This document shows, piece after piece, positions 1 through 62,319 of a DNA stretch of 62,319 bases. How positions within the stretch are numbered: position 1 is the first letter of the stretch; each line of letters begins with the position of its first letter. The notes under the pieces are model-generated. The model was not told the DNA's origin and did no database searches. It worked only from the letters and a program-made list of their open reading frames with translations. Position numbers and translations under genes: made by a program. The stretch is from Actinomycetota bacterium (GTDB lineage Bacteria > Actinomycetota > Acidimicrobiia > Acidimicrobiales > VFJN01): positions 1 through 62,319 of the forward strand of contig JBKPHT010000139.1 in NCBI GenBank assembly GCA_046730015.1, read 5' to 3'.

Positions 1-127
1 ATCGGCGCGGAGGGGTTGGCGAAACGCCCCAGAAGGAGCGTCCCCGAAACCCGTGCGCAGCATCACCTACCGCCGGCTCGGCGGTGCGCTGGGCGTGGCG
101 TCAGTAGGGGGCGGATCCGGCGTGACG

Positions 128-907
128 TCAAGGCGCCGCCGTGCGCGCCCGGAGGATGAGGAAGTAGGGAGCGATCCGTGTGTCGGCGACTTCGGGATGG
201 GTACGGGCAGTCTGCTCGTCAGCGTGGGGCTCGTCGATCGCCTCGATAGTGAACCCGGCCCCGAGAACGGCGTTGATCCACCCAGCCAGCGTTCGTCGCG
301 CATACGCGATTGTGAACGGCTCATGGCGGTCGCGCATGTCGGCGGGCGCGGCGCCGAAGATCCACCTCTCGCTCAGCGGACCCTCGTAGAAGTAGTTCCC
401 GACTACGAGCGCTTGCCGATGGCCGGCCTCGTCCTCCACCCAGTATCGGATGGGCGTCGACGTCGCCGGGTGAACCACTGAGAACTGCACGAAGCCCTCG
501 GGTTTGAGGACCCGACCCACCTCCTGGAGTGCCCTCTCAGGCTTGCCAACGTCCATCAGGCTCATGAATGCCGTGGCGAAGTCAAAGGTCGAGCTTCGGA
601 ATGGAAGGTGTGCGCCGTCGCCCAGGACAAATCGGATGCCGCGCTGGCTCTCGGCAGCGGCGGACTCGATGAAGTACTCGGAGAGGTCCAGGGCGACGAC
701 GTCTGCGCCGCTGGCGGCGAGAAGGCGGGTGTTGTGGCCCTCGCCGCAGCCGAGATCGAGACCGACCAGCCCGGAAACAGCCGGAAGCATCGCGAAGAAC
801 GCGGGCGTGTTGACGAGGTCACGATAAACGTCGAAGCCGGCGCGAGACAGCTCGGTCCATGCCCGGGCGTTCGCGTTCCAGAGCTTGCGTATGTCGGCGG
901 CCTCCAC
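128..907 (-). CDS. Class I SAM-dependent methyltransferase
   Basis: Motif I LDLGCGEG, VVALDLS, GDGAHLPF and VLKPEG segments. Confidence 0.9.
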   Translation of the reverse strand: MEAADIRKLWNANARAWTELSRAGFDVYRDLVNTPAFFAMLPAVSGLVGLDLGCGEGHNTRLLAASGADVVALDLSEYFIESAAAESQRGIRFVLGDGAHLPFRSSTFDFATAFMSLMDVGKPERALQEVGRVLKPEGFVQFSVVHPATSTPIRYWVEDEAGHRQALVVGNYFYEGPLSERWIFGAAPADMRDRHEPFTIAYARRTLAGWINAVLGAGFTIEAIDEPHADEQTARTHPEVADTRIAPYFLILRARTAAP

Positions 908-975
908 GGCGACATCCTCGCACCCGCGGCCCCCGCCAATCGCGTCATGGCCTGTTCCCGACCGCCGGGTCAGCG

Positions 976-1703
976 TCAGCGAGGGTGGCCGAGCAGGACC
1001 TCGCGTAGCTCGCTGATCGAGGCGACGACCTGGTCAGCGCCTTGGGCATCGTCGGGGGGTGAGGTCTGGAAGGCGACGAGCACTGCCCACATGCCGAGTT
1101 TCTTGGCGGGCGCTATGTCCTTGGTAGGTGAGTCCCCGACCATGACCGCTTGTGCCGCATCGACGCCCAGCAGCTCCAAGGCGTGCTCGAACATCGCGGG
1201 CGTGGGGCTTGCGGAAGCCGACATCGAGCGATGTGACGTACGCATCGAAGCATCCGGCGGCGCCCCAACCTGCGAAGTCCTCTCGATAGCGAGCCGCGGA
1301 TCGCCACTGTGTGTTTGATACCAACGCAAGTCTGTGCCCCGCGCCCTTGAGGTCGTGCAAGGAGCTCAAGCGCTCCCGGGAACGGCTCGAGCACCTCGCG
1401 GGCCGGCACACACATCGCGTCCAGCGCCTGCGCGGGATCGAGCTGCGAACCGTTCGCCTCGAGGACCCGACGAACGTGGCCAAGGGTGTCCTGACCAAGA
1501 CTCGCGCGCTCCTCGGCGTAGGCAGCCAGCGCTGCGGCCAGGACCGCCGCTTGGGCCGCCGGAACGCCAAGGGCTTCCACGCGGGCAGCTCCGGCGGCCA
1601 GAAACGCAGCGTGCCCCACATACCGGCTCTCGATCCCCAGCACCCCAGCCTCGCCCGGTCCGTCCGGCCACAGCGTGCCACCAACATCGAACAGGACCGC
1701 CAC
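976..1703 (-). pseudogene. HAD-family hydrolase split by two single-base insertions (~1361 and ~1200)
   Basis: Motif I FDVGGTL, motif II LVSNT, the RKP lysine and motif IV MVGDS..KDI fall in three successive reading frames. Confidence 0.8.
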
Positions 1704-1933
1704 GAGGTCAGTTCACCACCGCGGCTCCGACGCAACCGACCCCTATCGCCGGCACGGTGGCGTGAAGGCACCTCGGGCCTCCTTCCGCCTGACCACGCCG
1801 CGTAGTGGCCGTCACGGGGAAGTCCGTGGCCGCCGGCGGGCAGATCTCGTTGGCCGCCGACACCATGCCGCCGCTCGGCATTGCGACGGTGCGGCGCCGT
1901 CGTCGACGGAGAGCCCACGACGGCAGCCAGACA

Positions 1934-1971
1934 CCCGACCACGCGCGCGAGCGCTCGCGCGCGTGGTCGGG
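1934..1971. repeat. Perfect 38-bp palindrome
   Basis: cccgaccacgcgcgcgagc|gctcgcgcgcgtggtcggg, no spacer. Confidence 0.95.
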
Positions 1972-2124
1972 GTCCCCGATCTTGCCCAGCTCATCGGTAA
2001 GAATGCGCCGGGGGGACCAGACGGTCCCCCCGGAACAATCACGGAGCTGCCGTAGTGGCGCACCCCCGCAGTTGTGGCTGACCGCAGTCTGCGCCACTAC
2101 GGCACCCTCTACAAGAGGAGTGCC

Positions 2125-2436
2125 ATGAGCACCACACACAGCACCGTCACCGCGCAGGTGACGTGCATTCGGAAGTCTGACCGCTTCAACCCGCATGAGC
2201 GGATCAAGGCCATCGGCGGTATCAATCATGACCGGTCGCGGTGGCAGCTGAGTCAGGAGAAGGCGATCGCCGGCATCGAGGATGGCCGTTGGCGCTTCTA
2301 TGTCGAGCGGCCGGCCGGCGACCGGGTTTGGGTCGTCGTCGCGATCAGCCGGTCAGGCCGTAAGTACCTGAAGACGGAGGCCGACGGCGACCAGCCGAAC
2401 AACCTGCTGTCGTTGCCGGAGTGCCCCGGCTCCTAG
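2125..2436 (+). CDS. DUF3892-family small protein
   Basis: GAGGAG RBS before ATG 2125; ITCI..HERI..IGG, YLKTEADGDQPNNLLSLPEC signature. Confidence 0.85.
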   Translation: MSTTHSTVTAQVTCIRKSDRFNPHERIKAIGGINHDRSRWQLSQEKAIAGIEDGRWRFYVERPAGDRVWVVVAISRSGRKYLKTEADGDQPNNLLSLPECPGS

Positions 2437-2463
2437 TCGGGAGGTCGGGTCGTCGGCCTCGCG

Positions 2464-2919
2464 TCATCGCCCGGTCGACGACCCGACTGGCTCAGAACAA
2501 GGCGGCGCCGAGGGCGGACACGGTGTCCACCGACCATCATCCGAACGCTCGACAAGGCCTCGTGCCATCAGGATGCGCAGCTGCTTCCTGATGTTGCCCT
2601 CGTGGAGCTGGACGATCTCGTTCAGCTCGGACACCGTCGCCTCCCCGAACTCCCGTACCAGCTCAAGTACCTCCTTGCCACCGGGGCTGAGGTTGTCAGG
2701 CCTACGGGGAGGCGCATTTGACGGCCTCTCGTACGTGGCAGCGAAAGCCTCAAGGTCAGTCTGGTCTACATACCACCGACCGCGGCGCATCCTTGCCCGT
2801 AGTCGTCGCGACAGCACCATGTCGTTGACCGTCGCCCTGTGGACTCCGAGTACGGCTGCAGCTTCCGGGAGGCTGACGTACTTCCTCACTGGGTCAAGCT
2901 CCGCGGTCATGATCAGCAT
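2464..2919 (-). CDS. Excisionase-like HTH fused to a winged-helix DNA-binding domain
   Basis: N-terminal SLPEAAAVLGVHRATV..RGRWYV; C-terminal EATVSEL..NIRKQLRILMARGLVER; start uncertain (2919 or 2910). Confidence 0.7.
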   Translation of the reverse strand: MLIMTAELDPVRKYVSLPEAAAVLGVHRATVNDMVLSRRLRARMRRGRWYVDQTDLEAFAATYERPSNAPPRRPDNLSPGGKEVLELVREFGEATVSELNEIVQLHEGNIRKQLRILMARGLVERSDDGRWTPCPPSAPPCSEPVGSSTGR

Positions 2920-3089
2920 CGTGGCATCAGCACGCACGCGAGTGGTGGATGGGGTCCGGTGCAGCCGATGCACGACCCCGCCGGCGCAACGCACGCCAGC
3001 CCGCGCCCACGACAGCTTTGGCATGCATGCAGCGCGCATCGGGGGCACGAAAGCCTCACAGACCGCCCCTGACCAGGGCTTATCGCAAT

Positions 3090-3134
3090 GCCTGAAAAGC
3101 GGAAGGTCACCGGATCGACGCCGGTCCCGACCAC
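3090..3134 (+). mobile_element. 3' fragment of tRNA-Phe(GAA), probable att site
   Basis: gcCTGAAAAgcggaaggtc-accgg-atcgacg-ccggt-cccgaccac gives anticodon loop, T-arm and acceptor 3' strand; D-arm and 5' acceptor strand are absent. Confidence 0.7.
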
Positions 3135-3136
3135 TT

Positions 3137-3165
3137 CGATGACCAGCCGTTTGGGCTGGTCATCG
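3137..3165 (+). terminator. Hairpin terminator after the tRNA fragment
   Basis: 12-bp perfect stem cgatgaccagcc/ggctggtcatcg with 5-nt loop. Confidence 0.75.
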
Positions 3166-3284
3166 GCCGTTTTCGAGCCTCCGCCCGCGGACGACGACGT
3201 GCGGGCGCGGGGGATGCCCTCCAGAGCTGCGACGCTGAGGAGAGCGCGAGCCGGGGGCGTCCCCCCGATGGAGCGGGAAAATCC

Positions 3285-3929
3285 CTACTGGCCGAACGAA
3301 ACGCGCAGGGTGGCGACCCACACCAAGCCGCCGAGCAGACCGCCGTGCTCAGCCCGATCAGCACCTCCCGCTGGCGGCGGGCGCCCATCTTGCCCGAGAT
3401 GCCCGCGAAGAACAGGGCCGTCGCGAACAGTACGACAGCCAACATGAAAGTCGTCCGCGTGCTGGTTGGCCCGCCCGGCGGCCGCCGACCGGGCGCCGGC
3501 CTCCCGGTTCAGCCGGCTCGCCCGCTGCGCCTCGGCGACCTCGTACTCCGGCATGGCGAACGGGGTGAGAGGGGCGTCGGGGTTCGCCAGCGGGTCGGTG
3601 GCGAGCCAGGCGCCGAACGCCGGTCGGAACTCCTCGCGAAACCGCCGCTCGTAGAAGCCGGCGAGGGCGGTGTCCCCGGCTGTCGTGGCGTCAACCCACT
3701 CGGTGAAGGTGGCGATGTCGATCTGCGTGAGCTGCCCCGCCCGGGCTGACGCCTCGGCCGAGTCGATGCGGGCCGCGGTCGCCCGGCTCGTGTCGACGGC
3801 CTGCTCGCCCCGCCACCGCGAACCCTGGTACGTGCTCCACGCGGTCGCCACGGCGGCCAGCGCCAGCACGATCGTGGCGACCAGCTCGAGCCGGCGGTGG
3901 CGGCGGTCCCGGTCGTCCAGCTCGTCCAT
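3285..3929 (-). pseudogene. Membrane protein with compensating +1/-1 frameshifts
   Basis: ATG overlaps the upstream stop; hydrophobic helices continue in another frame between ~3447 and ~3340 (MLAVVLFATALFFAGIS), then return to the first frame. Confidence 0.65.
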
Positions 3930-4636
3930 CAGGAGAACACGTTGACGGCCCGAGCGATGACCAGGCCGATGACGGTCAGTGAGATCAGAGACTGGAGCGC
4001 CATGGTCAGCTTCGCCCAGGCGGTCATCGGCATGACGTCGGTCGGGCTGAACGCGGTGCTCGTCGTGACGCCGAGGACGAAGTAGTCGACGTAGCGGGGC
4101 CGCCACCCCGGCGGGGCGAGCTCGGGGCTCAATTGCTGGGAGAAGGCGAAGTCGGGGTGGGCCCGGTCGCCCCGCTGCCGGGCGAGGGGGCCGCCGCTGT
4201 CGAGTTGCCAGTACAGCAGCCCGAACACGAGCGCGTCGCCGGCCCACACCAGCGTGCCCGACGCGAGCAGCGAGTCCGCCGAGGTCGTGACCCGGCTGCC
4301 GGTGACCAGCGCGACGATGAGCAGCACGGTCATGGTCAGGGCCACGGCGACGAGCGTGAAGATGAGGGTGATCGAGAACCGGCGCAGCCAGCGGGCCCGG
4401 CGCCTCGTGTCGGCGGGGTTCGCCGCCACCAGGACGAGGAGCAGCGCGATCTCGACGGCCGGCACCACCCAGTGGGGGCCGACGGACTCCCGCCGGGGCA
4501 CCGCAACCCGGAGCAGGACCGTGAGAGCGATGAACGTCGAGGCCGCTAGCACGACCGGCCACCGGGGCTCGGCGAGCACGGTGGCGTCTCGGTCCGCGGC
4601 CGCGTCCGGGCCGCCGGCGTCGTCCTCCGGGGGCAC
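3929..4636 (-). CDS. DUF1345-family membrane protein
   Basis: YWQLDSGGP..R, PDFAFSQ, W.P.Y.DYFVLG.TTSTAFSPTD.MP motifs. Confidence 0.85.
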   Translation of the reverse strand: MPPEDDAGGPDAAADRDATVLAEPRWPVVLAASTFIALTVLLRVAVPRRESVGPHWVVPAVEIALLLVLVAANPADTRRRARWLRRFSITLIFTLVAVALTMTVLLIVALVTGSRVTTSADSLLASGTLVWAGDALVFGLLYWQLDSGGPLARQRGDRAHPDFAFSQQLSPELAPPGWRPRYVDYFVLGVTTSTAFSPTDVMPMTAWAKLTMALQSLISLTVIGLVIARAVNVFS

Positions 4637-4844
4637 CCCCCGACGGTACGGAGGCTCCAGGCCGGCGACGTCCCCCGGGAGGGGTGAAACGCAGCCGCCG
4701 CGAACCGTCCACTGGTTGAAGGGGATGCGGTCGTCGATCTCGGTGGCGGGAACCGGGCAGTCGCCGCTGGCGTGGTGAGGAGCGTCGGGCTATTACGGCC
4801 GGGCGGTGACGACACCGTGAACTCCCGCCCCCAGGAGGTCGCCC

Positions 4845-5201
4845 ATGCCCGAGTCCGACGCCGGGTCGGTCGCCGCCACCTACGTCCAGGCCTGGACCAG
4901 CGGAGACTTCGACACGGCCCGCTCGACCCTGCACGACGACATCAGCTTCGTCGGCCCTTTGGGCACTGCCAACGGCATCGACGAGTGCCTCCGCGGGCTG
5001 CAAGGCCTCAAGCAGATCGTGGACTCCGGCGATGTGCGCAAGGTCATCGCGAGCGGCGACGACGCATGCGTGATCTACGACCTGGTCACGAACACCCCAG
5101 CTGGAACCATCCCCACGGCCGGGTGGTTCCAGCTCCGCGACGGCAAGATCGCCTCGATCCGGGTGTTCTTCGACGCCCGCCCCTTCGAGGCCGGCCGGTA
5201 G
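4845..5201 (+). CDS. NTF2/SnoaL-like protein
   Basis: AGGAGG RBS; YVQAWTSGDFD, DDISF.GP, DGKIASIRVFFD pattern. Confidence 0.8.
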   Translation: MPESDAGSVAATYVQAWTSGDFDTARSTLHDDISFVGPLGTANGIDECLRGLQGLKQIVDSGDVRKVIASGDDACVIYDLVTNTPAGTIPTAGWFQLRDGKIASIRVFFDARPFEAGR

Positions 5202-5317
5202 ACCCGAGACGGTCCGGCCGTTAGACCCGAGACTCGCAGACTGTCAGCAGCGCGTTCTGGGGGGTTGCACCCGCCCGGTGTCGCATGGTGTCGGGCCACC
5301 GACGCACCCCGGTGCCT

Positions 5318-6040
5318 TCACGGGTGACCGAGCGTGGCCAGGTCCTGGCGACCCTCGACCAGGTCACCGGCGACGTCGGCCAGGCGGAGGTTGTGGGTGC
5401 GGGCATGGTCGCGGAGGGCGGTGAACGCGGCCTCCATTCCGACGCCACGCCGCTCGGCGATCATGCCCTTGGCCTGCTCGATCACGATTCGGGTGTTGAG
5501 CGCCTCGTTGAGCTGCTCGTTGAGGAGCTTGGCCTCCAATGCCGCCTGATGCTGGAGGATGGCGATGGTGGCCACGTCGGCCAGCGCCTGTGCGGCGGCC
5601 ATGTCCGCCGGGCGCATCAACCCCGTATCGACGTGGAACATGTTGAGCGCGCCCAGCACCGAGCCCCGCAGGCGCATAGGCAGCGCGTGCACGGACCGGA
5701 AGCCCGCGGCCCTCGCCCGCGCCGAGAACAGCGGCCAGCGGGGATCGTCGCCGCCGACGTCGACGTTCACCACCGGCTCGCCGGTGCTGTAGCAGTCCAA
5801 GCAGGGGCCCTCATGGGACTGCAGCTCGAACAGCTCCAGCAGCCGCATCGCCTCGCTCGACGAGGCCATGACCCGCAAGTCCCCCGCCGGCGAGGCCAGC
5901 ATGATGCCGGCGGCCCCGACGTCCAGCACGTCGACGCACCGGTCGGTCAGAACGATGAGCAGCTCCGCCACGTCGAAGTCGGATACCAGGTTGTCCGCCA
6001 GCTCCACGAGCGCCCTGGCGAGCATCGTCTCTCGAGCCAT
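5318..6040 (-). CDS. GAF and ANTAR domain protein
   Basis: GPCLDCY GAF segment; IEQAKGMIAER..AF..LR..AR ANTAR motif. Confidence 0.92.
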   Translation of the reverse strand: MARETMLARALVELADNLVSDFDVAELLIVLTDRCVDVLDVGAAGIMLASPAGDLRVMASSSEAMRLLELFELQSHEGPCLDCYSTGEPVVNVDVGGDDPRWPLFSARARAAGFRSVHALPMRLRGSVLGALNMFHVDTGLMRPADMAAAQALADVATIAILQHQAALEAKLLNEQLNEALNTRIVIEQAKGMIAERRGVGMEAAFTALRDHARTHNLRLADVAGDLVEGRQDLATLGHP

Positions 6041-6092
6041 CAGGAGCCTCCGTCGGATCTACGTCATCAGTATGGCCGAGCGCGAACGGGCA

Positions 6093-6755
6093 TCACCGCT
6101 CGTCGCCCAGGTCGTCTCGGGAGTCGAACCGCAACCGTCGCGCCACCACGTCCTCTGCCACCTCATGTACCGGTCGACCGTCGGCGAAAGCGAATGCCCG
6201 CAGCCGGACGAGCGCGTCGGCCACGCTGATCCCCAGCTGGACGGCGACCATGCCGGCGGCCTGGTGGACGACGAGGTGGAGCTCGGACGATCGGGCGAGC
6301 TCGTCCGCCAACGTCCCGGCCGGCGCCCGGGCCTGGAGAAGCAGGATCACCTCGGCCGACACGTCGGCCAGCACGAGCGCATCGGCGTGCTGCTCGACGG
6401 TGAGGTCGCCAGGGCGGTCGCGGTAGAGGTTGAGGGCGCCCAACCGCGCGGCTCCAACCCGCAGCGGGAAGCCGAAGACCGCCCCCACACCTGCGGAGAC
6501 CACCGGTTGGGCGAACGCGGCCCACCGGCCCGACCCGGCCCCGGCGAGATCGGGCTCCGACACCGGCCGGCCCTGCCGGTGGGCGTCCACGCACGGCCCT
6601 TCCCCCAGCGTGAACTGCACCTGCTCGATCAGCGCGCTCGTCGGATCAGTCGTGCACAGCGATCCGCTGGCCACGTCGTCGGGCATCAGCATGATCCCCG
6701 CCCCACTCACACCGGTCAGCACCCCGCAGGTCCGACACAACCGGTCGGTCGCCAT
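6093..6755 (-). CDS. GAF and ANTAR domain protein
   Basis: QFTLGEGPCVDA; VHQAAGMVAVQLG..AL..LRAFAF ANTAR variant; true start may lie further upstream. Confidence 0.88.
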   Translation of the reverse strand: MATDRLCRTCGVLTGVSGAGIMLMPDDVASGSLCTTDPTSALIEQVQFTLGEGPCVDAHRQGRPVSEPDLAGAGSGRWAAFAQPVVSAGVGAVFGFPLRVGAARLGALNLYRDRPGDLTVEQHADALVLADVSAEVILLLQARAPAGTLADELARSSELHLVVHQAAGMVAVQLGISVADALVRLRAFAFADGRPVHEVAEDVVARRLRFDSRDDLGDER

Positions 6756-6817
6756 CCCGCCCGACGCACCGTCGAGCAGGTGACGGAGGATCTTCTCCCG
6801 TCGTCGCCCGGTCGAGG

Positions 6818-7159
6818 TCAGGTCTCGACCAGGTGGGTCAGACCGCAGATCTCCAACACGTAACGGGCCGCGGGCGACGGGTCACGCACGCGAGCCATCC
6901 GGCCCTCCGCCCCGAGGCTCGTGCAGGCCGCCAGGATCTGCTCGATGGTCGTGCTGTCCATGAACTCGACGTATCTGAGATCGAAGATGAGATCCGACCG
7001 CCCAGCGCCCGCAGCCGTGACGATCGCTTGGGCAAGCTCGTCGACCGAGCTCAGATCGTGCTCGCCGGCAAGCCAGATGACCGTGTCCTCGGACCGGTCG
7101 TTCGGGGGCCCGACGATCACACGCCTCGAATCGACCTCCGACAACTCGGGCGTCTCCAT
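6818..7159 (-). CDS. STAS domain protein (anti-sigma factor antagonist type)
   Basis: LAGEHDLSS, FDLRYVEFMDST with the conserved Ser; GGAGG RBS. Confidence 0.88.
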   Translation of the reverse strand: METPELSEVDSRRVIVGPPNDRSEDTVIWLAGEHDLSSVDELAQAIVTAAGAGRSDLIFDLRYVEFMDSTTIEQILAACTSLGAEGRMARVRDPSPAARYVLEICGLTHLVET

Positions 7160-7420
7160 GCAGCCTCCTGGTGTTTGTCCGTCGACGCGCTACCAGGGTC
7201 CAGAGCACCGAGTCGGGGCCCCCGACGGGTGCCACCACGATCGGTTGCGATCGTGCACCGCAACGGTAGCCCCTGGTGTTGGGGCTGGACAGGGCCAACG
7301 AACTCGCACTGCATCTCCTCCCCGACGCGGCACAGATCGGGACCGCTCGACCCGGACACACCTTGGTCTGGATGGAGCGCCGGCTGCCGCCCGCCCGGTT
7401 GGGCCCATCGGCTAGAACCG

Positions 7421-8287
7421 ATGCCCATGCGAGCCGACCGCCGCCACCCTGTCCTCGCCGCCGTTCTGCTGCTCGTGGCGCTCGTCGCCACTGTCGTTGC
7501 CGGCACCGGCACGGCGGCAGGTGTTCCCGGCGACCCGCCGCCACGACCGCTGAGCGTGGCGACATTCAACATCCACCATGGCGTCGGGCTCGACAACGTG
7601 CTCGACCTCGAGCGCATCGCCGCCACGGTCGAGTCAACGGGAGCGGAGGTGGTTGGCCTGCAGGAGGTCGACGTGCATTTCGGCGAGCGCAGCAACTTCG
7701 TCGACCAGGCGACCTGGCTGGCCGACCGGCTCGGCATGTACGTCGTGTTCGGGGCCAACCTCGACCTGGACCCGCTGACCCCCGGTGCGCCGAGGCGCCA
7801 GTACGGCACTGCCGTCATGTCGGAGCACCGCATCAGCGAGTGGACCAACACGCTGCTCCCCCGCCCCGAGGGTGGCGAGCAGCGTGGGCTCCTCGAGGCG
7901 CGCATCAGGGTGCGCGGTCTGCCCGTGCGGGTGTTCAACACCCATCTGCAGCACAACTCGCAGGTCGAGCGGCTGGCGCAGATCGCCGCCATCCGCGACA
8001 TCCTCGCCGGCACCGACGAGTCGGTGGTCGTGCTCGGGGACCTGAACGCCACGCCCGACTCGCCGGAGATCGCAAGCCTGACCGAGGATTTGGTCGACGC
8101 CTGGGTGACCGCCGGCGTCGGCGACGGCTACACCTACGATGCCGCCACGCCACACGCCCGCATCGACTACGTGATGTCGTCGGGCGACGTGGTGGCCCGC
8201 ACCGCGGCGGTGGTAACGACCGACGCCGCGGACCACCTGCCCGTCGTGGTCGACCTCGGGCTCCCGGGTGGCGGCATCGTGCGTTGA
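7421..8287 (+). CDS. Secreted endonuclease/exonuclease/phosphatase family protein
   Basis: Signal peptide; TFNIHHG, LQEVD, NTHL, GDLNA, RIDY, DHLP motifs. Confidence 0.92.
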   Translation: MPMRADRRHPVLAAVLLLVALVATVVAGTGTAAGVPGDPPPRPLSVATFNIHHGVGLDNVLDLERIAATVESTGAEVVGLQEVDVHFGERSNFVDQATWLADRLGMYVVFGANLDLDPLTPGAPRRQYGTAVMSEHRISEWTNTLLPRPEGGEQRGLLEARIRVRGLPVRVFNTHLQHNSQVERLAQIAAIRDILAGTDESVVVLGDLNATPDSPEIASLTEDLVDAWVTAGVGDGYTYDAATPHARIDYVMSSGDVVARTAAVVTTDAADHLPVVVDLGLPGGGIVR

Positions 8288-8317
8288 CGACTCGGCCCTC
8301 TGCGCGAACCGCTCCCC

Positions 8318-8349
8318 GGCCTACTTCTTCGCGGCGACCACGAACGACG
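8318..8349. repeat. Copy 1 of a 32-bp direct repeat (copy 2 at 9483-9514)
   Basis: ggcctacttcttcgcggcgaccacgaacgacg matches copy 2 at 31/32 positions. Confidence 0.9.
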
Positions 8350-8356
8350 GCGTGTA

Positions 8357-8731
8357 TCAACCCTGCATGTGCGCGCCGGCGCCGACGTCGTACGCCTCCC
8401 GTACCCAGCCCGCGAATTCTTGATCGAGCTGGTCAAGGGTGGTTACCCGAAACTGGTGCACGAAAAGCCGCTTGGTGTACGGCGATACACGCCTAATGCG
8501 CGGGTCCCGCAGTTCCCTTTGCAGGTCCAGGTAGCCATCGAGCGATCGCCCCGTCGGCTTTGCCCCGGCGAAACCTCGTCGACTGCCTTTCAGCGTGATC
8601 GCCGTCTTGGTCACGCGGTAGGAGAACGGTCCACACTCCTGCACCAGGCCGACAAAACGCTCGTACATGGCCAGGATGTCGGCCGGCTTGCCGGCCAGAT
8701 GGTCCTCCACGGTCCAGGCGCGCCCGCTCAT
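8357..8731 (-). CDS. DUF5655-family protein
   Basis: TKTAI, RRGFAG, LD..F..W..EAY pattern. Confidence 0.75.
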   Translation of the reverse strand: MSGRAWTVEDHLAGKPADILAMYERFVGLVQECGPFSYRVTKTAITLKGSRRGFAGAKPTGRSLDGYLDLQRELRDPRIRRVSPYTKRLFVHQFRVTTLDQLDQEFAGWVREAYDVGAGAHMQG

Positions 8732-8756
8732 CCGATCACGCTAACGAGGGTGTCTC

Positions 8757-9377
8757 CTATCCCCGGCTTTCGACGAATGCGACGCAGTCCCCCTGCGAGC
8801 GGAAGAACGAGCCGAAGTTCCGCCAGCCGTCGTCTTTACACTGGTCCTTCGAGGTTGGCAGCGGGGGGACGTCGACGAAGACGACGTCCCCGCTGGTCAC
8901 CTGGCCCCTCACGTTGGTGTCGCTGAACGCGAGGGGGGAGCAGTCGGTCGCGGCCCGGGGCGAGAAGATCTGCGACACCACGACGTCGTCGGGCATGTCC
9001 GGAACTCCTCCGTCGGAGATCTGCATCGTGACCTGCCCCAGGGCCGGGAAGTTCATGGTCGCCTGCAGGAACGACCCGCCGAAGAAGGTGACCCTGCGGA
9101 CTTCGAGACAGGTGATCGGCGAGTCGACGATCCCTACCTCGGGGAACGACACCGTGCCGGAGGGGTCCTCGCCGGAAGGTCCGCTGTGGGCGTCGAGTGC
9201 GAAGCTGGAGACGAGGGTCCCGGTGAACTCGGGCAGGGTCACGACCAGCACCACCGTGCCCGTTCCGGTCACCGAGTCCCCGTACGCCGGTACCTGCGCC
9301 GCGACCGCGCTCCCGGACAGGTGCGCAATCCCACCCGAGACGACAGCCACCAACCACAGAGCCGTGAAGCGTCTCAT
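8757..9377 (-). CDS. Secreted hypothetical protein with a Cys-paired C-terminal module
   Basis: Signal peptide MRRFTALWLVAVV; C-terminus PTSKDQCKDDGWRNFGSFFRSQGDCVAFV. Confidence 0.75.
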   Translation of the reverse strand: MRRFTALWLVAVVSGGIAHLSGSAVAAQVPAYGDSVTGTGTVVLVVTLPEFTGTLVSSFALDAHSGPSGEDPSGTVSFPEVGIVDSPITCLEVRRVTFFGGSFLQATMNFPALGQVTMQISDGGVPDMPDDVVVSQIFSPRAATDCSPLAFSDTNVRGQVTSGDVVFVDVPPLPTSKDQCKDDGWRNFGSFFRSQGDCVAFVESRG

Positions 9378-9482
9378 CGGCTCCCCCTTCATCTCAGGCC
9401 TCGAACCAGTACCGGTTGCGGGCCACGCTCAGAGTAGTCCCGGGCCCCAGGTTGGTTGGTGAGCCCAATCGTCAGCTCGGGG

Positions 9483-9514
9483 GGCCTATTTCTTCGCGGC
9501 GACCACGAACGACG
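9483..9514. repeat. Copy 2 of the 32-bp direct repeat; 3' end of the methyltransferase remnant
   Basis: Encodes ..SFVVAAKK* on the minus strand. Confidence 0.9.
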
Positions 9515-9920
9515 AGGTGTCGAGTCTGCCGGCCAGCTTCGTCCCGCTGAGGTGCTCCTTCTCCAGATCCGAGTCCGTCAGCAACGTGGTCGTCGTCCAC
9601 CCCGCCTCGGCGAGGAACGACGGTGCGTCCTCGGCTCGCAGCCGGAAGCGCAACGGCTCTCCGGCGCGCCCGTCGTAGATGCGGGTCAACCGGCGGGTGA
9701 TCGGCTGACGCTCGAATCCGCTCTCGAAGCTGACCGCCAGACGGCTGCCGGTCGTGGCGAGGGCGGCGAGCCGGGCGAACAGCGCTGCGACATCCTCCCT
9801 CGTCAAGTAGATGGTCAGACCCTCCACGGTGAAGGCGGTTGGGCTGTCGCGCGTACGGGTCGTTCACGACCCCCCAACCAGGTGAGATGCGCCCGGGCAA
9901 GTGCGACGTTCTGTGCTGAT
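9486..9920 (-). pseudogene. LCM/TIGR00027-like SAM-dependent methyltransferase remnant with an internal deletion
   Basis: N-terminal SAQNVALARAHLTW/VVNDPYAR abuts C-terminal PTAFTVEGLTIYL; the central SAM-binding region is absent. Confidence 0.6.
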
Positions 9921-9985
9921 CGGGAGACCCCAGTCCGTGTCGTTGCCGATGACCGTATCGAGGTTCCGCGCGGTGTTTCCGTGCG

Positions 9986-10564
9986 TCAGTCCTCCTGGCC
10001 GGCCCGAGGCGGCAGGGTCGGGTAGTCGACCATGGGATAGAGGCCGACAACGAACCCGTAGACCGTGTCGCCGGAGCGGGGGAGCTTGTCGAACTCGTGG
10101 ATCGCCCGCTCGATGCGGTCCCAGAACTCCGCCGCCCGTTCCTCGGGTATCCGGGCATGCCGGATGAAGGAGCGCATCTGGCCGGCATCGTACGCGGCCC
10201 CGGACTCCGTCACCGCCACCTCGAAGTCGTTGAAGTCCGGCGGAAGCGCGCCGCCGCGTCTGCCGAGACCGACGTAGAACATGCGCGCGGTGCGGCCGTA
10301 GTAGCGCTCGTCGATCGCCCTGACGCGCCTGGTCCGTACGACGCGCAGCAAGCCGGCGGCGGCCAACACGTTGACGTGGTGCGCGACGGTGCTCTTGGGG
10401 CGTTCGACCGCGCTGGCCAGCTCCGTCACGGTCGCGGCCCGCTCGTGCAGCAGGCCGAGGATGGTCGTACGCAGGGGATCGCTGATCGCCCGCACCTGTT
10501 CGGCGGTGGTGAGCTCGACGGTGTCGTCGAGGTCGTAGTCAGGAACCGGAGTATTGCTCGACAT
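9986..10564 (-). CDS. ArsR-like winged-helix regulator
   Basis: RAISDPLRTTILGLL, TVAHHVNVLAAAGLL, ERYYGRTA. Confidence 0.88.
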   Translation of the reverse strand: MSSNTPVPDYDLDDTVELTTAEQVRAISDPLRTTILGLLHERAATVTELASAVERPKSTVAHHVNVLAAAGLLRVVRTRRVRAIDERYYGRTARMFYVGLGRRGGALPPDFNDFEVAVTESGAAYDAGQMRSFIRHARIPEERAAEFWDRIERAIHEFDKLPRSGDTVYGFVVGLYPMVDYPTLPPRAGQED

Positions 10565-10632
10565 GATTGGAACAGACTAACATCGTCGTTTGTTCGGAGA
10601 ATTTGGATCAATGTCTCGGAAAGCGAGGGACC

Positions 10633-11211
10633 ATGGCCGAGCTTGTGCTGTACCACCACGCTCAGGGGCTGACCAAGGGGGTTGAAGCCTTCGCCGATGA
10701 GCTGCGCCGGGCGGGTCACACCGTCCACGTGCCGGACCTCTACGAGGGGCACAGCTTCGACACCCTGGACGAGGGGCTTGCCTACGCGAAGCGGACGGGC
10801 TTCGGCACGATCATGGAACGCGGCCTCACCGCGGTCGAGGGGCTCGGCGGTGCACTGGTCTACGCGGGGTTCTCGCTCGGCGTGATGCCGGCGCAACGGC
10901 TCGCCCAGACACGCGCCGGGGCCAGGGGAGCGCTGCTCCTCCACGCATGCGTCCCGGTGTCGGAGTTCGGCGAGGCCTGGCCAGCCGGCGTTCCCGTCCA
11001 GGTGCACGGCATGGACGCCGACCCGTTGTTCGCCGACGAGGGCGACCTCGACGCGGCACGCGCCCTGGTCGACTCCGCCGAGCAAGCTGAGCTGTTCCTC
11101 TATCCCGGGAAGGAGCATCTGTTCGTCGACTCCTCACTGCCGTCGTACGACCAGGACGCCGCTGCCCTTCTCACGCGCCGGGTGCTCGACTTCCTCGAGG
11201 GGATTCGCTGA
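10633..11211 (+). CDS. Dienelactone hydrolase family protein
   Basis: HHAQGLT, nucleophile elbow GFSLG, YPGKEHLF catalytic His. Confidence 0.9.
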   Translation: MAELVLYHHAQGLTKGVEAFADELRRAGHTVHVPDLYEGHSFDTLDEGLAYAKRTGFGTIMERGLTAVEGLGGALVYAGFSLGVMPAQRLAQTRAGARGALLLHACVPVSEFGEAWPAGVPVQVHGMDADPLFADEGDLDAARALVDSAEQAELFLYPGKEHLFVDSSLPSYDQDAAALLTRRVLDFLEGIR

Positions 11212-11366
11212 GAACGCGCCTGACGTTCGGGCACGCGAACGACCGGTTGGATCGGGCAAGCAACCTCAGGCATCGCGTCGGCGCTGAGATTCGGTGGAGG
11301 TGGTTTAGCCGAACACCTGCAACGGCTGAGGTCTGTCGCCCCGGTCGAGTCGGGCCCGGCACGCCG

Positions 11367-11398
11367 GCCCTGACGGTGATGGCGATCACCGTCAGGGC
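11367..11398. terminator. Intergenic 14-bp perfect hairpin
   Basis: gccctgacggtgat-ggcg-atcaccgtcagggc. Confidence 0.55.
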
Positions 11399-11434
11399 AG
11401 CGACGGGGCGCGCGTCGACCGACCCGCGGCGGGC

Positions 11435-11456
11435 TATACACTTAAACAAGTGGATA
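11435..11456. promoter_or_regulatory. Putative ArsR/SmtB operator overlapping the regulator start codon
   Basis: AT-rich 9-4-9 imperfect inverted repeat tatacactt-aaac-aagtggata. Confidence 0.6.
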
Positions 11457-11773
11457 CGCAGATAGACGGGGAGCCCGATGCGAGCGCGCTAGCGGCCGCG
11501 GTGGCGACCCTGAAGCTGCTCGCCGACGAGACGCGGTTGCGGATCGTGTGGAACCTGCTGCACGGCGAGCACAACGTCAACGAGCTCGCCGAGCACCTCG
11601 GGATGCAGCCCGCGGCGATCTCGCACCACCTGGCGAAGCTGCGGCTGGCGGGCGTGGTCCGGACGCGACGTGACGGCAATCGCATCTACTACGCGGCGCG
11701 TGACCGTCACATCGAAGGGCTCGTGGCCAAGGCCCTGCGGCCCGCCGACCACCGCGTCCCCCGAAGCGCATGA
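11450..11773 (+). CDS. ArsR/SmtB metalloregulator (KmtR-like)
   Basis: LLADETRLRI, NVNELA, ISHHLAKLRLAG..TRRDG..IYY. Confidence 0.9.
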   Translation: MDTQIDGEPDASALAAAVATLKLLADETRLRIVWNLLHGEHNVNELAEHLGMQPAAISHHLAKLRLAGVVRTRRDGNRIYYAARDRHIEGLVAKALRPADHRVPRSA

Positions 11774-12822
11774 CGGACCACACCGAGCCCGATCAGGGCG
11801 CGCAGCACCCTCACGGCGCTCACCATCGTCGCCACCGGGGCGGGATGCGCGGCGCCCTCCGTCACCTGTTCTCGTCGCACCGGCACGACCACGCCGGCAG
11901 CGTCGACGCCGCGGCGGCGGACGGCGAGGGCATGCGGGCCCTGGTCATCGGCCTGGGGGGCCTCGGTGCCACCGCGGCGCTCCAGGCCGTCGTGGTGGCG
12001 GTGTCCGGTTCGGTCGCCCTGCTCGCCGACACCGTCCACAACGTCTCGGACGCCCTCACCGCGCTGCCTCTCGGCGTCGCCTTCTGGCTGGGCCGGCGCC
12101 CGCCCGACCGGCGCCACCCCTACGGCTACGGCCGCGCCGAGGACCTCGCCGGCATCTTCATCGTCGCCATGATCGCCCTGTCCGCGGCCGTCGCCGCCTG
12201 GCAGGCCGCCGCCCGGCTCGTCGACCCGCAGACCGTCGCCGACCCGGGCTGGGTCGCGGCCGCCGGGCTCGTCGGCTTCGCCGGCAACGAGATCGTCGCC
12301 GCCTATCGCATCCGGGTCGGCCGCCGCATCGGCTCTGCGGCGCTCGTGGCGGACGGACTCCACGCCCGCACCGACGGCCTGACCTCGCTCGCCGTCCTCG
12401 CCGCTGCGCTCGGCACCATGGCCGGGTGGCGTCTGGCCGACCCCGTCGTCGGCCTCGCCATCTGCGCCGCGATCCTCAAGGTCCTCCACAGCGCCGCACG
12501 CGACATCTACCGGCGCCTCATGGACAGCGTCGACCCCGACCTCGTCGACCGTGTCGAGCACGAGCTCGACCAGGTCGAGGGAATCCGGGCCGTCGACCGG
12601 GTCCGCGTCCGCTGGATCGGCCACGAGCTCCACGCGGACGCGGACGTCGCCGTCGACCGCAGCCTCGACCTGGCCGCCACCCACGACATCCTCGAGGACG
12701 CGCGCCACCACCTCCTCCACAGCATCCCCCGCCTCACCGACGTCCTCCTGCACGCCAACCCCGCGGGCTGCCACGACGCCCACCAGCGTCTCCGGCACCA
12801 CGACCGCCACGCCGCGGCTTGA
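11770..12822 (+). CDS. Cation diffusion facilitator transporter
   Basis: His-rich N-terminus; ALLADTVHNVSD, HPYGYGRAE, ADGLHARTD; ATGA overlap with arsR. Confidence 0.95.
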   Translation: MTDHTEPDQGAQHPHGAHHRRHRGGMRGALRHLFSSHRHDHAGSVDAAAADGEGMRALVIGLGGLGATAALQAVVVAVSGSVALLADTVHNVSDALTALPLGVAFWLGRRPPDRRHPYGYGRAEDLAGIFIVAMIALSAAVAAWQAAARLVDPQTVADPGWVAAAGLVGFAGNEIVAAYRIRVGRRIGSAALVADGLHARTDGLTSLAVLAAALGTMAGWRLADPVVGLAICAAILKVLHSAARDIYRRLMDSVDPDLVDRVEHELDQVEGIRAVDRVRVRWIGHELHADADVAVDRSLDLAATHDILEDARHHLLHSIPRLTDVLLHANPAGCHDAHQRLRHHDRHAAA

Positions 12823-12845
12823 CGTCGACGACCCGGCGCGGCCGA

Positions 12846-13202
12846 CTACTCGCCCGTGAGCCCGTCCACCGACTCCCGGATGAGGTCGGCGTGGCCGTTG
12901 TGCCGCGCGTACTCCTCGATCATGTGCACCACGATCCAGCGCAGGCTGGGGGCCCGGCCGTCGGGCCACCTGCGCCGGGGCAGGCGCTCCAGGCCACCGT
13001 CGGCCAGCGCCTCCGCCACCCGGGCGCGGGACCGGTCCACGGCGTCCTGCCAGAGCGCCAGGAGCTCCTCGGGGGTGTCCTCGGCGGCCGAGTGCCAGTC
13101 CCAGTCGGGATCGGCGTCCCAGTCCACAGTGTCCCACGGCGGCGCCGGCTCCCGGCCGTCCAGCCACCGGGAGAACCAGTCGTCCTCGACGAGGGCGAGG
13201 TC
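12846..13202 (-). pseudogene. DinB/DUF664-family protein, N-terminally truncated
   Basis: LALVEDDWFSRW..SLRWIVVHMIEEYARHNGHADLIRE; no start or N-terminal third. Confidence 0.75.
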
Positions 13203-13483
13203 CTCGTCGACGCCCGAGCGGCGTGCGGGCCCGGGGCTTGACCACCGAGAGGACGGTCGCCAGCGCCAGCACGACGCGGTGGGCGGAGATCGGCCCCGGC
13301 ATCGCCGCCGGGACGCCCGTATCGAGGGCGCGGTTCATGGTGGGGGCGATGATCAGGACGTCGGTGGCCCTCGGGCTTGGCCCGCCTACCGCCCGGGGAG
13401 TACCCGGGCGCGGCGAGGGCCGGCCGCCCGCCGGCCGGCCCTCGTCCGTGCTCACCTCCGGCGCCCCGGGACGCCGGACCGGC

Positions 13484-13984
13484 TCAGCCGGTGAACGACG
13501 GGGCCTTCACCACCGGGGTGGCCGCAGGCGCCGTCTCGGGCTCGATGTTCCCCACCGCCGCGGCGGGCGGCTCCGGGGGAGCCGTCGTCGAGGTCGACTG
13601 GGCGGCACAGAAGTCGATGACGTGGTCGGCCCCGTTGTAGGGGTCGACGCCGTCGAAGGACAGGCCTTCGGCATCGACGAGCTCGATGCCGAGCCCCGAC
13701 GCGCCCTGCTTCACCACCGCCGTCAGCCGGTAGCGGCCCACGGCGGTCGCGCCCGCCTCGGCCGTGACCGGCACGTCCCCGATCTGCTCGCCGTCGTCCC
13801 AGATCTGGATGTGGTACTCGCCCGCGTCGGCGGCCGTGAAGGTGACCACGATGTCGCAGCCGTCGAGCGTGATGTCGACGATCTCGGTGATCGTCTCCTC
13901 CTGCGCACCCGCCGGCACCGCCAAACCCAACACCGCGCCGGCCGCCATGAGCGACGCGACGAGGCCCCCAAGGGTCCTGCTCAT
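13484..13984 (-). CDS. Secreted protein ending in a Pro/Ala linker and ..TPVVKAPSFTG
   Basis: AGGAG RBS; signal peptide ending AVPAGA; acidic beta-rich body. Confidence 0.8.
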   Translation of the reverse strand: MSRTLGGLVASLMAAGAVLGLAVPAGAQEETITEIVDITLDGCDIVVTFTAADAGEYHIQIWDDGEQIGDVPVTAEAGATAVGRYRLTAVVKQGASGLGIELVDAEGLSFDGVDPYNGADHVIDFCAAQSTSTTAPPEPPAAAVGNIEPETAPAATPVVKAPSFTG

Positions 13985-14244
13985 TCTCGATCTCCTGTCG
14001 TCAGGGTTGCCCAATACCCGAAGCCCGTCTCGAGCCCCGACGGCGGAGACGCTAGCCCGGCAACGCTCTGACCAGGCAATTTGTAGGTTAGTTGCGATAT
14101 GTTGGGCCACCCAGCGACCGGCCGCTCGGCGGACCGTGAGGATGTCCGGACGCTTCGTCGCCCTTCGTGACCGACCGTTCCGCCAGTCGTCCACCGCGTG
14201 GAGTGGCGCGACGATCACGCGCACCTGAGGACGAGGAGCGCGGC

Positions 14245-14484
14245 TCAGTGCTGCTCGGCCGGCCGGGTCCGGCGGGCGATCAGCCGGCCCAGCAGGCGCT
14301 CGGCCCGGCGGGCGCCCTCGCGGGTCCAGCGGGGATCGGAACGCAGCGACGGGCCCTCGGCGGTCGGCATGACCGTCACGCCCCGGGTGGTGTTCCGCAC
14401 CTGGCTCGGGGTCTGGGGGCGGCGAGGCGTCCGGTGAGCTGTGTGGGGGGATGCCTGGTCGACTGCGTCGTCGTCAGGCGGCAC
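14245..14484 (-). CDS. Small hypothetical protein (79 aa)
   Basis: GTG start about 20 nt after the stop of the preceding gene, co-directional; weak support. Confidence 0.35.
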   Translation of the reverse strand: MPPDDDAVDQASPHTAHRTPRRPQTPSQVRNTTRGVTVMPTAEGPSLRSDPRWTREGARRAERLLGRLIARRTRPAEQH

Positions 14485-14504
14485 CGCACCATGGTACGGC
14501 GGCG

Positions 14505-15959
14505 TCAGGGCTCGGGGGGCGGACGATCGGCCGCCGTCGCCGGCCGGACGAACGCCACCGTGAACGTCGCCGCGACCAGCCCGGCCACCACCGCCAGGGC
14601 GACCCACAGGGCCCGGCGGGCCTCCCCGGCCGGGCCCACCACCAGGCTGCCGGCTGCCACCAGCGGGAGGAGGGCGGCCACCGCGGCGAGCCGCCGGGGC
14701 CAGGCCAGGATGCGGGTGACGAGCGGGTGCTCCTCGATGCGGGCCACCAGCCCGCCCAGCGCGCCGACGATCGCCAGGATCACCGCCGCCACCAGCTCGG
14801 TCCGGGTGTCTGCCGGCACCGGGCCCGAGCCGGGCGGGGGGTCGACCTGGGCGGTGATCGTGTCGAGCCGCCAGGCCCCGATCGACAGCGTCAGCGCCCC
14901 GATCGTGGTGGCGAACCACGCCGCCCGCACCCAGCCCCGGCGGGCGGGCCGGAGCGACCAGCGGACCTCGGCGACGCCCCGGTCCTGGCCGGGCGCGCGG
15001 AGGGCGATGCGCAGGTGGTCCCCGGGGTCGACGTCGACGCAGGCCAGGTCGTCGGGGCCCGGCCCGACCCACAGGCTGGCCACCGGCACGTCGACCCCGG
15101 CCGGCAGGTCGGCCTCGAAGTGGTAGCTCTCGGTGGCGAACAGGCTCTCGGCGGCGGTGGCGGCCCGGCGGGGGATCCAGCACAGGGCGGCCAGAGGCGC
15201 CCGGGCGCCGCTCTCGGGCGCCAGCTCGCACAGCTCCTCGTAGGAGAACTTCACGATCCGCTGGGTCCCTGGCGGGTCGTCCACGAGCGTGATGAGGACG
15301 AACTGGTCGGTGAGCCGGTCGAGCACCAGCGAGAACACCCCGTCGGCCAGCAGGAGGTCGCGCTGGCCGCCGCCCGCCGCGAGCGCGGCCCGCCCGCCGG
15401 CGCGGTCGGCCTCCTCGCCGGTGACGCAGGCGGTGATCTGGGCGGCGACATCGGGGGTCAGGGACCCGCCGACGATCTCCTCGGCCCACACGGTCATCCC
15501 CCGCTGCACGAGGAGGCCCTGGTGCTCGCGGGTGAGGACCGGGAGGGCCGTGCCAGACTCGTCGCGGCAGTCGAAGTTGACCAGCGTCTCCTTGCACAGG
15601 GTCGTGAGCGGCACGAGCCGGAACCGGGCCTCGCTCACCCGGATGCTGGGCGCGGCCGAGGGCACGGTGAAGTGGACGCTCTGGCGGCGGCGGAAGGTGG
15701 TGTCGTCGCGGTACTCGAGGGCGTCGACCCGGCGGTGCACCCAGTCGGGGTGGGCGATGACCAGCCGGACCGTCGCCAGCCCGGCGACCTCGTCGCTGAG
15801 CGCGGCGGTCAGCTCGTCGCGAGGCCAGGGCGCCACCTCCTCGTCGTCGGGATCGCTCCCCTGAACCCGAGGCGATGGTGACCGGCCCCCGACCCGGATC
15901 GCCTCGGGAAGCGCCGAACGACCGCTGTCGCCTCGCGCCACCGGCGTCGTCTTCGTCAT
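14505..15959 (-). CDS. Hypothetical protein with a large soluble domain and about four C-terminal TM helices
   Basis: Long ORF with GC-rich codon usage; hydrophobic segments in the last ~130 aa; start uncertain. Confidence 0.7.
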   Translation of the reverse strand: MTKTTPVARGDSGRSALPEAIRVGGRSPSPRVQGSDPDDEEVAPWPRDELTAALSDEVAGLATVRLVIAHPDWVHRRVDALEYRDDTTFRRRQSVHFTVPSAAPSIRVSEARFRLVPLTTLCKETLVNFDCRDESGTALPVLTREHQGLLVQRGMTVWAEEIVGGSLTPDVAAQITACVTGEEADRAGGRAALAAGGGQRDLLLADGVFSLVLDRLTDQFVLITLVDDPPGTQRIVKFSYEELCELAPESGARAPLAALCWIPRRAATAAESLFATESYHFEADLPAGVDVPVASLWVGPGPDDLACVDVDPGDHLRIALRAPGQDRGVAEVRWSLRPARRGWVRAAWFATTIGALTLSIGAWRLDTITAQVDPPPGSGPVPADTRTELVAAVILAIVGALGGLVARIEEHPLVTRILAWPRRLAAVAALLPLVAAGSLVVGPAGEARRALWVALAVVAGLVAATFTVAFVRPATAADRPPPEP

Positions 15960-16005
15960 CTCGTCGGCAACGTAGCAACCAGCCGGGCCGCCACCCGGTC
16001 GCGCA

Positions 16006-16995
16006 CTAGCCCGGCACCGGACCGCCGGCGGAGGCGATGTCGGCCAGCACCACGTCCGGCGGGACCGAGCCGGGCGGCCGCGCCTCGGCCACCATCCGCC
16101 GGGCCCACCACTGGAGCCGCTCGTTGACCGGCGCGGCCATCCCGTGGAGGCGCGCGAGCAGCGCGATCTCCCCGTTGAGGTAGTCGCTCTCGATCGTCAT
16201 CGCGCCCCGGGCCAGGCTCTGCCACGACGAGCCGCCCTGCCGGCGGCGGCCCTCCACCGGCCGCAGGTTCAGGCGGTCGCCCCGGCGGGCCCGGTCCTCC
16301 GCGGCGGAGACGGAGTCGATGCCGGCGGCCGCCAGCACCGCCTCGCCCTCGGCCATGGCCAGGCCGGGCAGCGCGCTCGTCCGGCCGTCGGGGCCGCACA
16401 CCGCCTCGACGCTGTTGGCGAGGTTCATGAGCAGCTTGCGGTACTTCCACCGCATGATGTCCGACCGGGCCACCGAGTCGAACGTCGCTCCCGCCAGCGC
16501 CGCGGCCACCGCCTCGGCGGTGTCGTCGACGCCGTCCGGGTAGCGGCCGAGGTCGAGCAGGCCGGTGAGCGGGGTGGAGTTGGCGTCGACCGCCCCGGGA
16601 TGCAGGTGGGTCGCCGGCAGCATCACCGACATGGCGTACACGTCGGGGAGCACGCGGGCGGCCACCCGCTCGTTCTCCACCCCGTTCTGGGCGCAGACCA
16701 CCGGCACACCCTCGGGCGCGGCGCGGGCCAGGTCGTCGACCGCGGCGGCGGTGTGCTGGCTCTTCACGGCGAGGACGACGACGTCGCCGGGGCGGGGCGC
16801 GGCCTCGGCGGGGCTGCCGGCCGCGTCGATCCGCAGGACGGCGGTGCCCGCCGGCGAGCCGAGGGTCAGGCCGTCGCGCCGGAGGGCCGCCAGGTGGTCG
16901 CCCCGGGCGATGAGCGTGACGTCGTGGCCGGCCTCGTGGAGCCGGCCGCCGATCGTGCCACCCACCGCCCCGGCGCCGTAGATGATGAACCGCAT
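16006..16995 (-). CDS. Ketopantoate reductase (PanE/ApbA) family protein
   Basis: GAGAVG Rossmann motif, LAVKS, QNG, WKYRKL, SSWQS, E.DYLNGE. Confidence 0.92.
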   Translation of the reverse strand: MRFIIYGAGAVGGTIGGRLHEAGHDVTLIARGDHLAALRRDGLTLGSPAGTAVLRIDAAGSPAEAAPRPGDVVVLAVKSQHTAAAVDDLARAAPEGVPVVCAQNGVENERVAARVLPDVYAMSVMLPATHLHPGAVDANSTPLTGLLDLGRYPDGVDDTAEAVAAALAGATFDSVARSDIMRWKYRKLLMNLANSVEAVCGPDGRTSALPGLAMAEGEAVLAAAGIDSVSAAEDRARRGDRLNLRPVEGRRRQGGSSWQSLARGAMTIESDYLNGEIALLARLHGMAAPVNERLQWWARRMVAEARPPGSVPPDVVLADIASAGGPVPG

Positions 16996-17160
16996 CGCCC
17001 CAGACTGGCCGATGGCGGCGCCCGCCTTGCGGTTGTCGCCGCCGTCCGCGGCGACATCACGTCCGAGTGAGGAGTGCACCTGATCGACGCCAACGTGGCG
17101 ATGGGCGACATCGAGGCGTAGGTGACGGAGCAGGCCGCGGCGTACTCCGGCTGACCCGAC

Positions 17161-17556
17161 TCAGCCGGTGCCGGGCTCGACCCGGCGGCCCAGGACCACC
17201 TCGCGGGTCGGCACCCGCCACCCGACGTACCAGGTGCCCACGGCCCCGGCGGCGATCACCACGACCGCCAGCGGGGAGCCGAGGCGCCAGGCGCTGAGCG
17301 AGCAGGCGGCCAGCATCACGGCGATGGCCAGCACCTTGGCCCGGCGGGGCATCCCGAGGCCGGCCCGGTGGTCGCGCACCAGCGGCCCGATTTTGGGCAG
17401 GCCGAGCACCCACGCCTCGAACCGCGGGCTGGACCGGGCGAAGCAGGCCGCCGCCAGCACGAAGAACCCGGTGGTGGGCAGGCCCGGCACCACGATGCCG
17501 ACTGTGCCGAGCGCGACCGCGAGCCAGCCGACCGCGAGCAGGCCGGCTCGCCGCAC
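17161..17556 (-). CDS. YbaN/DUF454 membrane protein
   Basis: GIVVPGLPTT.F..LAA.CFARSSPRFE.W signature. Confidence 0.9.
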   Translation of the reverse strand: MRRAGLLAVGWLAVALGTVGIVVPGLPTTGFFVLAAACFARSSPRFEAWVLGLPKIGPLVRDHRAGLGMPRRAKVLAIAVMLAACSLSAWRLGSPLAVVVIAAGAVGTWYVGWRVPTREVVLGRRVEPGTG

Positions 17557-17561
17557 CGCCC

Positions 17562-17942
17562 CTACCCCAGCAGGCTGACGAGGTCCTCGGCCATCAGCAC
17601 CAGCAGCAGCGCGATGACCGTCAGGGCCACGGCCGTGTACGCCCACCGCCAGCGGTGGTCGGCGGCCCAGAAACGGCGGATCGTCAGCACGTTGCTCGCG
17701 ATGGCCACGATGCCGATGGGGATGCCGATCGCGGGCCCGACGCCGGCGGCGAGGCCAAGCGCCGGGGCGAGGAACGGCAGCACGACGTAGGTCAGCAGGC
17801 AGCGGGTGGCGGAGACGAGGATCGAGGTCGAGAACGCCCGCTGCGCGGCGCCCTCCGGAGCCGCGGGGCCGTCGGGGATGCGGAGGACGCGCCGCATGGC
17901 GGCGTCGGCGGCCGGGCGGGGGACGGTGGCCACGTTCTGCAC
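17562..17942 (-). CDS. Conserved hypothetical membrane protein
   Basis: AF..SILVSATRCLLTYVVLP and RRFW.ADHRWRW.Y; three TM helices. Confidence 0.75.
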   Translation of the reverse strand: MQNVATVPRPAADAAMRRVLRIPDGPAAPEGAAQRAFSTSILVSATRCLLTYVVLPFLAPALGLAAGVGPAIGIPIGIVAIASNVLTIRRFWAADHRWRWAYTAVALTVIALLLVLMAEDLVSLLG

Positions 17943-18005
17943 GCCTGCGAGGCTACGCCGCGGCCGGGCCCGGGACCCAAGCGGGCGGCCCGCCCGTGGC
18001 GCCGG

Positions 18006-19886
18006 TCACGTCCCGGCGCGGCCGGAGTTCTCGTCCAGGAACACGACGATGTGGAACGCGAACGCGCCGGTGTCGCCGTACAGCCTCTCGTTCACCCGGT
18101 CCCTACGTTCCGCGCCGACGGTGGGGTAGACGGTGCCGGCCGCGATGGCCGCCTCGACCTCGCGGCGCTCGGCCTCCAGCTCCTCGCGGCGGTCCTCGGG
18201 CAGGTGGGACCACTCGGCGATCGGGCGCATGCCGGGCTCCTCGGCCACCTCGTCGACCTTCATGTCGACCGCCACGACGATGCGGGTGTCGGGCGAGCCG
18301 TCGACCACCCGGTGCCGGCCGAACAGGTCGGCCCGATCGGGGCCGACCCGGGCGTCCACGCCGGCCTCCTCCAGGGCGAGCACGATGCCGCGGGCGATCC
18401 AGGCGCCGCTGTGGAACACGTCCTCGACGGCGACCTGCCCGGCGTCGGCCGGGAGCGCGTCCAGCAGCTCGGGCATGATCTCGTTCATCGCCTCGGAGTC
18501 ACCGGCCTGCGGGCTGCCGGCGGTGGCGGCCGTCCAGCTGTTGACGCCGGAGAGCACGGCGAGGGCGGCGACGGCGACCGGGACGAGGACGCGCCGCTCG
18601 GCGCGGGGCCACCGCCGGGCCGCAGCCGTCCACCCCAGACGCGCGACGGCGACCAGGGCCAGCATGGCCGGGATGGCGGTCCACCGGAGCCGGTACTCGA
18701 ACGCCGGCCCGACGGTCCGGGCCACGGCGACCACCCCCAGCATGTAGGTGAGCCCGAGGGTGAGCACGAAGGCCCGGCCGCCGTCCTCGTTGCGTCGCCA
18801 CAGCACGATGCACGCCGCGACGACGGGCAGCGCCAGAAGCGGGAGCGGTGCGGCGGTGAGGTACGGCGACTGGCCGGTGAGCGCGTTGGGGGCCTCCTTG
18901 ACCGTGAGCCACTCGGGGACGGCGGCCAGCTGGGCGGACATGACCCGCAAGCCGTCGGTGAGCGAATGGATGCCGTCCTCGGCGTCGGCGAACCAGTAGA
19001 CGATCGAGATGACGTTGCCGGGCGACCGGAACAGCTCCTCCAGGAACGGCGGCAGCCACAGCACGCCCAGCACGACCGCGGTCGCGCGGGTCGCCTTCAC
19101 GAACGGGGTGCGCGACCAGCGGGGCGTGACGCCGTCGCCGTCGCCGTGGGGCTCGGGTGCCGGGTCGGCGTCCTGGGCGGACCGGCGGCCGCGGCGGGCG
19201 GCGAGGCCCGCCCCGACCGCGCCGTAGGCCAGGAGCGGCAGGGCGAGCGCGACGAAGCCGATGTGGGTCTGGGCCAGGAAGGTGGCGACCGCGGCACCCA
19301 CCGGCAGGGCCCACATCTCGCCGCACCACATCGACCAGACCAGCAGGATCAGCAGCCCGAAGGGGAGCGTCGTGATGAAGCAGTTCCACGGGTCGCGGGC
19401 GAAGTCGGCCCCGAACGTTCGGAGCAGCAGGGCGCAGCCGACGAGCGTGAGCAGCATCAGCGGGGTGCCGCCCCGGCGGCGGGCGACGACGCCCATGCCC
19501 GCCAGCGACGCCCCGTTGACGGCCAGGGCCCCGAGGCTCATGCCGACCCCCAGGCCGCCGGTCAGCCAGTAGAACGGCGCCAGCACGTAGAAGAGGATCG
19601 GGCCCGGGTGGTTCCAGCTCTCCCGGGAGTAGAGGCCGACGAGCACCTCGTGGCGGCCGACGTCGCGGACCTGCATCTCGGTGAGGGCATGGTCGGCCAC
19701 CGGGAGCCAGTGGCCGCCGACGGTGACCAGGACGGCGACGGCGGAGACGGCGAACGGCGCCAGCGCGAGGGCGAGCGCGACGCGGCGGGTCGGCCGGTCG
19801 TCGGCGGGGACGGCGGTCTCGCCCGGAGGGTTGGCGGTGGTCCCCGGAGCGACGGTCGACGCGTCAGTCGCGGTCGTCGCAGCCAT
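18006..19886 (-). CDS. Polytopic membrane protein, GT-C glycosyltransferase-like
   Basis: First-loop D.A..E, HPGP..FY, about 10 TM helices and a soluble C-terminal domain. Confidence 0.65.
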   Translation of the reverse strand: MAATTATDASTVAPGTTANPPGETAVPADDRPTRRVALALALAPFAVSAVAVLVTVGGHWLPVADHALTEMQVRDVGRHEVLVGLYSRESWNHPGPILFYVLAPFYWLTGGLGVGMSLGALAVNGASLAGMGVVARRRGGTPLMLLTLVGCALLLRTFGADFARDPWNCFITTLPFGLLILLVWSMWCGEMWALPVGAAVATFLAQTHIGFVALALPLLAYGAVGAGLAARRGRRSAQDADPAPEPHGDGDGVTPRWSRTPFVKATRATAVVLGVLWLPPFLEELFRSPGNVISIVYWFADAEDGIHSLTDGLRVMSAQLAAVPEWLTVKEAPNALTGQSPYLTAAPLPLLALPVVAACIVLWRRNEDGGRAFVLTLGLTYMLGVVAVARTVGPAFEYRLRWTAIPAMLALVAVARLGWTAAARRWPRAERRVLVPVAVAALAVLSGVNSWTAATAGSPQAGDSEAMNEIMPELLDALPADAGQVAVEDVFHSGAWIARGIVLALEEAGVDARVGPDRADLFGRHRVVDGSPDTRIVVAVDMKVDEVAEEPGMRPIAEWSHLPEDRREELEAERREVEAAIAAGTVYPTVGAERRDRVNERLYGDTGAFAFHIVVFLDENSGRAGT

Positions 19887-20218
19887 CGCCTGATGTCCCC
19901 ATCCCGCCTGCCCTCCCCGAGGCGATCCCCACGGCGTCGGGGCGCCGTTCACCAATGGTGAGACCCGCCGGCACCGATCCCCCGACGGAAGGCAAGCATG
20001 CTTGCAGGGGTACTGTCAACGTTCTCCACGGGTCCTCAGCGTGTGACATCCGTCACTCCGAGTAGCCACGCTCGACGGTCGCCAGCGCCGGCGGCGTCTG
20101 CCCAGGTCAGAGGGCATGTTCGGAGAGATCCTGCCGACCACGAGACATGCACTCCCCGCCCGGCTACCGTCGGGAGGCACGGAGTTCAGACAGTCGGCTC
20201 TTTCGGGAGAGGGCATCG

Positions 20219-20521
20219 ATGAGCAACCGTCACCGCACCAGTGAAGTGGTCCTGCCGCACCATGAGGAGCGCCGGGTCCAGTCTCGTTCCGAGCGCCACC
20301 GGGTGAGCACCGCCCTGGCCGACGTCGCCGGCCAGATCCAGGGCGGCGCAGCACCGGAGGACGTCGACGAGCCTGGCGTCGAGTTCCGAGCCGAGCGGCA
20401 CCACGACCCGACCCGGACCCGCCCGTCCACCCGGCGGCGCCGGCACTGGAAGCTCAAGATGTGGAAGCGGCGGACGGCGGCCCGCCGCGAGAAGGCCTAC
20501 ATCGAGCGCGCGACGGGCTGA
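20219..20521 (+). CDS. Small hypothetical protein with a basic C-terminus
   Basis: GGAGAGG RBS; RRHWKLKMWKRR motif. Confidence 0.65.
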   Translation: MSNRHRTSEVVLPHHEERRVQSRSERHRVSTALADVAGQIQGGAAPEDVDEPGVEFRAERHHDPTRTRPSTRRRRHWKLKMWKRRTAARREKAYIERATG

Positions 20522-20558
20522 CACTCCCCACTGACCCCGCCCTGCGGGACGGCCCCGG

Positions 20559-21503
20559 TCAGGGGTCGTCCGGGTCCGGGGCCGACACCGAGCCGAGGTC
20601 GTCGAGCTCGGTCGCCCCCGGGTCGCGGTAGCACGAGTCCGCGACCGCGCTGCCGTCGCCGCTCAGGTACTGGATCGACAACGCCTCGTACGACCGGTCG
20701 GGATCGTCCGGGTCGCGCCGCTCCAGGTAGCTCTCCAGGCGCGACTCGAGGTCGTCCCGGGTCTCGTCGTCGCTGGTGCCCACCCGGCCCGGCACCACCT
20801 CGACCGCGCTCTCCGGCAGCCCGAACCGCTCGGCCAGCTGGGTCTGGACGTACCCGGTGAACTCCGGCGTCCGGAACCGGTCCAGCTCCTCGGTCGGGCA
20901 GGCCGCGGCCGCCGCCGCCGTCTCCGCCGCGCCCGCCACGAAGCTGACGAAGTCGCCGTGGAAGTCGGCCGGCGTGTCGTCCTGCTTGAAGGCGGCGTCG
21001 TTGTCGGCGGTGTGCTCCAGCGTCGTGTCGCACACGAACAGCTCGCCGAGCTCGAACCTGATGGCCCGCTCGGTGTCGCCGCCCTCGGGCTCGATGGTGG
21101 TGATCGTGCCGGTCGCGCAGTAGTCGACCGCCACCCGCAACGCCGCCGGGCGGTCGCCATCGGCCGGGTCGGACACGCTGGAGGTGCCGTTGGTCGACTG
21201 GAAGTCGCCGTTGATGAGCCACCCCGACTTGTCGTGGTCCTGCTTCGCCTTCACCGACACGACCGCCTCGCCGTCGCCCACGTCGATGAGGAACTCCTCC
21301 GACGCCGCCTGGGCCCGCTGCCCCTCGTAGATCACGTCGCCCCGGGGCGCCGGGTCGCTGCGGCCCCCGCCGAACCAGTCGGGCAGGTCGAACAGGCTGG
21401 CGACGCGGGTCGCGAGCAGCGCCACCGCCACCACCCCGACGACGGCCAACGCCAGGGTCAGGCGCCCCCGCCCCCCTCCTGCTTGGGTCGGTCTTTCCAG
21501 CAT
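20559..21503 (-). CDS. Membrane-anchored acidic hypothetical protein
   Basis: N-terminal TM anchor; several Cys in the extracellular part. Confidence 0.75.
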   Translation of the reverse strand: MLERPTQAGGGRGRLTLALAVVGVVAVALLATRVASLFDLPDWFGGGRSDPAPRGDVIYEGQRAQAASEEFLIDVGDGEAVVSVKAKQDHDKSGWLINGDFQSTNGTSSVSDPADGDRPAALRVAVDYCATGTITTIEPEGGDTERAIRFELGELFVCDTTLEHTADNDAAFKQDDTPADFHGDFVSFVAGAAETAAAAAACPTEELDRFRTPEFTGYVQTQLAERFGLPESAVEVVPGRVGTSDDETRDDLESRLESYLERRDPDDPDRSYEALSIQYLSGDGSAVADSCYRDPGATELDDLGSVSAPDPDDP

Positions 21504-21599
21504 CGTCTCGGCTCCTCCGGCGCGAAACCGTCACCCCTCTCCGTACCCGCTGCGGCACGCGTGCATCCCGCCCGGCGGCCCGCTCTACAGTCCGGCGCC

Positions 21600-22664
21600 A
21601 TGGACGGCGAGACGCGACCGCTCGCGGCCGTCGGGCTGCCGTGGTCGGCGCCGCTCGCGGGCCGGATCGACGAGCACACGATCACCAGCGCCGCGCTGGG
21701 CGGCAACCCGCTCGGCGACCCCGCCACCCGGCCGCTGTGGGTGTACGTGCCGCCCGGCTACGACGACGAGCCCGAGCGGCGGTACCCCAGCGTCTACGTG
21801 CTGCAGGGGTTCACCGGTCATCTGGCCATGTGGCGCAACCGCACACCGTTCCGCCAGCCGTTCCCGGAGACCGCCGACGCCGCCATCGCAGCCGGCACCT
21901 GCCCGCCGCTGATCGTCGTGTACGTCGACGCCTGGACCGCCCTCGGCGGCAGCCAGTTCGTCGACTCCCCCGGCACCGGCCGCTACCACACCTACCTGTG
22001 CGACGAGGTCGTGCCGTGGGTCGACGCCCGCTACCGGACGTTGCCCGGGCCCGACCACCGGGCCGTGACCGGCAAGTCGAGCGGCGGCTACGGCGCGATG
22101 GTGACCGCGCTGTGGCGGCCCGACCTGTTCGGCGCCCTCGCCACCCACGCCGGCGACGCCCTGTTCGAGCTGTGCTACGGCGAGAGCTTCCCCAAGGTGG
22201 TGCGGGCGCTGCGGGACGACTACCAGGGCAGCTACGAGCGATTCTGGGTCGACCTGCGGGGCCGGGTGCCGATGAGCCGGGAGGGCGACGGCGAGCTGAT
22301 CGAGACATGGGCCTACGCCGCCTGCTACTCGGCCGCCGACGATGGCACGGTCCGGCTGCCGTTCTCGCCTACCAGCGGCGCCCTCGTCCCCGAGGTGTGG
22401 GACCGCTGGCTGGCCCTCGACCCCGTCCGCCTCGCCGCCGCCCGCCCCGAGGCCGCCCGGGGGCTGCGGGCGGTGTGGATCGACGCCGGCACCCGGGACG
22501 AGTGGTACCTCGACCTCGGCGCCACCGCGTTCCGCGACGCGCTGTTGGCCGCCGGGCTGCCGGGCGAGCGGATGCGGTTCGAGCTGTTCCCCGCCGGCCA
22601 CGCCGGCATCGACTACCGCTACCCGCAGGCGCTCGCCTGGCTCGGCAACCGCATCAGCCCCTGA
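21600..22664 (+). CDS. Putative esterase (Fes/enterochelin esterase-like alpha/beta hydrolase)
   Basis: VYVPPGY, YPSVYVLQGF, G.S.GG elbow GKSSGG, DAG..DE. Confidence 0.9.
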   Translation: MDGETRPLAAVGLPWSAPLAGRIDEHTITSAALGGNPLGDPATRPLWVYVPPGYDDEPERRYPSVYVLQGFTGHLAMWRNRTPFRQPFPETADAAIAAGTCPPLIVVYVDAWTALGGSQFVDSPGTGRYHTYLCDEVVPWVDARYRTLPGPDHRAVTGKSSGGYGAMVTALWRPDLFGALATHAGDALFELCYGESFPKVVRALRDDYQGSYERFWVDLRGRVPMSREGDGELIETWAYAACYSAADDGTVRLPFSPTSGALVPEVWDRWLALDPVRLAAARPEAARGLRAVWIDAGTRDEWYLDLGATAFRDALLAAGLPGERMRFELFPAGHAGIDYRYPQALAWLGNRISP

Positions 22665-22747
22665 GGCGATAGCGGCCGATTCGCCGAACCCGAGGCGATA
22701 GCTGTCGGCCCCCGACCCCTGTGACCTCGAGAACCGAAGAACGGCCC

Positions 22748-25462
22748 CTATCGCCTCGCCAAGCCGGCCCGGCGGCCGAAGCGGCGGCGGGGTGGGGCGA
22801 CGCCGTCGCGGAGGAGGCGGCGGATGGCGGCCTCGTGGGCCGGGCCGAGCTTGGCGCCGTCCCGGTCGGTCAGCTCGAAGCGGTCGACGACCAGGTCGTC
22901 ACCCGCGGTCAGCGACGCGGCCAGCACCGACGCGCCGGCTGCGTCGAACACGGCGGTGACGTCGTGCAGCAGCGCGGGCCGGTCGACCGAGCGGACCTCG
23001 GCCACGGTGTGCCACGGCGACGACACGTTGTCGAAGACGACCTCGGCATCGGGCAGCGGCGCCGCGGTCGGCACGGCACCGAACCCCGCCTCGATGGCCG
23101 CCGCCAGCACCTCCCCGTCGGGCCAGCCGTCGCCGTGGACGGTGAACGCCTCGACCGCCGCGCCGTCGTCCCAGGTCACGACCACCGCGTCGGCGACGTC
23201 GAGGCCGGCCGCGCCCAGCGCCGCGGTGACCGTCGCCAGCAGGGCCCGGCGGTCGCGGGCGCCGATCTCGACCCACCAGCGCTGGTCCCCGGCCCGCCCG
23301 GTCCGGACCCGGGCCTCGTGCCGACCGGGCATCGGGGTGATGAGCTGGGCGTGGCGGGCGATGGCGTCGGGCGGCTGGCGGAGCACGTAGGACTGGGGGG
23401 CGTGGGCGATCCGCTCGACGAGCGGCGCCTGGCCGTCGACCAGGGCCGTGGCCTCGAGCCGGCGGATGTCGACCAGGCCCCGGGCGTCGGGACCGGTCAG
23501 CTCCGGCCGATCGAGCACCGCCTGGACGAGCTCGTGCAGCGACCGGAGCCGGGCCTCCTCCCACGCCTCGTGGCCGTCGCTGCGGAGAGCGCTCAACGTG
23601 TACAGCAGGCGGGCCCGCTCGGGGGTCTCGAGGTGAGTGGCGAGCTGGAGCACCTTCTCCTCGCCGAGCGCGCCGGGCTGGCGGGCCGCCGACCACAGCA
23701 GATCGCGGTCGGCCACCGCCGCGACGACCTCGGCACGGTCGTCCGGGTCGACGCCGATGCGGTCGAGCAGCGACCGGGAACGGGCGACCGCGTCGGCCAT
23801 CTCGTCGAACGCGTCGGCCAGCAGCGCCGCCAGGAACAGGCGGTCGACGTCGTCCAGCGCCCGGATCTCCAGCGCCAGCGGGTCGTCGGCGTCGAGCCGG
23901 CGCAGCCGCTCCATCGCCGGGAACCGGTACGCCTGCAGCGGGTCGATGGTGAACGGCTCGTCGTGCCGCCTGCGAAGCGCCTCGGCCAGCTCGGGCAGGC
24001 TGCGATCGAGCACGCCGGTGGTCTCGAGGAAGCGCCAGCCCCGCGCGTTGCCCCGCTCGACGACGTCGAGGAGCTGGTTGCGGGTGGCGGCGTCCCAGGC
24101 CAGTGGCGTGTCGGGCAGGCACGCCAGCCAGTCGAGCACGTCGCCGCCCGGCCGGTTGCGCCCCACGGCGACGGCGGCAGCGAGCGCGACGGGCAGAGCC
24201 GCGGCGTCGGGCGGCGTGGCCGACAGCCGGACCTCGTCGCCGGACACCTCGAGCCAGCCGCCCTCGGGCACGGGCACGTCGGGGGGCGGCCCGGTGCGAG
24301 TCGTCCCCCGGGACAGCCCCGCGTAGCGGACCTTGAGCAGCTGCGGCGTCGCCAGGGTGGTCACGAGCACGACCAGCAGGAGCGCGGCGTACAGCTCGTC
24401 GCCCAGCACGCCGGTCTGGAGGCCGATGGTCGCGAAGATGAGGCCGACCTCGCCCCGCGGCAGCATGCCGAGCCCGATGAGCGGCTTGTCCCCCGGGGTG
24501 CCGATGGCCCCGAGCGGGGAGACGAGCTTCCCCACCACGGCCACGGCCAGGAGGATGGCGGCGTCGCGCAGCACGTCGACGCGGCCGAACGCGGCGATGT
24601 CGGCGTCGATGCCGATCTGGAGGAAGAAGACGGGGATGAACAGGTGGCCCACCGGGGTGAGCTCGCGCCGGATGCGGTCGGCCTGGTCGCTGCGGTTGAG
24701 TGCGATGCCCGCGACGAAGGCGCCGACGATGGGGGCGAGCTTCGCCACGTCGGCGAGCTCGGCGAAGGCCAGGGTGAAGGCGAGGGCCAGCGCGACCAGC
24801 GTCCCGCTCGACCGGGACAACCGGGCGACCGCCCGGAACAGGGGCGGCGCCACCCGCATGCCGACGAAGACGCCGGCGACAAGGAAGGCGACGGCCCCGG
24901 CGATGATGCCGGCCACCGACACGAGCGACACCGAGCCCTCGGTGACCAGCCGGACGACGACGGTGAGCACGACCAGGCCCATGACGTCGTCGGCGACGGC
25001 CGCGCCCAACACGACGCGGGCCTCGGTGGTGGCCATGGCCCGGAGGTCGCTGAACACCCGGGCGGTGATGCCGACGCTCGTGGCGGTGAGCGCGGCGCCG
25101 ACGAACAGGGAGGTGTTGAAGTCGTCGGCGACGAACGCCTCCATGGCCCCGAGGCCGAGGACCAGCGGCGTCACCACGCCGACCACCGCGACCAGGAACG
25201 AGGCCCGCCCCACCCGGCCGAGCTCGACCAGGTCCATCTCGAGGCCGACGTCGAGCAGGAGGAGGATGACCCCGATCTCCCCGAGGACGTGGAGCACCTC
25301 GTCGCCGTGGCCGACCCAGCCCAGCACCGACGGGCCGACGAGGATGCCGGCGACGATCTCGCCGACGACGGCGGGGACGCCGATCCGTTCGGCGACCTCG
25401 GCCGCCACCTTGGCGGCGATCAGCACCACGAGGATGTTGCGCAGGACCTCTGCGACGTCCAT
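22748..25462 (-). CDS. NapA-type cation/H+ antiporter fused to the GlnD C-terminal half (degenerate HD plus two ACT domains)
   Basis: aa 1-380 carry TATSVGIT, AAVADD, GKL and GMLPRGEVGLI; the remainder carries GVLDRSLPEL, W...RL..L, SY..IARH, ARDRRALLA and FDNVSSPWHTVAEVRSVDRPALL. Confidence 0.85.
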   Translation of the reverse strand: MDVAEVLRNILVVLIAAKVAAEVAERIGVPAVVGEIVAGILVGPSVLGWVGHGDEVLHVLGEIGVILLLLDVGLEMDLVELGRVGRASFLVAVVGVVTPLVLGLGAMEAFVADDFNTSLFVGAALTATSVGITARVFSDLRAMATTEARVVLGAAVADDVMGLVVLTVVVRLVTEGSVSLVSVAGIIAGAVAFLVAGVFVGMRVAPPLFRAVARLSRSSGTLVALALAFTLAFAELADVAKLAPIVGAFVAGIALNRSDQADRIRRELTPVGHLFIPVFFLQIGIDADIAAFGRVDVLRDAAILLAVAVVGKLVSPLGAIGTPGDKPLIGLGMLPRGEVGLIFATIGLQTGVLGDELYAALLLVVLVTTLATPQLLKVRYAGLSRGTTRTGPPPDVPVPEGGWLEVSGDEVRLSATPPDAAALPVALAAAVAVGRNRPGGDVLDWLACLPDTPLAWDAATRNQLLDVVERGNARGWRFLETTGVLDRSLPELAEALRRRHDEPFTIDPLQAYRFPAMERLRRLDADDPLALEIRALDDVDRLFLAALLADAFDEMADAVARSRSLLDRIGVDPDDRAEVVAAVADRDLLWSAARQPGALGEEKVLQLATHLETPERARLLYTLSALRSDGHEAWEEARLRSLHELVQAVLDRPELTGPDARGLVDIRRLEATALVDGQAPLVERIAHAPQSYVLRQPPDAIARHAQLITPMPGRHEARVRTGRAGDQRWWVEIGARDRRALLATVTAALGAAGLDVADAVVVTWDDGAAVEAFTVHGDGWPDGEVLAAAIEAGFGAVPTAAPLPDAEVVFDNVSSPWHTVAEVRSVDRPALLHDVTAVFDAAGASVLAASLTAGDDLVVDRFELTDRDGAKLGPAHEAAIRRLLRDGVAPPRRRFGRRAGLARR

Positions 25463-25565
25463 GTCCGTCCGCTCAGGGGGTGGGTCGGGACGCGCACCGG
25501 GCGGGCACGGTGGGTCCGTGCCCGCCCGGTGTCGTCAACGGATGTGACTCAGTGTGACCGGGCGG

Positions 25566-27104
25566 TCAGACCGGCTCCTTCGAGGGCTCCTCGTTGGTGG
25601 GGCTGATGCCGCCCGTGTCGACGGCGATGACCTCGATCTGCTGGAAGTCGGGGTACGCCAGGGCGCCCATCTCGGGCAGGTCGAGGCCGGCGAGCTCGTC
25701 GGCCTGCTCGGACCGGATGCCGCCCTTCATGATCGCGTTCTGGATCTTGAAGAAGGCGAAGACGATCCCGAACATCACCGTGCACAGCACGAGGGCACCC
25801 AGCGCCTGTGCGCCGAGCTGCTCGAACTCGCCCGCCACCACGCCCTCGACGGCGGTGACGTCGGAGCCGTTCCAGCCGCCGCCGTAGCTGCCGTTGGCGA
25901 AGATGCCGACCGAGAGCACGCCCCAGATGCCGCAGACGCCGTGGACGGCGATGGCGCCCACCGGGTCGTCGACCTTGAGGACCCGCTCGATGAACTCTGC
26001 GGCGTAGATGACGATCACGCCGGCGATGCTGCCGATGACGGCCGACCAGGCGGGGCTGGTGAAGGCGCAGGGCGCGGTGATGGCCACGAGTCCCGCCAGC
26101 ATGCCGTTGACCATCATGCCCGGGTCGGGCTTGCCGGTCTTCCACATCATGGTGAACATCGCCACGGTGGCGCCGAAGGCGGCGGCGATGGCGGTGTTGG
26201 CGGCCACGACCGCGAACTGCACGTCGGTCGCGGCGAAGGTCGATGCGGCGTTGAAGCCGAACCAGCCGAACAACAGGATGAAGCAGCCCAGCATGGCCAT
26301 CGGCACGTGGTGGCCGGGCAGCGTGTTGGGCGAACCGTCGGAGTTGTACTTGCCGATGCGGGGGCCGAGGACCAGCGCGCCCGCCAGGCCGGCGACGCCG
26401 CCCATGGCGTGGACGACGCCGGAGCCGGCGAAGTCGACGTAGCCGGCGCCGAGGCCCATCGTGTCCCAGGTCTTGGCGAGCCAGCCGCCGCCCCAGGTCC
26501 AGGCGCCGAAGATCGGGTAGAAGATGGCGCCGCAGAACAGGCCCCAGCCGACGAACGCCTTCCACTTCCACCGCTCGGCCATGGCCCCGGTGGGGATGGT
26601 GGCGGTGGTGTCCATGAAGGCCACCATGTAGAGGAAGAAGCCGATCACCGCGGCACCGCCGGCGGTCTGGATGGCGTCCCCGGAGAGGGCGAACCCGCCC
26701 TGCCACAGGAAGACCCAGTTGCCGCTCCCGATGAGCGCGTCGCCGACCGGCGCCGTGTAGCCGAAGTCGTAGCCCGGCAGGACGTAGCTGAACCCGCCGA
26801 ACATCAAGCCGTAGCCGAGCAGGAAGTAGCCGACGAAGCCGAGCCCGAAGATGGCGAAGTTGGTCGACACGACGTGCGCGGCGTGCTTGGCCCGGCAGAA
26901 GCCGGTCTCTACCAGGGCGAAGCCCGCCTGCATGAAGATGACGAGGACGGCGCCGATGACGATCCACAGCAGGTTGGTCTGCTGGCCGAGGGTGGTGACC
27001 GCCTCGGCGGGATCGGCGTCCTGCGCGCCGGCTATCGCTGGTGTGGCGAGGAGGACGGCGCCGGCGACGGCGAGCCCGGCCCCCACTTTCCGCCCGAACG
27101 ACAT
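25566..27104 (-). CDS. amtB: Ammonium transporter
   Basis: GFALVETG, GAMAER, DFAGSGVVH, WFGFN, DDPVGAIAVHG; twin His intact; signal peptide. Confidence 0.97.
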   Translation of the reverse strand: MSFGRKVGAGLAVAGAVLLATPAIAGAQDADPAEAVTTLGQQTNLLWIVIGAVLVIFMQAGFALVETGFCRAKHAAHVVSTNFAIFGLGFVGYFLLGYGLMFGGFSYVLPGYDFGYTAPVGDALIGSGNWVFLWQGGFALSGDAIQTAGGAAVIGFFLYMVAFMDTTATIPTGAMAERWKWKAFVGWGLFCGAIFYPIFGAWTWGGGWLAKTWDTMGLGAGYVDFAGSGVVHAMGGVAGLAGALVLGPRIGKYNSDGSPNTLPGHHVPMAMLGCFILLFGWFGFNAASTFAATDVQFAVVAANTAIAAAFGATVAMFTMMWKTGKPDPGMMVNGMLAGLVAITAPCAFTSPAWSAVIGSIAGVIVIYAAEFIERVLKVDDPVGAIAVHGVCGIWGVLSVGIFANGSYGGGWNGSDVTAVEGVVAGEFEQLGAQALGALVLCTVMFGIVFAFFKIQNAIMKGGIRSEQADELAGLDLPEMGALAYPDFQQIEVIAVDTGGISPTNEEPSKEPV

Positions 27105-27366
27105 GCCGGCTCTCGCATCACGACGAGGGCCAAAGGACATGGGTACGCGTTCCTTTCGTACGTCCCGAGAAGGAGGCCCGACGCCTTTGTCTGACCCGAT
27201 GGTGAACGTATGGACGATCTGTCACGCGTCCATTGCCCGATGATGAACCCCCGTGTTCGATGTGCTGTCCGCTTTCTGAACACCGCTGTCCAGTAGTCGC
27301 GCGCGTTTCTGACGACCACCTGACCGGTTGCGGGCCAGGCCTGCCGGGGTGCAACACTCTGCCGCC

Positions 27367-27567
27367 ATGGCAGAGGAGACGAGCGTCACCAAGGTCCGCG
27401 TCGGCCTGGCGTTGATCACCGTCGTCGTGGTGGTCGCTCTGGTGATGATCGCCGTCATCGACTCGCCCGCCGGCAAGGCGGTCATGTTCGCCATCGCCGT
27501 CACCGCCGTCGTCCGGGCGTACCTGCTGTTCCGGTCGCTCCGGCAGGAGCAGCGAGCCGCCGACTGA
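27367..27567 (+). CDS. Small two-TM membrane protein
   Basis: Two hydrophobic helices; divergent from amtB. Confidence 0.7.
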   Translation: MAEETSVTKVRVGLALITVVVVVALVMIAVIDSPAGKAVMFAIAVTAVVRAYLLFRSLRQEQRAAD

Positions 27568-27585
27568 GGCTCGACGGCTGCGCCG

Positions 27586-28038
27586 TCAGGGCGCGCCGTC
27601 GCGGGCCAGCTCGGCGTTCGACCAGCCGGGGCGGCCGGTCAGCTCGTCGCCGAACCAGTCGGGCGGGGTGAAGCGGTCGGCCTCCTCCCGCGTCGGGAAC
27701 TCGACCTCGACCACGGCCAGCCCGTCCAGATCGCCGCCGTACAGGTCGAGCTCGGCCGTGCCGCCGTCGACTTCGACCCGGTGGCGGGTCTTCTCCAGGT
27801 GACGGTCGCCGGCCAGCGCCCAGAGCTCAGCGAAGGCGTCGGCGTCGATCCCGACCTCGACCTCGGTCCGCTCGAGGCCGGAGCCGCCCTTCACGGTGAG
27901 GACCTGGTCGTCGCCGTCGCTGCGGACCCGGACCTCGACGCCGCCGTCGACCGCGACGTAGGCCTGCCGCAGCGGCACCCCGTCCCCGAGCCCGTCGGGC
28001 ACCCGGACGACCCGGAACTTCCGCTCGATCTCGGACAC
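27586..28038 (-). CDS. CYTH domain protein
   Basis: EIERKF, RVR, LTVK, ERTEVE, EKTR, EVEF motifs. Confidence 0.92.
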   Translation of the reverse strand: MSEIERKFRVVRVPDGLGDGVPLRQAYVAVDGGVEVRVRSDGDDQVLTVKGGSGLERTEVEVGIDADAFAELWALAGDRHLEKTRHRVEVDGGTAELDLYGGDLDGLAVVEVEFPTREEADRFTPPDWFGDELTGRPGWSNAELARDGAP

Positions 28039-28112
28039 GCCCCCACCCCACCAGGGCGGCGGCGCCGCCGCAAGGACCTTGCAGGCCATACCCGCCCGGG
28101 TGAGCGAGACGC

Positions 28113-28628
28113 TCAGCCCCGACGCGACCCCGCCTGCCGCTCCAGCGCCCGGACCAGGGCGACCTGGGCGCCGCACAGCACCGCCGGGCCGACCCAGGCC
28201 CAGGCCAGCAGCCCGTGCCCGGCGCCCCGGCCGAGCGTGACCAGCGCCACCGCGGCGGCCACCGCCGCCACCGAGGCGAGGGCGCCCGCGGTCAGGCGGG
28301 AGACCTGGACCGCCCGGACCAGCGCCCGGCGCTCGCCGGCGGCCACGCCCGCGGCGAGGCCGGCCTCGTACCAGCCGACGGCCACCAGCAGCGGCCACAC
28401 GAGGGGCACCGCGAACAGCGTCGCCACCAGCAGGAGCGGACCCAGCACGGCGTCGGGCAGGGCCCCGGCGGCCCGCTGCAGGGCGGGGTTGAGGGCGAAG
28501 GCCAGGAGGACGGGCAGCCAGCCGACGCCGACGACCGCGGCGTGGACCGCGAGCCACCGGGCGGGGCCGCGCAGGCGCCCGCCCGCTCTCGTCCCTCCCG
28601 GTCCCGCCCCGCCGATCGCCAGCATCAC
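28113..28628 (-). CDS. Hypothetical membrane protein
   Basis: Four hydrophobic segments. Confidence 0.55.
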   Translation of the reverse strand: MMLAIGGAGPGGTRAGGRLRGPARWLAVHAAVVGVGWLPVLLAFALNPALQRAAGALPDAVLGPLLLVATLFAVPLVWPLLVAVGWYEAGLAAGVAAGERRALVRAVQVSRLTAGALASVAAVAAAVALVTLGRGAGHGLLAWAWVGPAVLCGAQVALVRALERQAGSRRG

Positions 28629-28698
28629 CCCACCATGCCACGCCCGCCACCCTCACCCGTGTCGCCGGCCCGCCGACGGGTCCGTAGCGTCGGGGGGC

Positions 28699-29950
<1,252 letters not shown>

Positions 29951-30001
29951 TCACGGCGTCCGTTCGACCCGCGACCACCCCGCGCGGTCATGATGGTCAC
30001 C

Positions 30002-30655
30002 ATGGCTCGCCTCTCCCCGGTGCCACCGATCGCCGCGCCCCTGCCCGACGTGCGGACCGAGCGGCTCGACCTGCGCCACTTCGACCGTGGCGACCTCGAC
30101 GAGCTGACGGCCCTGTTCGCCCAGCCTGAGGTGTGGCAGTACCCCTACGGCCGCGGGTTCACGGCCCGAGAGACCGCCGACTTCCTCGACCGCCAGGTCA
30201 GCGGGTGGGAGGTCGCCGGGTTCGGCTGCTGGGTCGCCCGCACCCTCGACGACGGGAGGATCATCGGGTATGTCGGTCTGTCGGTGCCCACGTTCCTGCC
30301 CGAGATCCTCCCGGCCGTCGAGGTCGGGTGGCGCCTCGCCCCCGCGGCCTGGGGCCGCGGCTACGCGACCGAGGGCGCCCGGGCCGCCCTCGACGAGGGG
30401 TTCGGGACGCTCCGCCTGGAGCGGGTGTGCTCGCTCCCCCAGGCCGGCAACCGTGCCTCGGTCGCGGTGGCGGAGCGGCTGGGCCTCACCCTGCAGCGCG
30501 AGGTCGAGGTGCCCGGCACCGACCGCCGGGGGCCGCTCACCGCGCTCCTCTACGAGATCGAGCGGAACGCCTGGCTCGGAGGGGACCTGCACCGCCCACG
30601 GGAGGCATCCTCCCATGCCACGGCCCGACGGGCGAGAAGTCGGTCACGTGACTGA
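30002..30655 (+). CDS. GNAT acetyltransferase (RimJ/RimL-like)
   Basis: TERL.LR, EVGWRL..WGRGYATE, N.AS..VAERLG. Confidence 0.92.
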   Translation: MARLSPVPPIAAPLPDVRTERLDLRHFDRGDLDELTALFAQPEVWQYPYGRGFTARETADFLDRQVSGWEVAGFGCWVARTLDDGRIIGYVGLSVPTFLPEILPAVEVGWRLAPAAWGRGYATEGARAALDEGFGTLRLERVCSLPQAGNRASVAVAERLGLTLQREVEVPGTDRRGPLTALLYEIERNAWLGGDLHRPREASSHATARRARSRSRD

Positions 30656-30689
30656 TGACGGCGACGGCGGCGGGCCGTACCGTCCGACC

Positions 30690-31490
30690 ATGACCCCCGA
30701 CACGATCGTCCTCGTCCACGGCTTCTGGGTGACCCCCCGGAGCTGGGAGCACTGGAAGACCCGCTACGAGGCCCGCGGCTACCGCGTCCTCACCCCCGCC
30801 TACCCGGGGTTCGAGGTGGAGGTGGAGGCCCTGCGGGCCGATCCGTCGGCCGTCGAGGCCCTCACCGTCCCCGCCATCGTCGAGCACCTCGAGGCGGTCG
30901 TCGGCGGGCTCGATGCCCCGCCCATCATCATGGGCCACTCGGCCGGCGGGGCGTTCACCCAGATCCTGCTCGACCACGGCTTCGGCGCCTGCGGCGTCGC
31001 CATCAACTCGGCCCCCACCGAGGGGGTGCTCGTCGCCCCGTGGTCGCAGGTGCGGTCGACGTTCCCGGTGCTGAAGAACCCGGCCAACCGGCACAAGGCC
31101 GTCGGGTTCACCCCCGAGCAGTGGCGCTACGCCTTCACCAACACGTTCACCGAGGAGGAGTCGCTGGCCCTCTACGAGCGCTACCACATCCCCGCCTCGG
31201 GCAGGATCCTGTGGGGCAGCGTCCTGGCCAACGTCCAGCCCGGCCACCAGGAGACCTGGGTCGACTACCACAACGACAAGCGGGCGCCGCTGCTGTTCAT
31301 GGCCGGCTCGGAGGACCACCTCATGCCGCCGAAGGTCCAGCGGTCGAACGCCAAGCACTACAAGTCGGACACGCTGACCGAGGTCAAGGAGTACGAGGGC
31401 ATGGCCCACCTGATGCCTGCCCAGGCCGGGTGGGAGCAGGTGGCCGACGACGCCCTCGCGTGGGCCGCCGAGCACGCCCGCACGGCATGA
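30690..31490 (+). CDS. Alpha/beta hydrolase
   Basis: VLVHGFW, GHSAGG, catalytic Asp and His regions. Confidence 0.92.
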   Translation: MTPDTIVLVHGFWVTPRSWEHWKTRYEARGYRVLTPAYPGFEVEVEALRADPSAVEALTVPAIVEHLEAVVGGLDAPPIIMGHSAGGAFTQILLDHGFGACGVAINSAPTEGVLVAPWSQVRSTFPVLKNPANRHKAVGFTPEQWRYAFTNTFTEEESLALYERYHIPASGRILWGSVLANVQPGHQETWVDYHNDKRAPLLFMAGSEDHLMPPKVQRSNAKHYKSDTLTEVKEYEGMAHLMPAQAGWEQVADDALAWAAEHARTA

Positions 31491-32308
31491 CCGAGGTCCG
31501 CCTGACCCACGTCGGCGGGCCGACCGTGCTCGTCGAGGTGGATGGCTGGCGGCTGCTCACCGACCCGACCTTCGACCCGCCGGGTCGGCGCTACCGCTTC
31601 GGCTGGGGCGCCGCGTCCCGCAAGGTCGCCGGGCCCGCGCTGGCCGCCGCCGACGTCGGCCCGGTCGACGCGGTGCTGCTCACCCACGACCACCACGCCG
31701 ACAACCTCGACGACGCCGGGCGGCGGCTGCTGGCCTCCGCGTCGGTGGTGGTGACCACGGTGCCCGGCGCCCGGCGGCTGGCGGACGGTGCCGGCGGCCG
31801 CGCGCCCCGCACGAGCGGGCTGCAGGGCCTGGCGCCGTGGGCCACGACCCGCCTGTCGACCCACGGGCGGCCGACGATCGAGGTCACGGCCACGCCCTGC
31901 CGCCACGGACCCGCCGGGAGCCGGCCGATCGTGGGCGAGGTCGTGGGGTTCGCGCTGCGGTGGGACGGCCAGGCCCACGGGGCCCTGTGGGTGTCGGGCG
32001 ACACGGTGCTGTACCACGGCGTCCTCGGGGTCGCCGACCGGGTGGACGTCGGCACCGTGCTGCTCCACCTGGGCGGCGTCCGGTTCCCGGTGACCGGCCC
32101 CGTCCATTACACGATGCGGGCCCGGGACGGCATCGAGCTGTGCGCACGGCTGGCGCCCCGGACGGTGGTCCCGGTCCACTACGAGGGTTGGTCGCACTTC
32201 CGGGAGGGCCGGGACGGCATCGAGCGAGAGCTGGCCCGGGCGCCGGCCGCCGTGCGGCGGAGCGTCCGCTGGGCGACGCCGGGCCAGCCGCTCGAGGTCG
32301 AGGTCTGA
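31487..32308 (+). CDS. MBL-fold metallo-hydrolase
   Basis: LTDPTF, THDHHADNLD, SGDT, PVHYEGW. Confidence 0.92.
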   Translation: MTEVRLTHVGGPTVLVEVDGWRLLTDPTFDPPGRRYRFGWGAASRKVAGPALAAADVGPVDAVLLTHDHHADNLDDAGRRLLASASVVVTTVPGARRLADGAGGRAPRTSGLQGLAPWATTRLSTHGRPTIEVTATPCRHGPAGSRPIVGEVVGFALRWDGQAHGALWVSGDTVLYHGVLGVADRVDVGTVLLHLGGVRFPVTGPVHYTMRARDGIELCARLAPRTVVPVHYEGWSHFREGRDGIERELARAPAAVRRSVRWATPGQPLEVEV

Positions 32309-32390
32309 GCCGGGGGATGCTGGCGTCGAGCCCGGACGGCACGAGCGCGGTCCGCCGGCAGTTTCAGGCACGGGGTACGCTCGCCGGGCG

Positions 32391-33236
32391 ATGCGCCCCG
32401 CCGTGGTCGTCCTTGCCGCCGTCGCGGTCACCGCCCTGCTCGTGCTCACGGTGCCCGACGACCGCGGGACGACCCCCGACCGGATGGAACGCGAGGCCGC
32501 CGAGCCGGCGGAGGTGCGGGCGACGCTGCGGCGGTCGTCGCTGTTCGAGCCGATCCGCGCGCTCGCCCTCGACCTGTCGTCCGGCGGCGGCGTCGCCGTC
32601 GACGCGGTGCGGCTCGACTCGCCCCTGTTCGCGCCGTTGCCGGCCGAGGCCCGCGGGACCGCCCTGCGGCTGGACGAGGCGCCGGTCACGGTCCCGATCC
32701 CGTTCGGACCGGCGGTGTGCGACGACCCCGTCGACCGGCCCACCGAGGTCGTCGCCAGGGCGGGCCGCCGGGAGGTGCGGGTCGCGGTCGAGGAGGAGCC
32801 CGCCGGGACCCTCGCGTCGATCCACGACCGGGAGTGCGCGGTCGCCGCGGTCAGCGATGCCGTCGAGCTGCGGCTGCGAGACGGCTGGGCCCGGACCGCC
32901 GACCGGACCGCGGCGGGCCCGTTCGAGGTCGTGCGGCGGCACGCCGGCGCCGAGGCGACGGTCGAGGAGGTCCGGGGCAACGTCATCTTCACCGTCGACC
33001 CCCCGCCGGCGGACGGCCCGCTGGCCGCGGTGGACGACAGCCGGCCGGCCGCCGCCCCGACGATCACGGTCAGCGCATCGCGCTGCGACCCGCACGCCCT
33101 GATCGAGTACAAGCGGACGTTCATCTTCGCCGCCTGGGTCGCGCTCGGCGACGGCGCGGCGGTGCGGGTCGACGTCGTGGCCGAGGGGTCGGCGCTGGCG
33201 GCGCTGACCGAGGTCCGGGAGGCGTGCCTGGGCTGA
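32391..33236 (+). CDS. Secreted or membrane-anchored hypothetical protein
   Basis: N-terminal hydrophobic helix; RCDPHAL.E.K motif. Confidence 0.75.
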   Translation: MRPAVVVLAAVAVTALLVLTVPDDRGTTPDRMEREAAEPAEVRATLRRSSLFEPIRALALDLSSGGGVAVDAVRLDSPLFAPLPAEARGTALRLDEAPVTVPIPFGPAVCDDPVDRPTEVVARAGRREVRVAVEEEPAGTLASIHDRECAVAAVSDAVELRLRDGWARTADRTAAGPFEVVRRHAGAEATVEEVRGNVIFTVDPPPADGPLAAVDDSRPAAAPTITVSASRCDPHALIEYKRTFIFAAWVALGDGAAVRVDVVAEGSALAALTEVREACLG

Positions 33237-33291
33237 GCCCGGGCGCCTACGTCACATTGACGACATTCCGGCTCATCTCGGGCGCCGACCC

Positions 33292-33900
33292 TCACCGCCC
33301 GGTCCGGGTGTGGACCCGCTCGCCCTGGGCCCCGAAGATGGCGAGCAGCTCCACCGGCCCGGCGACCGCGCCGAACCAGTGGGGGGTCCAGGTCGAGAAC
33401 TCGACCGCCTCCCCCGGCTCGATCGCCAGGTCGTCGTCCCCGAGCACCAGCCGCAGCCGCCCGGAGAGGACGTAGAGCCAGTCGTATCCCTCGTGGACGG
33501 GGAGGGTGGCGGGCGGGGCGCGCCGCTCCGGGCTGACGTCCACCTTGTAGGCCCGGAGGCCGGTCGACCCGTGCCGACTGAGCGGCCACATCGTGAGGCC
33601 CTCGCGACTGCGGGGCCGGCCCCGGACTCGGGGGTCGGCCGAGGGCGGCGGGCCGAGCAGCACGTCGGTGCTGACGCCGAGGGCGGCCGCGAGGCCCGGG
33701 AGGTGGTCGAGGGCGAGACGCCGCTTCCCGCTCTCCAGGCGGCTGAGCGTCGAGACGTCGATGCTCGCCCGCTCGGCCACCTGCTGGAGCGTCAGCCCCT
33801 GCTCGGTCCGAAGCTGCCGGAGTCGCCGGCGGACGCGGGCGTCGATCCCGTCGGCGGGCGGGCCCGCCGGGTTTGCCTGCATGGCAAGACAGGTTGGCAT
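33292..33900 (-). CDS. XRE-family regulator with a cupin domain
   Basis: LRQLRTEQGLTLQQVA..STLSRLESGKR; HEG.DW.YVLSG; start may be 33882. Confidence 0.93.
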   Translation of the reverse strand: MPTCLAMQANPAGPPADGIDARVRRRLRQLRTEQGLTLQQVAERASIDVSTLSRLESGKRRLALDHLPGLAAALGVSTDVLLGPPPSADPRVRGRPRSREGLTMWPLSRHGSTGLRAYKVDVSPERRAPPATLPVHEGYDWLYVLSGRLRLVLGDDDLAIEPGEAVEFSTWTPHWFGAVAGPVELLAIFGAQGERVHTRTGR

Positions 33901-33928
33901 CCGTTGCTGCCGCCGTCACGCTCGGGCC

Positions 33929-34849
33929 ATGGACGAACCGTGGGACTGCATCGTCGTCGGCGCCGGCGCCGCGGGGCTCAGCGCGGCGCTCGTGCTCGGG
34001 CGCGCCCGCCGGCGGACGCTCGTCGTCGACGCCGGCCACCAGAGCAACCTCCCCGCCCAGGGCATCGGCGGCCTGCTGGGCAACGACGGCCGCCCGCCGG
34101 CCGACTTCTACGCCACCGGGCGCGCCGAAATCGCCCGCTACCCGACCGTCGAGCTGCGCGCCGGCGACGTGGTCGGCGGGGGGCGGGGCGACGGGGGCTT
34201 CGTGCTCGACCTGGCCGACGGCTCCCGCGTGGCGGGCCGGCGGGTGCTGCTCGCCACCGGGATGGACTACCGCGCCCCGGACGTGCCCGGCATCGCCGAG
34301 CGGTGGGGCCGGTCGGTGTTCCACTGCCCGTTCTGCCACGGCTGGGAGGTGCGCGACCGGCCGCTGGGCGTGCTCGACCGGGGTGCCTCCGCCGTCCACC
34401 GCGCCGTCCTGCTGCGGATGTGGTCGGACGACGTCACCCTGTTCACCGACGGGCAGGCGGGGCTCGACGCGGCGGAGGCCGAGCAGCTACGGGCGGCGGG
34501 GGTCACGGTGGAGGAGCGCCCGGTCACCGGGCTCCGCGGCCCGGACGGCACGCTGACCGCCGTCGCGTTCGCCGACGGCGGCGAGCGCCCGTGCGGCGGG
34601 CTGCTGGTGGCGGCGGTCCTTCACCAGCGGTCGGACCTGGCCGCCCAGCTCGGCGCGGCGGCGGCCGAGCCGGGCCCGGTCGCCGCGGACGCGGTGGTCG
34701 TCGACCCGATGCAGCTGACCGAGGTGCCCGGCCTCGCCGCCGCTGGCGACCTGAGCGGGTCGTTGCCCTCGGTCGCCAACGCGGTCGCCGCCGGCGCCAA
34801 CGCCGCGGCCGCGATCGTCCGCGACCTGGCGGCCGCGGCGATGTGGTGA
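33929..34849 (+). CDS. NAD(P)/FAD-dependent oxidoreductase (thioredoxin reductase-like)
   Basis: VGAGAAG, HCPFC, AAGD motifs. Confidence 0.93.
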   Translation: MDEPWDCIVVGAGAAGLSAALVLGRARRRTLVVDAGHQSNLPAQGIGGLLGNDGRPPADFYATGRAEIARYPTVELRAGDVVGGGRGDGGFVLDLADGSRVAGRRVLLATGMDYRAPDVPGIAERWGRSVFHCPFCHGWEVRDRPLGVLDRGASAVHRAVLLRMWSDDVTLFTDGQAGLDAAEAEQLRAAGVTVEERPVTGLRGPDGTLTAVAFADGGERPCGGLLVAAVLHQRSDLAAQLGAAAAEPGPVAADAVVVDPMQLTEVPGLAAAGDLSGSLPSVANAVAAGANAAAAIVRDLAAAAMW

Positions 34850-34931
34850 CCCCCGCGATGAGTTCGCGCCGCGCCGCGTCTCTGAACGGGTATGGACGCG
34901 CCAAGGCGGTGCGGCCGGAAAGGACTCGGAG

Positions 34932-35525
34932 ATGCGCAAGCTGATCGTCTGCAACATCGTCTCGCTGGACGGCTACTACGAGGGACCGGGCGGTGACGTC
35001 ATGGCTCTGCCCTTCGACAACGGGTTCAACGAGTACAACGCCGAACGGCTGCGGGCCGCCGACACGCTGCTCCTCGGCCGCCGGTCGTTCGAGGGCTTCG
35101 CCGGTTACTGGCCGCCGGTCGCCGACGATCCCGACGCCCAGCCCGTGGAGCGGGAGATCTCCCGGCTCAACACCGCCATCGAGAAGGTCGTCGTGTCGGA
35201 CACCCTGACCCCGGACCGGGCGGCCGCCTGGGCGAACTCGCGCATCGTCCGCCGGGCCGACGCCCACGACGAGATCCGGGCGCTCAAGAATGGCCCGGGG
35301 CGCGACATCCTGATGTTCGGCAGCCACGTCCTCTGGAACGACCTGCTCGACCACGGCCTGGTCGACGAGCTGCACCTCATGATCGGCGCGGGCGTGCTGG
35401 GCAAGGGCACCCCGGCCTTCGAGCGGCGCCCGCCGGGGACGCTCCGCCTGCTCGGCACCCGGACCTGGGACGACTCCGGGCTCGTGCTCGCCCGCTACGC
35501 CGTGGAGCTGCCCGCCGGGAGTTGA
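34932..35525 (+). CDS. Dihydrofolate reductase/RibD C-terminal family protein
   Basis: SLDGYY, LLGRRSF, GLVDELHL...LG.G. Confidence 0.92.
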   Translation: MRKLIVCNIVSLDGYYEGPGGDVMALPFDNGFNEYNAERLRAADTLLLGRRSFEGFAGYWPPVADDPDAQPVEREISRLNTAIEKVVVSDTLTPDRAAAWANSRIVRRADAHDEIRALKNGPGRDILMFGSHVLWNDLLDHGLVDELHLMIGAGVLGKGTPAFERRPPGTLRLLGTRTWDDSGLVLARYAVELPAGS

Positions 35526-35788
35526 CGCCTTCGGCGTGGCTGCCGAGCGCCTCGTCGTGACCACCGGCCCCGCCGACCGTAGCGCCCTGGCCTCGGGCCG
35601 GCGCTGGGGTCAGCCCGGTCGCGGCATGCGACGGCGGCCCAGACGGCGTTCCAGTGCAAGGCAGTCGGCGACGACCATACGCCGGATGTGACGGCGACGC
35701 GCCCCGATGACGTCGTCGCCCCTATCGCCGTCGAACGGCCTGCTGCCTCCGGTCAACCGGGCGCGGCGCGTCGAGCGGGGCCGGGACG

Positions 35789-37801
35789 TCATCCGTCACC
35801 GACCGCTGCGACGGGACGCGTGGCCTCGGTCGGGCGCGCCGTCAGGCTGCGAGGCCGAGAGCGGCCCTGGCGATCGCCGGTGGCCCTCGTGTCCGCCGCG
35901 AGGAGGCTGGGAGGCAGGCTGACGGTGGCGGTGGTCCCGTGGTCGCGTGACTGGAGCGTGACGGTGATGCCATGGCGGGCGGCGAGCGTGCCGGCGACGT
36001 AGTGGCCCAGGTACTTGGACGGGGCGATCGTGAACTCCTCCGCGCCGGCCAGCCGCCGGTTGGCCCGGTCCAGCTCGCCCTGGGGCATGCCGAGCCCTTG
36101 ATCGATCACGACCAGCGTGTAGCCGGTCCGTTGAGGCCCACCGCGGATCTCGACGAGCTCGTCGGGCGGCGAGAACTCCAGGGCGTTCTCGATGAGCTCG
36201 GCGAGCAGGTGCGCGAGGTCGGCGGCGGCCGAGCCCGAGATCATGGCAGGCTCCATGGCGCGCACGACGACGCGCTGGTAGTCCTCGACCTCGCCGAGCG
36301 CAGCTCGAATGGCCTCGGTGACCTGCACGGGGGCCGACCAGGTCCGGGGCTGGTCGATGCCGGCCAGCACGAGCAGGCTCTCGGCGTTGCGCCGCATCCG
36401 GGTGGCCAGGTGGTCGAGTCGGAACAGGTCGGCGAGCGGATCGGGCTCGGTCTCGCGGTGCTCCAGCTCGGTGATGAAGTCGAGCTGCCGACCGAGCAGC
36501 GCCTGGTTGCGCCGGCCCAGGTTCACAAAGCTGTCCGCGATGTTCCGACGCAGAACGGCCTGTTCGATCGCGAGGTCCAGGGCGGAGTCCTGCACGGTTG
36601 TGAGGGCGTCCGCGACGTCGGCGACCTCGTCGCGGCTCTTCACCGCGACCCCCTCCACGTTGGGGAGCGTGACGTCGTCGCCGAGGGGCGTGTTCAGGAT
36701 CTGGCTCACCGCCTCCGGCAGGCGGTGACCGGCCACGTCGGTGGCCTGGCGGGTGAGGGCCCGCAGCGGGCGGGTGATCGATCGCGACACGATCACGGTG
36801 ACCACCGCAGCGAGAAGGATCGCCAACCCTGCGAACCCCAGGTAGACGCGCTCTCTTCTCTCGGCAGCCGCAGTGAACGCCGCAGCCTTGCGCGTGATCT
36901 CGTCGGACACCTCGTTCCGGAACACGATGTACCCGAACTTCGCGATGTCGTCGCCCGTGACGGTGCGCAGCACCTCGGGGACGGAGACCGTTCCGGTCTG
37001 CAGGGCCGCGTCGACGACCTTCGGGAACTGCTCAACGGGCTCGTTGGCGAAGAGGTCGTCGACGAGCGGTCGGTAGCTGCCGATCGCATTGACGGCGATG
37101 GCCTGCTCGTTGGCCGCCAGCTCGCCTCGCAGCGCGGCGATGCCGGCGATCTCGGGAGGCGTGTTGAGGCCGTCGGCGTCGCCGCCCGCCCCCGCGACCA
37201 CGAGGTCCTTGACGAGCTTGGCGAGCACGTCGGACTGGCGGGCGGTCACGTCGATCAGCTCGGCCCCCCGACGGAGCTCGGGATTGTCGATGGCCAGGGC
37301 CACCCACGTGTTGGCGTCGAACAGGCCATCGAGCAGAGACGTGTAGCGGTTGAATATCTCCGTGGTGAAGTCCACGTTCTTTAGATCGCGGGTGCCGGGG
37401 AAGTCGTCGACGTCGTTGCGCAGCGGGCCGAGCGCGTCGAGCCCGTCGAGCGCCGGGCCGTAGGCCTGCTCGACCGTGCCGCCGCGCCGCTCGATCTGTG
37501 ACTTGAACTCGGTGGCGGCGTCATCGGTGTTGCGTCGGGCCACGCCGTTGTCCTCGACCTGGAGCTCGATCATGTCGACGGCGCCGAGCAGCGAGATCAT
37601 GGCGATGTTGCGCTCGTTCTGGATCTGTCGCAGCAAGCTGGTCGGCCCGATGGACGATCTGGACAGCTCGCTCTGCGCGCGAACCTCGCGCGACTCGCGC
37701 GAGATCAGGAGGGCTTCGAGCGCGGCGACGACTACCAGCGCAGCAAGAGGCACGGCGAGTGCCACGGCGAGCTTGGCTCGAATCGGGAACCGTCGAACCA
37801 T
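35789..37801 (-). CDS. NIT-HAMP-HATPase sensor kinase (CvnA-like)
   Basis: Two TM helices; QNER NIT segment; F.NLGRRNQ..RQL, LDHLATRMRRNAE, ELIENA, DQGLG. Confidence 0.9.
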   Translation of the reverse strand: MVRRFPIRAKLAVALAVPLAALVVVAALEALLISRESREVRAQSELSRSSIGPTSLLRQIQNERNIAMISLLGAVDMIELQVEDNGVARRNTDDAATEFKSQIERRGGTVEQAYGPALDGLDALGPLRNDVDDFPGTRDLKNVDFTTEIFNRYTSLLDGLFDANTWVALAIDNPELRRGAELIDVTARQSDVLAKLVKDLVVAGAGGDADGLNTPPEIAGIAALRGELAANEQAIAVNAIGSYRPLVDDLFANEPVEQFPKVVDAALQTGTVSVPEVLRTVTGDDIAKFGYIVFRNEVSDEITRKAAAFTAAAERRERVYLGFAGLAILLAAVVTVIVSRSITRPLRALTRQATDVAGHRLPEAVSQILNTPLGDDVTLPNVEGVAVKSRDEVADVADALTTVQDSALDLAIEQAVLRRNIADSFVNLGRRNQALLGRQLDFITELEHRETEPDPLADLFRLDHLATRMRRNAESLLVLAGIDQPRTWSAPVQVTEAIRAALGEVEDYQRVVVRAMEPAMISGSAAADLAHLLAELIENALEFSPPDELVEIRGGPQRTGYTLVVIDQGLGMPQGELDRANRRLAGAEEFTIAPSKYLGHYVAGTLAARHGITVTLQSRDHGTTATVSLPPSLLAADTRATGDRQGRSRPRSLTARPTEATRPVAAVGDG

Positions 37802-38175
37802 GGGACTTCCTTGCGAGATGCGGACGTCGAGGACTGGCCCACACTGCGTGTGACAGGCGTCATGTGCCAGATGCAGGTGGGTGTCGCCATCCGGAGAGGG
37901 TCGACCATGCGAACGAACGCTCGTCGGTCCAGTGGCTGCCCTGGTTTCGTGGCCGCGCGCCGGAGCTCGCGCTCCAACATCCCGTCCGCAACAGAGTTCG
38001 CGATGTCAGCGTTGGCGGCCGTCGTGGGCCTGCTCGCCGTCCACCTCGTCGAGGCGTCCCTTCGCGACGCCGGTCATCGTGGAGGGAGCGCAGCTACGGG
38101 GGTCGTGTTCGTAGCTTGGTGGTGGCCCGTCAAATTGTGCTTGAACCACCGATTGCTGGGTCGCAGCCCAAGGAG

Positions 38176-38262
38176 TGGTGGGCGAGGGGGGACTTGAACC
38201 CCCACGACCTTGCGGCCACTGGCACCTGAAGCCAGCGCGTCTGCCAATTCCGCCACTCGCCC
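38176..38262 (-). tRNA. tRNA-Leu(CAG)
   Basis: Acceptor gggcgag/ctcgccc, anticodon arm ctggc-tt-CAG-gt-gccag, long variable arm, GTTCAAGT T-loop, encoded CCA. Confidence 0.97.
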
Positions 38263-38468
38263 GAGCGACAAGGAGACAACGATAGCGCGGGCCCCGCGGC
38301 GCTCCATCATCGATCCCGGGCGCCTGTCGACGCCCCGGGCAGGCGGTGCCCGCCACCGCGACGCCGTGACCGCCGCGCTGGCGGGGGTCACGTTTGGCGG
38401 CCGTGAGCCGACGCCCGGCCGCACCGTCGACGGTTGAACCACCGGGAGCGCAGGTACTCTGTCGTGTC

Positions 38469-39128
38469 GTGGCCATCCGTGGATTCGAACGGCGCTTGGA
38501 ACGCATGGTGGAGGGCGCCTTCGCGCGCGCCTTCCGGTCCAGCATCCGGCCGGTCGAACTGGCCCGCCGCCTGGCCCGGGAGATGGACGACCACGTGTCG
38601 ATCGGCGTCCGGGGCACGCCGGTGGCCGCCAACCACTTCACCGTCTACCTGTCCCCGGGCGACTACCAGGAGTTCGGCGAGGTCAGCGACGCCCTCCGGC
38701 GCGAGCTGTGCGACGCCGCCCGGGCCCACGCCCGCGACGAGGGCTACGGGTTCATGGGCCCCGTGCAGGTCGAGTTGGTGGTGGACGACAACTTCGGCAC
38801 GGGGTGGTTCGAGGTCGAGGCCCGGTTCCGGGAAGGGCCCGGCGGCGCCGGCGCCGGCAGCCTGGTGCTGCCCACCGGCGAGCGGTTCACCCTGGCCGAG
38901 CACGTCATCACCATCGGCCGCCGGCCCGAGTCGAACATCGTGCTGGCCGACCCCAACGTCAGCCGCAACCACGCCGAGATCCGCCCCCAGGGCGACGGCT
39001 TCGTGCTCATCGACCTGGGGTCGACCAACGGCTCGAAGGTGAACGGCGTCCGGGTCGACCAGCGGATGCTCACCGACGGCGACGACCTGACCTTCGGCAG
39101 CACCCGCATGCGGTTCGAGGCGAGTTGA
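38469..39128 (+). CDS. fhaA: DUF3662 plus FHA domain protein
   Basis: FERRLE..VEGAFA; FHA IGR, VSR.HA, DLGSTNG. Confidence 0.93.
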   Translation: MAIRGFERRLERMVEGAFARAFRSSIRPVELARRLAREMDDHVSIGVRGTPVAANHFTVYLSPGDYQEFGEVSDALRRELCDAARAHARDEGYGFMGPVQVELVVDDNFGTGWFEVEARFREGPGGAGAGSLVLPTGERFTLAEHVITIGRRPESNIVLADPNVSRNHAEIRPQGDGFVLIDLGSTNGSKVNGVRVDQRMLTDGDDLTFGSTRMRFEAS

Positions 39129-39174
39129 CGCCCCGGTCGGGCGGGGCGCCCCGCTGCCGATAGTCTCCGGCTCG

Positions 39175-39648
39175 GTGCCCGAGCAGCTGCTCAACCTTCT
39201 CAAGCTCTTCCTGCTGGTACTCCTGTACCTCTTCTTCCTGCGCGTCCTGCGCGCCGTCTGGACGGAGGTCAACACCCCGCGCCTGGCCGACGGGGTCGTC
39301 CCCGCACCGGCGGGCAAGCAGAAGGGGCGGAGCCGGCGACAGTCCCGCCCCGTCCGGTCGAACCACCCCCACCTCAAGGTGCTCGAGCCCGCGGGCCTCC
39401 GGGGCCGCAGCTACCCGCTGGACGAGGAGATCACCCTCGGGCGGGCCGCGGGCTGCCAGGTGCCGCTGGACGACGCCTATGCCAGCCAGGTCCACGCCCG
39501 CGTGTTCCAGCGGGACGGCAACTGGTTCGTCGAGGACCTGGGGTCGACCAACGGCACCTACCTGAACCGCCGGCGGGTCGCCGGCCCGATGGTGATCAAG
39601 CGCCGCGACCGCCTACAGATCGGCAACACCGTGCTGGAGCTGCAGTGA
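39175..39648 (+). CDS. fhaB: Membrane-anchored FHA domain protein
   Basis: N-terminal TM; LGR, AS..HAR, EDLGSTNGT. Confidence 0.92.
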   Translation: MPEQLLNLLKLFLLVLLYLFFLRVLRAVWTEVNTPRLADGVVPAPAGKQKGRSRRQSRPVRSNHPHLKVLEPAGLRGRSYPLDEEITLGRAAGCQVPLDDAYASQVHARVFQRDGNWFVEDLGSTNGTYLNRRRVAGPMVIKRRDRLQIGNTVLELQ

Positions 39649-41044
39649 CGGCCCGGACCGGCCGCACCCGGCTGCGGTGGGGTGGGGCGACCGACGTCGG
39701 GCGGGTCCGGTCGAACAACCAGGACCAGTACGTCGCCCGCGACGACGTCGGCCTGTGGGCGGTGGCCGACGGCATGGGCGGGCACCGGGGCGGCGAGGTC
39801 GCCTCGGAGATCGCCTGCGACACGCTGGCCCGGAGCTTCGACGACCACACGGTCGACGGCCTGGTCGACGCCATCGAGCGTGCCAACCGGGCGGTCCACC
39901 GGGCCGGCGCCGGCGACCCCGAGCTCACGGGCATGGGCACGACCGTGGTCGCCCTGGCTGTGGTGGGCGACGAGGAGGGCGACCAGGCCGACGAGTTGCT
40001 GGCGATCGCCAACGTCGGCGACTCCCGGGCCTACCGGTGGTCGGGCGGCGAGCTCGACCAGCTCACCACCGACCACAGCCTGGTGGCCGACCTCGTCCGG
40101 GAGGGCAGCCTGTCGCCCGACGAGGCCGCCATCCACCCGCAGCGCAACATCCTGACCCGGGTGCTGGGCGTGTACGACGACGTGCCGGTGGACGCGTTCA
40201 CCGTCGACCCCCGCCACGGCGACCGCTACGTGCTGTGCTCGGACGGCCTGTTCAACGAGGTGCCGGAGCCGGCCATCGCCTCGGTGCTGCGTCGCCTGGC
40301 CGACCCGGCCGACGCCGCCGAGGAGCTGGTCCGGCAGGCGCTGGAGGGCGGCGGCCGCGACAACATCACCGTGGTGGTCGTGGACGTCGTCGACGACGGG
40401 GGCCGGGCCGCGGCCGCGTCGGCGGCGCTCGGCGTCGACGGCGAGCCGACTCGGCAGTCCGCCGCGGTGCCCACCCCCGGCGGCGCCTACACCGACATCG
40501 ACGACTACGGCACCGCGACCCGCCGGCGCCGGCGTGTCCCCCGCCGGGCGGAGCCCGAGCCCGACCTGGCCGACGACGACGTCGTCGCCGACGAGCCGAC
40601 CGGCCGGGGCGCCCGCCACGCCGCCGGGCCGCGGCGGCGCCGCGTGACCTGGCGGGTGCTGCTGTTCACGGTCGTGCTGCTCGCTCTGGTCGGCGGGGCC
40701 CTGGCCACGATCCAGTGGTACGCGACCTCGACCTACTTCGTCGGGTTCGAGGGCGACCGGGTGGCGATCTTCAAGGGGCGGCCCGGCGGCCTGCTGTGGA
40801 TCGAGCCCGACCTGATCGAGGTCACCGACCTCGCCCGCGAGCGGGTGCCGGCCGCCCGCCGGCTCGACATCGCCGCCGGCAAGGAGCAGAGCTCGCTCGC
40901 CGACGCCCACCGCTATGTCGCCAACGTGACCGAGCAGGCCGACGAGCTGGACGCGGCCACCTCCACGACGACGACGACCACCCCGACCACGACGGCGACG
41001 ACGGTCGCGCCGCCCCCACCGGTCCCGGCGGCGCCCACGGGCCC

Positions 41045-41048
<4 letters not shown>
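39645..41048 (+). CDS. pstP: PP2C Ser/Thr phosphatase with TM and extracellular domain
   Basis: TDVGRVR..NQD, VADGMGGH, NVGDSRAY, CSDGL, GGRDNIT. Confidence 0.95.
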
Positions 41049-42369
<1,321 letters not shown>

Positions 42370-42373
<4 letters not shown>

Positions 42374-42467
42374 GCGAGCGGAGCGAGCGAATCATCAGCA
42401 CAGTGCGTTTCTCGGCCCGAAGGGCCGATTGCTCATTGCGCGCATCCCGAAGGGTGCGCCAATGAGC
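42370..42467 (+). repeat. MIRU/REP-like intergenic element with a 31-aa mini-ORF
   Basis: Bounded by ATGAGC duplicates; two CCC-GAA-GGG hairpins; ORF MSERSERIISTVR.. overlaps the rodA stop and the pbpA start. Confidence 0.75.
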
Positions 42468-43970
42468 AAACAGATTCGCAATCTTGGTGTGTTCCTGGCG
42501 ATCTGCTACGCCGCGCTGTTCCTGCAGGTGAACCGGCTCACCGTCTTCGAGGCCGACGCCCTGCAGGACAAGCCGGGGAACAACCGGGCGGTCGAGCGCG
42601 ACTTCTCGGCCCCCCGGGGGACGATCGAGACCGCCGACGGCGTCGTGGTCGCCGAGTCGGTGGAGTCGAACGACCGGTTCGTCTACCAGCGGACCTACCC
42701 CACCGCCGACCTGTTCGCCGCGGTGACCGGCTACTACGCGTTCGAGCTCGGCTCCACCGGGGTGGAGAGGGAGTACAACGACGAGCTGGCCGGCCGGACC
42801 ATCGACTTCGACCTGCAGGAGCTGGGCGACCTGTTCGTCGACCGCGAGCGGGTGGGCAACGTCACCCTGTCGCTCCGCAACGACGTGCAGTCGGTCGCCC
42901 GCGAGGAGCTCGGCGACCGGGCGGGGTCGGTGGTGGCGCTCGACCCCCGCAACGGCGAGATCCTCGCCCTGTGGTCGACGCCGAGCTACGACCCCAACCT
43001 CATCGCCACCCACGACCTGGCGGCGGCCAAGGCGGCGTCGACCGCGCTGAACGAGGACCCGGAGAGGCCGACCCGGGCCCGCACCTACCAGGAGCGCGAG
43101 TTCCCCGGCTCGACGTTCAAGATCGTGACTGCCACCGCCGGGATCGAGCGCGGCGGGGTCACCGAGGACCAGCCGGACTACCCGGTGAGCGACGCCTACC
43201 AGGCCGCGGGCCAGGGTCGGCCCATCGGCAACTTCGGCGGCGGGAGCTGCGGCGGCACGCTGCTCACCATCCTCCAGGAGTCGTGCAACACCGCTTTCGC
43301 CCAGATGGGCGTCGAGCAGGCGACGGCCGACGGCATGATCGACATCAGCCAGGCCTTCGGGTTCAACCTGGAGGTGCCGCTCGACCTGCCGGGCGCCGTC
43401 CGGTCGGTGTTCCCGAACGAGGCGGTGGCCGACAACCCGCCGTTCCTCGCCCAGGCGTCGATCGGGCAGAACGACGTGCAGGCCACCCCGCTGCAGATGG
43501 CGCTGGTGGCGGCGGCGGTCGCCAACGGCGGCGAGATCATGACCCCGCACGTGATGCGGGAGGTCCGCGACGACCAGGGCGAGAAGGTCGACGAGTTCGA
43601 CGCCGAGGCGTGGACGGCCGCCATGTCGCCGCGGACGGCCGAGACCCTGCGCCGGGGCATGATCTCGGTCGTCACGGACGGCACCGCCTCGCGTTTGGCC
43701 GAGGGCCTCGACGACTTCGAGGTCGGCGGCAAGACCGGCACCGCGCAGCTCGGCACCGACCCGCCCCGGTCGCACGCCTGGATCATCGGGTTCGCGGGCC
43801 CACCCGGCGAGCCACCTCATGTCGCCGTGGCGGTGCTGGTGGAGGGCCAGGAGGGCGCGAGCGAGCAGACTGGTGGCAGAGTGGCGGCACCGATCGCGTC
43901 GGCCGTCCTCCGGCAGGCCCTGTCCCCGGCGGCACCGGCGGCCTCGGACGACCAGACGGGTGGAGGCTGA
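42462..43970 (+). CDS. pbpA: Class B penicillin-binding protein
   Basis: PGSTFK (SxxK), SCN (SxN), KTGT (KTG). Confidence 0.95.
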
Positions 43971-44029
43971 GCGGGCTCGGCCCCGCCGAATCGGGGGGAC
44001 ATACCCCCATCTCGTAACCTGGGGTGCGC

Positions 44030-45991
44030 ATGTCGCAGCAGAACCAAGTCATCTTCAACGGGCGGTACGAGCTCCACCGGCGGCTCGGGCGCGGCGGCAT
44101 GGCCGAGGTCTACCTGGCGCGCGACCAGCTCCTCGACCGGCCGGTGGCGGTCAAGGTGCTGTTCCCCGCGCTCGCCACCGACGCCGGGTTCGTCGAGCGG
44201 TTCCGCCGCGAGGCCCAGGCGGCCGCCAATCTCCAGCACCCGAACATCGTCAGCGTGTTCGACTGGGGCGAGGCCAACGGCACCTACTTCATCGTGATGG
44301 AGTACGTCGAGGGGCACACACTGGCCGACACCCTGCGGGACGAGGGCCGGCTCCACCCGGACAGGGCGGCGGAGATCACCGCCGACATCGCCGCCGCGCT
44401 CGGCTTCGCCCACCGCAACCGGGTCGTCCACCGCGACGTGAAGCCCGGCAACGTGCTCATCACCCGCGACGGCGGGGTGAAGGTGGCCGACTTCGGCATC
44501 GCCCGGGCCATCAGCGACTCGTCCGACCAGAACCTGACCAAGACCGGCTCGGTCATGGGCACCGCCACCTACTTCTCGCCGGAGCAGGCCCGTGGCGCCC
44601 AGGTCGACCCCCGCAGCGACCTCTACAGCCTGGGCGTCGTGCTGTACGAGATGATCACCGGCCGGCCGCCGTTCGCCGGCGACAGCGCGGTGGCGATCGC
44701 GTACAAGCACGTCCAGGAGAACCCGGTGCCGCCCCGGCGGATCGATCCGGCCCTGCCGGAGACCCTCGAGGCGATCACCCTCAAGTGCCTGGCCAAGAAC
44801 CCGGCCAACCGCTACCCGTCGGCCCAGGACCTGCGGGCCGACCTGCGCCGCTACCTCGACGGCAGCCGGATCATGGCCGAGCCGGTGCTGGCGCCGCCGA
44901 TGGAGCCCGGCGCCACCGGCGTGATGGCCCCGACCGGCTACGGCGACCAGACCGCGCTGGTGGCCGGGCCGGTCGCCTGGCAGCCCGAGGACGACGGCTA
45001 CGGCGGCTACGACGAGTACGACCAGGACTACCGGCCCGAGCAGCCCAAGCGGTCGAAGTGGTTCCTCGCCGCGCTGATCCTGCTGCTGCTGGTGCTGGCC
45101 GGCCTGCTGTTCCTGCTGGCGTCGAACTTCGGCGACGACGAGCCGCCCGCCGAGCAGGTGACCGTGCCCACCGTCGTCGGCCAGCCGGTCGACCAGGCCA
45201 AGGCCGCACTGGAGCAGGCCGGGTTCGAGGTCACGACCGCCGGACAGACGTCGGACCAGCCGGCCAACCAGGTGATCGAGCAGGACCCGGAGGCCGGGGC
45301 AAAGGTCGACGAGGGGGCGACGATCAGGCTGACGTTCAGCACCGGGCCGGAGATGGTGGCCGTGCCCGACGTGGTCGGGAAGACGCAGGCCGAGGCGAAC
45401 ACGCTGCTGACCCAGGCGGGGTTCGTCGTGAACGCGGTGCCGATCGAGAACGACGACGTCGAGGAGGGCCGCGTCGTGACCCAGAACCCGGCGGCCAACG
45501 CGCAGGCGGGCAAGGGCAGCCAGGTCACGATCGAGGTGTCGTCGGGATCGACCGCCCGGCCGGTCCCCAACGTCGCCAACCAGGACGAGGCCACCGCCCG
45601 GGGCAACCTGCAGCGGGCCGGGTTCACCAACGTCCAGACCCGGCCGGAGGCTTCGGACTCGGTGGAGCCGGGCATCGTGATCCGCACCGAGCCGGCGGCC
45701 AACTCCGAGGCCAAGCCGTCCGACACGATCACGCTGGTGGTCTCGTCGGGCGGCCAGCAGATCACCGTGCCGCGGGTCGAGGGGCTGAACGAGCAGAACG
45801 CCCGCTCGGCCATCGAGGGGGTCGGCCTGAAGGTCCAGGTCCAGGAACAGCAGGTGACCAACGCCAACCAGGACGGCATCGTGCTGACCCAGTCGCCGTC
45901 GCCCCAGTCGCCGGCCGAGGCCGGCGACACGGTGACCATCTACGTCGGCCGGTTCCGGGAGTCGGAGCCCGGCGGTGGCGGCAACGGCTGA
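44030..45991 (+). CDS. pknB: Ser/Thr kinase with four PASTA domains
   Basis: [30 protein letters not shown]; TM; four VP.V.G/N repeats. Confidence 0.97.
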
Positions 45992-46752
45992 TGGCCCGGA
46001 CCCTGGTCCTGCTCCGTCACGGCGAGAGCGAGTGGAACCTCAAGAACCTGTTCACCGGCTGGTTCGACTCCGACCTCAGCCCGAAGGGTGAGGCCCAGGC
46101 GGCGGACGGCGGCCGGCTGATGGCCGAGCGGGGCGTGCTGCCCGAGGTGGTCCACACGTCGGTGTTGGTCCGGGCGATCCGCACCGCGGACATCGCGCTG
46201 CGGGAGCTCGACCGGTCGTGGATCCCGGTGCGGCGCCATTGGCGGCTCAACGAGCGCCACTACGGCGACCTGCAGGGGCTCGACAAGAAGGAGACGGCCG
46301 AGCGGTTCGGCGCCGACCAGGTGAAGGTGTGGCGCCGAGCCTACGACGTGCGGCCCCCGGCGATGCCCCGGGACGACCCGCGCAACATCCGCCACGACCC
46401 CCGGTACGCCGACCTTCCGCCGGAGGTGGTGCCCGACACCGAGTGCCTGGCCGACGTCGTCGACCGGATGCTGCCGTACTGGTACGACGCGATCGTGCCC
46501 GACCTGGCGCCGGGCCGGGTTGTGCTGGTGGCGGCCCACGGCAACAGCCTGCGGGCCCTGGTCAAGCACCTGGACGGCATCTCCGACGGCGACATCGTGG
46601 ATCTGAACATCCCGACCGGTGAGCCGCTCGTGTACGAGCTCGGCGACGACTACCGGCCGGTCGACGACGTGCCGGTGGAGGAGCGCTACCTGCGGTCGGC
46701 CGACGAGATCCGGGCCGCGGCCGAGGCCGTCGCCCGCCAGGCCGGGGGTTGA
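45991..46752 (+). CDS. gpmA: 2,3-BPG-dependent phosphoglycerate mutase
   Basis: [29 protein letters not shown]. Confidence 0.96.
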
Positions 46753-47255
46753 GCGCCACGTCCGCGCTGCCGCCGGCCCTCCACCCCGACGTCGAGCCGC
46801 TGGCCGCGCTGCTCGGCACCTGGTCCGGCGAGGGCGAGGGCAGCTACCCGACCATCGAGGGCTTCCGCTACCGCGAGGAGATCACGTTCGGCCACGTCGG
46901 CAAGCCGTTCCTGGCCTACCGGCAGGCGACGGTCAACCTGGCCACCGGCCTGCCGGCCCACGCCGAGTCGGGCTACCTGCGCGGGCTTCCGGAGGGCGGC
47001 GTCGAGCTGGTGCTCGCCCACCCGACCGGCATCGCCGAGGTCGCCACCGGCTCGGTGACCCCCACGGCCGACGGGCTGGTCTTGCACCTGCGCTCGTCGA
47101 CGGTGGCCCGCACCGGCACGGCCAAGCAGGTCGACAGCGTCGAGCGGCGGATCACGGTCGAGGGCGACGTGCTCCGGTACGACCTGGCGATGGGAGCGGT
47201 CGGCCAGCCCCACCAGCACCACCTGGCCGCTGAGCTGCGCCGGGCGCCGAGCTGA
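46749..47255 (+). CDS. Nitrobindin/FABP-like (DUF1794) protein
   Basis: LLGTW.G.G.G.YPTI, KPFL.Y.Q, H.ESGY, H..AEL. Confidence 0.88.
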
Positions 47256-47276
47256 CGCCCGGACGCAGCCCAAGGT

Positions 47277-47459
47277 CTAGAACGCGATGGCCACCGCGCC
47301 GTCGAGCGCCGGGATCGGCCACAGGAACACGGCGAGGACGAAGGTCGCGACCTGCGACGAGTTGTCCATGGTGTCCGCATAGCCCTTGTTGACCGCGACG
47401 AGCACGCCGATGATGACCCAGATGAGCAGGACGATCGGGATCCGCACACGTCCGCGCAT
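47277..47459 (-). CDS. Small two-TM membrane protein
   Basis: GGAGG RBS; IW..IG..VA..KGY and ..LWP hydrophobic pattern. Confidence 0.7.
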   Translation of the reverse strand: MRGRVRIPIVLLIWVIIGVLVAVNKGYADTMDNSSQVATFVLAVFLWPIPALDGAVAIAF

Positions 47460-47584
47460 GGTTGCCTCCCTTGACACATCTGTCCCAGCCCGACCTTCCG
47501 GACGACTCCCGTCCGGCGAACTGTGGGTACCCCGCGTGAGGTAGGGCTAACCGCCCGGCCCGGGTTCCGGGTTCCGGGTTCTCC

Positions 47585-48145
47585 TCATGCGACGGGCATG
47601 CGACGCAGGCCGTTGGGCTGCTGCGCCGGGCGGACCTGGTCGGACGCGACCTGACCGTTGCCGTCGGCCCGCTCGAGCAGATAGCCGCGGGACCGGACCG
47701 TGCGGATCGCGAGCCGCAGCGGCGACAGCCGCCGGCGGAGCCGGAGCACGTGGACGTCGAGCGCGTTGCGGCCGGGCGAGCCGCCGGGCCAGCCGGACCG
47801 GGCCAGGGCGTCGCGGGACACGACCGCGCCGAACCGCTCGAGGAGGGCGGCGGTCAGCCGGGCCTCGACCGGCGGGAGCGACACCCAGCGGTCGCCGAGG
47901 CGCAGCACGCCGTCGTCGTCGAGCACGGGCACGGTGCCGGCGTCGCTGTCGGTGCGGCGCCGCAGGGCCTCGACCCGGACCCGGAGGTCGAGGTCGTCGG
48001 CGGGCAGCCGGATCCAGTCCTCGAGCTCGTCCGTCGGGATCGGCGGGGCGCCCCGCTCGACCAGCAGGAGCCGAGGCTGCCCAGCACGGCGGAGCTCCTC
48101 CCTCCGGTCCTGCTCGGCCGGCCAGTGGACCAGAGCCACCTCCAC
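47585..48145 (-). CDS. OmpR-type winged-helix protein with a truncated receiver-like N-terminus
   Basis: C-terminal V.L.P.EARL..LL, VSR..L, N.LDVHV.RLRRRL..IRTVR.RGY; start uncertain. Confidence 0.8.
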   Translation of the reverse strand: MEVALVHWPAEQDRREELRRAGQPRLLLVERGAPPIPTDELEDWIRLPADDLDLRVRVEALRRRTDSDAGTVPVLDDDGVLRLGDRWVSLPPVEARLTAALLERFGAVVSRDALARSGWPGGSPGRNALDVHVLRLRRRLSPLRLAIRTVRSRGYLLERADGNGQVASDQVRPAQQPNGLRRMPVA

Positions 48146-48307
48146 AACTTCGGAAGGTAGAGAGCGAGGGTTTCGCGTTTGTTTCGGACGTATGAACGTG
48201 ACGCTGCCGAGGGATTCGTTCACCGACCGTGAGTGCCCGCGGCCACGACAGGTGAGGCTCAGGGGAACGCAAGCAGAGCGCGCGACGGCTCCCTAAGCTG
48301 CGCCGCC

Positions 48308-48730
48308 ATGGCACGCGAGGACTACCTCAACCATCTCGCCGCGGTCCCCCTCTTCTCCGGATGCACGACCAGGGAGCTGCGCGACATCGCCAAGGCGACG
48401 GTCGAGCTGACGCTGGCCCAGGGCAAGGAGTTCGTGACCCAGGGCGATGTGGGCCGCGAGGCGTTCATCATCGTCGAGGGCAACGCCGACGTCTCCCGGG
48501 GCGGCCAGACCATCGCACGCCTGGGTCCCGGCGACTGCGTCGGCGAGCTGGCGCTGCTCGACCACGGCCCCCGCACGGCGACGGTCACCGCCGCCACCCC
48601 GCTGACCGTGCTGGTACTCGGGCCCCGCGAGTTCTCCGGTCTGCTCGATGAGGTGCCCACCCTCACCCACAAGATCCTGGCCGCACTGGCCGGCCGGGTG
48701 CGCGAGCTCGACTCCGAGATCTACGGCTGA
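48308..48730 (+). CDS. Stand-alone cyclic nucleotide-binding protein
   Basis: VPLFS; phosphate-binding cassette GELALLDHGPRTATV. Confidence 0.92.
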   Translation: MAREDYLNHLAAVPLFSGCTTRELRDIAKATVELTLAQGKEFVTQGDVGREAFIIVEGNADVSRGGQTIARLGPGDCVGELALLDHGPRTATVTAATPLTVLVLGPREFSGLLDEVPTLTHKILAALAGRVRELDSEIYG

Positions 48731-48853
48731 GATCCACCGCCCGGGACCGCCGCCAGGCGGCCGCCCGGGCCCTGAGTGACCGCCGGTAACCCGGCCGCGC
48801 GCAGGCACGACACGATTCCGCCCCGCCCCGGCGCGTTGGGTAGGTTCGGCGCC

Positions 48854-51097
48854 GTGAGCACCCAAACGGTGGAGAAGCCGGCAACCGGGACGACCCCCGT
48901 CGCCGCCAAGGTCCGGGCGGTCGGGCCCACCCAGATCGCCGTCGGCATCGGCGTGCTGGTCGCCCTGGTCACCGTCGTCTCGGGCATCACCGCGACGGTG
49001 TTCCAGTGGCACGACGACTCGCCGGTGCAGCGGGTGGTGTTCGTCAACATCCCCTCGGCGTGGAAGCTCGTCTTCTACACCGTGCTGCCGATCCTGTTCG
49101 TCTACGGGGCCGTCGTCTTCTCCCAGCGGGTCCGCAACTGGGAGCGGGGCGGCCCCGACGACCGCAGCACGACGCGCCGGAACCTCCGCCGCCGGCTGGA
49201 GGACTTCCGGGCCGGCGTCTACATGCAGACCCTGCTGCGCGACCCCGCGGCCGGGGTCATGCACTCGCTGATCTATTTCAACTTCCTGATCCTGCTGGCC
49301 GTGACCACGGTGCTGGAGATCAACCACCAGCTGCCCGAGGGCGCCAAGTTCCTGCACGGCGACGTGTACCGCGCCTACGCCCTGATCGGCGACGTCGCGG
49401 GCGGCCTGTTCCTGCTCGGCGTGATCTGGGCCATCGTCCGGCGCTACGTCCAGCGGCCCTACCGCATCCGCATCAAGTCCAAGCCCGAGCACGCCGTCAT
49501 CCTCGGCACGTTCCTCGCGATCGGCGTCACCGGCTTCGGCGTCGAGGCGTTCCGCATCGCGCTGGAGGGCCAGCCGTCCTACGAGAAGTGGTCGGTGATC
49601 GGCTACCCGCTCTCCACCCTGGTCGAGGGGTCGGGCTCGCTCGCCGGGTGGCACCAGGGCTGGTGGATCGCCCACGTCGCCAGCTTCCTGGTGTTCCTGC
49701 TGATCCTGCCGGTCACCATGCTCCGCCACATGTTCACCTCGCCGCTGAACATGTACCTGCGGGACCGGGAGCGGCCCAAGGGCGCGATGAAGGCCATGCC
49801 CAACCTGATGGAGACCGAGCTCGAGACGTTCGGCGCCTCCACCGTCGAGGACTTCACCTGGAAGCAGCTGCTCGACACCGACGCCTGCACGATGTGCGGC
49901 CGCTGCACCAGCGTCTGCCCGGCCCACGCCACCGGCAAGCCGCTCGACCCCCGCGAGATCGTGCTCAAGACCGGCGAGGTGATGGCCGCCACGGGCACCC
50001 CGCCGGTGTCGCCACCCATCGGCGTCGACCCGGAGATCACCCTGTCGGCCGACTCACTGTTCGAGCGGATCACCCCCGAGGAGATCTGGGCCTGCACGTC
50101 GTGCAAGGCCTGCGACGAGATCTGCCCGGTGAACATCGAGATCCTCGACAAGATCCTCGACATGCGGCGCTACCTGTCGCTGATGGAGTCGAACTTTCCG
50201 ACCGAGCTCGGCACCGCCTACCGGTCGATGGAGAACTCCGGCAACCCGTGGGGGATGTCCCAGAGCGACCGGGCCGCCTGGGCCGCCAAGGTCGAGGGCG
50301 TGCCGATCGTCGAGCCTGGCGACGCTTTCGACCACGAGTTCCTCTACTGGGTCGGGTGCGCCGGCAGCTTCGACGACAAGAACCAGAAGGTGAGCGTGGC
50401 CATGGCCAAGCTCATGCAGCGGGCCGGCATCGACTTCGCCATCCTCGGGCCGTCCGAGAACTGCACCGGCGACCCCGCCCGCCGGTCGGGCAACGAGTAC
50501 ATCTTCCAGATGCTCGCCATGCAGAACATCGAGTCGCTGAACGGCATGGGCGTCCGCAAGATCGTCACCCAGTGCCCGCACTGCTTCAACACGCTGCAGA
50601 ACGAGTACCCGCAGCTCGGCGGCAACTACGAGGTCGTCCACCACAGCCAGTTCCTCGAGTGGCTCATCGCCGAGGGGCACCTCGACATGAGCGGCGCCCG
50701 GCTGGAGGAGCGGGTCGTCTACCACGACTCCTGCTACCTGGGCCGCCACAACGACATCTACCAGTCGCCCCGCAAGGTGATCGGCAGCCTGGGCGGCATC
50801 GAGGTGGTCGAGGCCGGGCGCAACGGCACCAAGGGCATGTGCTGCGGCGCCGGCGGCGCCCGCATGTGGATGGAGGAGACGATCGGCAAGAAGGTGAACG
50901 ACGAGCGCAGCCAGGAGCTCATCGCAACCGGCGCCAGCCGCATCGCCGTCGCCTGCCCGTTCTGCTACATCATGATCGACGACGGGACCAAGGCCGCGGG
51001 CAAGGAAGAGGACGAGGTGAGGGTCGCGGACATCTCGATGCACCTGCTCGAGGCGCTCGAGGACCGCGACGCCCGGGTCGCGTCCGGCGAGCTGTAG
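48854..51097 (+). CDS. Membrane-bound Fe-S oxidoreductase (TM, 2x4Fe-4S, CCG domains; HdrD/FadF-like)
   Basis: CTMCGRCTSVCP, CTSCKACDEICP, ENCTGD, HDSC..CCGAGG, ACPFC. Confidence 0.93.
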   Translation: MSTQTVEKPATGTTPVAAKVRAVGPTQIAVGIGVLVALVTVVSGITATVFQWHDDSPVQRVVFVNIPSAWKLVFYTVLPILFVYGAVVFSQRVRNWERGGPDDRSTTRRNLRRRLEDFRAGVYMQTLLRDPAAGVMHSLIYFNFLILLAVTTVLEINHQLPEGAKFLHGDVYRAYALIGDVAGGLFLLGVIWAIVRRYVQRPYRIRIKSKPEHAVILGTFLAIGVTGFGVEAFRIALEGQPSYEKWSVIGYPLSTLVEGSGSLAGWHQGWWIAHVASFLVFLLILPVTMLRHMFTSPLNMYLRDRERPKGAMKAMPNLMETELETFGASTVEDFTWKQLLDTDACTMCGRCTSVCPAHATGKPLDPREIVLKTGEVMAATGTPPVSPPIGVDPEITLSADSLFERITPEEIWACTSCKACDEICPVNIEILDKILDMRRYLSLMESNFPTELGTAYRSMENSGNPWGMSQSDRAAWAAKVEGVPIVEPGDAFDHEFLYWVGCAGSFDDKNQKVSVAMAKLMQRAGIDFAILGPSENCTGDPARRSGNEYIFQMLAMQNIESLNGMGVRKIVTQCPHCFNTLQNEYPQLGGNYEVVHHSQFLEWLIAEGHLDMSGARLEERVVYHDSCYLGRHNDIYQSPRKVIGSLGGIEVVEAGRNGTKGMCCGAGGARMWMEETIGKKVNDERSQELIATGASRIAVACPFCYIMIDDGTKAAGKEEDEVRVADISMHLLEALEDRDARVASGEL

Positions 51098-51174
51098 CGG
51101 ACCAGCCGCAAGAGAGTGTGGGTGCGCCACGCGCCCGCGCGCGGCGCACCCACGGTCGGTGGGTTCGGTCCGCC

Positions 51175-52026
51175 CTAGGAACCCACCGAGGTCCCCGCCA
51201 GGGACTCGAAGGTCGCCGCTGCGTCCGGTGCGAACGCCCGGCGGCCGATGGTGACGCCCGCCCCGTCGGGCACGGCGAGCCCGGCGAGGTCGGTCGTCAC
51301 GTCCCCGACGGCGCGGTCGACGCCGTAGGCCGGCATCACCGCCACCAGGCGGGAGGAGCCGAGCGCCGCCACGGTCTCGCCCGCGCGGAACCGTGCCGCC
51401 AGGGTGCGGCCCGCCGCGACCCTGACGCCGATCCGCTCGGGCGGCGTGACGGCGCCCAGCTGGAGCTGCACGACCACGGCCCCGAAGGTCGCAGGAGGAG
51501 AGATGGCCAGCGCCCGGCACTGGGCGTGCAGCTCGTGGACCCGGGCCCGGAGGTAGGCCGCCGACACCAGCTCGGTGACCGGGTCGGTGCAGTCGATGCA
51601 GCCGAGGACCGTCTCCCGCTCGGCCGCCCAGGCGCCGAGGGCGCGGGCGACCAGCCCGACGGGGTCGACCCAGTCGGACCACAGGTCGCCGGCCGACGGC
51701 CAGGCCACCCGGACGAGGGCGACGAGGTCGGCGGCGACGGCTTCGGCCGGGTGGCCGGCACCGGCCCGGGCCTGGGCGAAGGCGACGACGGCGGCCTCGA
51801 CGGCGACCAGGTCGGCCGGGCCGTCGAAGGCGGCGGCGAGTCGGCGGGTGGCCGGGTCGGCCCACTCCCCGAGCGGCAGGTCGGTGCCCGCTTCGCGGTA
51901 CCAGTCGGAGATGAGCCCGCCGACCGGCCGACGAGGCGGCACCGATGGGCCGACGAGCTGGAGGAGTCGCGCGGCGCCGTCCACGTCCCGCTGGGGGGGT
52001 TGTGACGGCACCCACGTCTCCTTCAT
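51175..52026 (-). CDS. Hypothetical protein with a degenerate GGDEF-like C-terminus
   Basis: TDPVTEL entry motif; no GG[DE]EF signature. Confidence 0.55.
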   Translation of the reverse strand: MKETWVPSQPPQRDVDGAARLLQLVGPSVPPRRPVGGLISDWYREAGTDLPLGEWADPATRRLAAAFDGPADLVAVEAAVVAFAQARAGAGHPAEAVAADLVALVRVAWPSAGDLWSDWVDPVGLVARALGAWAAERETVLGCIDCTDPVTELVSAAYLRARVHELHAQCRALAISPPATFGAVVVQLQLGAVTPPERIGVRVAAGRTLAARFRAGETVAALGSSRLVAVMPAYGVDRAVGDVTTDLAGLAVPDGAGVTIGRRAFAPDAAATFESLAGTSVGS

Positions 52027-52215
52027 GCCGGAGGAGAGGGGATCACCCGGCGACTATGACGCCGTTCACGTGATTTCTTCGCGACGAGTTCGCGGCTCCC
52101 GGACGTCCACGCCGATCGGTGGCGACGGCCCGCCAGATCGTCACCAAAAGCGGTTGCCCGCCCTGGTGAGCGGCGGGATCTTGCGCCACACTGTCGGCCA
52201 CAGGGTCTCCGCACC

Positions 52216-54372
52216 ATGTCGATCACTGCGCTCACTGACGCCGAGCTGCTCGACCAGGCCCGCAACGGGGACGAGGCGGCCTTCACCGAGCTCTACGTCC
52301 GTCACCAGGCCGCGGCCCTCCGGGTGGCCCGGACCTACCGGCGGACGGGCGACCCCGACGACCTGGTCAACGGCGCGTTCGAGCGGGTGCTCGGCGCGCT
52401 GCGCAAGGGCGGCGGGCCGACCGAGTCGTTCCGGGCCTACCTGTTCGTCACGCTGCGCCGCCTCGCCGCCGAGCAGGGCGACAAGCCGGACGACACGTCG
52501 CTCGACGCCGTCCCGGAGCCGGTCGGGGACGAGTCCGACAACCCCGAGCTCGACTCCGCCGACCGGGCGCTCATCGCCCAGGCGTACGAGTCGCTGCCCG
52601 ACCACTGGCAGGCCGTGCTGTGGCACACCGCGGTCGAGGGCCGCCAGCCCAAGGAGCTGGCCGGGGTGCTCGGCGTGTCGGCCAACGCGGCCGCCGCCAT
52701 GGCCTACCGGGCCCGGGAGAAGCTGCGGCAGGCCTACCTCCAGGCCCACCTGCTCGCCTCGCCGGCGCCGGAGCACGAGCCGTACCGGTCACAGCTGGGC
52801 GCCTACGTGCGCGACGGCCTGTCCAAGCGCGACCGCGCCGCGGTGCAGGCCCACCTCGACGGGTGCGAGTCGTGCCGGGCACTCGTGGCCGAGCTCGACG
52901 ACGTCAACCGGATGCTGGTCCGGTCGGTGGTGCCGCTGTTCCTGCTGGTCGGCGGCGGCAAGGCGGCCCTGGCCGCGGCTTCCGGCGGCGCCGCCGCGGG
53001 CGGGGCGGCTGCCGCATCCGGGTCCGGGTCGTCCGGGCCGTCCGGAGCCGGGCCCCGGACGCTGGCGTCCAAGGCCCGGAGCCTGGCGTCGCCGGTCGGC
53101 AGCGTCGCCGCCATCGGCGCCCTGGTCGCCGGGCTGGCCGTCATCGGCACGACCATGGCCCGGGAGGACGCCGGGCCGCTCAACCAGTCCGCCGACGCGG
53201 CGGACATCGGGTCGACCGGATCGGACGGCACCGGCCGCATCGGCGACGGGGACGGCGGGTCGGTGTTCGGGGACGACGACTTCGCCCTGAGCCCGTTCGA
53301 CGACTCGGCCATCGGCACCTTCGGCGACGTCGACTTCCGGCCGCGGTCCAGCCGCCCGCGGGCGATCCCCCGGCCCGGCAGGAGCAGCGGCACGTTCCCC
53401 GCCTCGGGGTCGGGCTCGGGAGCCGGGGCCGGCGCGGGCACCGGCGGCGCGGGCACCGGCCCGTCGGCGCCCGTGGACCCCGGCGCGCCCGTGACGTCCC
53501 CGGTCCCACCACCGGTCCCACCGCCGGTCCCACCACCGGTCCCACCGCCGGTCCCGCCGCCGGTCCCGCCGCCGGCGCCGGCGCCGCTCGGGTTCGGCAC
53601 GATCTCGTGGACACCTCAGGCACCGGGCAGCGGAACCCTCAGCCTCGCCATCGGCGAGCGCGGCGCCGCCCTCGCGTCCATGACCCCCCTCGCCGCACCG
53701 GCACCGGGCGTGGCGCCCGAGGCGACCGCCGACGCACCGCTGACGCTCCACCTGGAGCTCACCCCAGGCGCCCGCGTCGCCGCCGAGGGTCTGCTCGACC
53801 GGTGCTCCGCTCCCGCCGACCTCCCGGCGGGCGGACAGACCCTGGACTGCGCCTTCGACCAGCCGCCCGCCGGTGGCTCGGTGCCCACCTTCGACATCCC
53901 ACTCGCCGTGAGCCAGCCCGATGCCCATGTCACCGCCACGATCCTGCGCGGCGGCTCGGTCGAGGACACCCGTGTCGTCGCCCTCCCCGACTTCGCCTCC
54001 CGGCTGTCCGTCACCCCCGGATGGCAGCCCACCGGCGACGGCTCCACCGGGACCCTCACACTGACCGTCGCGCAGGACGGCGCCTGGCCGGTGGGCGACA
54101 TCACCGTCGAGATCGGCCTGACCGGCGGCGCCATGCCCGATCCCCGGCGGCCCCTCCCGGCCGGCTGCACCGCCGTGGAGCGCGGGTCCGAGCATGGCGT
54201 CCGCTGCACCCTGGTCGGCGTGGCCGGCGTGAGCCGCACTGACCTCGCCGTCCCTCTCGCCGTCACGGGCGAGGGGCAGAAGGCCACCGTCCGCCTGCTG
54301 CTCGGCACCATCCCGGTCGGCGCCGAGGTGACGGTCGAGCTTCCCGGCGGCACGCCCCCCGCCGGCACCTAG
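52216..54372 (+). CDS. ECF sigma factor fused to a zinc-finger anti-sigma domain, TM, Pro-rich linker and extracellular domains
   Basis: sigma2 (AFTELY.RH, SFRAYL), sigma4 (VLW.T.VEG..P.ELA), HLDGCESC. Confidence 0.88.
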   Translation: MSITALTDAELLDQARNGDEAAFTELYVRHQAAALRVARTYRRTGDPDDLVNGAFERVLGALRKGGGPTESFRAYLFVTLRRLAAEQGDKPDDTSLDAVPEPVGDESDNPELDSADRALIAQAYESLPDHWQAVLWHTAVEGRQPKELAGVLGVSANAAAAMAYRAREKLRQAYLQAHLLASPAPEHEPYRSQLGAYVRDGLSKRDRAAVQAHLDGCESCRALVAELDDVNRMLVRSVVPLFLLVGGGKAALAAASGGAAAGGAAAASGSGSSGPSGAGPRTLASKARSLASPVGSVAAIGALVAGLAVIGTTMAREDAGPLNQSADAADIGSTGSDGTGRIGDGDGGSVFGDDDFALSPFDDSAIGTFGDVDFRPRSSRPRAIPRPGRSSGTFPASGSGSGAGAGAGTGGAGTGPSAPVDPGAPVTSPVPPPVPPPVPPPVPPPVPPPVPPPAPAPLGFGTISWTPQAPGSGTLSLAIGERGAALASMTPLAAPAPGVAPEATADAPLTLHLELTPGARVAAEGLLDRCSAPADLPAGGQTLDCAFDQPPAGGSVPTFDIPLAVSQPDAHVTATILRGGSVEDTRVVALPDFASRLSVTPGWQPTGDGSTGTLTLTVAQDGAWPVGDITVEIGLTGGAMPDPRRPLPAGCTAVERGSEHGVRCTLVGVAGVSRTDLAVPLAVTGEGQKATVRLLLGTIPVGAEVTVELPGGTPPAGT
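53500..53575 (+). repeat. 12-bp tandem repeat, about six copies, encoding (PPPV)n
   Basis: ccggtcccacc[a/g] and ccggtcccgccg units. Confidence 0.85.
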
Positions 54373-54399
54373 AGGTGCCGCCGCCGGCGCTTCCGGCGA

Positions 54400-54990
54400 T
54401 CAGCCCCGGCCGTCGGTGTCGGCGTCGGACCGGAAGTTCTCCCAGTAGCGGCTCGGGGTCGGGCCCCGCTGGCCCTGGTACTTCGACCCGACCCTCGACG
54501 ACCCGTAGGGGACGTCCGCCGGCGTCGTCATGGCCAGGAAGCTCACCTGGCCGATCTTCATCCCCGGGTAGAGCGTGATGGGCAGGTTGGCCACGTTGGA
54601 CAGCTCCAGCGTGATGTGCCCGGAGAAGCCGGCGTCGATGAACCCCGCCGTCGAGTGGATCAGCAGGCCCAGCCGGCCCAGGCTGCTCTTCCCCTCGATC
54701 CGGGCCACCAGGTCGTCGGGCAGCGTCACCCGCTCCGATGTCGAGCCCAGCACGAACTCGCCCGGGTGCAGGATGAACGCGTCGCCCGCCGCGATCTCGA
54801 CGAGCCGGGTCAGGTCCTCGAGGTCCTGCTTCACGTCGATGACGGGCATCGTGTGGTTGAGGAACACCCGGAACAGGTTGTCGAGGCGCACGTCGACCGA
54901 GGACGGCTGCACGCACGAGTCGTCGAACGGGTCGATGCCGATGCGCCCGGCGGCCAGCTGCTCGCGGATGGTGCGGTCCGACAGGATCAT
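54400..54990 (-). CDS. dcd: dCTP deaminase
   Basis: [42 protein letters not shown]. Confidence 0.97.
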
Positions 54991-55002
54991 CGGCCGACGA
55001 CC

Positions 55003-56424
55003 CTACCCGGCCACCCCCACCGGCTCCGGCGCCGGGGCCCGAGGCAGCTCGACCCGCACCGTCGTGCCCTCGCCCGGAGCGGTCACCAGCGAGGCCCGCC
55101 CGCCGTGGGCCACCGCGATCGCCTGCACGATCGCCAACCCCAACCCCGATCCGCCCCGCGCCCGGGCCCGACCCGGGTCGCCCCGGTAGAACCGCTCGTA
55201 CGCGTGGGCGGCCTGGTCGGCCGGCATCCCCGGCCCGTCGTCCCGCACCTCCAGCACCGCCCCGCCCTCCTCCGCCCGGGCCGCCACCGAGATCGTCGCG
55301 GTCGGCGGCGTGTGCATGAGGGCGTTGCCGACCAGGTTGGCCAGCACCTGGCGCAATCGGTCCTCGTCGCCCTCGACAACGACCCCCTCCTGGGTCGAAG
55401 CCCGCACCGCGCGGGTCGGAGTGGTCGCCCGCGCGTCGCCCGCCGCGTCGATCGCCAGCACGCCCAGGTCGACCGGCCGGCGGCCGAGCGGCCGGCCGCG
55501 GTCGAGTCGCGCCAGCAACAGCATGTCGTCGACCAGGGCCGTCATCCTCTGGGCCTCGGCCTCGGTGCGCCGCATGGCCTGGGCCAGGTCGTCCGGGTCG
55601 TCGAGCGCGCCCTGGCGGTGGAGCTCGGCGTAGCCGCGGATGGTCGTCACCGGCGTCCGCAGCTCGTGGCTGGCGTCGGCCACGAACCGGCGGAGGCGGT
55701 CCTCGGAGGCCTGCCGCACGGCGAACGACCCCTCGATGCGGGCGAGCATGGCGTTGAGCGCCGCTCCGAGCTGGCCCGCCTCGGTACGCGCCGGCGCCGG
55801 CGGCACCCGGTGGCCCAGGTCGCCGCCCGCGATCGCGGTGGCCGTCCGCGTCATCGCCTTGAGCGGCCGGACGCCCAGGCGCAGCACCCAGAACGCCACC
55901 AGGCCCAGCAAGCCCAGCACGGCCGCGGTGGCCACCACCTCGACCGTGACCAGCCGGGCCATGGCCGCGTCGACGTCCTCCAGCGAGGTCGCCACCAGGT
56001 CGATCCGCCCGTACCCGCCCGCCGTGGCGCGCACCCGGTAGCGGACCCCGGGGTCGTCGGAGCCGACCGTGAAGTACGGGTCGCCCCCGTCCGCCGCGGC
56101 CCGGGCGTCGGCCGCGTCGACGTCGGGCACCGGGGCGGACCCGCCCTCGGCGCCGGAGCCGTCGGCGCCCAGGTCGGGAGACCGCACGGTGGTCACCATG
56201 TCGCCGTCGACGGTCCCGAACCAGTAGGGGCTGAACGGCCGGTTCGGACCGCCGGCCGCGTCCCCGTGGCCCGGGTCCCACTCGGCGGTCGACCCCGCCG
56301 GCAGCCGGGCGTCGACCTGCTCCACCAGGTACGCCTGAGAGGCGCGGGTCACCGCCACGGCCACGCCCACCAGCACGACTGCGACGACCCCGAGCCCCAC
56401 CAGGAGGCGGGCGCGGAGCGACAC
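55003..56424 (-). CDS. HAMP-domain sensor histidine kinase
   Basis: H-box DASHELRTP, NLVGNA, DDGPG, GSGLGL. Confidence 0.95.
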   Translation of the reverse strand: MSLRARLLVGLGVVAVVLVGVAVAVTRASQAYLVEQVDARLPAGSTAEWDPGHGDAAGGPNRPFSPYWFGTVDGDMVTTVRSPDLGADGSGAEGGSAPVPDVDAADARAAADGGDPYFTVGSDDPGVRYRVRATAGGYGRIDLVATSLEDVDAAMARLVTVEVVATAAVLGLLGLVAFWVLRLGVRPLKAMTRTATAIAGGDLGHRVPPAPARTEAGQLGAALNAMLARIEGSFAVRQASEDRLRRFVADASHELRTPVTTIRGYAELHRQGALDDPDDLAQAMRRTEAEAQRMTALVDDMLLLARLDRGRPLGRRPVDLGVLAIDAAGDARATTPTRAVRASTQEGVVVEGDEDRLRQVLANLVGNALMHTPPTATISVAARAEEGGAVLEVRDDGPGMPADQAAHAYERFYRGDPGRARARGGSGLGLAIVQAIAVAHGGRASLVTAPGEGTTVRVELPRAPAPEPVGVAG

Positions 56425-57105
56425 TCAACGCTCCCGCATGGTGTAGCCGACGCCCCGGATGGTGTGGATCAGTCGGGGCCCGGTGGCGTCGAGCTTGCGG
56501 CGGAGGTACCCGATGTAGGTCTCGACCACCCCGCCGTCGCCGCCGAAGTCGTAGTTCCACACGTGGTCGAGGATCTGAGGCTTGGACAGCACCCGGCCGT
56601 GGTTGGCCATGAGGAAGCGGAGCAGGTTGAACTCGGTGGGCGACAGCTCCACGTCCTCGCCGCCCCGGGTGACCCGGTGGGCGTCGTCGTCGAGCACCAG
56701 GTCGGAGAACGTGAGCAGTGCCTCGGCCCGGGCCGCTCCCGCCCGCCGGAGCACCGCCTGGATGCGGGCCACCAGCTCCTCCAGGCTGAACGGCTTGACC
56801 AGGTAGTCGTCGCCGCCGGTCGTCAGCCCCCGCACCGTGTCGTCGGTGCCGTCCCGGGCGGTGAGGAACACCACTGGGGTCCGCCGCCCGTCCTGCCGCC
56901 ACCGCCGGCACACCTCGAAGCCGTCGAGGTCCGGCAGCATGACGTCGAGCACCACCAGGTCGGGCTCCAGCCCCCCCACCGCCTCGATCGCCGCCCGCCC
57001 CGTGGCGACCGCATGCACGTCGAACCCGGAGTGGCGCAGCGCCGCCTCGAGCATGGACCGGAGGTTGTCCTCGTCGTCCACCAGCAGGAGCCGTTCGCCG
57101 CTCAT
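56425..57105 (-). CDS. OmpR/PhoB-family response regulator
   Basis: LVDDE, LDVMLP, FLTA, DYLVKPF; winged helix with TIRGVGY. Confidence 0.96.
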   Translation of the reverse strand: MSGERLLLVDDEDNLRSMLEAALRHSGFDVHAVATGRAAIEAVGGLEPDLVVLDVMLPDLDGFEVCRRWRQDGRRTPVVFLTARDGTDDTVRGLTTGGDDYLVKPFSLEELVARIQAVLRRAGAARAEALLTFSDLVLDDDAHRVTRGGEDVELSPTEFNLLRFLMANHGRVLSKPQILDHVWNYDFGGDGGVVETYIGYLRRKLDATGPRLIHTIRGVGYTMRER

Positions 57106-57128
57106 GGCGGTCAGCCTGACGGACCGGG

Positions 57129-57167
57129 CTGGGAGTCGGCTGAGTGGCACCTGGGAGCCAGCCGAGT
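57129..57167. promoter_or_regulatory. Four hexamer boxes at 11-bp spacing (OmpR-type operator)
   Basis: ctggga (57129), ctgagt (57140), ctggga (57151), ccgagt (57162). Confidence 0.65.
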
Positions 57168-57310
57168 ACACCGCAGAGAGTCGGGCGTCGGGCGTCGCTC
57201 GGGTCGGGGTCGGGTCGGCGGCGGGCGTCCAGGAAGCTCGCAGGTTGCCGTGCGGGACGCTGGAGGTTCGCCGCGTCTACTGGTCGGCACCCGACAGAAA
57301 GGACACAGCG

Positions 57311-57649
57311 ATGCAGTGGACCCCGAGACGCGTGGCGGCCGCCACCGCGGTCGCCGCCATCGTGCTCATCGGCGGCGCCGGCTGGGCGGCCGCCCAGGAC
57401 TCACCGACCACCACGACCCCCGACGACGACACGACGGAGACGACCCGGCCGGACGACGGCGACACGGGCGACGGCCGCGACGACGGGTCCCGCTCCGAGC
57501 CGCGGTCGGGCAGCCGGGAGGACTGCCCCGAGCGCGACGGCTCGGGCGACCAGGGGTCGTCTGACTCGGGCTCGTCGGACGACACCGGCGAGACCGAGGG
57601 GTCGTCGACCGAGGGGTCGTCGGCCGAGGCGGCGGTGCTGATGACCTGA
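57311..57649 (+). CDS. Small secreted Asp/Ser/Thr-rich protein
   Basis: Signal peptide ending WAAA; single C in EDCPER; low complexity. Confidence 0.75.
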   Translation: MQWTPRRVAAATAVAAIVLIGGAGWAAAQDSPTTTTPDDDTTETTRPDDGDTGDGRDDGSRSEPRSGSREDCPERDGSGDQGSSDSGSSDDTGETEGSSTEGSSAEAAVLMT

Positions 57650-57822
57650 CGCCGCCACCGCACCTCACCGCCACGACCGCCCCGGGTGCCTTCGTGCCGC
57701 ACCCGGGGCGGATCGGGATCGCTGCCGGGAGCTCTTCGGCTGCATCGATATCGGCGAACGTGTCACCACCGCGGCGCACGACAGCATCGGGACACTGACC
57801 GGGTCCCTGGAACAGGTTCACG

Positions 57823-57977
57823 TGTTGTGGGGTCCGAGGTCCAGCATGCTGGGCAGGAGGACAGGACCACGATGAAGCGTCACCGTCATACGCCCGAGCA
57901 GATCGTCCGTAAGCTGGGCGAGGGGTGACCGCCTGTTGAACGAGGGCGAGGATCTCGCTGAGGTGCTGTGGCACCTC
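57823..57977 (+). mobile_element. IS3-family left-end remnant (IRL plus truncated orfA)
   Basis: TG-starting end TGTTGTGGGGTCC; AGGAGG; MKRHRHTPEQIVRKL.EG/DRLLNEG..LAEVL..HL, frameshifted and then truncated. Confidence 0.7.
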
Positions 57978-57985
57978 TTCGATGT

Positions 57986-58345
57986 TCACTCCGGCGGCGC
58001 CGGCCAGTACATCCCGACCGGACGGACCTCGACTGCACCCCCGATGCGGGCGGCGGGGATCCGCGCGGCGAACCCGATCGCTGCGTCCTTGTCTTCGGCC
58101 TCGAAGACGTAGAAGCTGCCGGGCGTAGCGTCGATCCCGCCCACCGTCCCATCGGAGGTGATCGTCTGGCCGTCCTTCACTCGCACAGTCGTGGCGTCCT
58201 TCCGGTGGCCGAGGGGGAAGTTCGCTTTCATGCCCGATGTGGCCACGATCTCCGGATACTTGGCGAGTTCGGCGCTCTCCTCCTCAGAGAACACTCCCTC
58301 CTCGAGAAGCTCCCACGGCTGATAGATCACCAACACGAATTCCAT
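57986..58345 (-). CDS. YciI-family protein, divergent (DGPF motif altered)
   Basis: ATTVRV.DG..ITSDG, F.A.D.DAA..AARIP.AR.GGAVEVRP. Confidence 0.8.
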   Translation of the reverse strand: MEFVLVIYQPWELLEEGVFSEEESAELAKYPEIVATSGMKANFPLGHRKDATTVRVKDGQTITSDGTVGGIDATPGSFYVFEAEDKDAAIGFAARIPAARIGGAVEVRPVGMYWPAPPE

Positions 58346-58693
58346 GACAACCTCCTGGTCTAATGACTGACTGATCGACGACCAGGACTTACTGCCTGAT
58401 CGACTTGTACGACCTGCCGGCGTGTCACTGCACGGCTGCACGCGGGAACACCCCGAACGACGCGGCGGTGCAGACAGCAGCGAACAGCACGATGACGACG
58501 CCGAGGCACAGGAACGCCATCGCCGTGCTGCTTGGTCATTCCGAAGATGTCGTGCAGTCCCGCACCGGCGTGGTCGACGACGCCATAACGCGGCAGCGCG
58601 CGCACTTGGGTCAAGGGCAGGAACTTGGCGACTGCGGTGAGCCCCACGGGCATGACTGATCGAAAACATCGACCCGGCGAGGAACCACAGGTC

Positions 58694-59887
58694 CTATACG
58701 AATGGCTCAGTGAGGGCCGGAGTTTCGCCGTGCCTGGCCTGCAGCAGTTGGCGGCGCTTGTCGTCCTTGGCGTGCCACTTGAACGACCCGGGCTTCCGAG
58801 CCTCGTGGACCAGCCCCTTGATAGTGCTCCCGCAGATGAGCTCCTTGGTCTTCGCACCAAGGCGGCCGCCGATGTGGAACCCTCGTGCGACGTCGTTCCC
58901 GTGCGCGAACTGGAAGATGCCGCCCCGACGACCCAGGCTGATGCACTGGCCGAAGAACCCCTCGGCGACAGGCGCCGGTTGCTGACCTGCGATCCTGCTG
59001 AGCACCGTGTCGGCAGCGTGCGCGCCCAGTGGCAGCGCGGCCTGGCAGCTCATCCGCAGCGGCAGGTCCGACGGCGCCGCTGAATCACCGGCCGCGACGA
59101 TGCGCTCGTCGTCCACGCTCGTCAACGTCTCGTCGGTGAGCAGGCGGCCCATGGCGTCGGTGCACAGTCCACTGCGGGACGCGAGGTCCGGCACGCAGAA
59201 TCCCACGGTCCAGATCGTCACCTCGCTCAGCAACACACGGCCGTCGCTGAGCTGCACCGCATCCCGAGTCACGGCCGTCGCGTCGGGGCCTTCGAGCACG
59301 GTCACACCGAGTTTGGCCAGCCGCTTTGCCACCGAACGTCGACCCCGCGGGTGCAGGTACGAGCCGAGCACCTCGCCGCACACCAGGGTCACGGTGCGGC
59401 CCAGCTCGGCCAGCTCGGCCGCGATCTCGATGCCTTGCGGACCGGCGCCGACCACCGTCACCGGGGCAGTCATTGCCGCGGCGTCGAGGACGGGCCGTAG
59501 GCGCTGGGCCGCCTCCAGGCTGGCGATCGGGTAGGCGAACTCGGCCGCACCGGGCACGCTGCGGTCGGTGCTGGCACTGCCCACTGCGTAGATCAGGTAG
59601 TCGTAGCCGACCGTGCCGCCCGTCGCCAGCGTCACGCTGCGCTCAGCCGCCTCAATCCGTATCACAGTGTCGACCACCAGCTGGATGCGCTCGGCCAGGA
59701 CCTCTCCGTAGTCGGCGACCGCGTCGTGGGACCCGCCCACCAGCTGGTGCAGGCGGATCCGCTGTACGAAGCTCGGGCGCGGGTTGATCAGCGTCACTGT
59801 CACGTCGTCGCGCTGCGTCAGCCGATTGGCGGCCATAGCGCCGGCATAACCGCCGCCAATCACGACAACATCGGTCTTCTCAGCCAT
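58694..59887 (-). CDS. FAD-dependent oxidoreductase (NDH-2-like)
   Basis: VIGGGYAG, YLIYAVGS, VGAG..G.E.A.E, AAGD. Confidence 0.9.
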   Translation of the reverse strand: MAEKTDVVVIGGGYAGAMAANRLTQRDDVTVTLINPRPSFVQRIRLHQLVGGSHDAVADYGEVLAERIQLVVDTVIRIEAAERSVTLATGGTVGYDYLIYAVGSASTDRSVPGAAEFAYPIASLEAAQRLRPVLDAAAMTAPVTVVGAGPQGIEIAAELAELGRTVTLVCGEVLGSYLHPRGRRSVAKRLAKLGVTVLEGPDATAVTRDAVQLSDGRVLLSEVTIWTVGFCVPDLASRSGLCTDAMGRLLTDETLTSVDDERIVAAGDSAAPSDLPLRMSCQAALPLGAHAADTVLSRIAGQQPAPVAEGFFGQCISLGRRGGIFQFAHGNDVARGFHIGGRLGAKTKELICGSTIKGLVHEARKPGSFKWHAKDDKRRQLLQARHGETPALTEPFV

Positions 59888-60211
59888 GGGGCACCTTCCT
59901 TCCAGGGAGAGCGCTTCGGGTTCCGACCGGGAGTGCGCGGGCGACCTCCAACGGCCGACGGTGTCTGCTGCTGTAGGTGTCGACGGGGCAGTCGTTGCGG
60001 CCGCCAAGCGCGAACGCGCCGATTACGTCCTCGATTTGTCGCTGCGTGTCGGTTCTGGACAGGCCCCAGAGCCGCGCGTGGCCAGATACTGGCGCGACCG
60101 TTGTCGTGAGCATGCCGGGGCTGGTGCGGCTCGGCAGCTCACACGGAAGGCAGACGCGGTTGTCGCTCATACCCAGGCGACGAACGAGCACCAGCCCAGG
60201 GGACAGCCGGG

Positions 60212-61369
60212 CTAGAACTGTTCGAGCCGCCGGGTCAGGAACCGCCGCTCGGGGGTCGAGGTGGCCAGTTCGAGCGCGCGCCGGTACGCCGCGCGGGCCT
60301 CATCATTGTGGCCGAGACGCCGCAACAGCTCCCCGCGGGTCGAGTGGAAATAGAGGTAGCGGTCCAGGTCGAGGCGGTTGACGGCGCGCAGCGCCGCGTC
60401 GACATCGCCAGTTTGGGCGATCGCCACGGCGCGGTTGAGCTCGACAACCGGGGAGCCGGTGAGTTCGACCAGCCGCCGGTACAGGTCGGCGACCTGCGGC
60501 CAGTCGATCCGCTCCCGGGTCTGCAGCGAGGCGATCGCCGCCTGCACCACGTAGGCGCCGCGCCCGCCCAACGCGATCGCCCGGTCGAGCACCGCCCGTC
60601 CCGCCGCGATCTGGCGCAGGTCCCACAGCGACCGGTCCTGATCGTCGAGCAGCACGAGATCCTCGCCGGAGAACCGGGCCCGCCGCCGGGCGTGGTGGGT
60701 CATCATCAGCGCGAGCAGCCCGTGTGCCTCTGGCTCGTCCGGCATGAGCGCGGCGAGCACTCGCCCCAGGCGGATGGCTTCGGCGCCGAGGTCGACCCTG
60801 CCACGGTAGCCCTCGTTGTAGATCAGGTAGATGACGGCAAGCACCGCATCGAGGCGGTCCGGAAGTAGGTGCGCGTCGGGAACCGCGAACGGGATCCCGG
60901 TCGCCTTGATCTTGGCCTTGGCGCGGGACAGGCGGCGCTTCATGGTCTCCTCGGGGACCAGGAACGCGCGGGCGATCTCGACGGTCTCCAGGCCCCCGAG
61001 GGTCCGCAGCGTGAGCGCCACCTGCGCCTCCAGCGGCAGCGCCGGGTGGCAGCAGGTGAAGATCAGCTCGAGCCGTTCGTCCCTGATCACGGTGTCGTCG
61101 AACTCGTCCATGACGGCCGCGGGTACCGGCAGCAGGTGCATCTTGTCGGCCAGGGTGCGCTCCCGGCGGATCCGGTCGATCGCCCGGTTGCGGGCCGTCG
61201 TCACCAGCCACGCACCCGGGTTGGCCGGCACGCCCGATGCGGGCCAGCGCTGCGCCGCGATCGCGAACGCCTCCTGTGCGGTTTCCTCGGCCTTGTCGAC
61301 GTCACCGAGGAACCCGACCAGCGAGGCCAGCACCCGGCCCCACTCGTCCCGGAAGACCTCCTCCAGCAC
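60212..61369 (-). CDS. ECF sigma factor with a long C-terminal extension (ECF42-like)
   Basis: GAWL.TTARNRAID, LIFTCCHPAL, L.DQDRSLWD, QAAIA, PVV.LNRAVA. Confidence 0.92.
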   Translation of the reverse strand: MLEEVFRDEWGRVLASLVGFLGDVDKAEETAQEAFAIAAQRWPASGVPANPGAWLVTTARNRAIDRIRRERTLADKMHLLPVPAAVMDEFDDTVIRDERLELIFTCCHPALPLEAQVALTLRTLGGLETVEIARAFLVPEETMKRRLSRAKAKIKATGIPFAVPDAHLLPDRLDAVLAVIYLIYNEGYRGRVDLGAEAIRLGRVLAALMPDEPEAHGLLALMMTHHARRRARFSGEDLVLLDDQDRSLWDLRQIAAGRAVLDRAIALGGRGAYVVQAAIASLQTRERIDWPQVADLYRRLVELTGSPVVELNRAVAIAQTGDVDAALRAVNRLDLDRYLYFHSTRGELLRRLGHNDEARAAYRRALELATSTPERRFLTRRLEQF

Positions 61370-61371
61370 GG

Positions 61372-61710
61372 TCAGCGCTGCACCACTGGCCTGACCTCCA
61401 CCAGCCCGCCGAGCCGGGCGGCCGGGAGGCGCGCCGCCAGCTCCATCGCCTCGTCCAGATTGGCCGCCTCGACCAGGCAGAAGCCGCCGAGCACCTCTTT
61501 GGTGTCCGCGAACGGGCCGTCGGTCATCAGCATCCGGCCACCCACGACGCGCACGCAGGTCGCCGTCGCGGCGGGCTGCAGCTGCACACCGCCGACCCAC
61601 CGCGGGTCAACGGGCAGCGCCAAAAACTCGGCGTACACCGCCTCACGTTCCGCATCGGGCAGCGCCTCCAGATAGCCGGGCTCCGCGTAGATCGCCAGCG
61701 CGTACTGCAT
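61372..61710 (-). CDS. YciI/DGPF-family protein
   Basis: TDGPFADTKEVLGGF, G.VEVRP. Confidence 0.93.
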   Translation of the reverse strand: MQYALAIYAEPGYLEALPDAEREAVYAEFLALPVDPRWVGGVQLQPAATATCVRVVGGRMLMTDGPFADTKEVLGGFCLVEAANLDEAMELAARLPAARLGGLVEVRPVVQR

Positions 61711-61744
61711 CGCAACCTCCGGGGCAGTGGGCTCTCACCTATAT

Positions 61745-61771
61745 GACGAACGAGCAGCCGCGTATGGGACA
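61745..61771 (-). promoter_or_regulatory. Putative ECF promoter upstream of yciI-ecf
   Basis: Minus strand TGTCCC-N17-CGTC. Confidence 0.4.
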
Positions 61772-62062
61772 CCACCGGGGTTACAGACCTCCAGGACCGC
61801 CGAGACCCCCTAGCGCCGCCACTGCCACGCCGCACCAACCGGCAAGTCAGGGGCGGTTGAGCGCATACGATCCACGGGTGCAGAGTCGTCGAGATGCGCT
61901 CGTGGGCTCGCCGCTGGGCTCCGCGACGAATGAGGGCTGAAGCAGCCGTTCTCGCCCCGCTGCTCGCGGTCGCCCTGGCTTGCGGGGAGCGAGAGCCTGT
62001 CTACCGTGCATGCACCGACTCCACCTGTAGCTCTGTGGTAACCGTGGAGCCGGACAGCGTTC

Positions 62063-62308
62063 TGCGTCGCCCGGGCCGGCCTCACCGACCGCGAGCGCGA
62101 GGTCCTTGTGGGCCTCGCCGCCGGGTGGTCCAACACCGAGCTGGCCGCCGAGCTGCACAGCGAGGCCACGGTGAAGATCCACGTGAGCAGCGTCCTGGCC
62201 AAGCTCGGCCTGCGCAGCCGTGTGCAGGCGGTGATCGCCGCCTACGAGTCGGGCCTGGTCCAACCGGGCGACGGCCGCTTCAGTCCCCGGCGGGAAGGCG
62301 GATGGTGA
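62063..62308 (+). pseudogene. LuxR/NarL HTH remnant with no receiver domain
   Basis: LTDREREVL..LA.GWSN.ELA..SEATVK.HVS.VL.KLGLR.RVQAVI.AYESG; no plausible N-terminal domain; HTH one residue short. Confidence 0.7.
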
Positions 62309-62319
62309 AGGTGGCGCCG

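What the first reader, a model, noticed from the sequence alone, without database searches (positions are those of the whole stretch)
22748..25462. Cation/H+ antiporter fused to the regulatory half of GlnD
Seen: one intact 904-aa ORF. Residues 1-380 are a NapA-like CPA2 antiporter with its transport motifs intact (TATSVGIT, helix-V DD, GKL lysine, GMLPRGE). The remaining ~500 aa follow actinobacterial GlnD collinearly from just after the transferase region: GVLDRSLPEL, an HD-like helical bundle, SY..IARH, then two ACT domains (ARDRRALLA..; FDN.SS..TV.EV...DRP.LL). Established: in GlnD the ACT domains sense glutamine and control PII modification. Inference: the nucleotidyltransferase has been replaced by a transporter, giving an ion (Na+, K+ or NH4+)/H+ exchanger that may be gated by nitrogen status. 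I know of no described protein with this architecture.
Basis: partly seen in the sequence, partly recalled or inferred. Interest (0 to 1): 0.9.

Follow-up and report, generated by a model that had tools for sequence, protein, structure and literature searches.

The report
Cation/proton antiporter with GlnD-derived sensor tail
A soil actinobacterium (class Acidimicrobiia) encodes a sodium/proton-type membrane exchanger whose tail is the nitrogen-sensing half of the regulator GlnD with its enzyme parts lost; the gene usually sits beside an ammonium transporter gene, which suggests an undescribed way of tying ion/pH balance to nitrogen status.

Summary
A 904-aa ORF lies on the minus strand (25462->22748). 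Residues 1-386 are a NapA-type CPA2 antiporter (37% identity to NapA; DD, Lys and crossover motifs invariant in 100 homologues). Residues ~421-890 match only GlnD models, collinearly with GlnD's C-terminal half. The nucleotidyltransferase and PF08335 domains are absent. Every HD metal ligand is lost across the aligned tails. Both ACT domains are kept.

It is not a chimera: over 115 protein clusters and 186 species-level genomes (all MAGs among the 80 listed) share the architecture, and contigs from independent soil metagenomes span the junction.

New here: the gene is coupled to nitrogen genes. A distinct long Amt ammonium transporter is adjacent in the window and in 43 of 80 species loci, in both gene orders, and it co-occurs with the fusion (21/23 vs 18/178 genomes, p=8e-16). 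The genome keeps a canonical amtB-glnK-glnD operon elsewhere, so this is an added paralogue.

Best reading: a cation/H+ exchanger gated by nitrogen status, probably glutamine, through a GlnD-derived tail, working with Amt. Gating, ligand and ion are inferred. No paper on it was found. It is a new variant of regulated CPA2 antiporters.

The parts
22748..25462 (-). Whole 904-aa ORF: CPA2 antiporter fused to a GlnD-derived tail (P0002)
   Evidence: The AlphaFold2 model has mean pLDDT 86.7.
24305..25462 (-). Residues 1-386: NapA-type CPA2 transporter module, modelled as 13 TM helices like NapA. It carries TATSVGIT 126-133, D158-D159, K312 and GMLPRGE 332-338.
   Evidence: Pfam PF00999 at 1e-63. 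phmmer against PDB finds NapA at 1e-57 with these motifs aligned. Foldseek finds NapA 5bz2 at 37% identity with TM-score 0.90. The residues are invariant in 100 homologues.
24203..24304 (-). Residues 387-420: linker and conserved beta-hairpin (GGWLEV...L..PP). It may already be GlnD-derived.
   Evidence: Model strands span 404-413. W403, L413 and P417 are nearly invariant. Matches to GlnD at the collinear position are only marginal, E about 0.02.
23318..24202 (-). Residues 421-715: all-helical GlnD-like region containing a pseudo-HD domain with its metal ligands lost (HDEPFTIDP 500-508; LLADAF 547-552; ADRDLL 584-589).
   Evidence: TIGR01693 alignment. MAFFT alignment with 5 canonical GlnDs. 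No PF01966 hit. Tail model pLDDT 89.6.
23078..23317 (-). Residues 716-795: ACT domain 1 (ARDRRALLA 735-743; invariant W764).
   Evidence: Beta-alpha-beta-beta-alpha fold in the model. Aligns to GlnD ACT1.
22793..23050 (-). Residues 805-890: ACT domain 2 (FDNVSSPWHT 810-819; VDRPALL 826-832; DRFEL 860-864).
   Evidence: Pfam ACT over 820-870. Aligns to GlnD ACT2. S815, P816, W817, D860 and F862 are invariant.
25495..25531 (-). Perfect 16-bp GC-rich hairpin in the 103-nt spacer between amt and the fusion gene, with no T-run after it.
   Evidence: MFE -57 kcal/mol for the spacer, z = -4.8.
25566..27140 (-). Upstream partner gene: long Amt-family ammonium transporter (524 aa, P0271).
   Evidence: Pfam Ammonium_transp 4.5e-100. 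TIGR00836 1.8e-99. Orthologues at 55-90% identity lie next to the fusion in other genomes.
29579..29920 (-). Second P-II (GlnK/GlnB-type) gene of the genome, with Tyr51 kept. It lies 2.4 kb upstream of amt on the same strand and is separated from it by other ORFs.
   Evidence: Pfam P-II 2.7e-28. Sequence. NCBIfam result.

Best explanation
The gene encodes a NapA-type (CPA2) monovalent cation/proton antiporter. Its cytoplasmic C-terminus is the sensor half of the nitrogen regulator GlnD: a helical region, an HD domain that has lost its catalytic metal ligands, and two ACT domains. The PII-modifying nucleotidyltransferase is absent. I propose that the ACT pair binds a nitrogen-status metabolite. 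By descent from GlnD this is most likely glutamine. The pseudo-HD/helical region would pass the conformational change to the cytoplasmic face of the transporter, opening or closing ion/H+ exchange, much as RCK domains gate KefC. The protein works with a dedicated Amt ammonium transporter encoded next to it, so ion and pH balance (or ammonium release) is adjusted to ammonium uptake and assimilation. Shown: the architecture, the dead HD, conservation of the transport residues, conservation of the family, and the genomic and phyletic coupling to Amt and other nitrogen genes. Inferred: ligand identity, direction of gating and transported ion. By sequence markers the ion is Na+(Li+)/H+ and the exchange electrogenic; K+ or NH4+ is not excluded.
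For: Architecture:
- The N-terminal half is 37% identical to NapA. It has the DD motif, the TM10 lysine and the crossover motifs, all invariant in 100 homologues.
- The tail matches GlnD models almost exclusively, collinearly from profile position ~369 to the end, in 22 of 22 family members.
- A tail profile finds canonical GlnDs over their full length at 1e-40 to 1e-70.
- The HD ligands are lost in all 22 aligned tails, while the ACT 'D-x-G-L-L' motifs are kept.

A real, old family:
- More than 115 clusters at 90% identity and 186 species-level genomes carry a relative. Of the 80 loci listed, 78 are fused.
- Tails and GlnDs form two clades separated by a branch with 100% support, and the two clades have parallel internal topology.
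- Independent metagenome contigs cross the junction.

Nitrogen link:
- amt lies directly upstream in the window.
- An Amt gene is adjacent in 26 of 34 loci examined with +-8 kb and in 43 of 80 loci with only -1.7/+3 kb visible, in both gene orders.
- amtB-glnK-glnD, or extra PII genes, are adjacent in several loci.
- The long Amt is present in 21 of 23 fusion-bearing genomes against 18 of 178 others, Fisher p = 8e-16.

Precedents:
- GlnD activity is regulated by glutamine (PMC4285133), and its ACT domains are required for that response (Zhang et al. 2010, as cited in PMC11190351).
- A GlnD-like ACT domain confers glutamine activation on an unrelated enzyme (PMC11190351).
- KefC shows gating of a CPA2 transporter by a fused cytoplasmic domain (PMC11150392).
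Against: - No experiment and no ligand-binding evidence exists.
- The ACT domains are only ~29% identical to the genome's own GlnD, so ligand specificity may have changed.
- In 8 of 34 loci no nitrogen gene lies within +-8 kb, although in four of these the long Amt is 14-21 kb away on the same contig.
- A strong hairpin separates amt from the fusion gene, so co-transcription is uncertain. Only one low-depth cDNA contig spans it.
- A physiological reason for pairing a Na+/H+-type exchanger with ammonium uptake is not obvious.
- pTM falls from 0.82 for the tail alone to 0.64 for the full-length model, so the contact between tail and transporter is not defined.
Confidence: 0.55

Rival explanations
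1. The antiporter is controlled by PII (GlnK) and not by a small molecule. In this reading the catalytically dead HD domain, which in GlnD handles modified PII, survives as a docking site for GlnK or adenylylated/uridylylated GlnK, so PII status gates the exchanger, as GlnK gates AmtB.
For: The pseudo-HD region keeps family-specific, nearly invariant surface residues despite losing catalysis: R474, W476, R477, D585, L588, H610, R618, Y621. PII genes are often nearby: one in the window at 29579-29920 and one or two in L006, L046, L048 and L049. The long Amt next to the fusion usually lacks a glnK of its own.
Against: PII is not consistently adjacent. Most loci show amt and the fusion only. Both ACT domains, which are GlnD's glutamine-sensing part, are conserved, and that would be unnecessary for a pure PII dock. 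No interaction could be tested here.
Confidence: 0.2
2. The tail senses a ligand other than glutamine, such as another amino acid, a nucleotide or a metabolite. The protein would be a general metabolite-gated Na+/H+ antiporter for pH and salt homeostasis, and its position near amt would reflect shared regulation and not joint function.
For: ACT domains bind many different ligands. The tail ACTs have diverged from GlnD (29% identity) and gained their own invariant residues: W764 and S815-P816-W817. The transporter markers are those of a Na+/H+ antiporter.
Against: Coupling to Amt holds across two classes, in both gene orders and in phyletic profile, which is hard to explain without a functional tie to ammonium. 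The homology is specifically to GlnD.
Confidence: 0.15
3. The protein is mainly a membrane-tethered regulator or sensor of the neighbouring Amt, a functional substitute for GlnK. The CPA2 module would serve as anchor or as a sensor of ion/pH ('transceptor') rather than as a bulk transporter.
For: The partner Amt usually has no glnK, and the fusion takes the place glnK-glnD would occupy after amt.
Against: All residues needed for CPA2 transport are invariant down to 42% identity: the DD motif, K312 and the crossover motifs. This argues for selection on transport itself.
Confidence: 0.08
4. Assembly chimera or gene-calling artefact that joins a transporter gene to a truncated glnD.
For: None found. 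The genome is a fragmented MAG of 465 contigs.
Against: The same ~900-aa architecture occurs in more than 115 clusters and in 78 of 80 species loci. The reading frame is uninterrupted. Independent runs have contigs crossing the junction. The model is confident throughout.
Confidence: 0.01

Closest known systems
NapA of Thermus thermophilus (CPA2 electrogenic Na+/H+ antiporter; PDB 4bwz, 5bz2)
   Same: The transporter half is 37% identical, with phmmer E 1e-57 and TM-score 0.90. It shares the ATSVGIT and PRGEVGLI crossover motifs, the DD pair and the TM10 lysine.
   Different: NapA ends after the last TM helix. Here a further ~520 cytoplasmic residues follow.
GlnD, the [protein-PII] uridylyl/adenylyltransferase (TIGR01693)
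   Same: Homology is collinear from profile position ~369 to the C-terminus, covering the helical region, the HD-domain scaffold and two ACT domains. The genomic neighbourhood with amt and PII is shared.
   Different: There is no nucleotidyltransferase and no PF08335 domain. The HD ligands are lost. The score is 94 bits against a cut-off of 519. The tails form a separate clade from canonical GlnD, and the genome has a true GlnD elsewhere.
KefC/KefB glutathione-gated K+/H+ exchangers (PDB 8bxg)
   Same: A CPA2 transporter with a fused C-terminal cytoplasmic ligand-sensing domain that gates transport. The transporter is 25% identical (PMC11150392).
   Different: The sensor in KefC is an RCK/KTN domain that binds AMP and GSH. 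KefC has the K+-selective 'QD' motif and Thr127, whereas the fusion has DD and Val130.
AmhT/AmhM of alkaliphilic Bacillus (CPA2 K+/NH4+ efflux system). This comparison rests on my own recollection of Wei et al. 2003 and Fujisawa et al. 2007 and was not checked here.
   Same: It is a precedent for a CPA2 transporter involved in ammonium homeostasis with a cytoplasmic regulatory partner.
   Different: There the regulator is a separate KTN protein. No sequence comparison was made here.
GlnD-type ACT modules reused elsewhere: plant ACR proteins and Chlamydomonas alpha-amylase AMA2
   Same: GlnD-like ACT domains act as portable glutamine-responsive modules on unrelated outputs (PMC11190351). Family members also give weak Pfam hits to plant ACR/bHLH ACT-like models.
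   Different: Those proteins carry ACT domains only. Here the whole post-transferase half of GlnD, including the HD scaffold, is retained and fused to a membrane transporter.
Eukaryotic CPA exchangers with large cytosolic regulatory domains (SOS1, SLC9C1)
   Same: The overall logic is the same: a transporter plus a long C-terminal sensor. Foldseek lists them through the transporter fold.
   Different: Their regulatory domains (CNBD, VSD, autoinhibitory helices) are unrelated, and the full-length superposition is poor (rmsd above 20 A).

Membership tests
CPA2 cation:proton antiporters, NapA clade (PF00999 / TIGR00932) | Na_H_Exchanger fold with 13 TM helices | tested here: met
   PF00999 at 1e-63 over residues 15-373. 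The model matches NapA 5bz2 with TM-score 0.90. TIGR00932 scores 180 bits, below its subfamily cut-off of 238.
CPA2 cation:proton antiporters, NapA clade (PF00999 / TIGR00932) | Ion-binding DD pair (NapA D156/D157) and TM10 lysine (NapA K305) | tested here: met
   D158-D159 and K312 align to the NapA residues and are invariant in 100 homologues.
CPA2 cation:proton antiporters, NapA clade (PF00999 / TIGR00932) | Unwound crossover helices (ATSVGIT; GMxPRGEVGL) | tested here: met
   Residues 126-133 and 332-341 are aligned to NapA and conserved.
CPA2 cation:proton antiporters, NapA clade (PF00999 / TIGR00932) | Cation/H+ antiport activity and ion specificity | not testable with these tools
   Only markers are available. 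DD plus Val130 resembles Na+/H+ exchangers and not the K+-selective QD/Thr of KefC (PMC11150392).
GlnD [protein-PII] uridylyltransferase (TIGR01693 equivalog) | N-terminal nucleotidyltransferase domain plus GlnD_UR_UTase (PF08335) | tested here: not met
   Profile positions 1-368 are unmatched. There is no PF08335 hit. A canonical neighbour GlnD has these domains.
GlnD [protein-PII] uridylyltransferase (TIGR01693 equivalog) | HD domain with H...HD...D metal ligands (uridylyl-removing site) | tested here: not met
   GlnD 'AYHxFTVDRH', 'LLHDxGKG', 'HHLLL' and 'EADSxATGP' are replaced by 'DPFxxDP', 'LxLDxxG', 'xDxxLL' and 'LALGxL' in all 22 tails. There is no PF01966 hit.
GlnD [protein-PII] uridylyltransferase (TIGR01693 equivalog) | Two C-terminal ACT domains | tested here: met
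   Pfam ACT. Two beta-alpha-beta-beta-alpha-beta units in the model. Both align to the genome's own GlnD ACT1 and ACT2, E 4e-5.
GlnD [protein-PII] uridylyltransferase (TIGR01693 equivalog) | Score above the curated cut-off (519.4 bits) | tested here: not met
   94.3 bits. The genome's true GlnD scores 618 bits.
KefB/KefC-type gated CPA2 exchangers | C-terminal KTN/RCK nucleotide-binding domain | tested here: not met
   No RCK/TrkA hit in Pfam or NCBIfam. The KefB/KefC models match only residues 3-385.
Actinobacterial amtB-glnK-glnD operon | amt followed by a PII gene and a full-length glnD | tested here: not met
   In the window amt is followed directly by the fusion gene, and PII lies 2.4 kb upstream of amt. 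The canonical operon is on contig C381.

The most novel reading that the evidence does not exclude
The fusion is a glutamine-gated NH4+(or K+)/H+ exchanger. Together with its dedicated Amt it would form an uptake-and-release valve for ammonium: Amt brings ammonium in, and the exchanger is opened or closed by the cell's glutamine level to prevent overload, futile cycling or pH upset. This would be the first known output of the GlnD sensor module other than PII modification, and a PII-independent route of nitrogen control over membrane transport in Acidimicrobiia.
Probability: 0.3. Interest if true: 0.8.

Novelty: new variant of a known kind. Interest (0 to 1): 0.66.

Why it matters
[quoted passage not shown] Here its sensor half has been detached from the enzyme and wired directly to a membrane transporter, and the arrangement is conserved in at least 186 species-level genomes, mostly uncultured Acidimicrobiia from soil, sludge and water.
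- If the gating is real, it is a new way for bacteria to couple ion and pH homeostasis (or ammonium release) to nitrogen status. It would also be a new class of ligand-gated CPA2 exchanger alongside KefC.
- My PDB searches found no solved GlnD structure. This compact, catalytically silent version may therefore be a convenient handle for studying how GlnD's ACT domains read glutamine.
- The consistent pairing with one particular Amt subtype that lacks its own glnK raises a testable question about how that transporter is regulated.

Tried and rejected
- Literature searches for GlnD + antiporter + ACT domain, and for CPA2 + ACT domain, found no papers. A search on AmhT found nothing useful.
- A GlnR-box-like pattern (GTNAC-N6-GNAAC) upstream of amt gave no hit there, and the window holds fewer matches than chance predicts. 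No sigma-70 promoters or T-tailed terminators were found in 22400-27700.
- I tried to extend the GlnD homology back to the beta-hairpin (residues 390-460) with a family HMM. Only marginal, though collinear, hits came back (E about 0.02), so this is left open.
- Foldseek of the tail model against PDB gave only weak matches: the helical body of class II CCA-adding enzymes at 2e-3, and tandem-ACT proteins. A profile search of PDB found only Rel ACT domains. No solved GlnD is available for comparison.
- The context of a stand-alone CPA2 relative (P0197) sat on a 2.9-kb contig and was uninformative.
- RNA evidence is thin. A few short, low-depth contigs from soil and rhizosphere RNA-seq runs match the gene, and one 258-nt cDNA contig spans the amt-fusion spacer. 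DNA carry-over cannot be excluded.
- The chimera hypothesis is rejected.
- The 'rewired sole locus' idea is rejected, because a canonical amtB-glnK-glnD operon exists on contig C381.
Full report
**1. What is there**

A single open frame of 904 codons runs on the minus strand from 25462 to 22748. The region has 72-79% G+C, like its surroundings, with no compositional break at the domain junction.

**2. The N-terminal half is a NapA-type CPA2 antiporter**

- Pfam Na_H_Exchanger matches residues 15-373 at 1e-63.
- The best solved relative is Thermus NapA, with phmmer E 1e-57.
- In that alignment ATSVGITARV, the DD pair (D158-D159 against NapA D156/D157), the lysine of VGKL (K312 against NapA K305) and GMxPRGEVGLI all line up.
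- An AlphaFold2 model built from 100 family members has mean pLDDT 86.7. It superposes on inward-facing NapA (5bz2) with TM-score 0.90 at 37% identity. KefC follows at 25% identity.
- All these transport residues are invariant across 100 homologues that fall to 42% identity, which argues that transport is under selection.
- The KefC structure paper states that K+-selective exchangers carry a 'QD' motif and a Thr where Na+/H+ exchangers have 'ND/DD' and NapA has Val (PMC11150392). The fusion has DD and Val130, so by these markers it looks like an electrogenic Na+(Li+)/H+ type. Such markers do not settle specificity.

**3. The C-terminal half derives from GlnD**

- NCBIfam TIGR01693 (GlnD) aligns residues 451-886 with profile positions 369-847 of 850 at E 5.8e-27. 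All other hits on the tail are GlnD models too.
- All 22 tails taken from different genomes hit GlnD models (TIGR01693 22/22, best 9e-40). The only non-GlnD hits are two minor families, in 6 and 1 members.
- In the other direction, a profile of the tails finds canonical GlnDs across the phylum over nearly its whole length at 1e-40 to 1e-70. True fusions score above about 290 bits.
- A MAFFT alignment of 22 tails with five canonical GlnDs is collinear from about 90 residues before the HD motif to the C-terminus.
- The claim that the tail is specifically GlnD-like, and not generically ACT-like, therefore stands.

**4. What was lost and what was kept**

- The nucleotidyltransferase and PF08335 domains (profile positions 1-368) are absent.
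- The HD metal ligands are gone in every tail. GlnD 'AYH.FTVDRH' becomes 'DPF..DP'. 'LLHD.GKG' becomes 'L.LD..G'. 'HHLLL' becomes '.D..LL'. 'EADS.ATGP' is lost. Pfam HD does not hit. The region is thus a pseudo-HD scaffold.
- Both ACT domains are retained with their 'DR.GLL' loops.
- The family has its own invariant or nearly invariant residues: R474, W476, R477, W764, S815-P816-W817, D860 and F862.
- The tail alone models at pLDDT 89.6 and pTM 0.82. pTM drops to 0.64 for the full-length protein, so the docking of tail on transporter is not defined.
- No GlnD structure turned up in my PDB searches for comparison. The matches were only the helical body of class II CCA-adding enzymes, tandem-ACT proteins and Rel ACT domains.

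**5. It is not an artefact**

- The word-indexed search with the tail returned 117 clusters at 90% identity. Nearly all are about 900 aa with Na_H_Exchanger plus ACT, at 36-97% identity, named only 'cation:proton antiporter' or 'KefB'.
- The exhaustive search found dozens of full-length clusters at the 50% level.
- A scan of one genome per species found 186 genomes that encode a relative. Of the best 80 loci, 78 are visibly fused and the other two are cut by contig ends.
- All 80 listed are MAGs, mostly labelled Acidimicrobiales, Microthrixaceae, Iamiaceae, Acidimicrobiaceae or Acidimicrobiia.
- Near-identical sequence occurs in at least 20 soil and rhizosphere metagenome runs from many studies. 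In two of them, single contigs of 799 and 957 nt cross the junction.

**6. Genomic context, the new evidence**

- Directly upstream on the same strand (27140-25566) lies a 524-aa Amt-family ammonium transporter (Pfam 4.5e-100).
- A P-II gene with Tyr51 intact lies at 29920-29579. It is separated from amt by two minus-strand ORFs, one carrying a CYTH domain, and by a small plus-strand ORF.
- The genome also has a canonical amtB-glnK-glnD operon on contig C381, with an intact HD motif in that GlnD. In total it has 2 Amt, 2 PII, 1 GlnD and 1 fusion. The fusion is therefore an added paralogue.
- Among 34 distinct fusion loci examined with about +-8 kb of flank, 26 have an Amt gene within about 1.3 kb. 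It lies upstream, downstream or divergent. It is usually the orthologue of the window's long Amt (55-74% identity), and some loci also carry amtB-glnK-glnD or one or two PII genes.
- In four of the remaining loci the long Amt lies 14-21 kb away on the same contig.
- In the 80 species loci, where only about 1.7 kb upstream and 3 kb downstream are visible, 43 show an Amt. This includes all ten full-length loci whose tails are closest to the window's (best-segment identity 47-70%).
- In a 201-genome sample of the class, the long Amt (at least 59% identity) occurs in 21 of 23 fusion-bearing genomes and in 18 of 178 others. Fisher p = 8e-16.
- Two of those 18 carry truncated remnants of the fusion next to the Amt.

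**7. Evolution**

A quick maximum-likelihood tree of 33 tails and 10 canonical GlnD C-terminal halves puts the two groups on either side of one branch. That branch has 100% SH-aLRT support and length 1.53. Both groups show a similar split between the window's class and another class of the phylum. This fits a single, old duplication-and-fusion event with mostly vertical descent. The tree is the quick version, because the careful search did not finish.

**8. How it most likely works**

Established background:
- GlnD's N-terminal domain modifies PII and its HD domain removes the modification. Its activity is set by glutamine (PMC4285133). The ACT domains are required for the glutamine response (Zhang et al. 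2010, as cited in PMC11190351).
- In actinobacteria glnD sits in amtB-glnK-glnD.
- A GlnD-like ACT domain makes an unrelated enzyme glutamine-activated (PMC11190351).
- In KefC, fused RCK domains inhibit the CPA2 module by direct contact, and the authors propose that the transporter is activated when they detach (PMC11150392).

Inference: in the fusion the ACT pair reports nitrogen status, most likely glutamine. The pseudo-HD/helical region transmits the signal to the cytoplasmic face of the exchanger. The direction of gating, the ligand and the ion are not shown.

The main rivals are gating by PII docking on the dead HD domain, a changed ligand, and a primary role as regulator of the neighbouring Amt.

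**9. Transcription**

- The 103-nt spacer between amt and the fusion gene holds a perfect 16-bp GC hairpin (z = -4.8) with no T-run. No consensus promoter or terminator was detected.
- Short contigs from RNA-seq-labelled soil and rhizosphere runs match the gene at 96-100% identity. One 258-nt cDNA contig spans 25309-25565, across the hairpin up to the amt stop codon.
- This is weak evidence for expression and possible read-through. Depth is low and DNA carry-over is possible.

**10. Comparison and novelty**

It works like a ligand-gated CPA2 exchanger of the KefC kind, and its sensor descends from GlnD. It is a member of the CPA2/NapA clade. It is not a GlnD: the transferase, the HD ligands and the score cut-off all fail. 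It is not a Kef protein, since it has no RCK domain. I found no paper describing the architecture, and databases name it generically. I rate it a new variant of a known kind, of clear interest to people working on nitrogen signalling and on cation/proton antiporters. The functional claim is still untested.

Noticed in passing
window 25495-25531 (- strand): A perfect 16-bp GC-rich hairpin (CACCGGGCGGGCACGG-ACCCA-CCGTGCCCGCCCGGTG) lies in the spacer between amt and the fusion gene, with no T-run after it. It could be a partial terminator or an mRNA-stabilising element that sets the ratio of the two products. X5, X7 and X28 contigs carry an extra G behind 25551.
   Followed up: partly
window 27586-29920 (- strand): A second P-II gene (29920-29579, Tyr51 kept) is followed by an unannotatable 248-aa ORF (29571-28825) and an ORF with a C-terminal CYTH domain (28818-27586). 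The long Arg/Gly-rich N-terminus of the 410-aa CYTH ORF looks like an over-extended call in high-GC DNA.
   Followed up: partly
window 27328-27567 (+ strand): A small ORF (from the ATG at 27367, 66 aa: MAEETSVTKVRVGLALITVVVVVALVMIAVID...) encodes a hydrophobic, two-helix-like peptide. It lies on the opposite strand between the CYTH gene and the amt promoter region, so PII and amt are not in one operon.
   Followed up: no
G095:C1:1178598-1181187 and G191:C37:7653-10077 (not fetched); L053 7240-8309: Apparent decay of the fusion gene. Truncated tail-only or N-terminal remnants, one with an in-frame TGA, lie directly beside the long Amt in two genomes. In L053 the CPA2 part is broken into three frames.
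   Followed up: no
L007 5678-5995; L040 2123-2707: A short Trans_reg_C (OmpR-type winged-helix) gene sits between amt and the fusion gene in one distant member. Another follows a stand-alone CPA2 relative. This may be a recurring regulator partner.
   Followed up: no
L006 (4.1-Mb MAG contig), 383-11666: A dense nitrogen cluster: glnD, PII, the long amt, the fusion, a second PII, amtB and a second, stand-alone Na_H_Exchanger gene, all within 11 kb.
   Followed up: partly
L072, L074, L090, L117, L125: Loci carrying the fusion are labelled Acidobacteria/Acidobacteriota or Bifidobacteriaceae in their records. Given the sequence similarity to Acidimicrobiia members, these may be mislabelled bins or transfers.
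   Followed up: no
window 20958-22664 (+ strand): A putative esterase (PF00756) ORF converges on the 3' end of the fusion gene, leaving 83 bp between the two stop codons.
   Followed up: no

What the first reader, a model, noticed from the sequence alone, without database searches (positions are those of the whole stretch)
42370..42467. MIRU-like element that relays translation from rodA to pbpA and hides the pbpA start codon
Seen: 92 bp lie between two ATGAGC hexamers, consistent with a target duplication. The element encodes [31 protein letters not shown]. Its ATG overlaps the rodA stop and its stop overlaps the pbpA ATG, both as ATGA. It has two hairpins with the same CCC-GAA-GGG tip, and in the second, gctcattg (42431-38) pairs with caatgagc (42460-67), covering the pbpA start. 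Established: mycobacterial MIRUs have this coupled mini-ORF layout. Inference: a lineage-specific repeat family that inserts at ATGA junctions and keeps operons translationally coupled.
Basis: partly seen in the sequence, partly recalled or inferred. Interest (0 to 1): 0.65.

Follow-up and report, generated by a model that had tools for sequence, protein, structure and literature searches.

The report
MIRU-type start-codon relay repeat element
The 92 bases between rodA and pbpA are one of about 90 copies of a small mobile repeat, a relative in design of the mycobacterial MIRUs, that lands exactly on gene start codons and seems to keep the gene expressed by passing ribosomes through its own 30-codon reading frame; unexpectedly, part of each copy is complementary to the first bases of the gene it sits on.

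Summary
The sequence is not single-copy. The genome, an uncultured soil Acidimicrobiales MAG, holds 80 near-full and 14 partial copies. The family occurs in 22 of 24 other genus genomes searched, and model searches found only weak single matches in three other genera of the class.

Closest relatives have a plain rodA/pbpA GTGA or ATGA overlap, and 23 of 26 other sites tested have empty counterparts. So these are young insertions.

- **Position.** Copies lie in sense orientation with their 3' RTG as the host gene's start (about 73 of 79). In about 56 of 79 their 5' TGA is the upstream gene's stop.
- **Length.** The unit is 92, 89 or 86 nt, always 2 mod 3.
- **Ribosome-binding site.** The native site lies before the 5' RTG.
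- **Truncated copies.** They are fused in frame to the host gene.
- **Hairpin.** A hairpin of about -31 kcal/mol, supported by covariation, buries the new start.

The translation relay itself is inferred, not measured. No Y1/RAYT transposase exists in 28 genus genomes.

New here: a hypervariable linker pairs with the host's first 3-4 bases after TGA, independent of element lineage.

Verdict: a new variant of the MIRU kind.

The parts
41045..42373 (+). rodA (FtsW/RodA family). Its start ATG 41045 overlaps the stop of the upstream gene, read as pstP from its position in the operon, in a plain unoccupied ATGA. Its stop TGA is at 42371-42373.
   Evidence: Pfam PF01098, 9e-76. Sequence read. Operon context fhaA ... 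pknB.
42352..42369 (+). Native ribosome-binding region (GAGGT at 42359-42363) inside the end of rodA. It now sits in front of the mini-ORF start.
   Evidence: Anti-SD duplex -7.1 kcal/mol. Family mean -6.7, against -6.6 for unoccupied RTGA overlaps and -4.0 at random positions.
42370..42465 (+). Relay mini-ORF: 31 codons plus stop. The ATG overlaps the rodA stop, and the stop overlaps the pbpA ATG.
   Evidence: The ORF is open and in phase in 75 of 80 copies of this genome and 41 of 43 copies of relatives.
42374..42465 (+). The 92-nt inserted unit, with the boundary drawn after the native ATGA: GCGAGCGG...GCGCCAATGA.
   Evidence: Empty sites in relatives read ...GG GTGA GCAAGCAG. Tandem period is 92. 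Lengths are 92, 89 or 86 in 75 of the 80 near-full copies; the other five are 91, 93 or 96 nt or have lost the 5' TGA.
42372..42412 (+). 5' module: GAGCGAGCG-N-AGCGAGCGAAyC...AGCACAGTG. It is shared with subfamilies B and C and with an 80-nt family in a distant actinobacterial genome.
   Evidence: Alignments A1 and A2. G546 comparison scored 41 against 15.1±2.5 for shuffles.
42413..42427 (+). Hairpin 1: CGGCCC-GAA-GGGCCG.
   Evidence: 99.6% paired; C-G to A-U double change in 10 copies. Across subfamilies the stem reads GGCC, GCCA or GCCG, each compensated.
42428..42432 (+). Hypervariable linker, here ATTGC. Its bases 42429-42432 pair with pbpA bases +1 to +4 after TGA (GCAA, 42466-42469).
   Evidence: The same linker occurs in the unrelated C-type copies at this junction (L035, L039, L110).
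42429..42469 (+). Hairpin 2: 10 + 8 bp with a bulged C42439 and loop CGAA. It encloses the SD-like GAAGGGTG, the pbpA AUG and codon 2.
   Evidence: Covariation in 8 of 18 pairs, 94% paired against 34-39% for slid controls. Family mean -30.9 kcal/mol, with the start codon paired in 71 of 75 copies.
42449..42456 (+). Element-borne Shine-Dalgarno-like GAAGGGTG, 5 nt upstream of the pbpA ATG and buried in hairpin 2.
   Evidence: Duplex with anti-SD -6.2 kcal/mol. At or below -6 in 93% of copies.
42462..43970 (+). pbpA (class B PBP). Its ATG and the following A are supplied by the element. Codon 2 onward is native.
   Evidence: Pfam. Homologues align from residue 1. Native flanks shown by empty sites.

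Best explanation
Window 42374-42465 is a recent insertion of a non-autonomous interspersed element of the MIRU type. It belongs to a family confined, so far as seen, to this Acidimicrobiales genus.

How it sits:
- The element integrates at the TGA of an RTGA word that holds a gene's start codon. Often this is a stop/start overlap of two coupled genes.
- It is always in sense orientation.
- The native ribosome-binding site and native start codon stay on the 5' side. They now open a mini-ORF of about 30 codons that runs through the element.
- The element ends in its own RTGA. The mini-ORF stop UGA overlaps an element-borne RUG, and this RUG is the new start of the host gene (here pbpA).
- A hairpin of about -31 kcal/mol locks up the new start and an SD-like GAAGGGUG.

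How it most likely works: pbpA should be translated only by ribosomes that have read through the mini-ORF. They either melt the hairpin or terminate and re-initiate. This keeps the rodA-pbpA coupling and makes the insertion nearly harmless.

Shown:
- repeat family;
- empty and filled sites;
- orientation and phase;
- length kept at 2 mod 3;
- structural covariation on the sense strand;
- position of the native SD;
- in-frame truncated derivatives.

Inferred: the translation relay itself and the way the element moves.
For: **Census and spread**
- Family census: 80 near-full and 14 partial copies, with tandem pairs of period 92.
- Genus-wide, with only weak single model matches elsewhere in the class.

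**Insertion polymorphism**
- The rodA/pbpA junction is a plain RTGA overlap in L031, L033, L038, L041 and L044.
- Empty counterparts exist for 23 of 26 other sites tested.

**Phase**
- The best coding frame downstream starts at the 3' RTG in about 73 of 79 copies.
- The upstream gene ends at the 5' TGA in about 56 of 79.
- The ORF is open in 75 of 80. Length is 92, 89 or 86, and copies with indels in hairpin 2 still total 92.
- Replicated in 43 copies from 12 other genomes: 41 are 92 nt long and open.

**Junction bases**
- The 5' N equals the native start base. For example the TTG of C18 is kept at the 5' end while the element supplies ATG.

**Ribosome-binding site**
- SD strength before the 5' RTG is -6.7, like unoccupied overlaps at -6.6 and unlike random positions at -4.0.

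**Truncated copies**
- 8 of 9 non-tandem 5'-truncated copies are fused in frame to long coding ORFs.

**Structure**
- 95.5% of cells are paired against 34-39% for slid controls. There are 9 pairs and 82 cells with double changes. G.U wobbles fit the sense strand.
- The start codon is paired in 71 of 75 copies.
Against: - There are no expression data of any kind.
- In a 73% GC genome an open 31-codon frame is weak evidence on its own. Frame 3 and two antisense frames of the consensus are also open.
- The peptide shows no clear purifying selection: 122 synonymous against 188 non-synonymous codon differences.
- The internal SD-like motif could allow some independent initiation.
- No enzyme that moves the element was found, so mobility rests on empty and filled sites only.
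- Sequence homology to a published MIRU unit is not demonstrated.
Confidence: 0.8

Rival explanations
1. Hairpin 2 is above all a DNA-level recombination site. The single strand folds, as integron attC sites, the CTX phage attP or IS200/IS605 ends do. The linker acts as a guide that selects targets whose bases after TGA are complementary, and the translation-relay layout is a by-product that lets insertions survive.
For: - The linker pairs with native host bases +1 to +4: 64 of 74 and 59 of 74 Watson-Crick at +1 and +3, against about 32 expected.
- The match is already high in the least diverged copies.
- Real target preference follows the subfamily. A takes TGAGC/T in 65% of copies against 18% background, B takes TGACC in 71% against 32%. 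The preferred bases are native in empty sites.
- The consensus arm is complementary to the element's own 5' end, that is, to the junction of a circle or a tandem.
- Two junctions were hit repeatedly by different subfamilies.
Against: - Linker states are not linked to backbone lineages, so they are not simply inherited guides.
- 15 copies with a GG arm sit on GC flanks.
- No Y1 transposase exists in 28 genomes, and no other candidate recombinase was tied to the element.
- An old copy shared by two genomes has a decayed, unmatched arm (L170).
Confidence: 0.2
2. The arm-flank complementarity is made after insertion by quasi-palindrome template switching during replication. The nascent strand copies the opposite arm of the long hairpin, so the stem is extended into whatever follows the TGA. 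This explains the hypervariable linker without any targeting function. It is compatible with the best explanation.
For: - The linker is about 20 times more variable than the backbone in copies 1-2 changes from consensus.
- Derived linker bases pair with the local flank in 37 of 54 cells, against 16.6±2.9 for shuffled flanks.
- Eight copies have 2-3 derived bases that all pair, as a single templated event would give.
- There is no linkage to lineage.
- The same linker arose in A-type and C-type copies at the pbpA site.
- The mechanism is established: PMC8794818 and PMC7202029.
Against: - G.T wobbles (9 at +2) and persisting G-G mismatches are not what templated copying gives.
- It does not explain the native target preference.
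- No direct before-and-after pair was found.
Confidence: 0.4
3. The copies are host regulatory RNA elements, for example translational attenuators or thermosensors, or processing or stabilising hairpins like REP/BIME. They would be kept because they tune expression of downstream genes, and mobility would be secondary.
For: - Strong sense-strand structure with covariation.
- The start codon and SD-like motif are buried.
- The element lies in a key cell-wall operon.
Against: - Insertions are species-specific, and the same genes in relatives do without them.
- The host genes have no common function.
- No Rfam family matches.
- No T-run follows the hairpins.
Confidence: 0.1
4. The mini-ORF encodes a functional Arg-rich small protein (MSERSER...).
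For: - The most variable 5' column (col 12) is the third base of a CGN Arg codon.
- 49% of differences fall on third positions.
Against: - Polymorphic columns split 10:4:8 over codon positions 3, 1 and 2.
- Second positions vary more than first positions.
- Most variation tracks stem pairs.
- Subfamilies B and C encode different peptides.
- No Pfam hit.
Confidence: 0.03

Closest known systems
MIRU, mycobacterial interspersed repetitive units (Supply et al. 1997, Mol Microbiol 26:991; as described in PMC3184786 and PMC12548453)
   Same: - Size class of 40-100 bp, with tens of copies and tandem arrays.
- Sense orientation in operons.
- Internal ORF whose start and stop overlap those of the flanking genes by 4 nt.
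- Empty and filled sites with a short direct repeat.
- No known transposase.
- Published MIRU units are 53 and 77 bp (PMC7977185 for the 53-bp unit; the 77-bp class is from my own knowledge). These are also 2 mod 3, like 92, 89, 86 and 80 here.
- Both share the core GAGCG-N-AGCGA with a variable N.
- One M. tuberculosis MIRU even lies in the same operon, next to the Ser/Thr phosphatase (PMC3184786).
   Different: - The host is class Acidimicrobiia, not Mycobacterium.
- No significant sequence similarity to a published MIRU unit beyond the 11-nt core.
- Two strong GC hairpins are present. The second buries the new start and is completed by host bases through a hypervariable linker. To my knowledge this has not been described for MIRUs.
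REP/BIME elements with RAYT (Y1) transposases, and IS200/IS605-derived PATEs
   Same: - Short structured palindromic repeats.
- Strand-specific.
- Insertion next to a fixed short word without a real target duplication.
- Target recognition by base pairing with element DNA in IS608.
   Different: - No Y1 transposase in 28 genus genomes.
- Not extragenic, since the element carries a relay ORF.
- The pairing here is a continuous helix with the 3' flank, not the guide/cleavage-site geometry of IS608.
Classical MITEs (e.g. Correia/NEMIS, ERIC, RUP, Nezha)
   Same: Small, non-autonomous, multi-copy, often co-transcribed with genes and able to alter their expression.
   Different: - No terminal inverted repeats: 5' TGAGCGAGCG against 3' GCGCCARTGA.
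- Fixed orientation and reading phase relative to the host gene.
Folded single-strand recombination sites (integron attC, CTX phage attP)
   Same: An imperfect hairpin whose outer stem is completed by sequence beyond the crossover point.
   Different: No integrase or array context was shown. This is a resemblance of form only and was not tested.
RPE, Rickettsia palindromic elements
   Same: Palindromic repeats tolerated in coding regions because they preserve the reading frame.
   Different: RPEs insert in frame inside genes and become part of the protein. This element stays a separate cistron and shifts the frame by -1.

Membership tests
MIRU | Short (40-100 bp) repeat in tens of copies, also in tandem | tested here: met
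   92, 89 or 86 nt. 80 near-full and 14 partial copies. Tandem pairs on C339, C26 and C306.
MIRU | Lies between or in front of genes, in the genes' orientation | tested here: met
   The downstream coding frame is on the same strand and in phase in about 73 of 79 copies and in 35 of 43 in relatives. The rest of those 43 are mostly inner units of tandems.
MIRU | Internal ORF whose start overlaps the upstream stop and whose stop overlaps the downstream start (4-nt overlap) | tested here: met
   RTGA at both ends, with the ORF open in 75 of 80 copies. Window copy.
MIRU | Empty and filled sites with a short direct repeat | tested here: met
   The shared word is TGA, with RTGA in most copies.
MIRU | Sequence similarity to mycobacterial MIRU units | tested here: inconclusive
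   Against the published MIRU292 unit only the 11-nt core GAGCG-N-AGCGA is shared (score 17 against shuffles 14.1±2.5). A clear relative of the 5' module exists in one distant actinobacterial genome, G546. Its taxon is not named by the tools.
MIRU | Host is Mycobacterium | tested here: not met
   Record titles of the nearest relatives say Acidimicrobiales.
REP / RAYT system | Cognate Y1 (RAYT, IS200-like) transposase in the genome | tested here: not met
   PF01797 is found in none of 28 genus genomes, while the control search detects it in 6 of 14 known genomes.
MITE | Terminal inverted repeats | tested here: not met
   The ends TGAGCGAGCG and GCGCCARTGA are not inverted copies of each other (alignment A1).
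MITE | Longer autonomous partner with the same ends | tested here: not met
   No 5' partial and 3' partial lie on one contig in the right order. The assembly is fragmented, so this is weak.
Rfam RNA families | Match to a curated covariance model | tested here: not met
   Only chance-level hits, E of 4 or more.
Folded ssDNA recombination site (attC-like) | Associated tyrosine recombinase and recombination on the folded strand | not tested
   No search for an associated recombinase was made. It cannot be shown with these tools.

The most novel reading that the evidence does not exclude
The element recognises its landing site by nucleic-acid pairing, or is rewritten from that site at the moment of insertion. 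On this reading hairpin 2, half element and half host gene, is the actual recombination substrate. The hypervariable linker would be a programmable guide for a so far unknown, Y1-independent insertion machinery that aims at start codons. That would also explain how MIRUs move, which has been open since 1997.
Probability: 0.15. Interest if true: 0.85.

Novelty: new variant of a known kind. Interest (0 to 1): 0.6.

Why it matters
**Reach of the MIRU design.** The start-codon mini-cistron design is not a mycobacterial oddity. It also exists in a deep-branching class of Actinomycetota, with about 90 young copies per genome.

**A natural experiment on translational coupling.** Some 70 genes have had their start codon moved 92 nt downstream behind a -31 kcal/mol hairpin and survive. 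This makes the claim that a short ORF delivers ribosomes directly testable.

**Annotation.** Gene callers will mis-place starts at these sites, or call MSERSER... extensions.

**How such elements move.** The host-matched linker is a new clue to how such elements move or evolve. Either it is a guide-like targeting device, or it is an unusually clean case of template-switch mutation building RNA stems.

Tried and rejected
- **Rfam.** Scan of the region gave nothing above chance.
- **RAYT/IS200 partner.** Absent in the own genome and in 28 genus genomes.
- **Autonomous long version.** No paired 5' and 3' partials on one contig.
- **ATGAGC as a 6-bp target duplication.** Rejected as a rule. Copies with 3' RTGACC, RTGAAC or RTGACG still begin NTGAGC, and the 5' N does not match the 3' R.
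- **Host bases after TGA brought in by the element.** Rejected. Empty sites carry the same bases (C49 CCAAG, C164 GCGCC, C18 GCTAC, C128 GCGAC).
- **Slow compensatory adaptation of the arm.** Disfavoured. The match does not rise with copy divergence (Spearman 0.16, p = 0.31).
- **Inherited guide lineages.** Disfavoured. There is no linkage of linker to backbone markers.
- **Family spread across Actinomycetota, as an earlier scan note says.** My model found related copies in only 1 of 400 phylum genomes, plus weak single hits. The filters were strict, so this is a lower bound.
- **Homology to a published MIRU unit.** Not significant.
- **G004:C21 as an orthologous copy of the window's element.** Rejected. 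It lies between other genes.
- **Literature.** Searches for the element's own sequence and for 'MIRU-like' found no description.

Full report
**1. The observation**

The window reads ...GGGGC ATGAGC GAGCGG...GCGCCA ATGAGC AAACAG....
- The rodA frame stops at TGA 42371-73, which overlaps ATG 42370.
- That ATG opens [31 protein letters not shown].
- The mini-ORF stop TGA 42463-65 overlaps ATG 42462.
- The two ATGAGC words are 92 nt apart.

The flanking genes are confirmed.
- The upstream product is an FtsW/RodA protein. The downstream one is a PbpA-type transpeptidase.
- 80 homologues align from residue 1, so ATG 42462 is the real start.

The surroundings are the conserved actinobacterial fhaA ... 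rodA - pbpA - pknB operon. The gene before rodA is read as pstP from its position only; no family search was made on it. Its junction with rodA is a plain unoccupied ATGA at 41045-48.

As RNA the sense strand folds into hairpin 1 (42413-27) and hairpin 2 (42429-69). Hairpin 2 has 10 + 8 bp and encloses the pbpA AUG.

**2. It is a repeat family**

- blastn and an nhmmer profile find 80 near-full and 14 partial copies in this 5.0-Mb, 465-contig genome, including tandem pairs with period 92.
- There are two subfamilies here: A (92 nt, about 55 copies) and B (89 nt, about 22). A third, C, occurs in relatives.
- Record titles of the nearest relatives identify the organism as an uncultured soil Acidimicrobiales bacterium.
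- The family is present in 22 of 24 other genomes of the genus and in none of 16 other families of the order by blastn.
- A covariance model of A+B+C found only three weak single hits in 150 genomes of 82 genera of the class.
- In 400 genomes of the phylum, the model found one distant 6.3-Mb genome (G546) with about ten copies of an 80-nt, tandem-capable unit. It shares the first 33 nt of the element, 28 of them identical, and the ATGA junction.
- Rfam has no matching family.

**3. These are insertions**

- The closest relatives have rodA and pbpA joined by a direct overlap, for example L031 ...GGCGG GTGAGC AAGCAG. L033, L038, L041 and L044 are alike.
- Three more distant genomes (L035, L039, L110) carry a C-type element at the same junction.
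- I joined the two flanks of 26 other copies and searched 28 genus genomes. Contiguous matches, meaning empty sites with a plain RTGA, exist for 23 of 26 sites. Most insertions are therefore young and species-specific.
- A livG/livF-like junction is empty in most genomes. It is filled by an A'-type copy in G000 and G003, and by a different element in G018 and G006. G008 holds a derivative flanked by a 20-nt duplication. This junction is a hotspot.

**4. Anatomy relative to genes**

I trained a codon model on 2,199 long ORFs and scored the flanks.
- The best coding frame downstream begins exactly at the 3' RTG in about 73 of 79 copies. The exceptions are inner tandem units or degenerate copies.
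- The upstream gene ends exactly at the 5' TGA in about 56 of 79. In the rest the upstream side is intergenic or a divergent gene.

So the target is a gene start of the form RTGA, not only operon junctions.

Empty sites show that the 5' N is the native start base, while the 3' R comes with the element. For C18 the relatives have TTGAGCTAC, and the filled site has TTGAGC...ATGAGCTAC.

The unit length is 92, 89 or 86, always 2 mod 3. Copies with indels in hairpin 2 still total 92, and the mini-ORF is open in 75 of 80. 43 copies from 12 other genomes behave the same way.

Predicted Shine-Dalgarno pairing:

| Position | Mean anti-SD duplex (kcal/mol) |
|---|---|
| Before the 5' RTG | -6.7 |
| Unoccupied RTGA overlaps | -6.6 |
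| Random positions | -4.0 |
| Element's own GAAGGGTG (window copy) | -6.2 |

The native ribosome-binding site therefore now serves the mini-ORF. The element's own GAAGGGTG lies inside hairpin 2.

Eight of nine non-tandem 5'-truncated copies are fused in frame to long coding ORFs. Four are exact 24-nt scars of the form RTGAGCGAGCGnAGCGAGCGAAyC + ATGAGC-gene. Only derivatives that keep the host gene in phase with the 5' RTG survive. This is independent support for initiation there.

**5. Structure**

On a gapless alignment of 44 A copies, the two hairpins are paired in 95.5% of cells, against 34-39% when partners are slid.
- Nine pairs and 82 cells show changes on both sides.
- None of 500 shuffles reaches the covariation score.
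- Between subfamilies, the hairpin 1 stem reads GGCC, GCCA or GCCG, each compensated.
- G.U wobbles, including the constant U76.G85, fit the sense strand only.
- Hairpin 2 averages -30.9 kcal/mol, and the start codon is paired in 71 of 75 copies.

**6. Mechanism proposed**

Ribosomes load at the native SD and RTG and translate the mini-ORF. In doing so they unwind hairpin 2. They terminate at the UGA that overlaps the new RUG, and the host gene is then started by re-initiation or through the unmasked SD-like motif. Coupling of rodA and pbpA is kept.

This is what the MIRU literature proposes (Supply 1997, as cited in PMC12548453 and PMC3184786). It is inferred here from anatomy. The peptide itself shows no clear selection.

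**7. The unexpected part: a host-matched linker**

The five bases between the hairpins are hypervariable. They are complementary to the host bases that follow the 3' TGA.

| Measure | Observed | Expected (shuffled flanks) |
|---|---|---|
| Watson-Crick pairs at +1 | 64 of 74 | 32±4 |
| Watson-Crick pairs at +3 | 59 of 74 | 32±3 |
| Watson-Crick pairs at +4 | 39 of 74 | 26±4 |
| Derived linker bases pairing with local flank | 37 of 54 | 16.6±2.9 |

- The host bases are native.
- Eight copies have two or three derived linker bases that all pair.
- The match is as good in the least diverged copies as in old ones.
- Linker states are linked only to their flank partners, not to backbone lineage markers.
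- The window's A-type copy and the C-type copies at the same junction share the linker ATTGC, which matches pbpA GCAA.
- The consensus arm of each subfamily is complementary to that subfamily's own 5' end. That end would be the flank in a tandem or a circle.

There is also a real target preference.
- A takes TGAGC/T in 65% of copies, against 18% among 282 unoccupied overlaps.
- B takes TGACC in 71%, against 32%.
- The preferred bases are native in the empty sites.

I see three non-exclusive origins:
- **Template switching** in the quasi-palindrome after insertion, an established mechanism (PMC8794818, PMC7202029).
- **Pairing-guided target choice.**
- **Selection** on the RNA stem.

None is proven. 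The first fits the lack of lineage linkage best. The second fits the target preference best.

**8. Comparison with known kinds**

The element meets every structural criterion of a MIRU but is not in Mycobacterium. It shares with a published MIRU unit (MIRU292, PMC7977185) only the core GAGCG-N-AGCGA, and that similarity is not significant.
- It has no terminal inverted repeats.
- It has no Y1/RAYT partner in 28 genomes.
- No longer autonomous version was seen.

Literature searches found no description of such a family outside mycobacteria. Its statement that copies are common across Actinomycetota is only weakly borne out by my searches.

**9. Verdict**

This is a new variant of a known kind.

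The rodA-pbpA copy is an ordinary member of the family. The interest lies in the family: its size and youth, the clean evidence for a start-codon relay, and the host-matched hairpin.

Noticed in passing
G000 contigs C304:6017-6046, C161:3710-3741, C155:12127-12156, C306:3395-3443: There are 24-nt solo scars of the form RTGAGCGAGCGnAGCGAGCGAAyC, directly followed by ATGAGC and the host gene. They fit deletion between the element's internal ATGAGC (columns 25-30) and its 3' ATGAGC. The result is an in-frame MSERSERT/I extension or leader.
   Followed up: partly
G000 contigs C128:16933-17000, C207:10815-10876, C236:1911-1965, C463:7088-7134: Longer 5' fragments of the element (47-68 nt) have lost hairpin 2. 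They are fused in frame to ORFs of 266-467 codons with good coding scores. These may be element-derived N-terminal extensions, and gene callers will mis-start these genes.
   Followed up: partly
L169 (G018:C9:922100-922600), L171 (G006:C76), L172 (G008:C3:160600-161100): At the livG/livF-like junction, other genus members carry a different element of about 98 nt that begins ATGAGCGAGCGTCC... and ends ...GAAyCGATGAGC. In G008 its 3' half is flanked by a 20-nt duplication of the gene start (ATGAGCCTGCTCGAGCTCCA).
   Followed up: no
G546:C85:102031-102196, C20:2749-2913 (L163, L166-L168): A distant actinobacterial genome has about ten copies, some tandem, of an 80-nt unit with the same 5' module and ATGA junctions but another 3' half. 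It may link this family to the mycobacterial MIRUs. The taxon is not named by the tools.
   Followed up: partly
3' junctions of G000 copies C224, C325, C335, C218:1045, C346, C290, C247, C13, C189: Host codon 2 is the rare AGT in 9 of 54 subfamily-A sites, against 0 of 282 unoccupied overlaps. Relatives' empty sites have AGC at C325 and C335. The C-to-T change keeps a G.U pair and is synonymous. The cause is unknown.
   Followed up: partly
G000 C18:9512-9608: The native start codon here is TTG, as in three relatives' empty sites. After insertion the gene starts with an element-borne ATG, so the element can change start-codon quality.
   Followed up: partly
window 41045-41048: The junction between the gene upstream of rodA (read as pstP from its position in the operon) and rodA is an unoccupied ATGA overlap followed by TG. 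It is a possible but non-preferred target.
   Followed up: no
alignment A1 columns 43 and 60 (window 42412 and 42429): Column 43 (T or C) covaries with column 60 (T or non-T, mostly G), p = 2.5e-5. This suggests an alternative extra pair at the base of hairpin 1 that competes with the outermost pair of hairpin 2.
   Followed up: no
L146 (G002:C3:330249-330587): At the site that is filled in G000 (C219), G002 has a 35-nt extra piece beginning TGAGCGAGCG. This is probably another remnant of an element.
   Followed up: no
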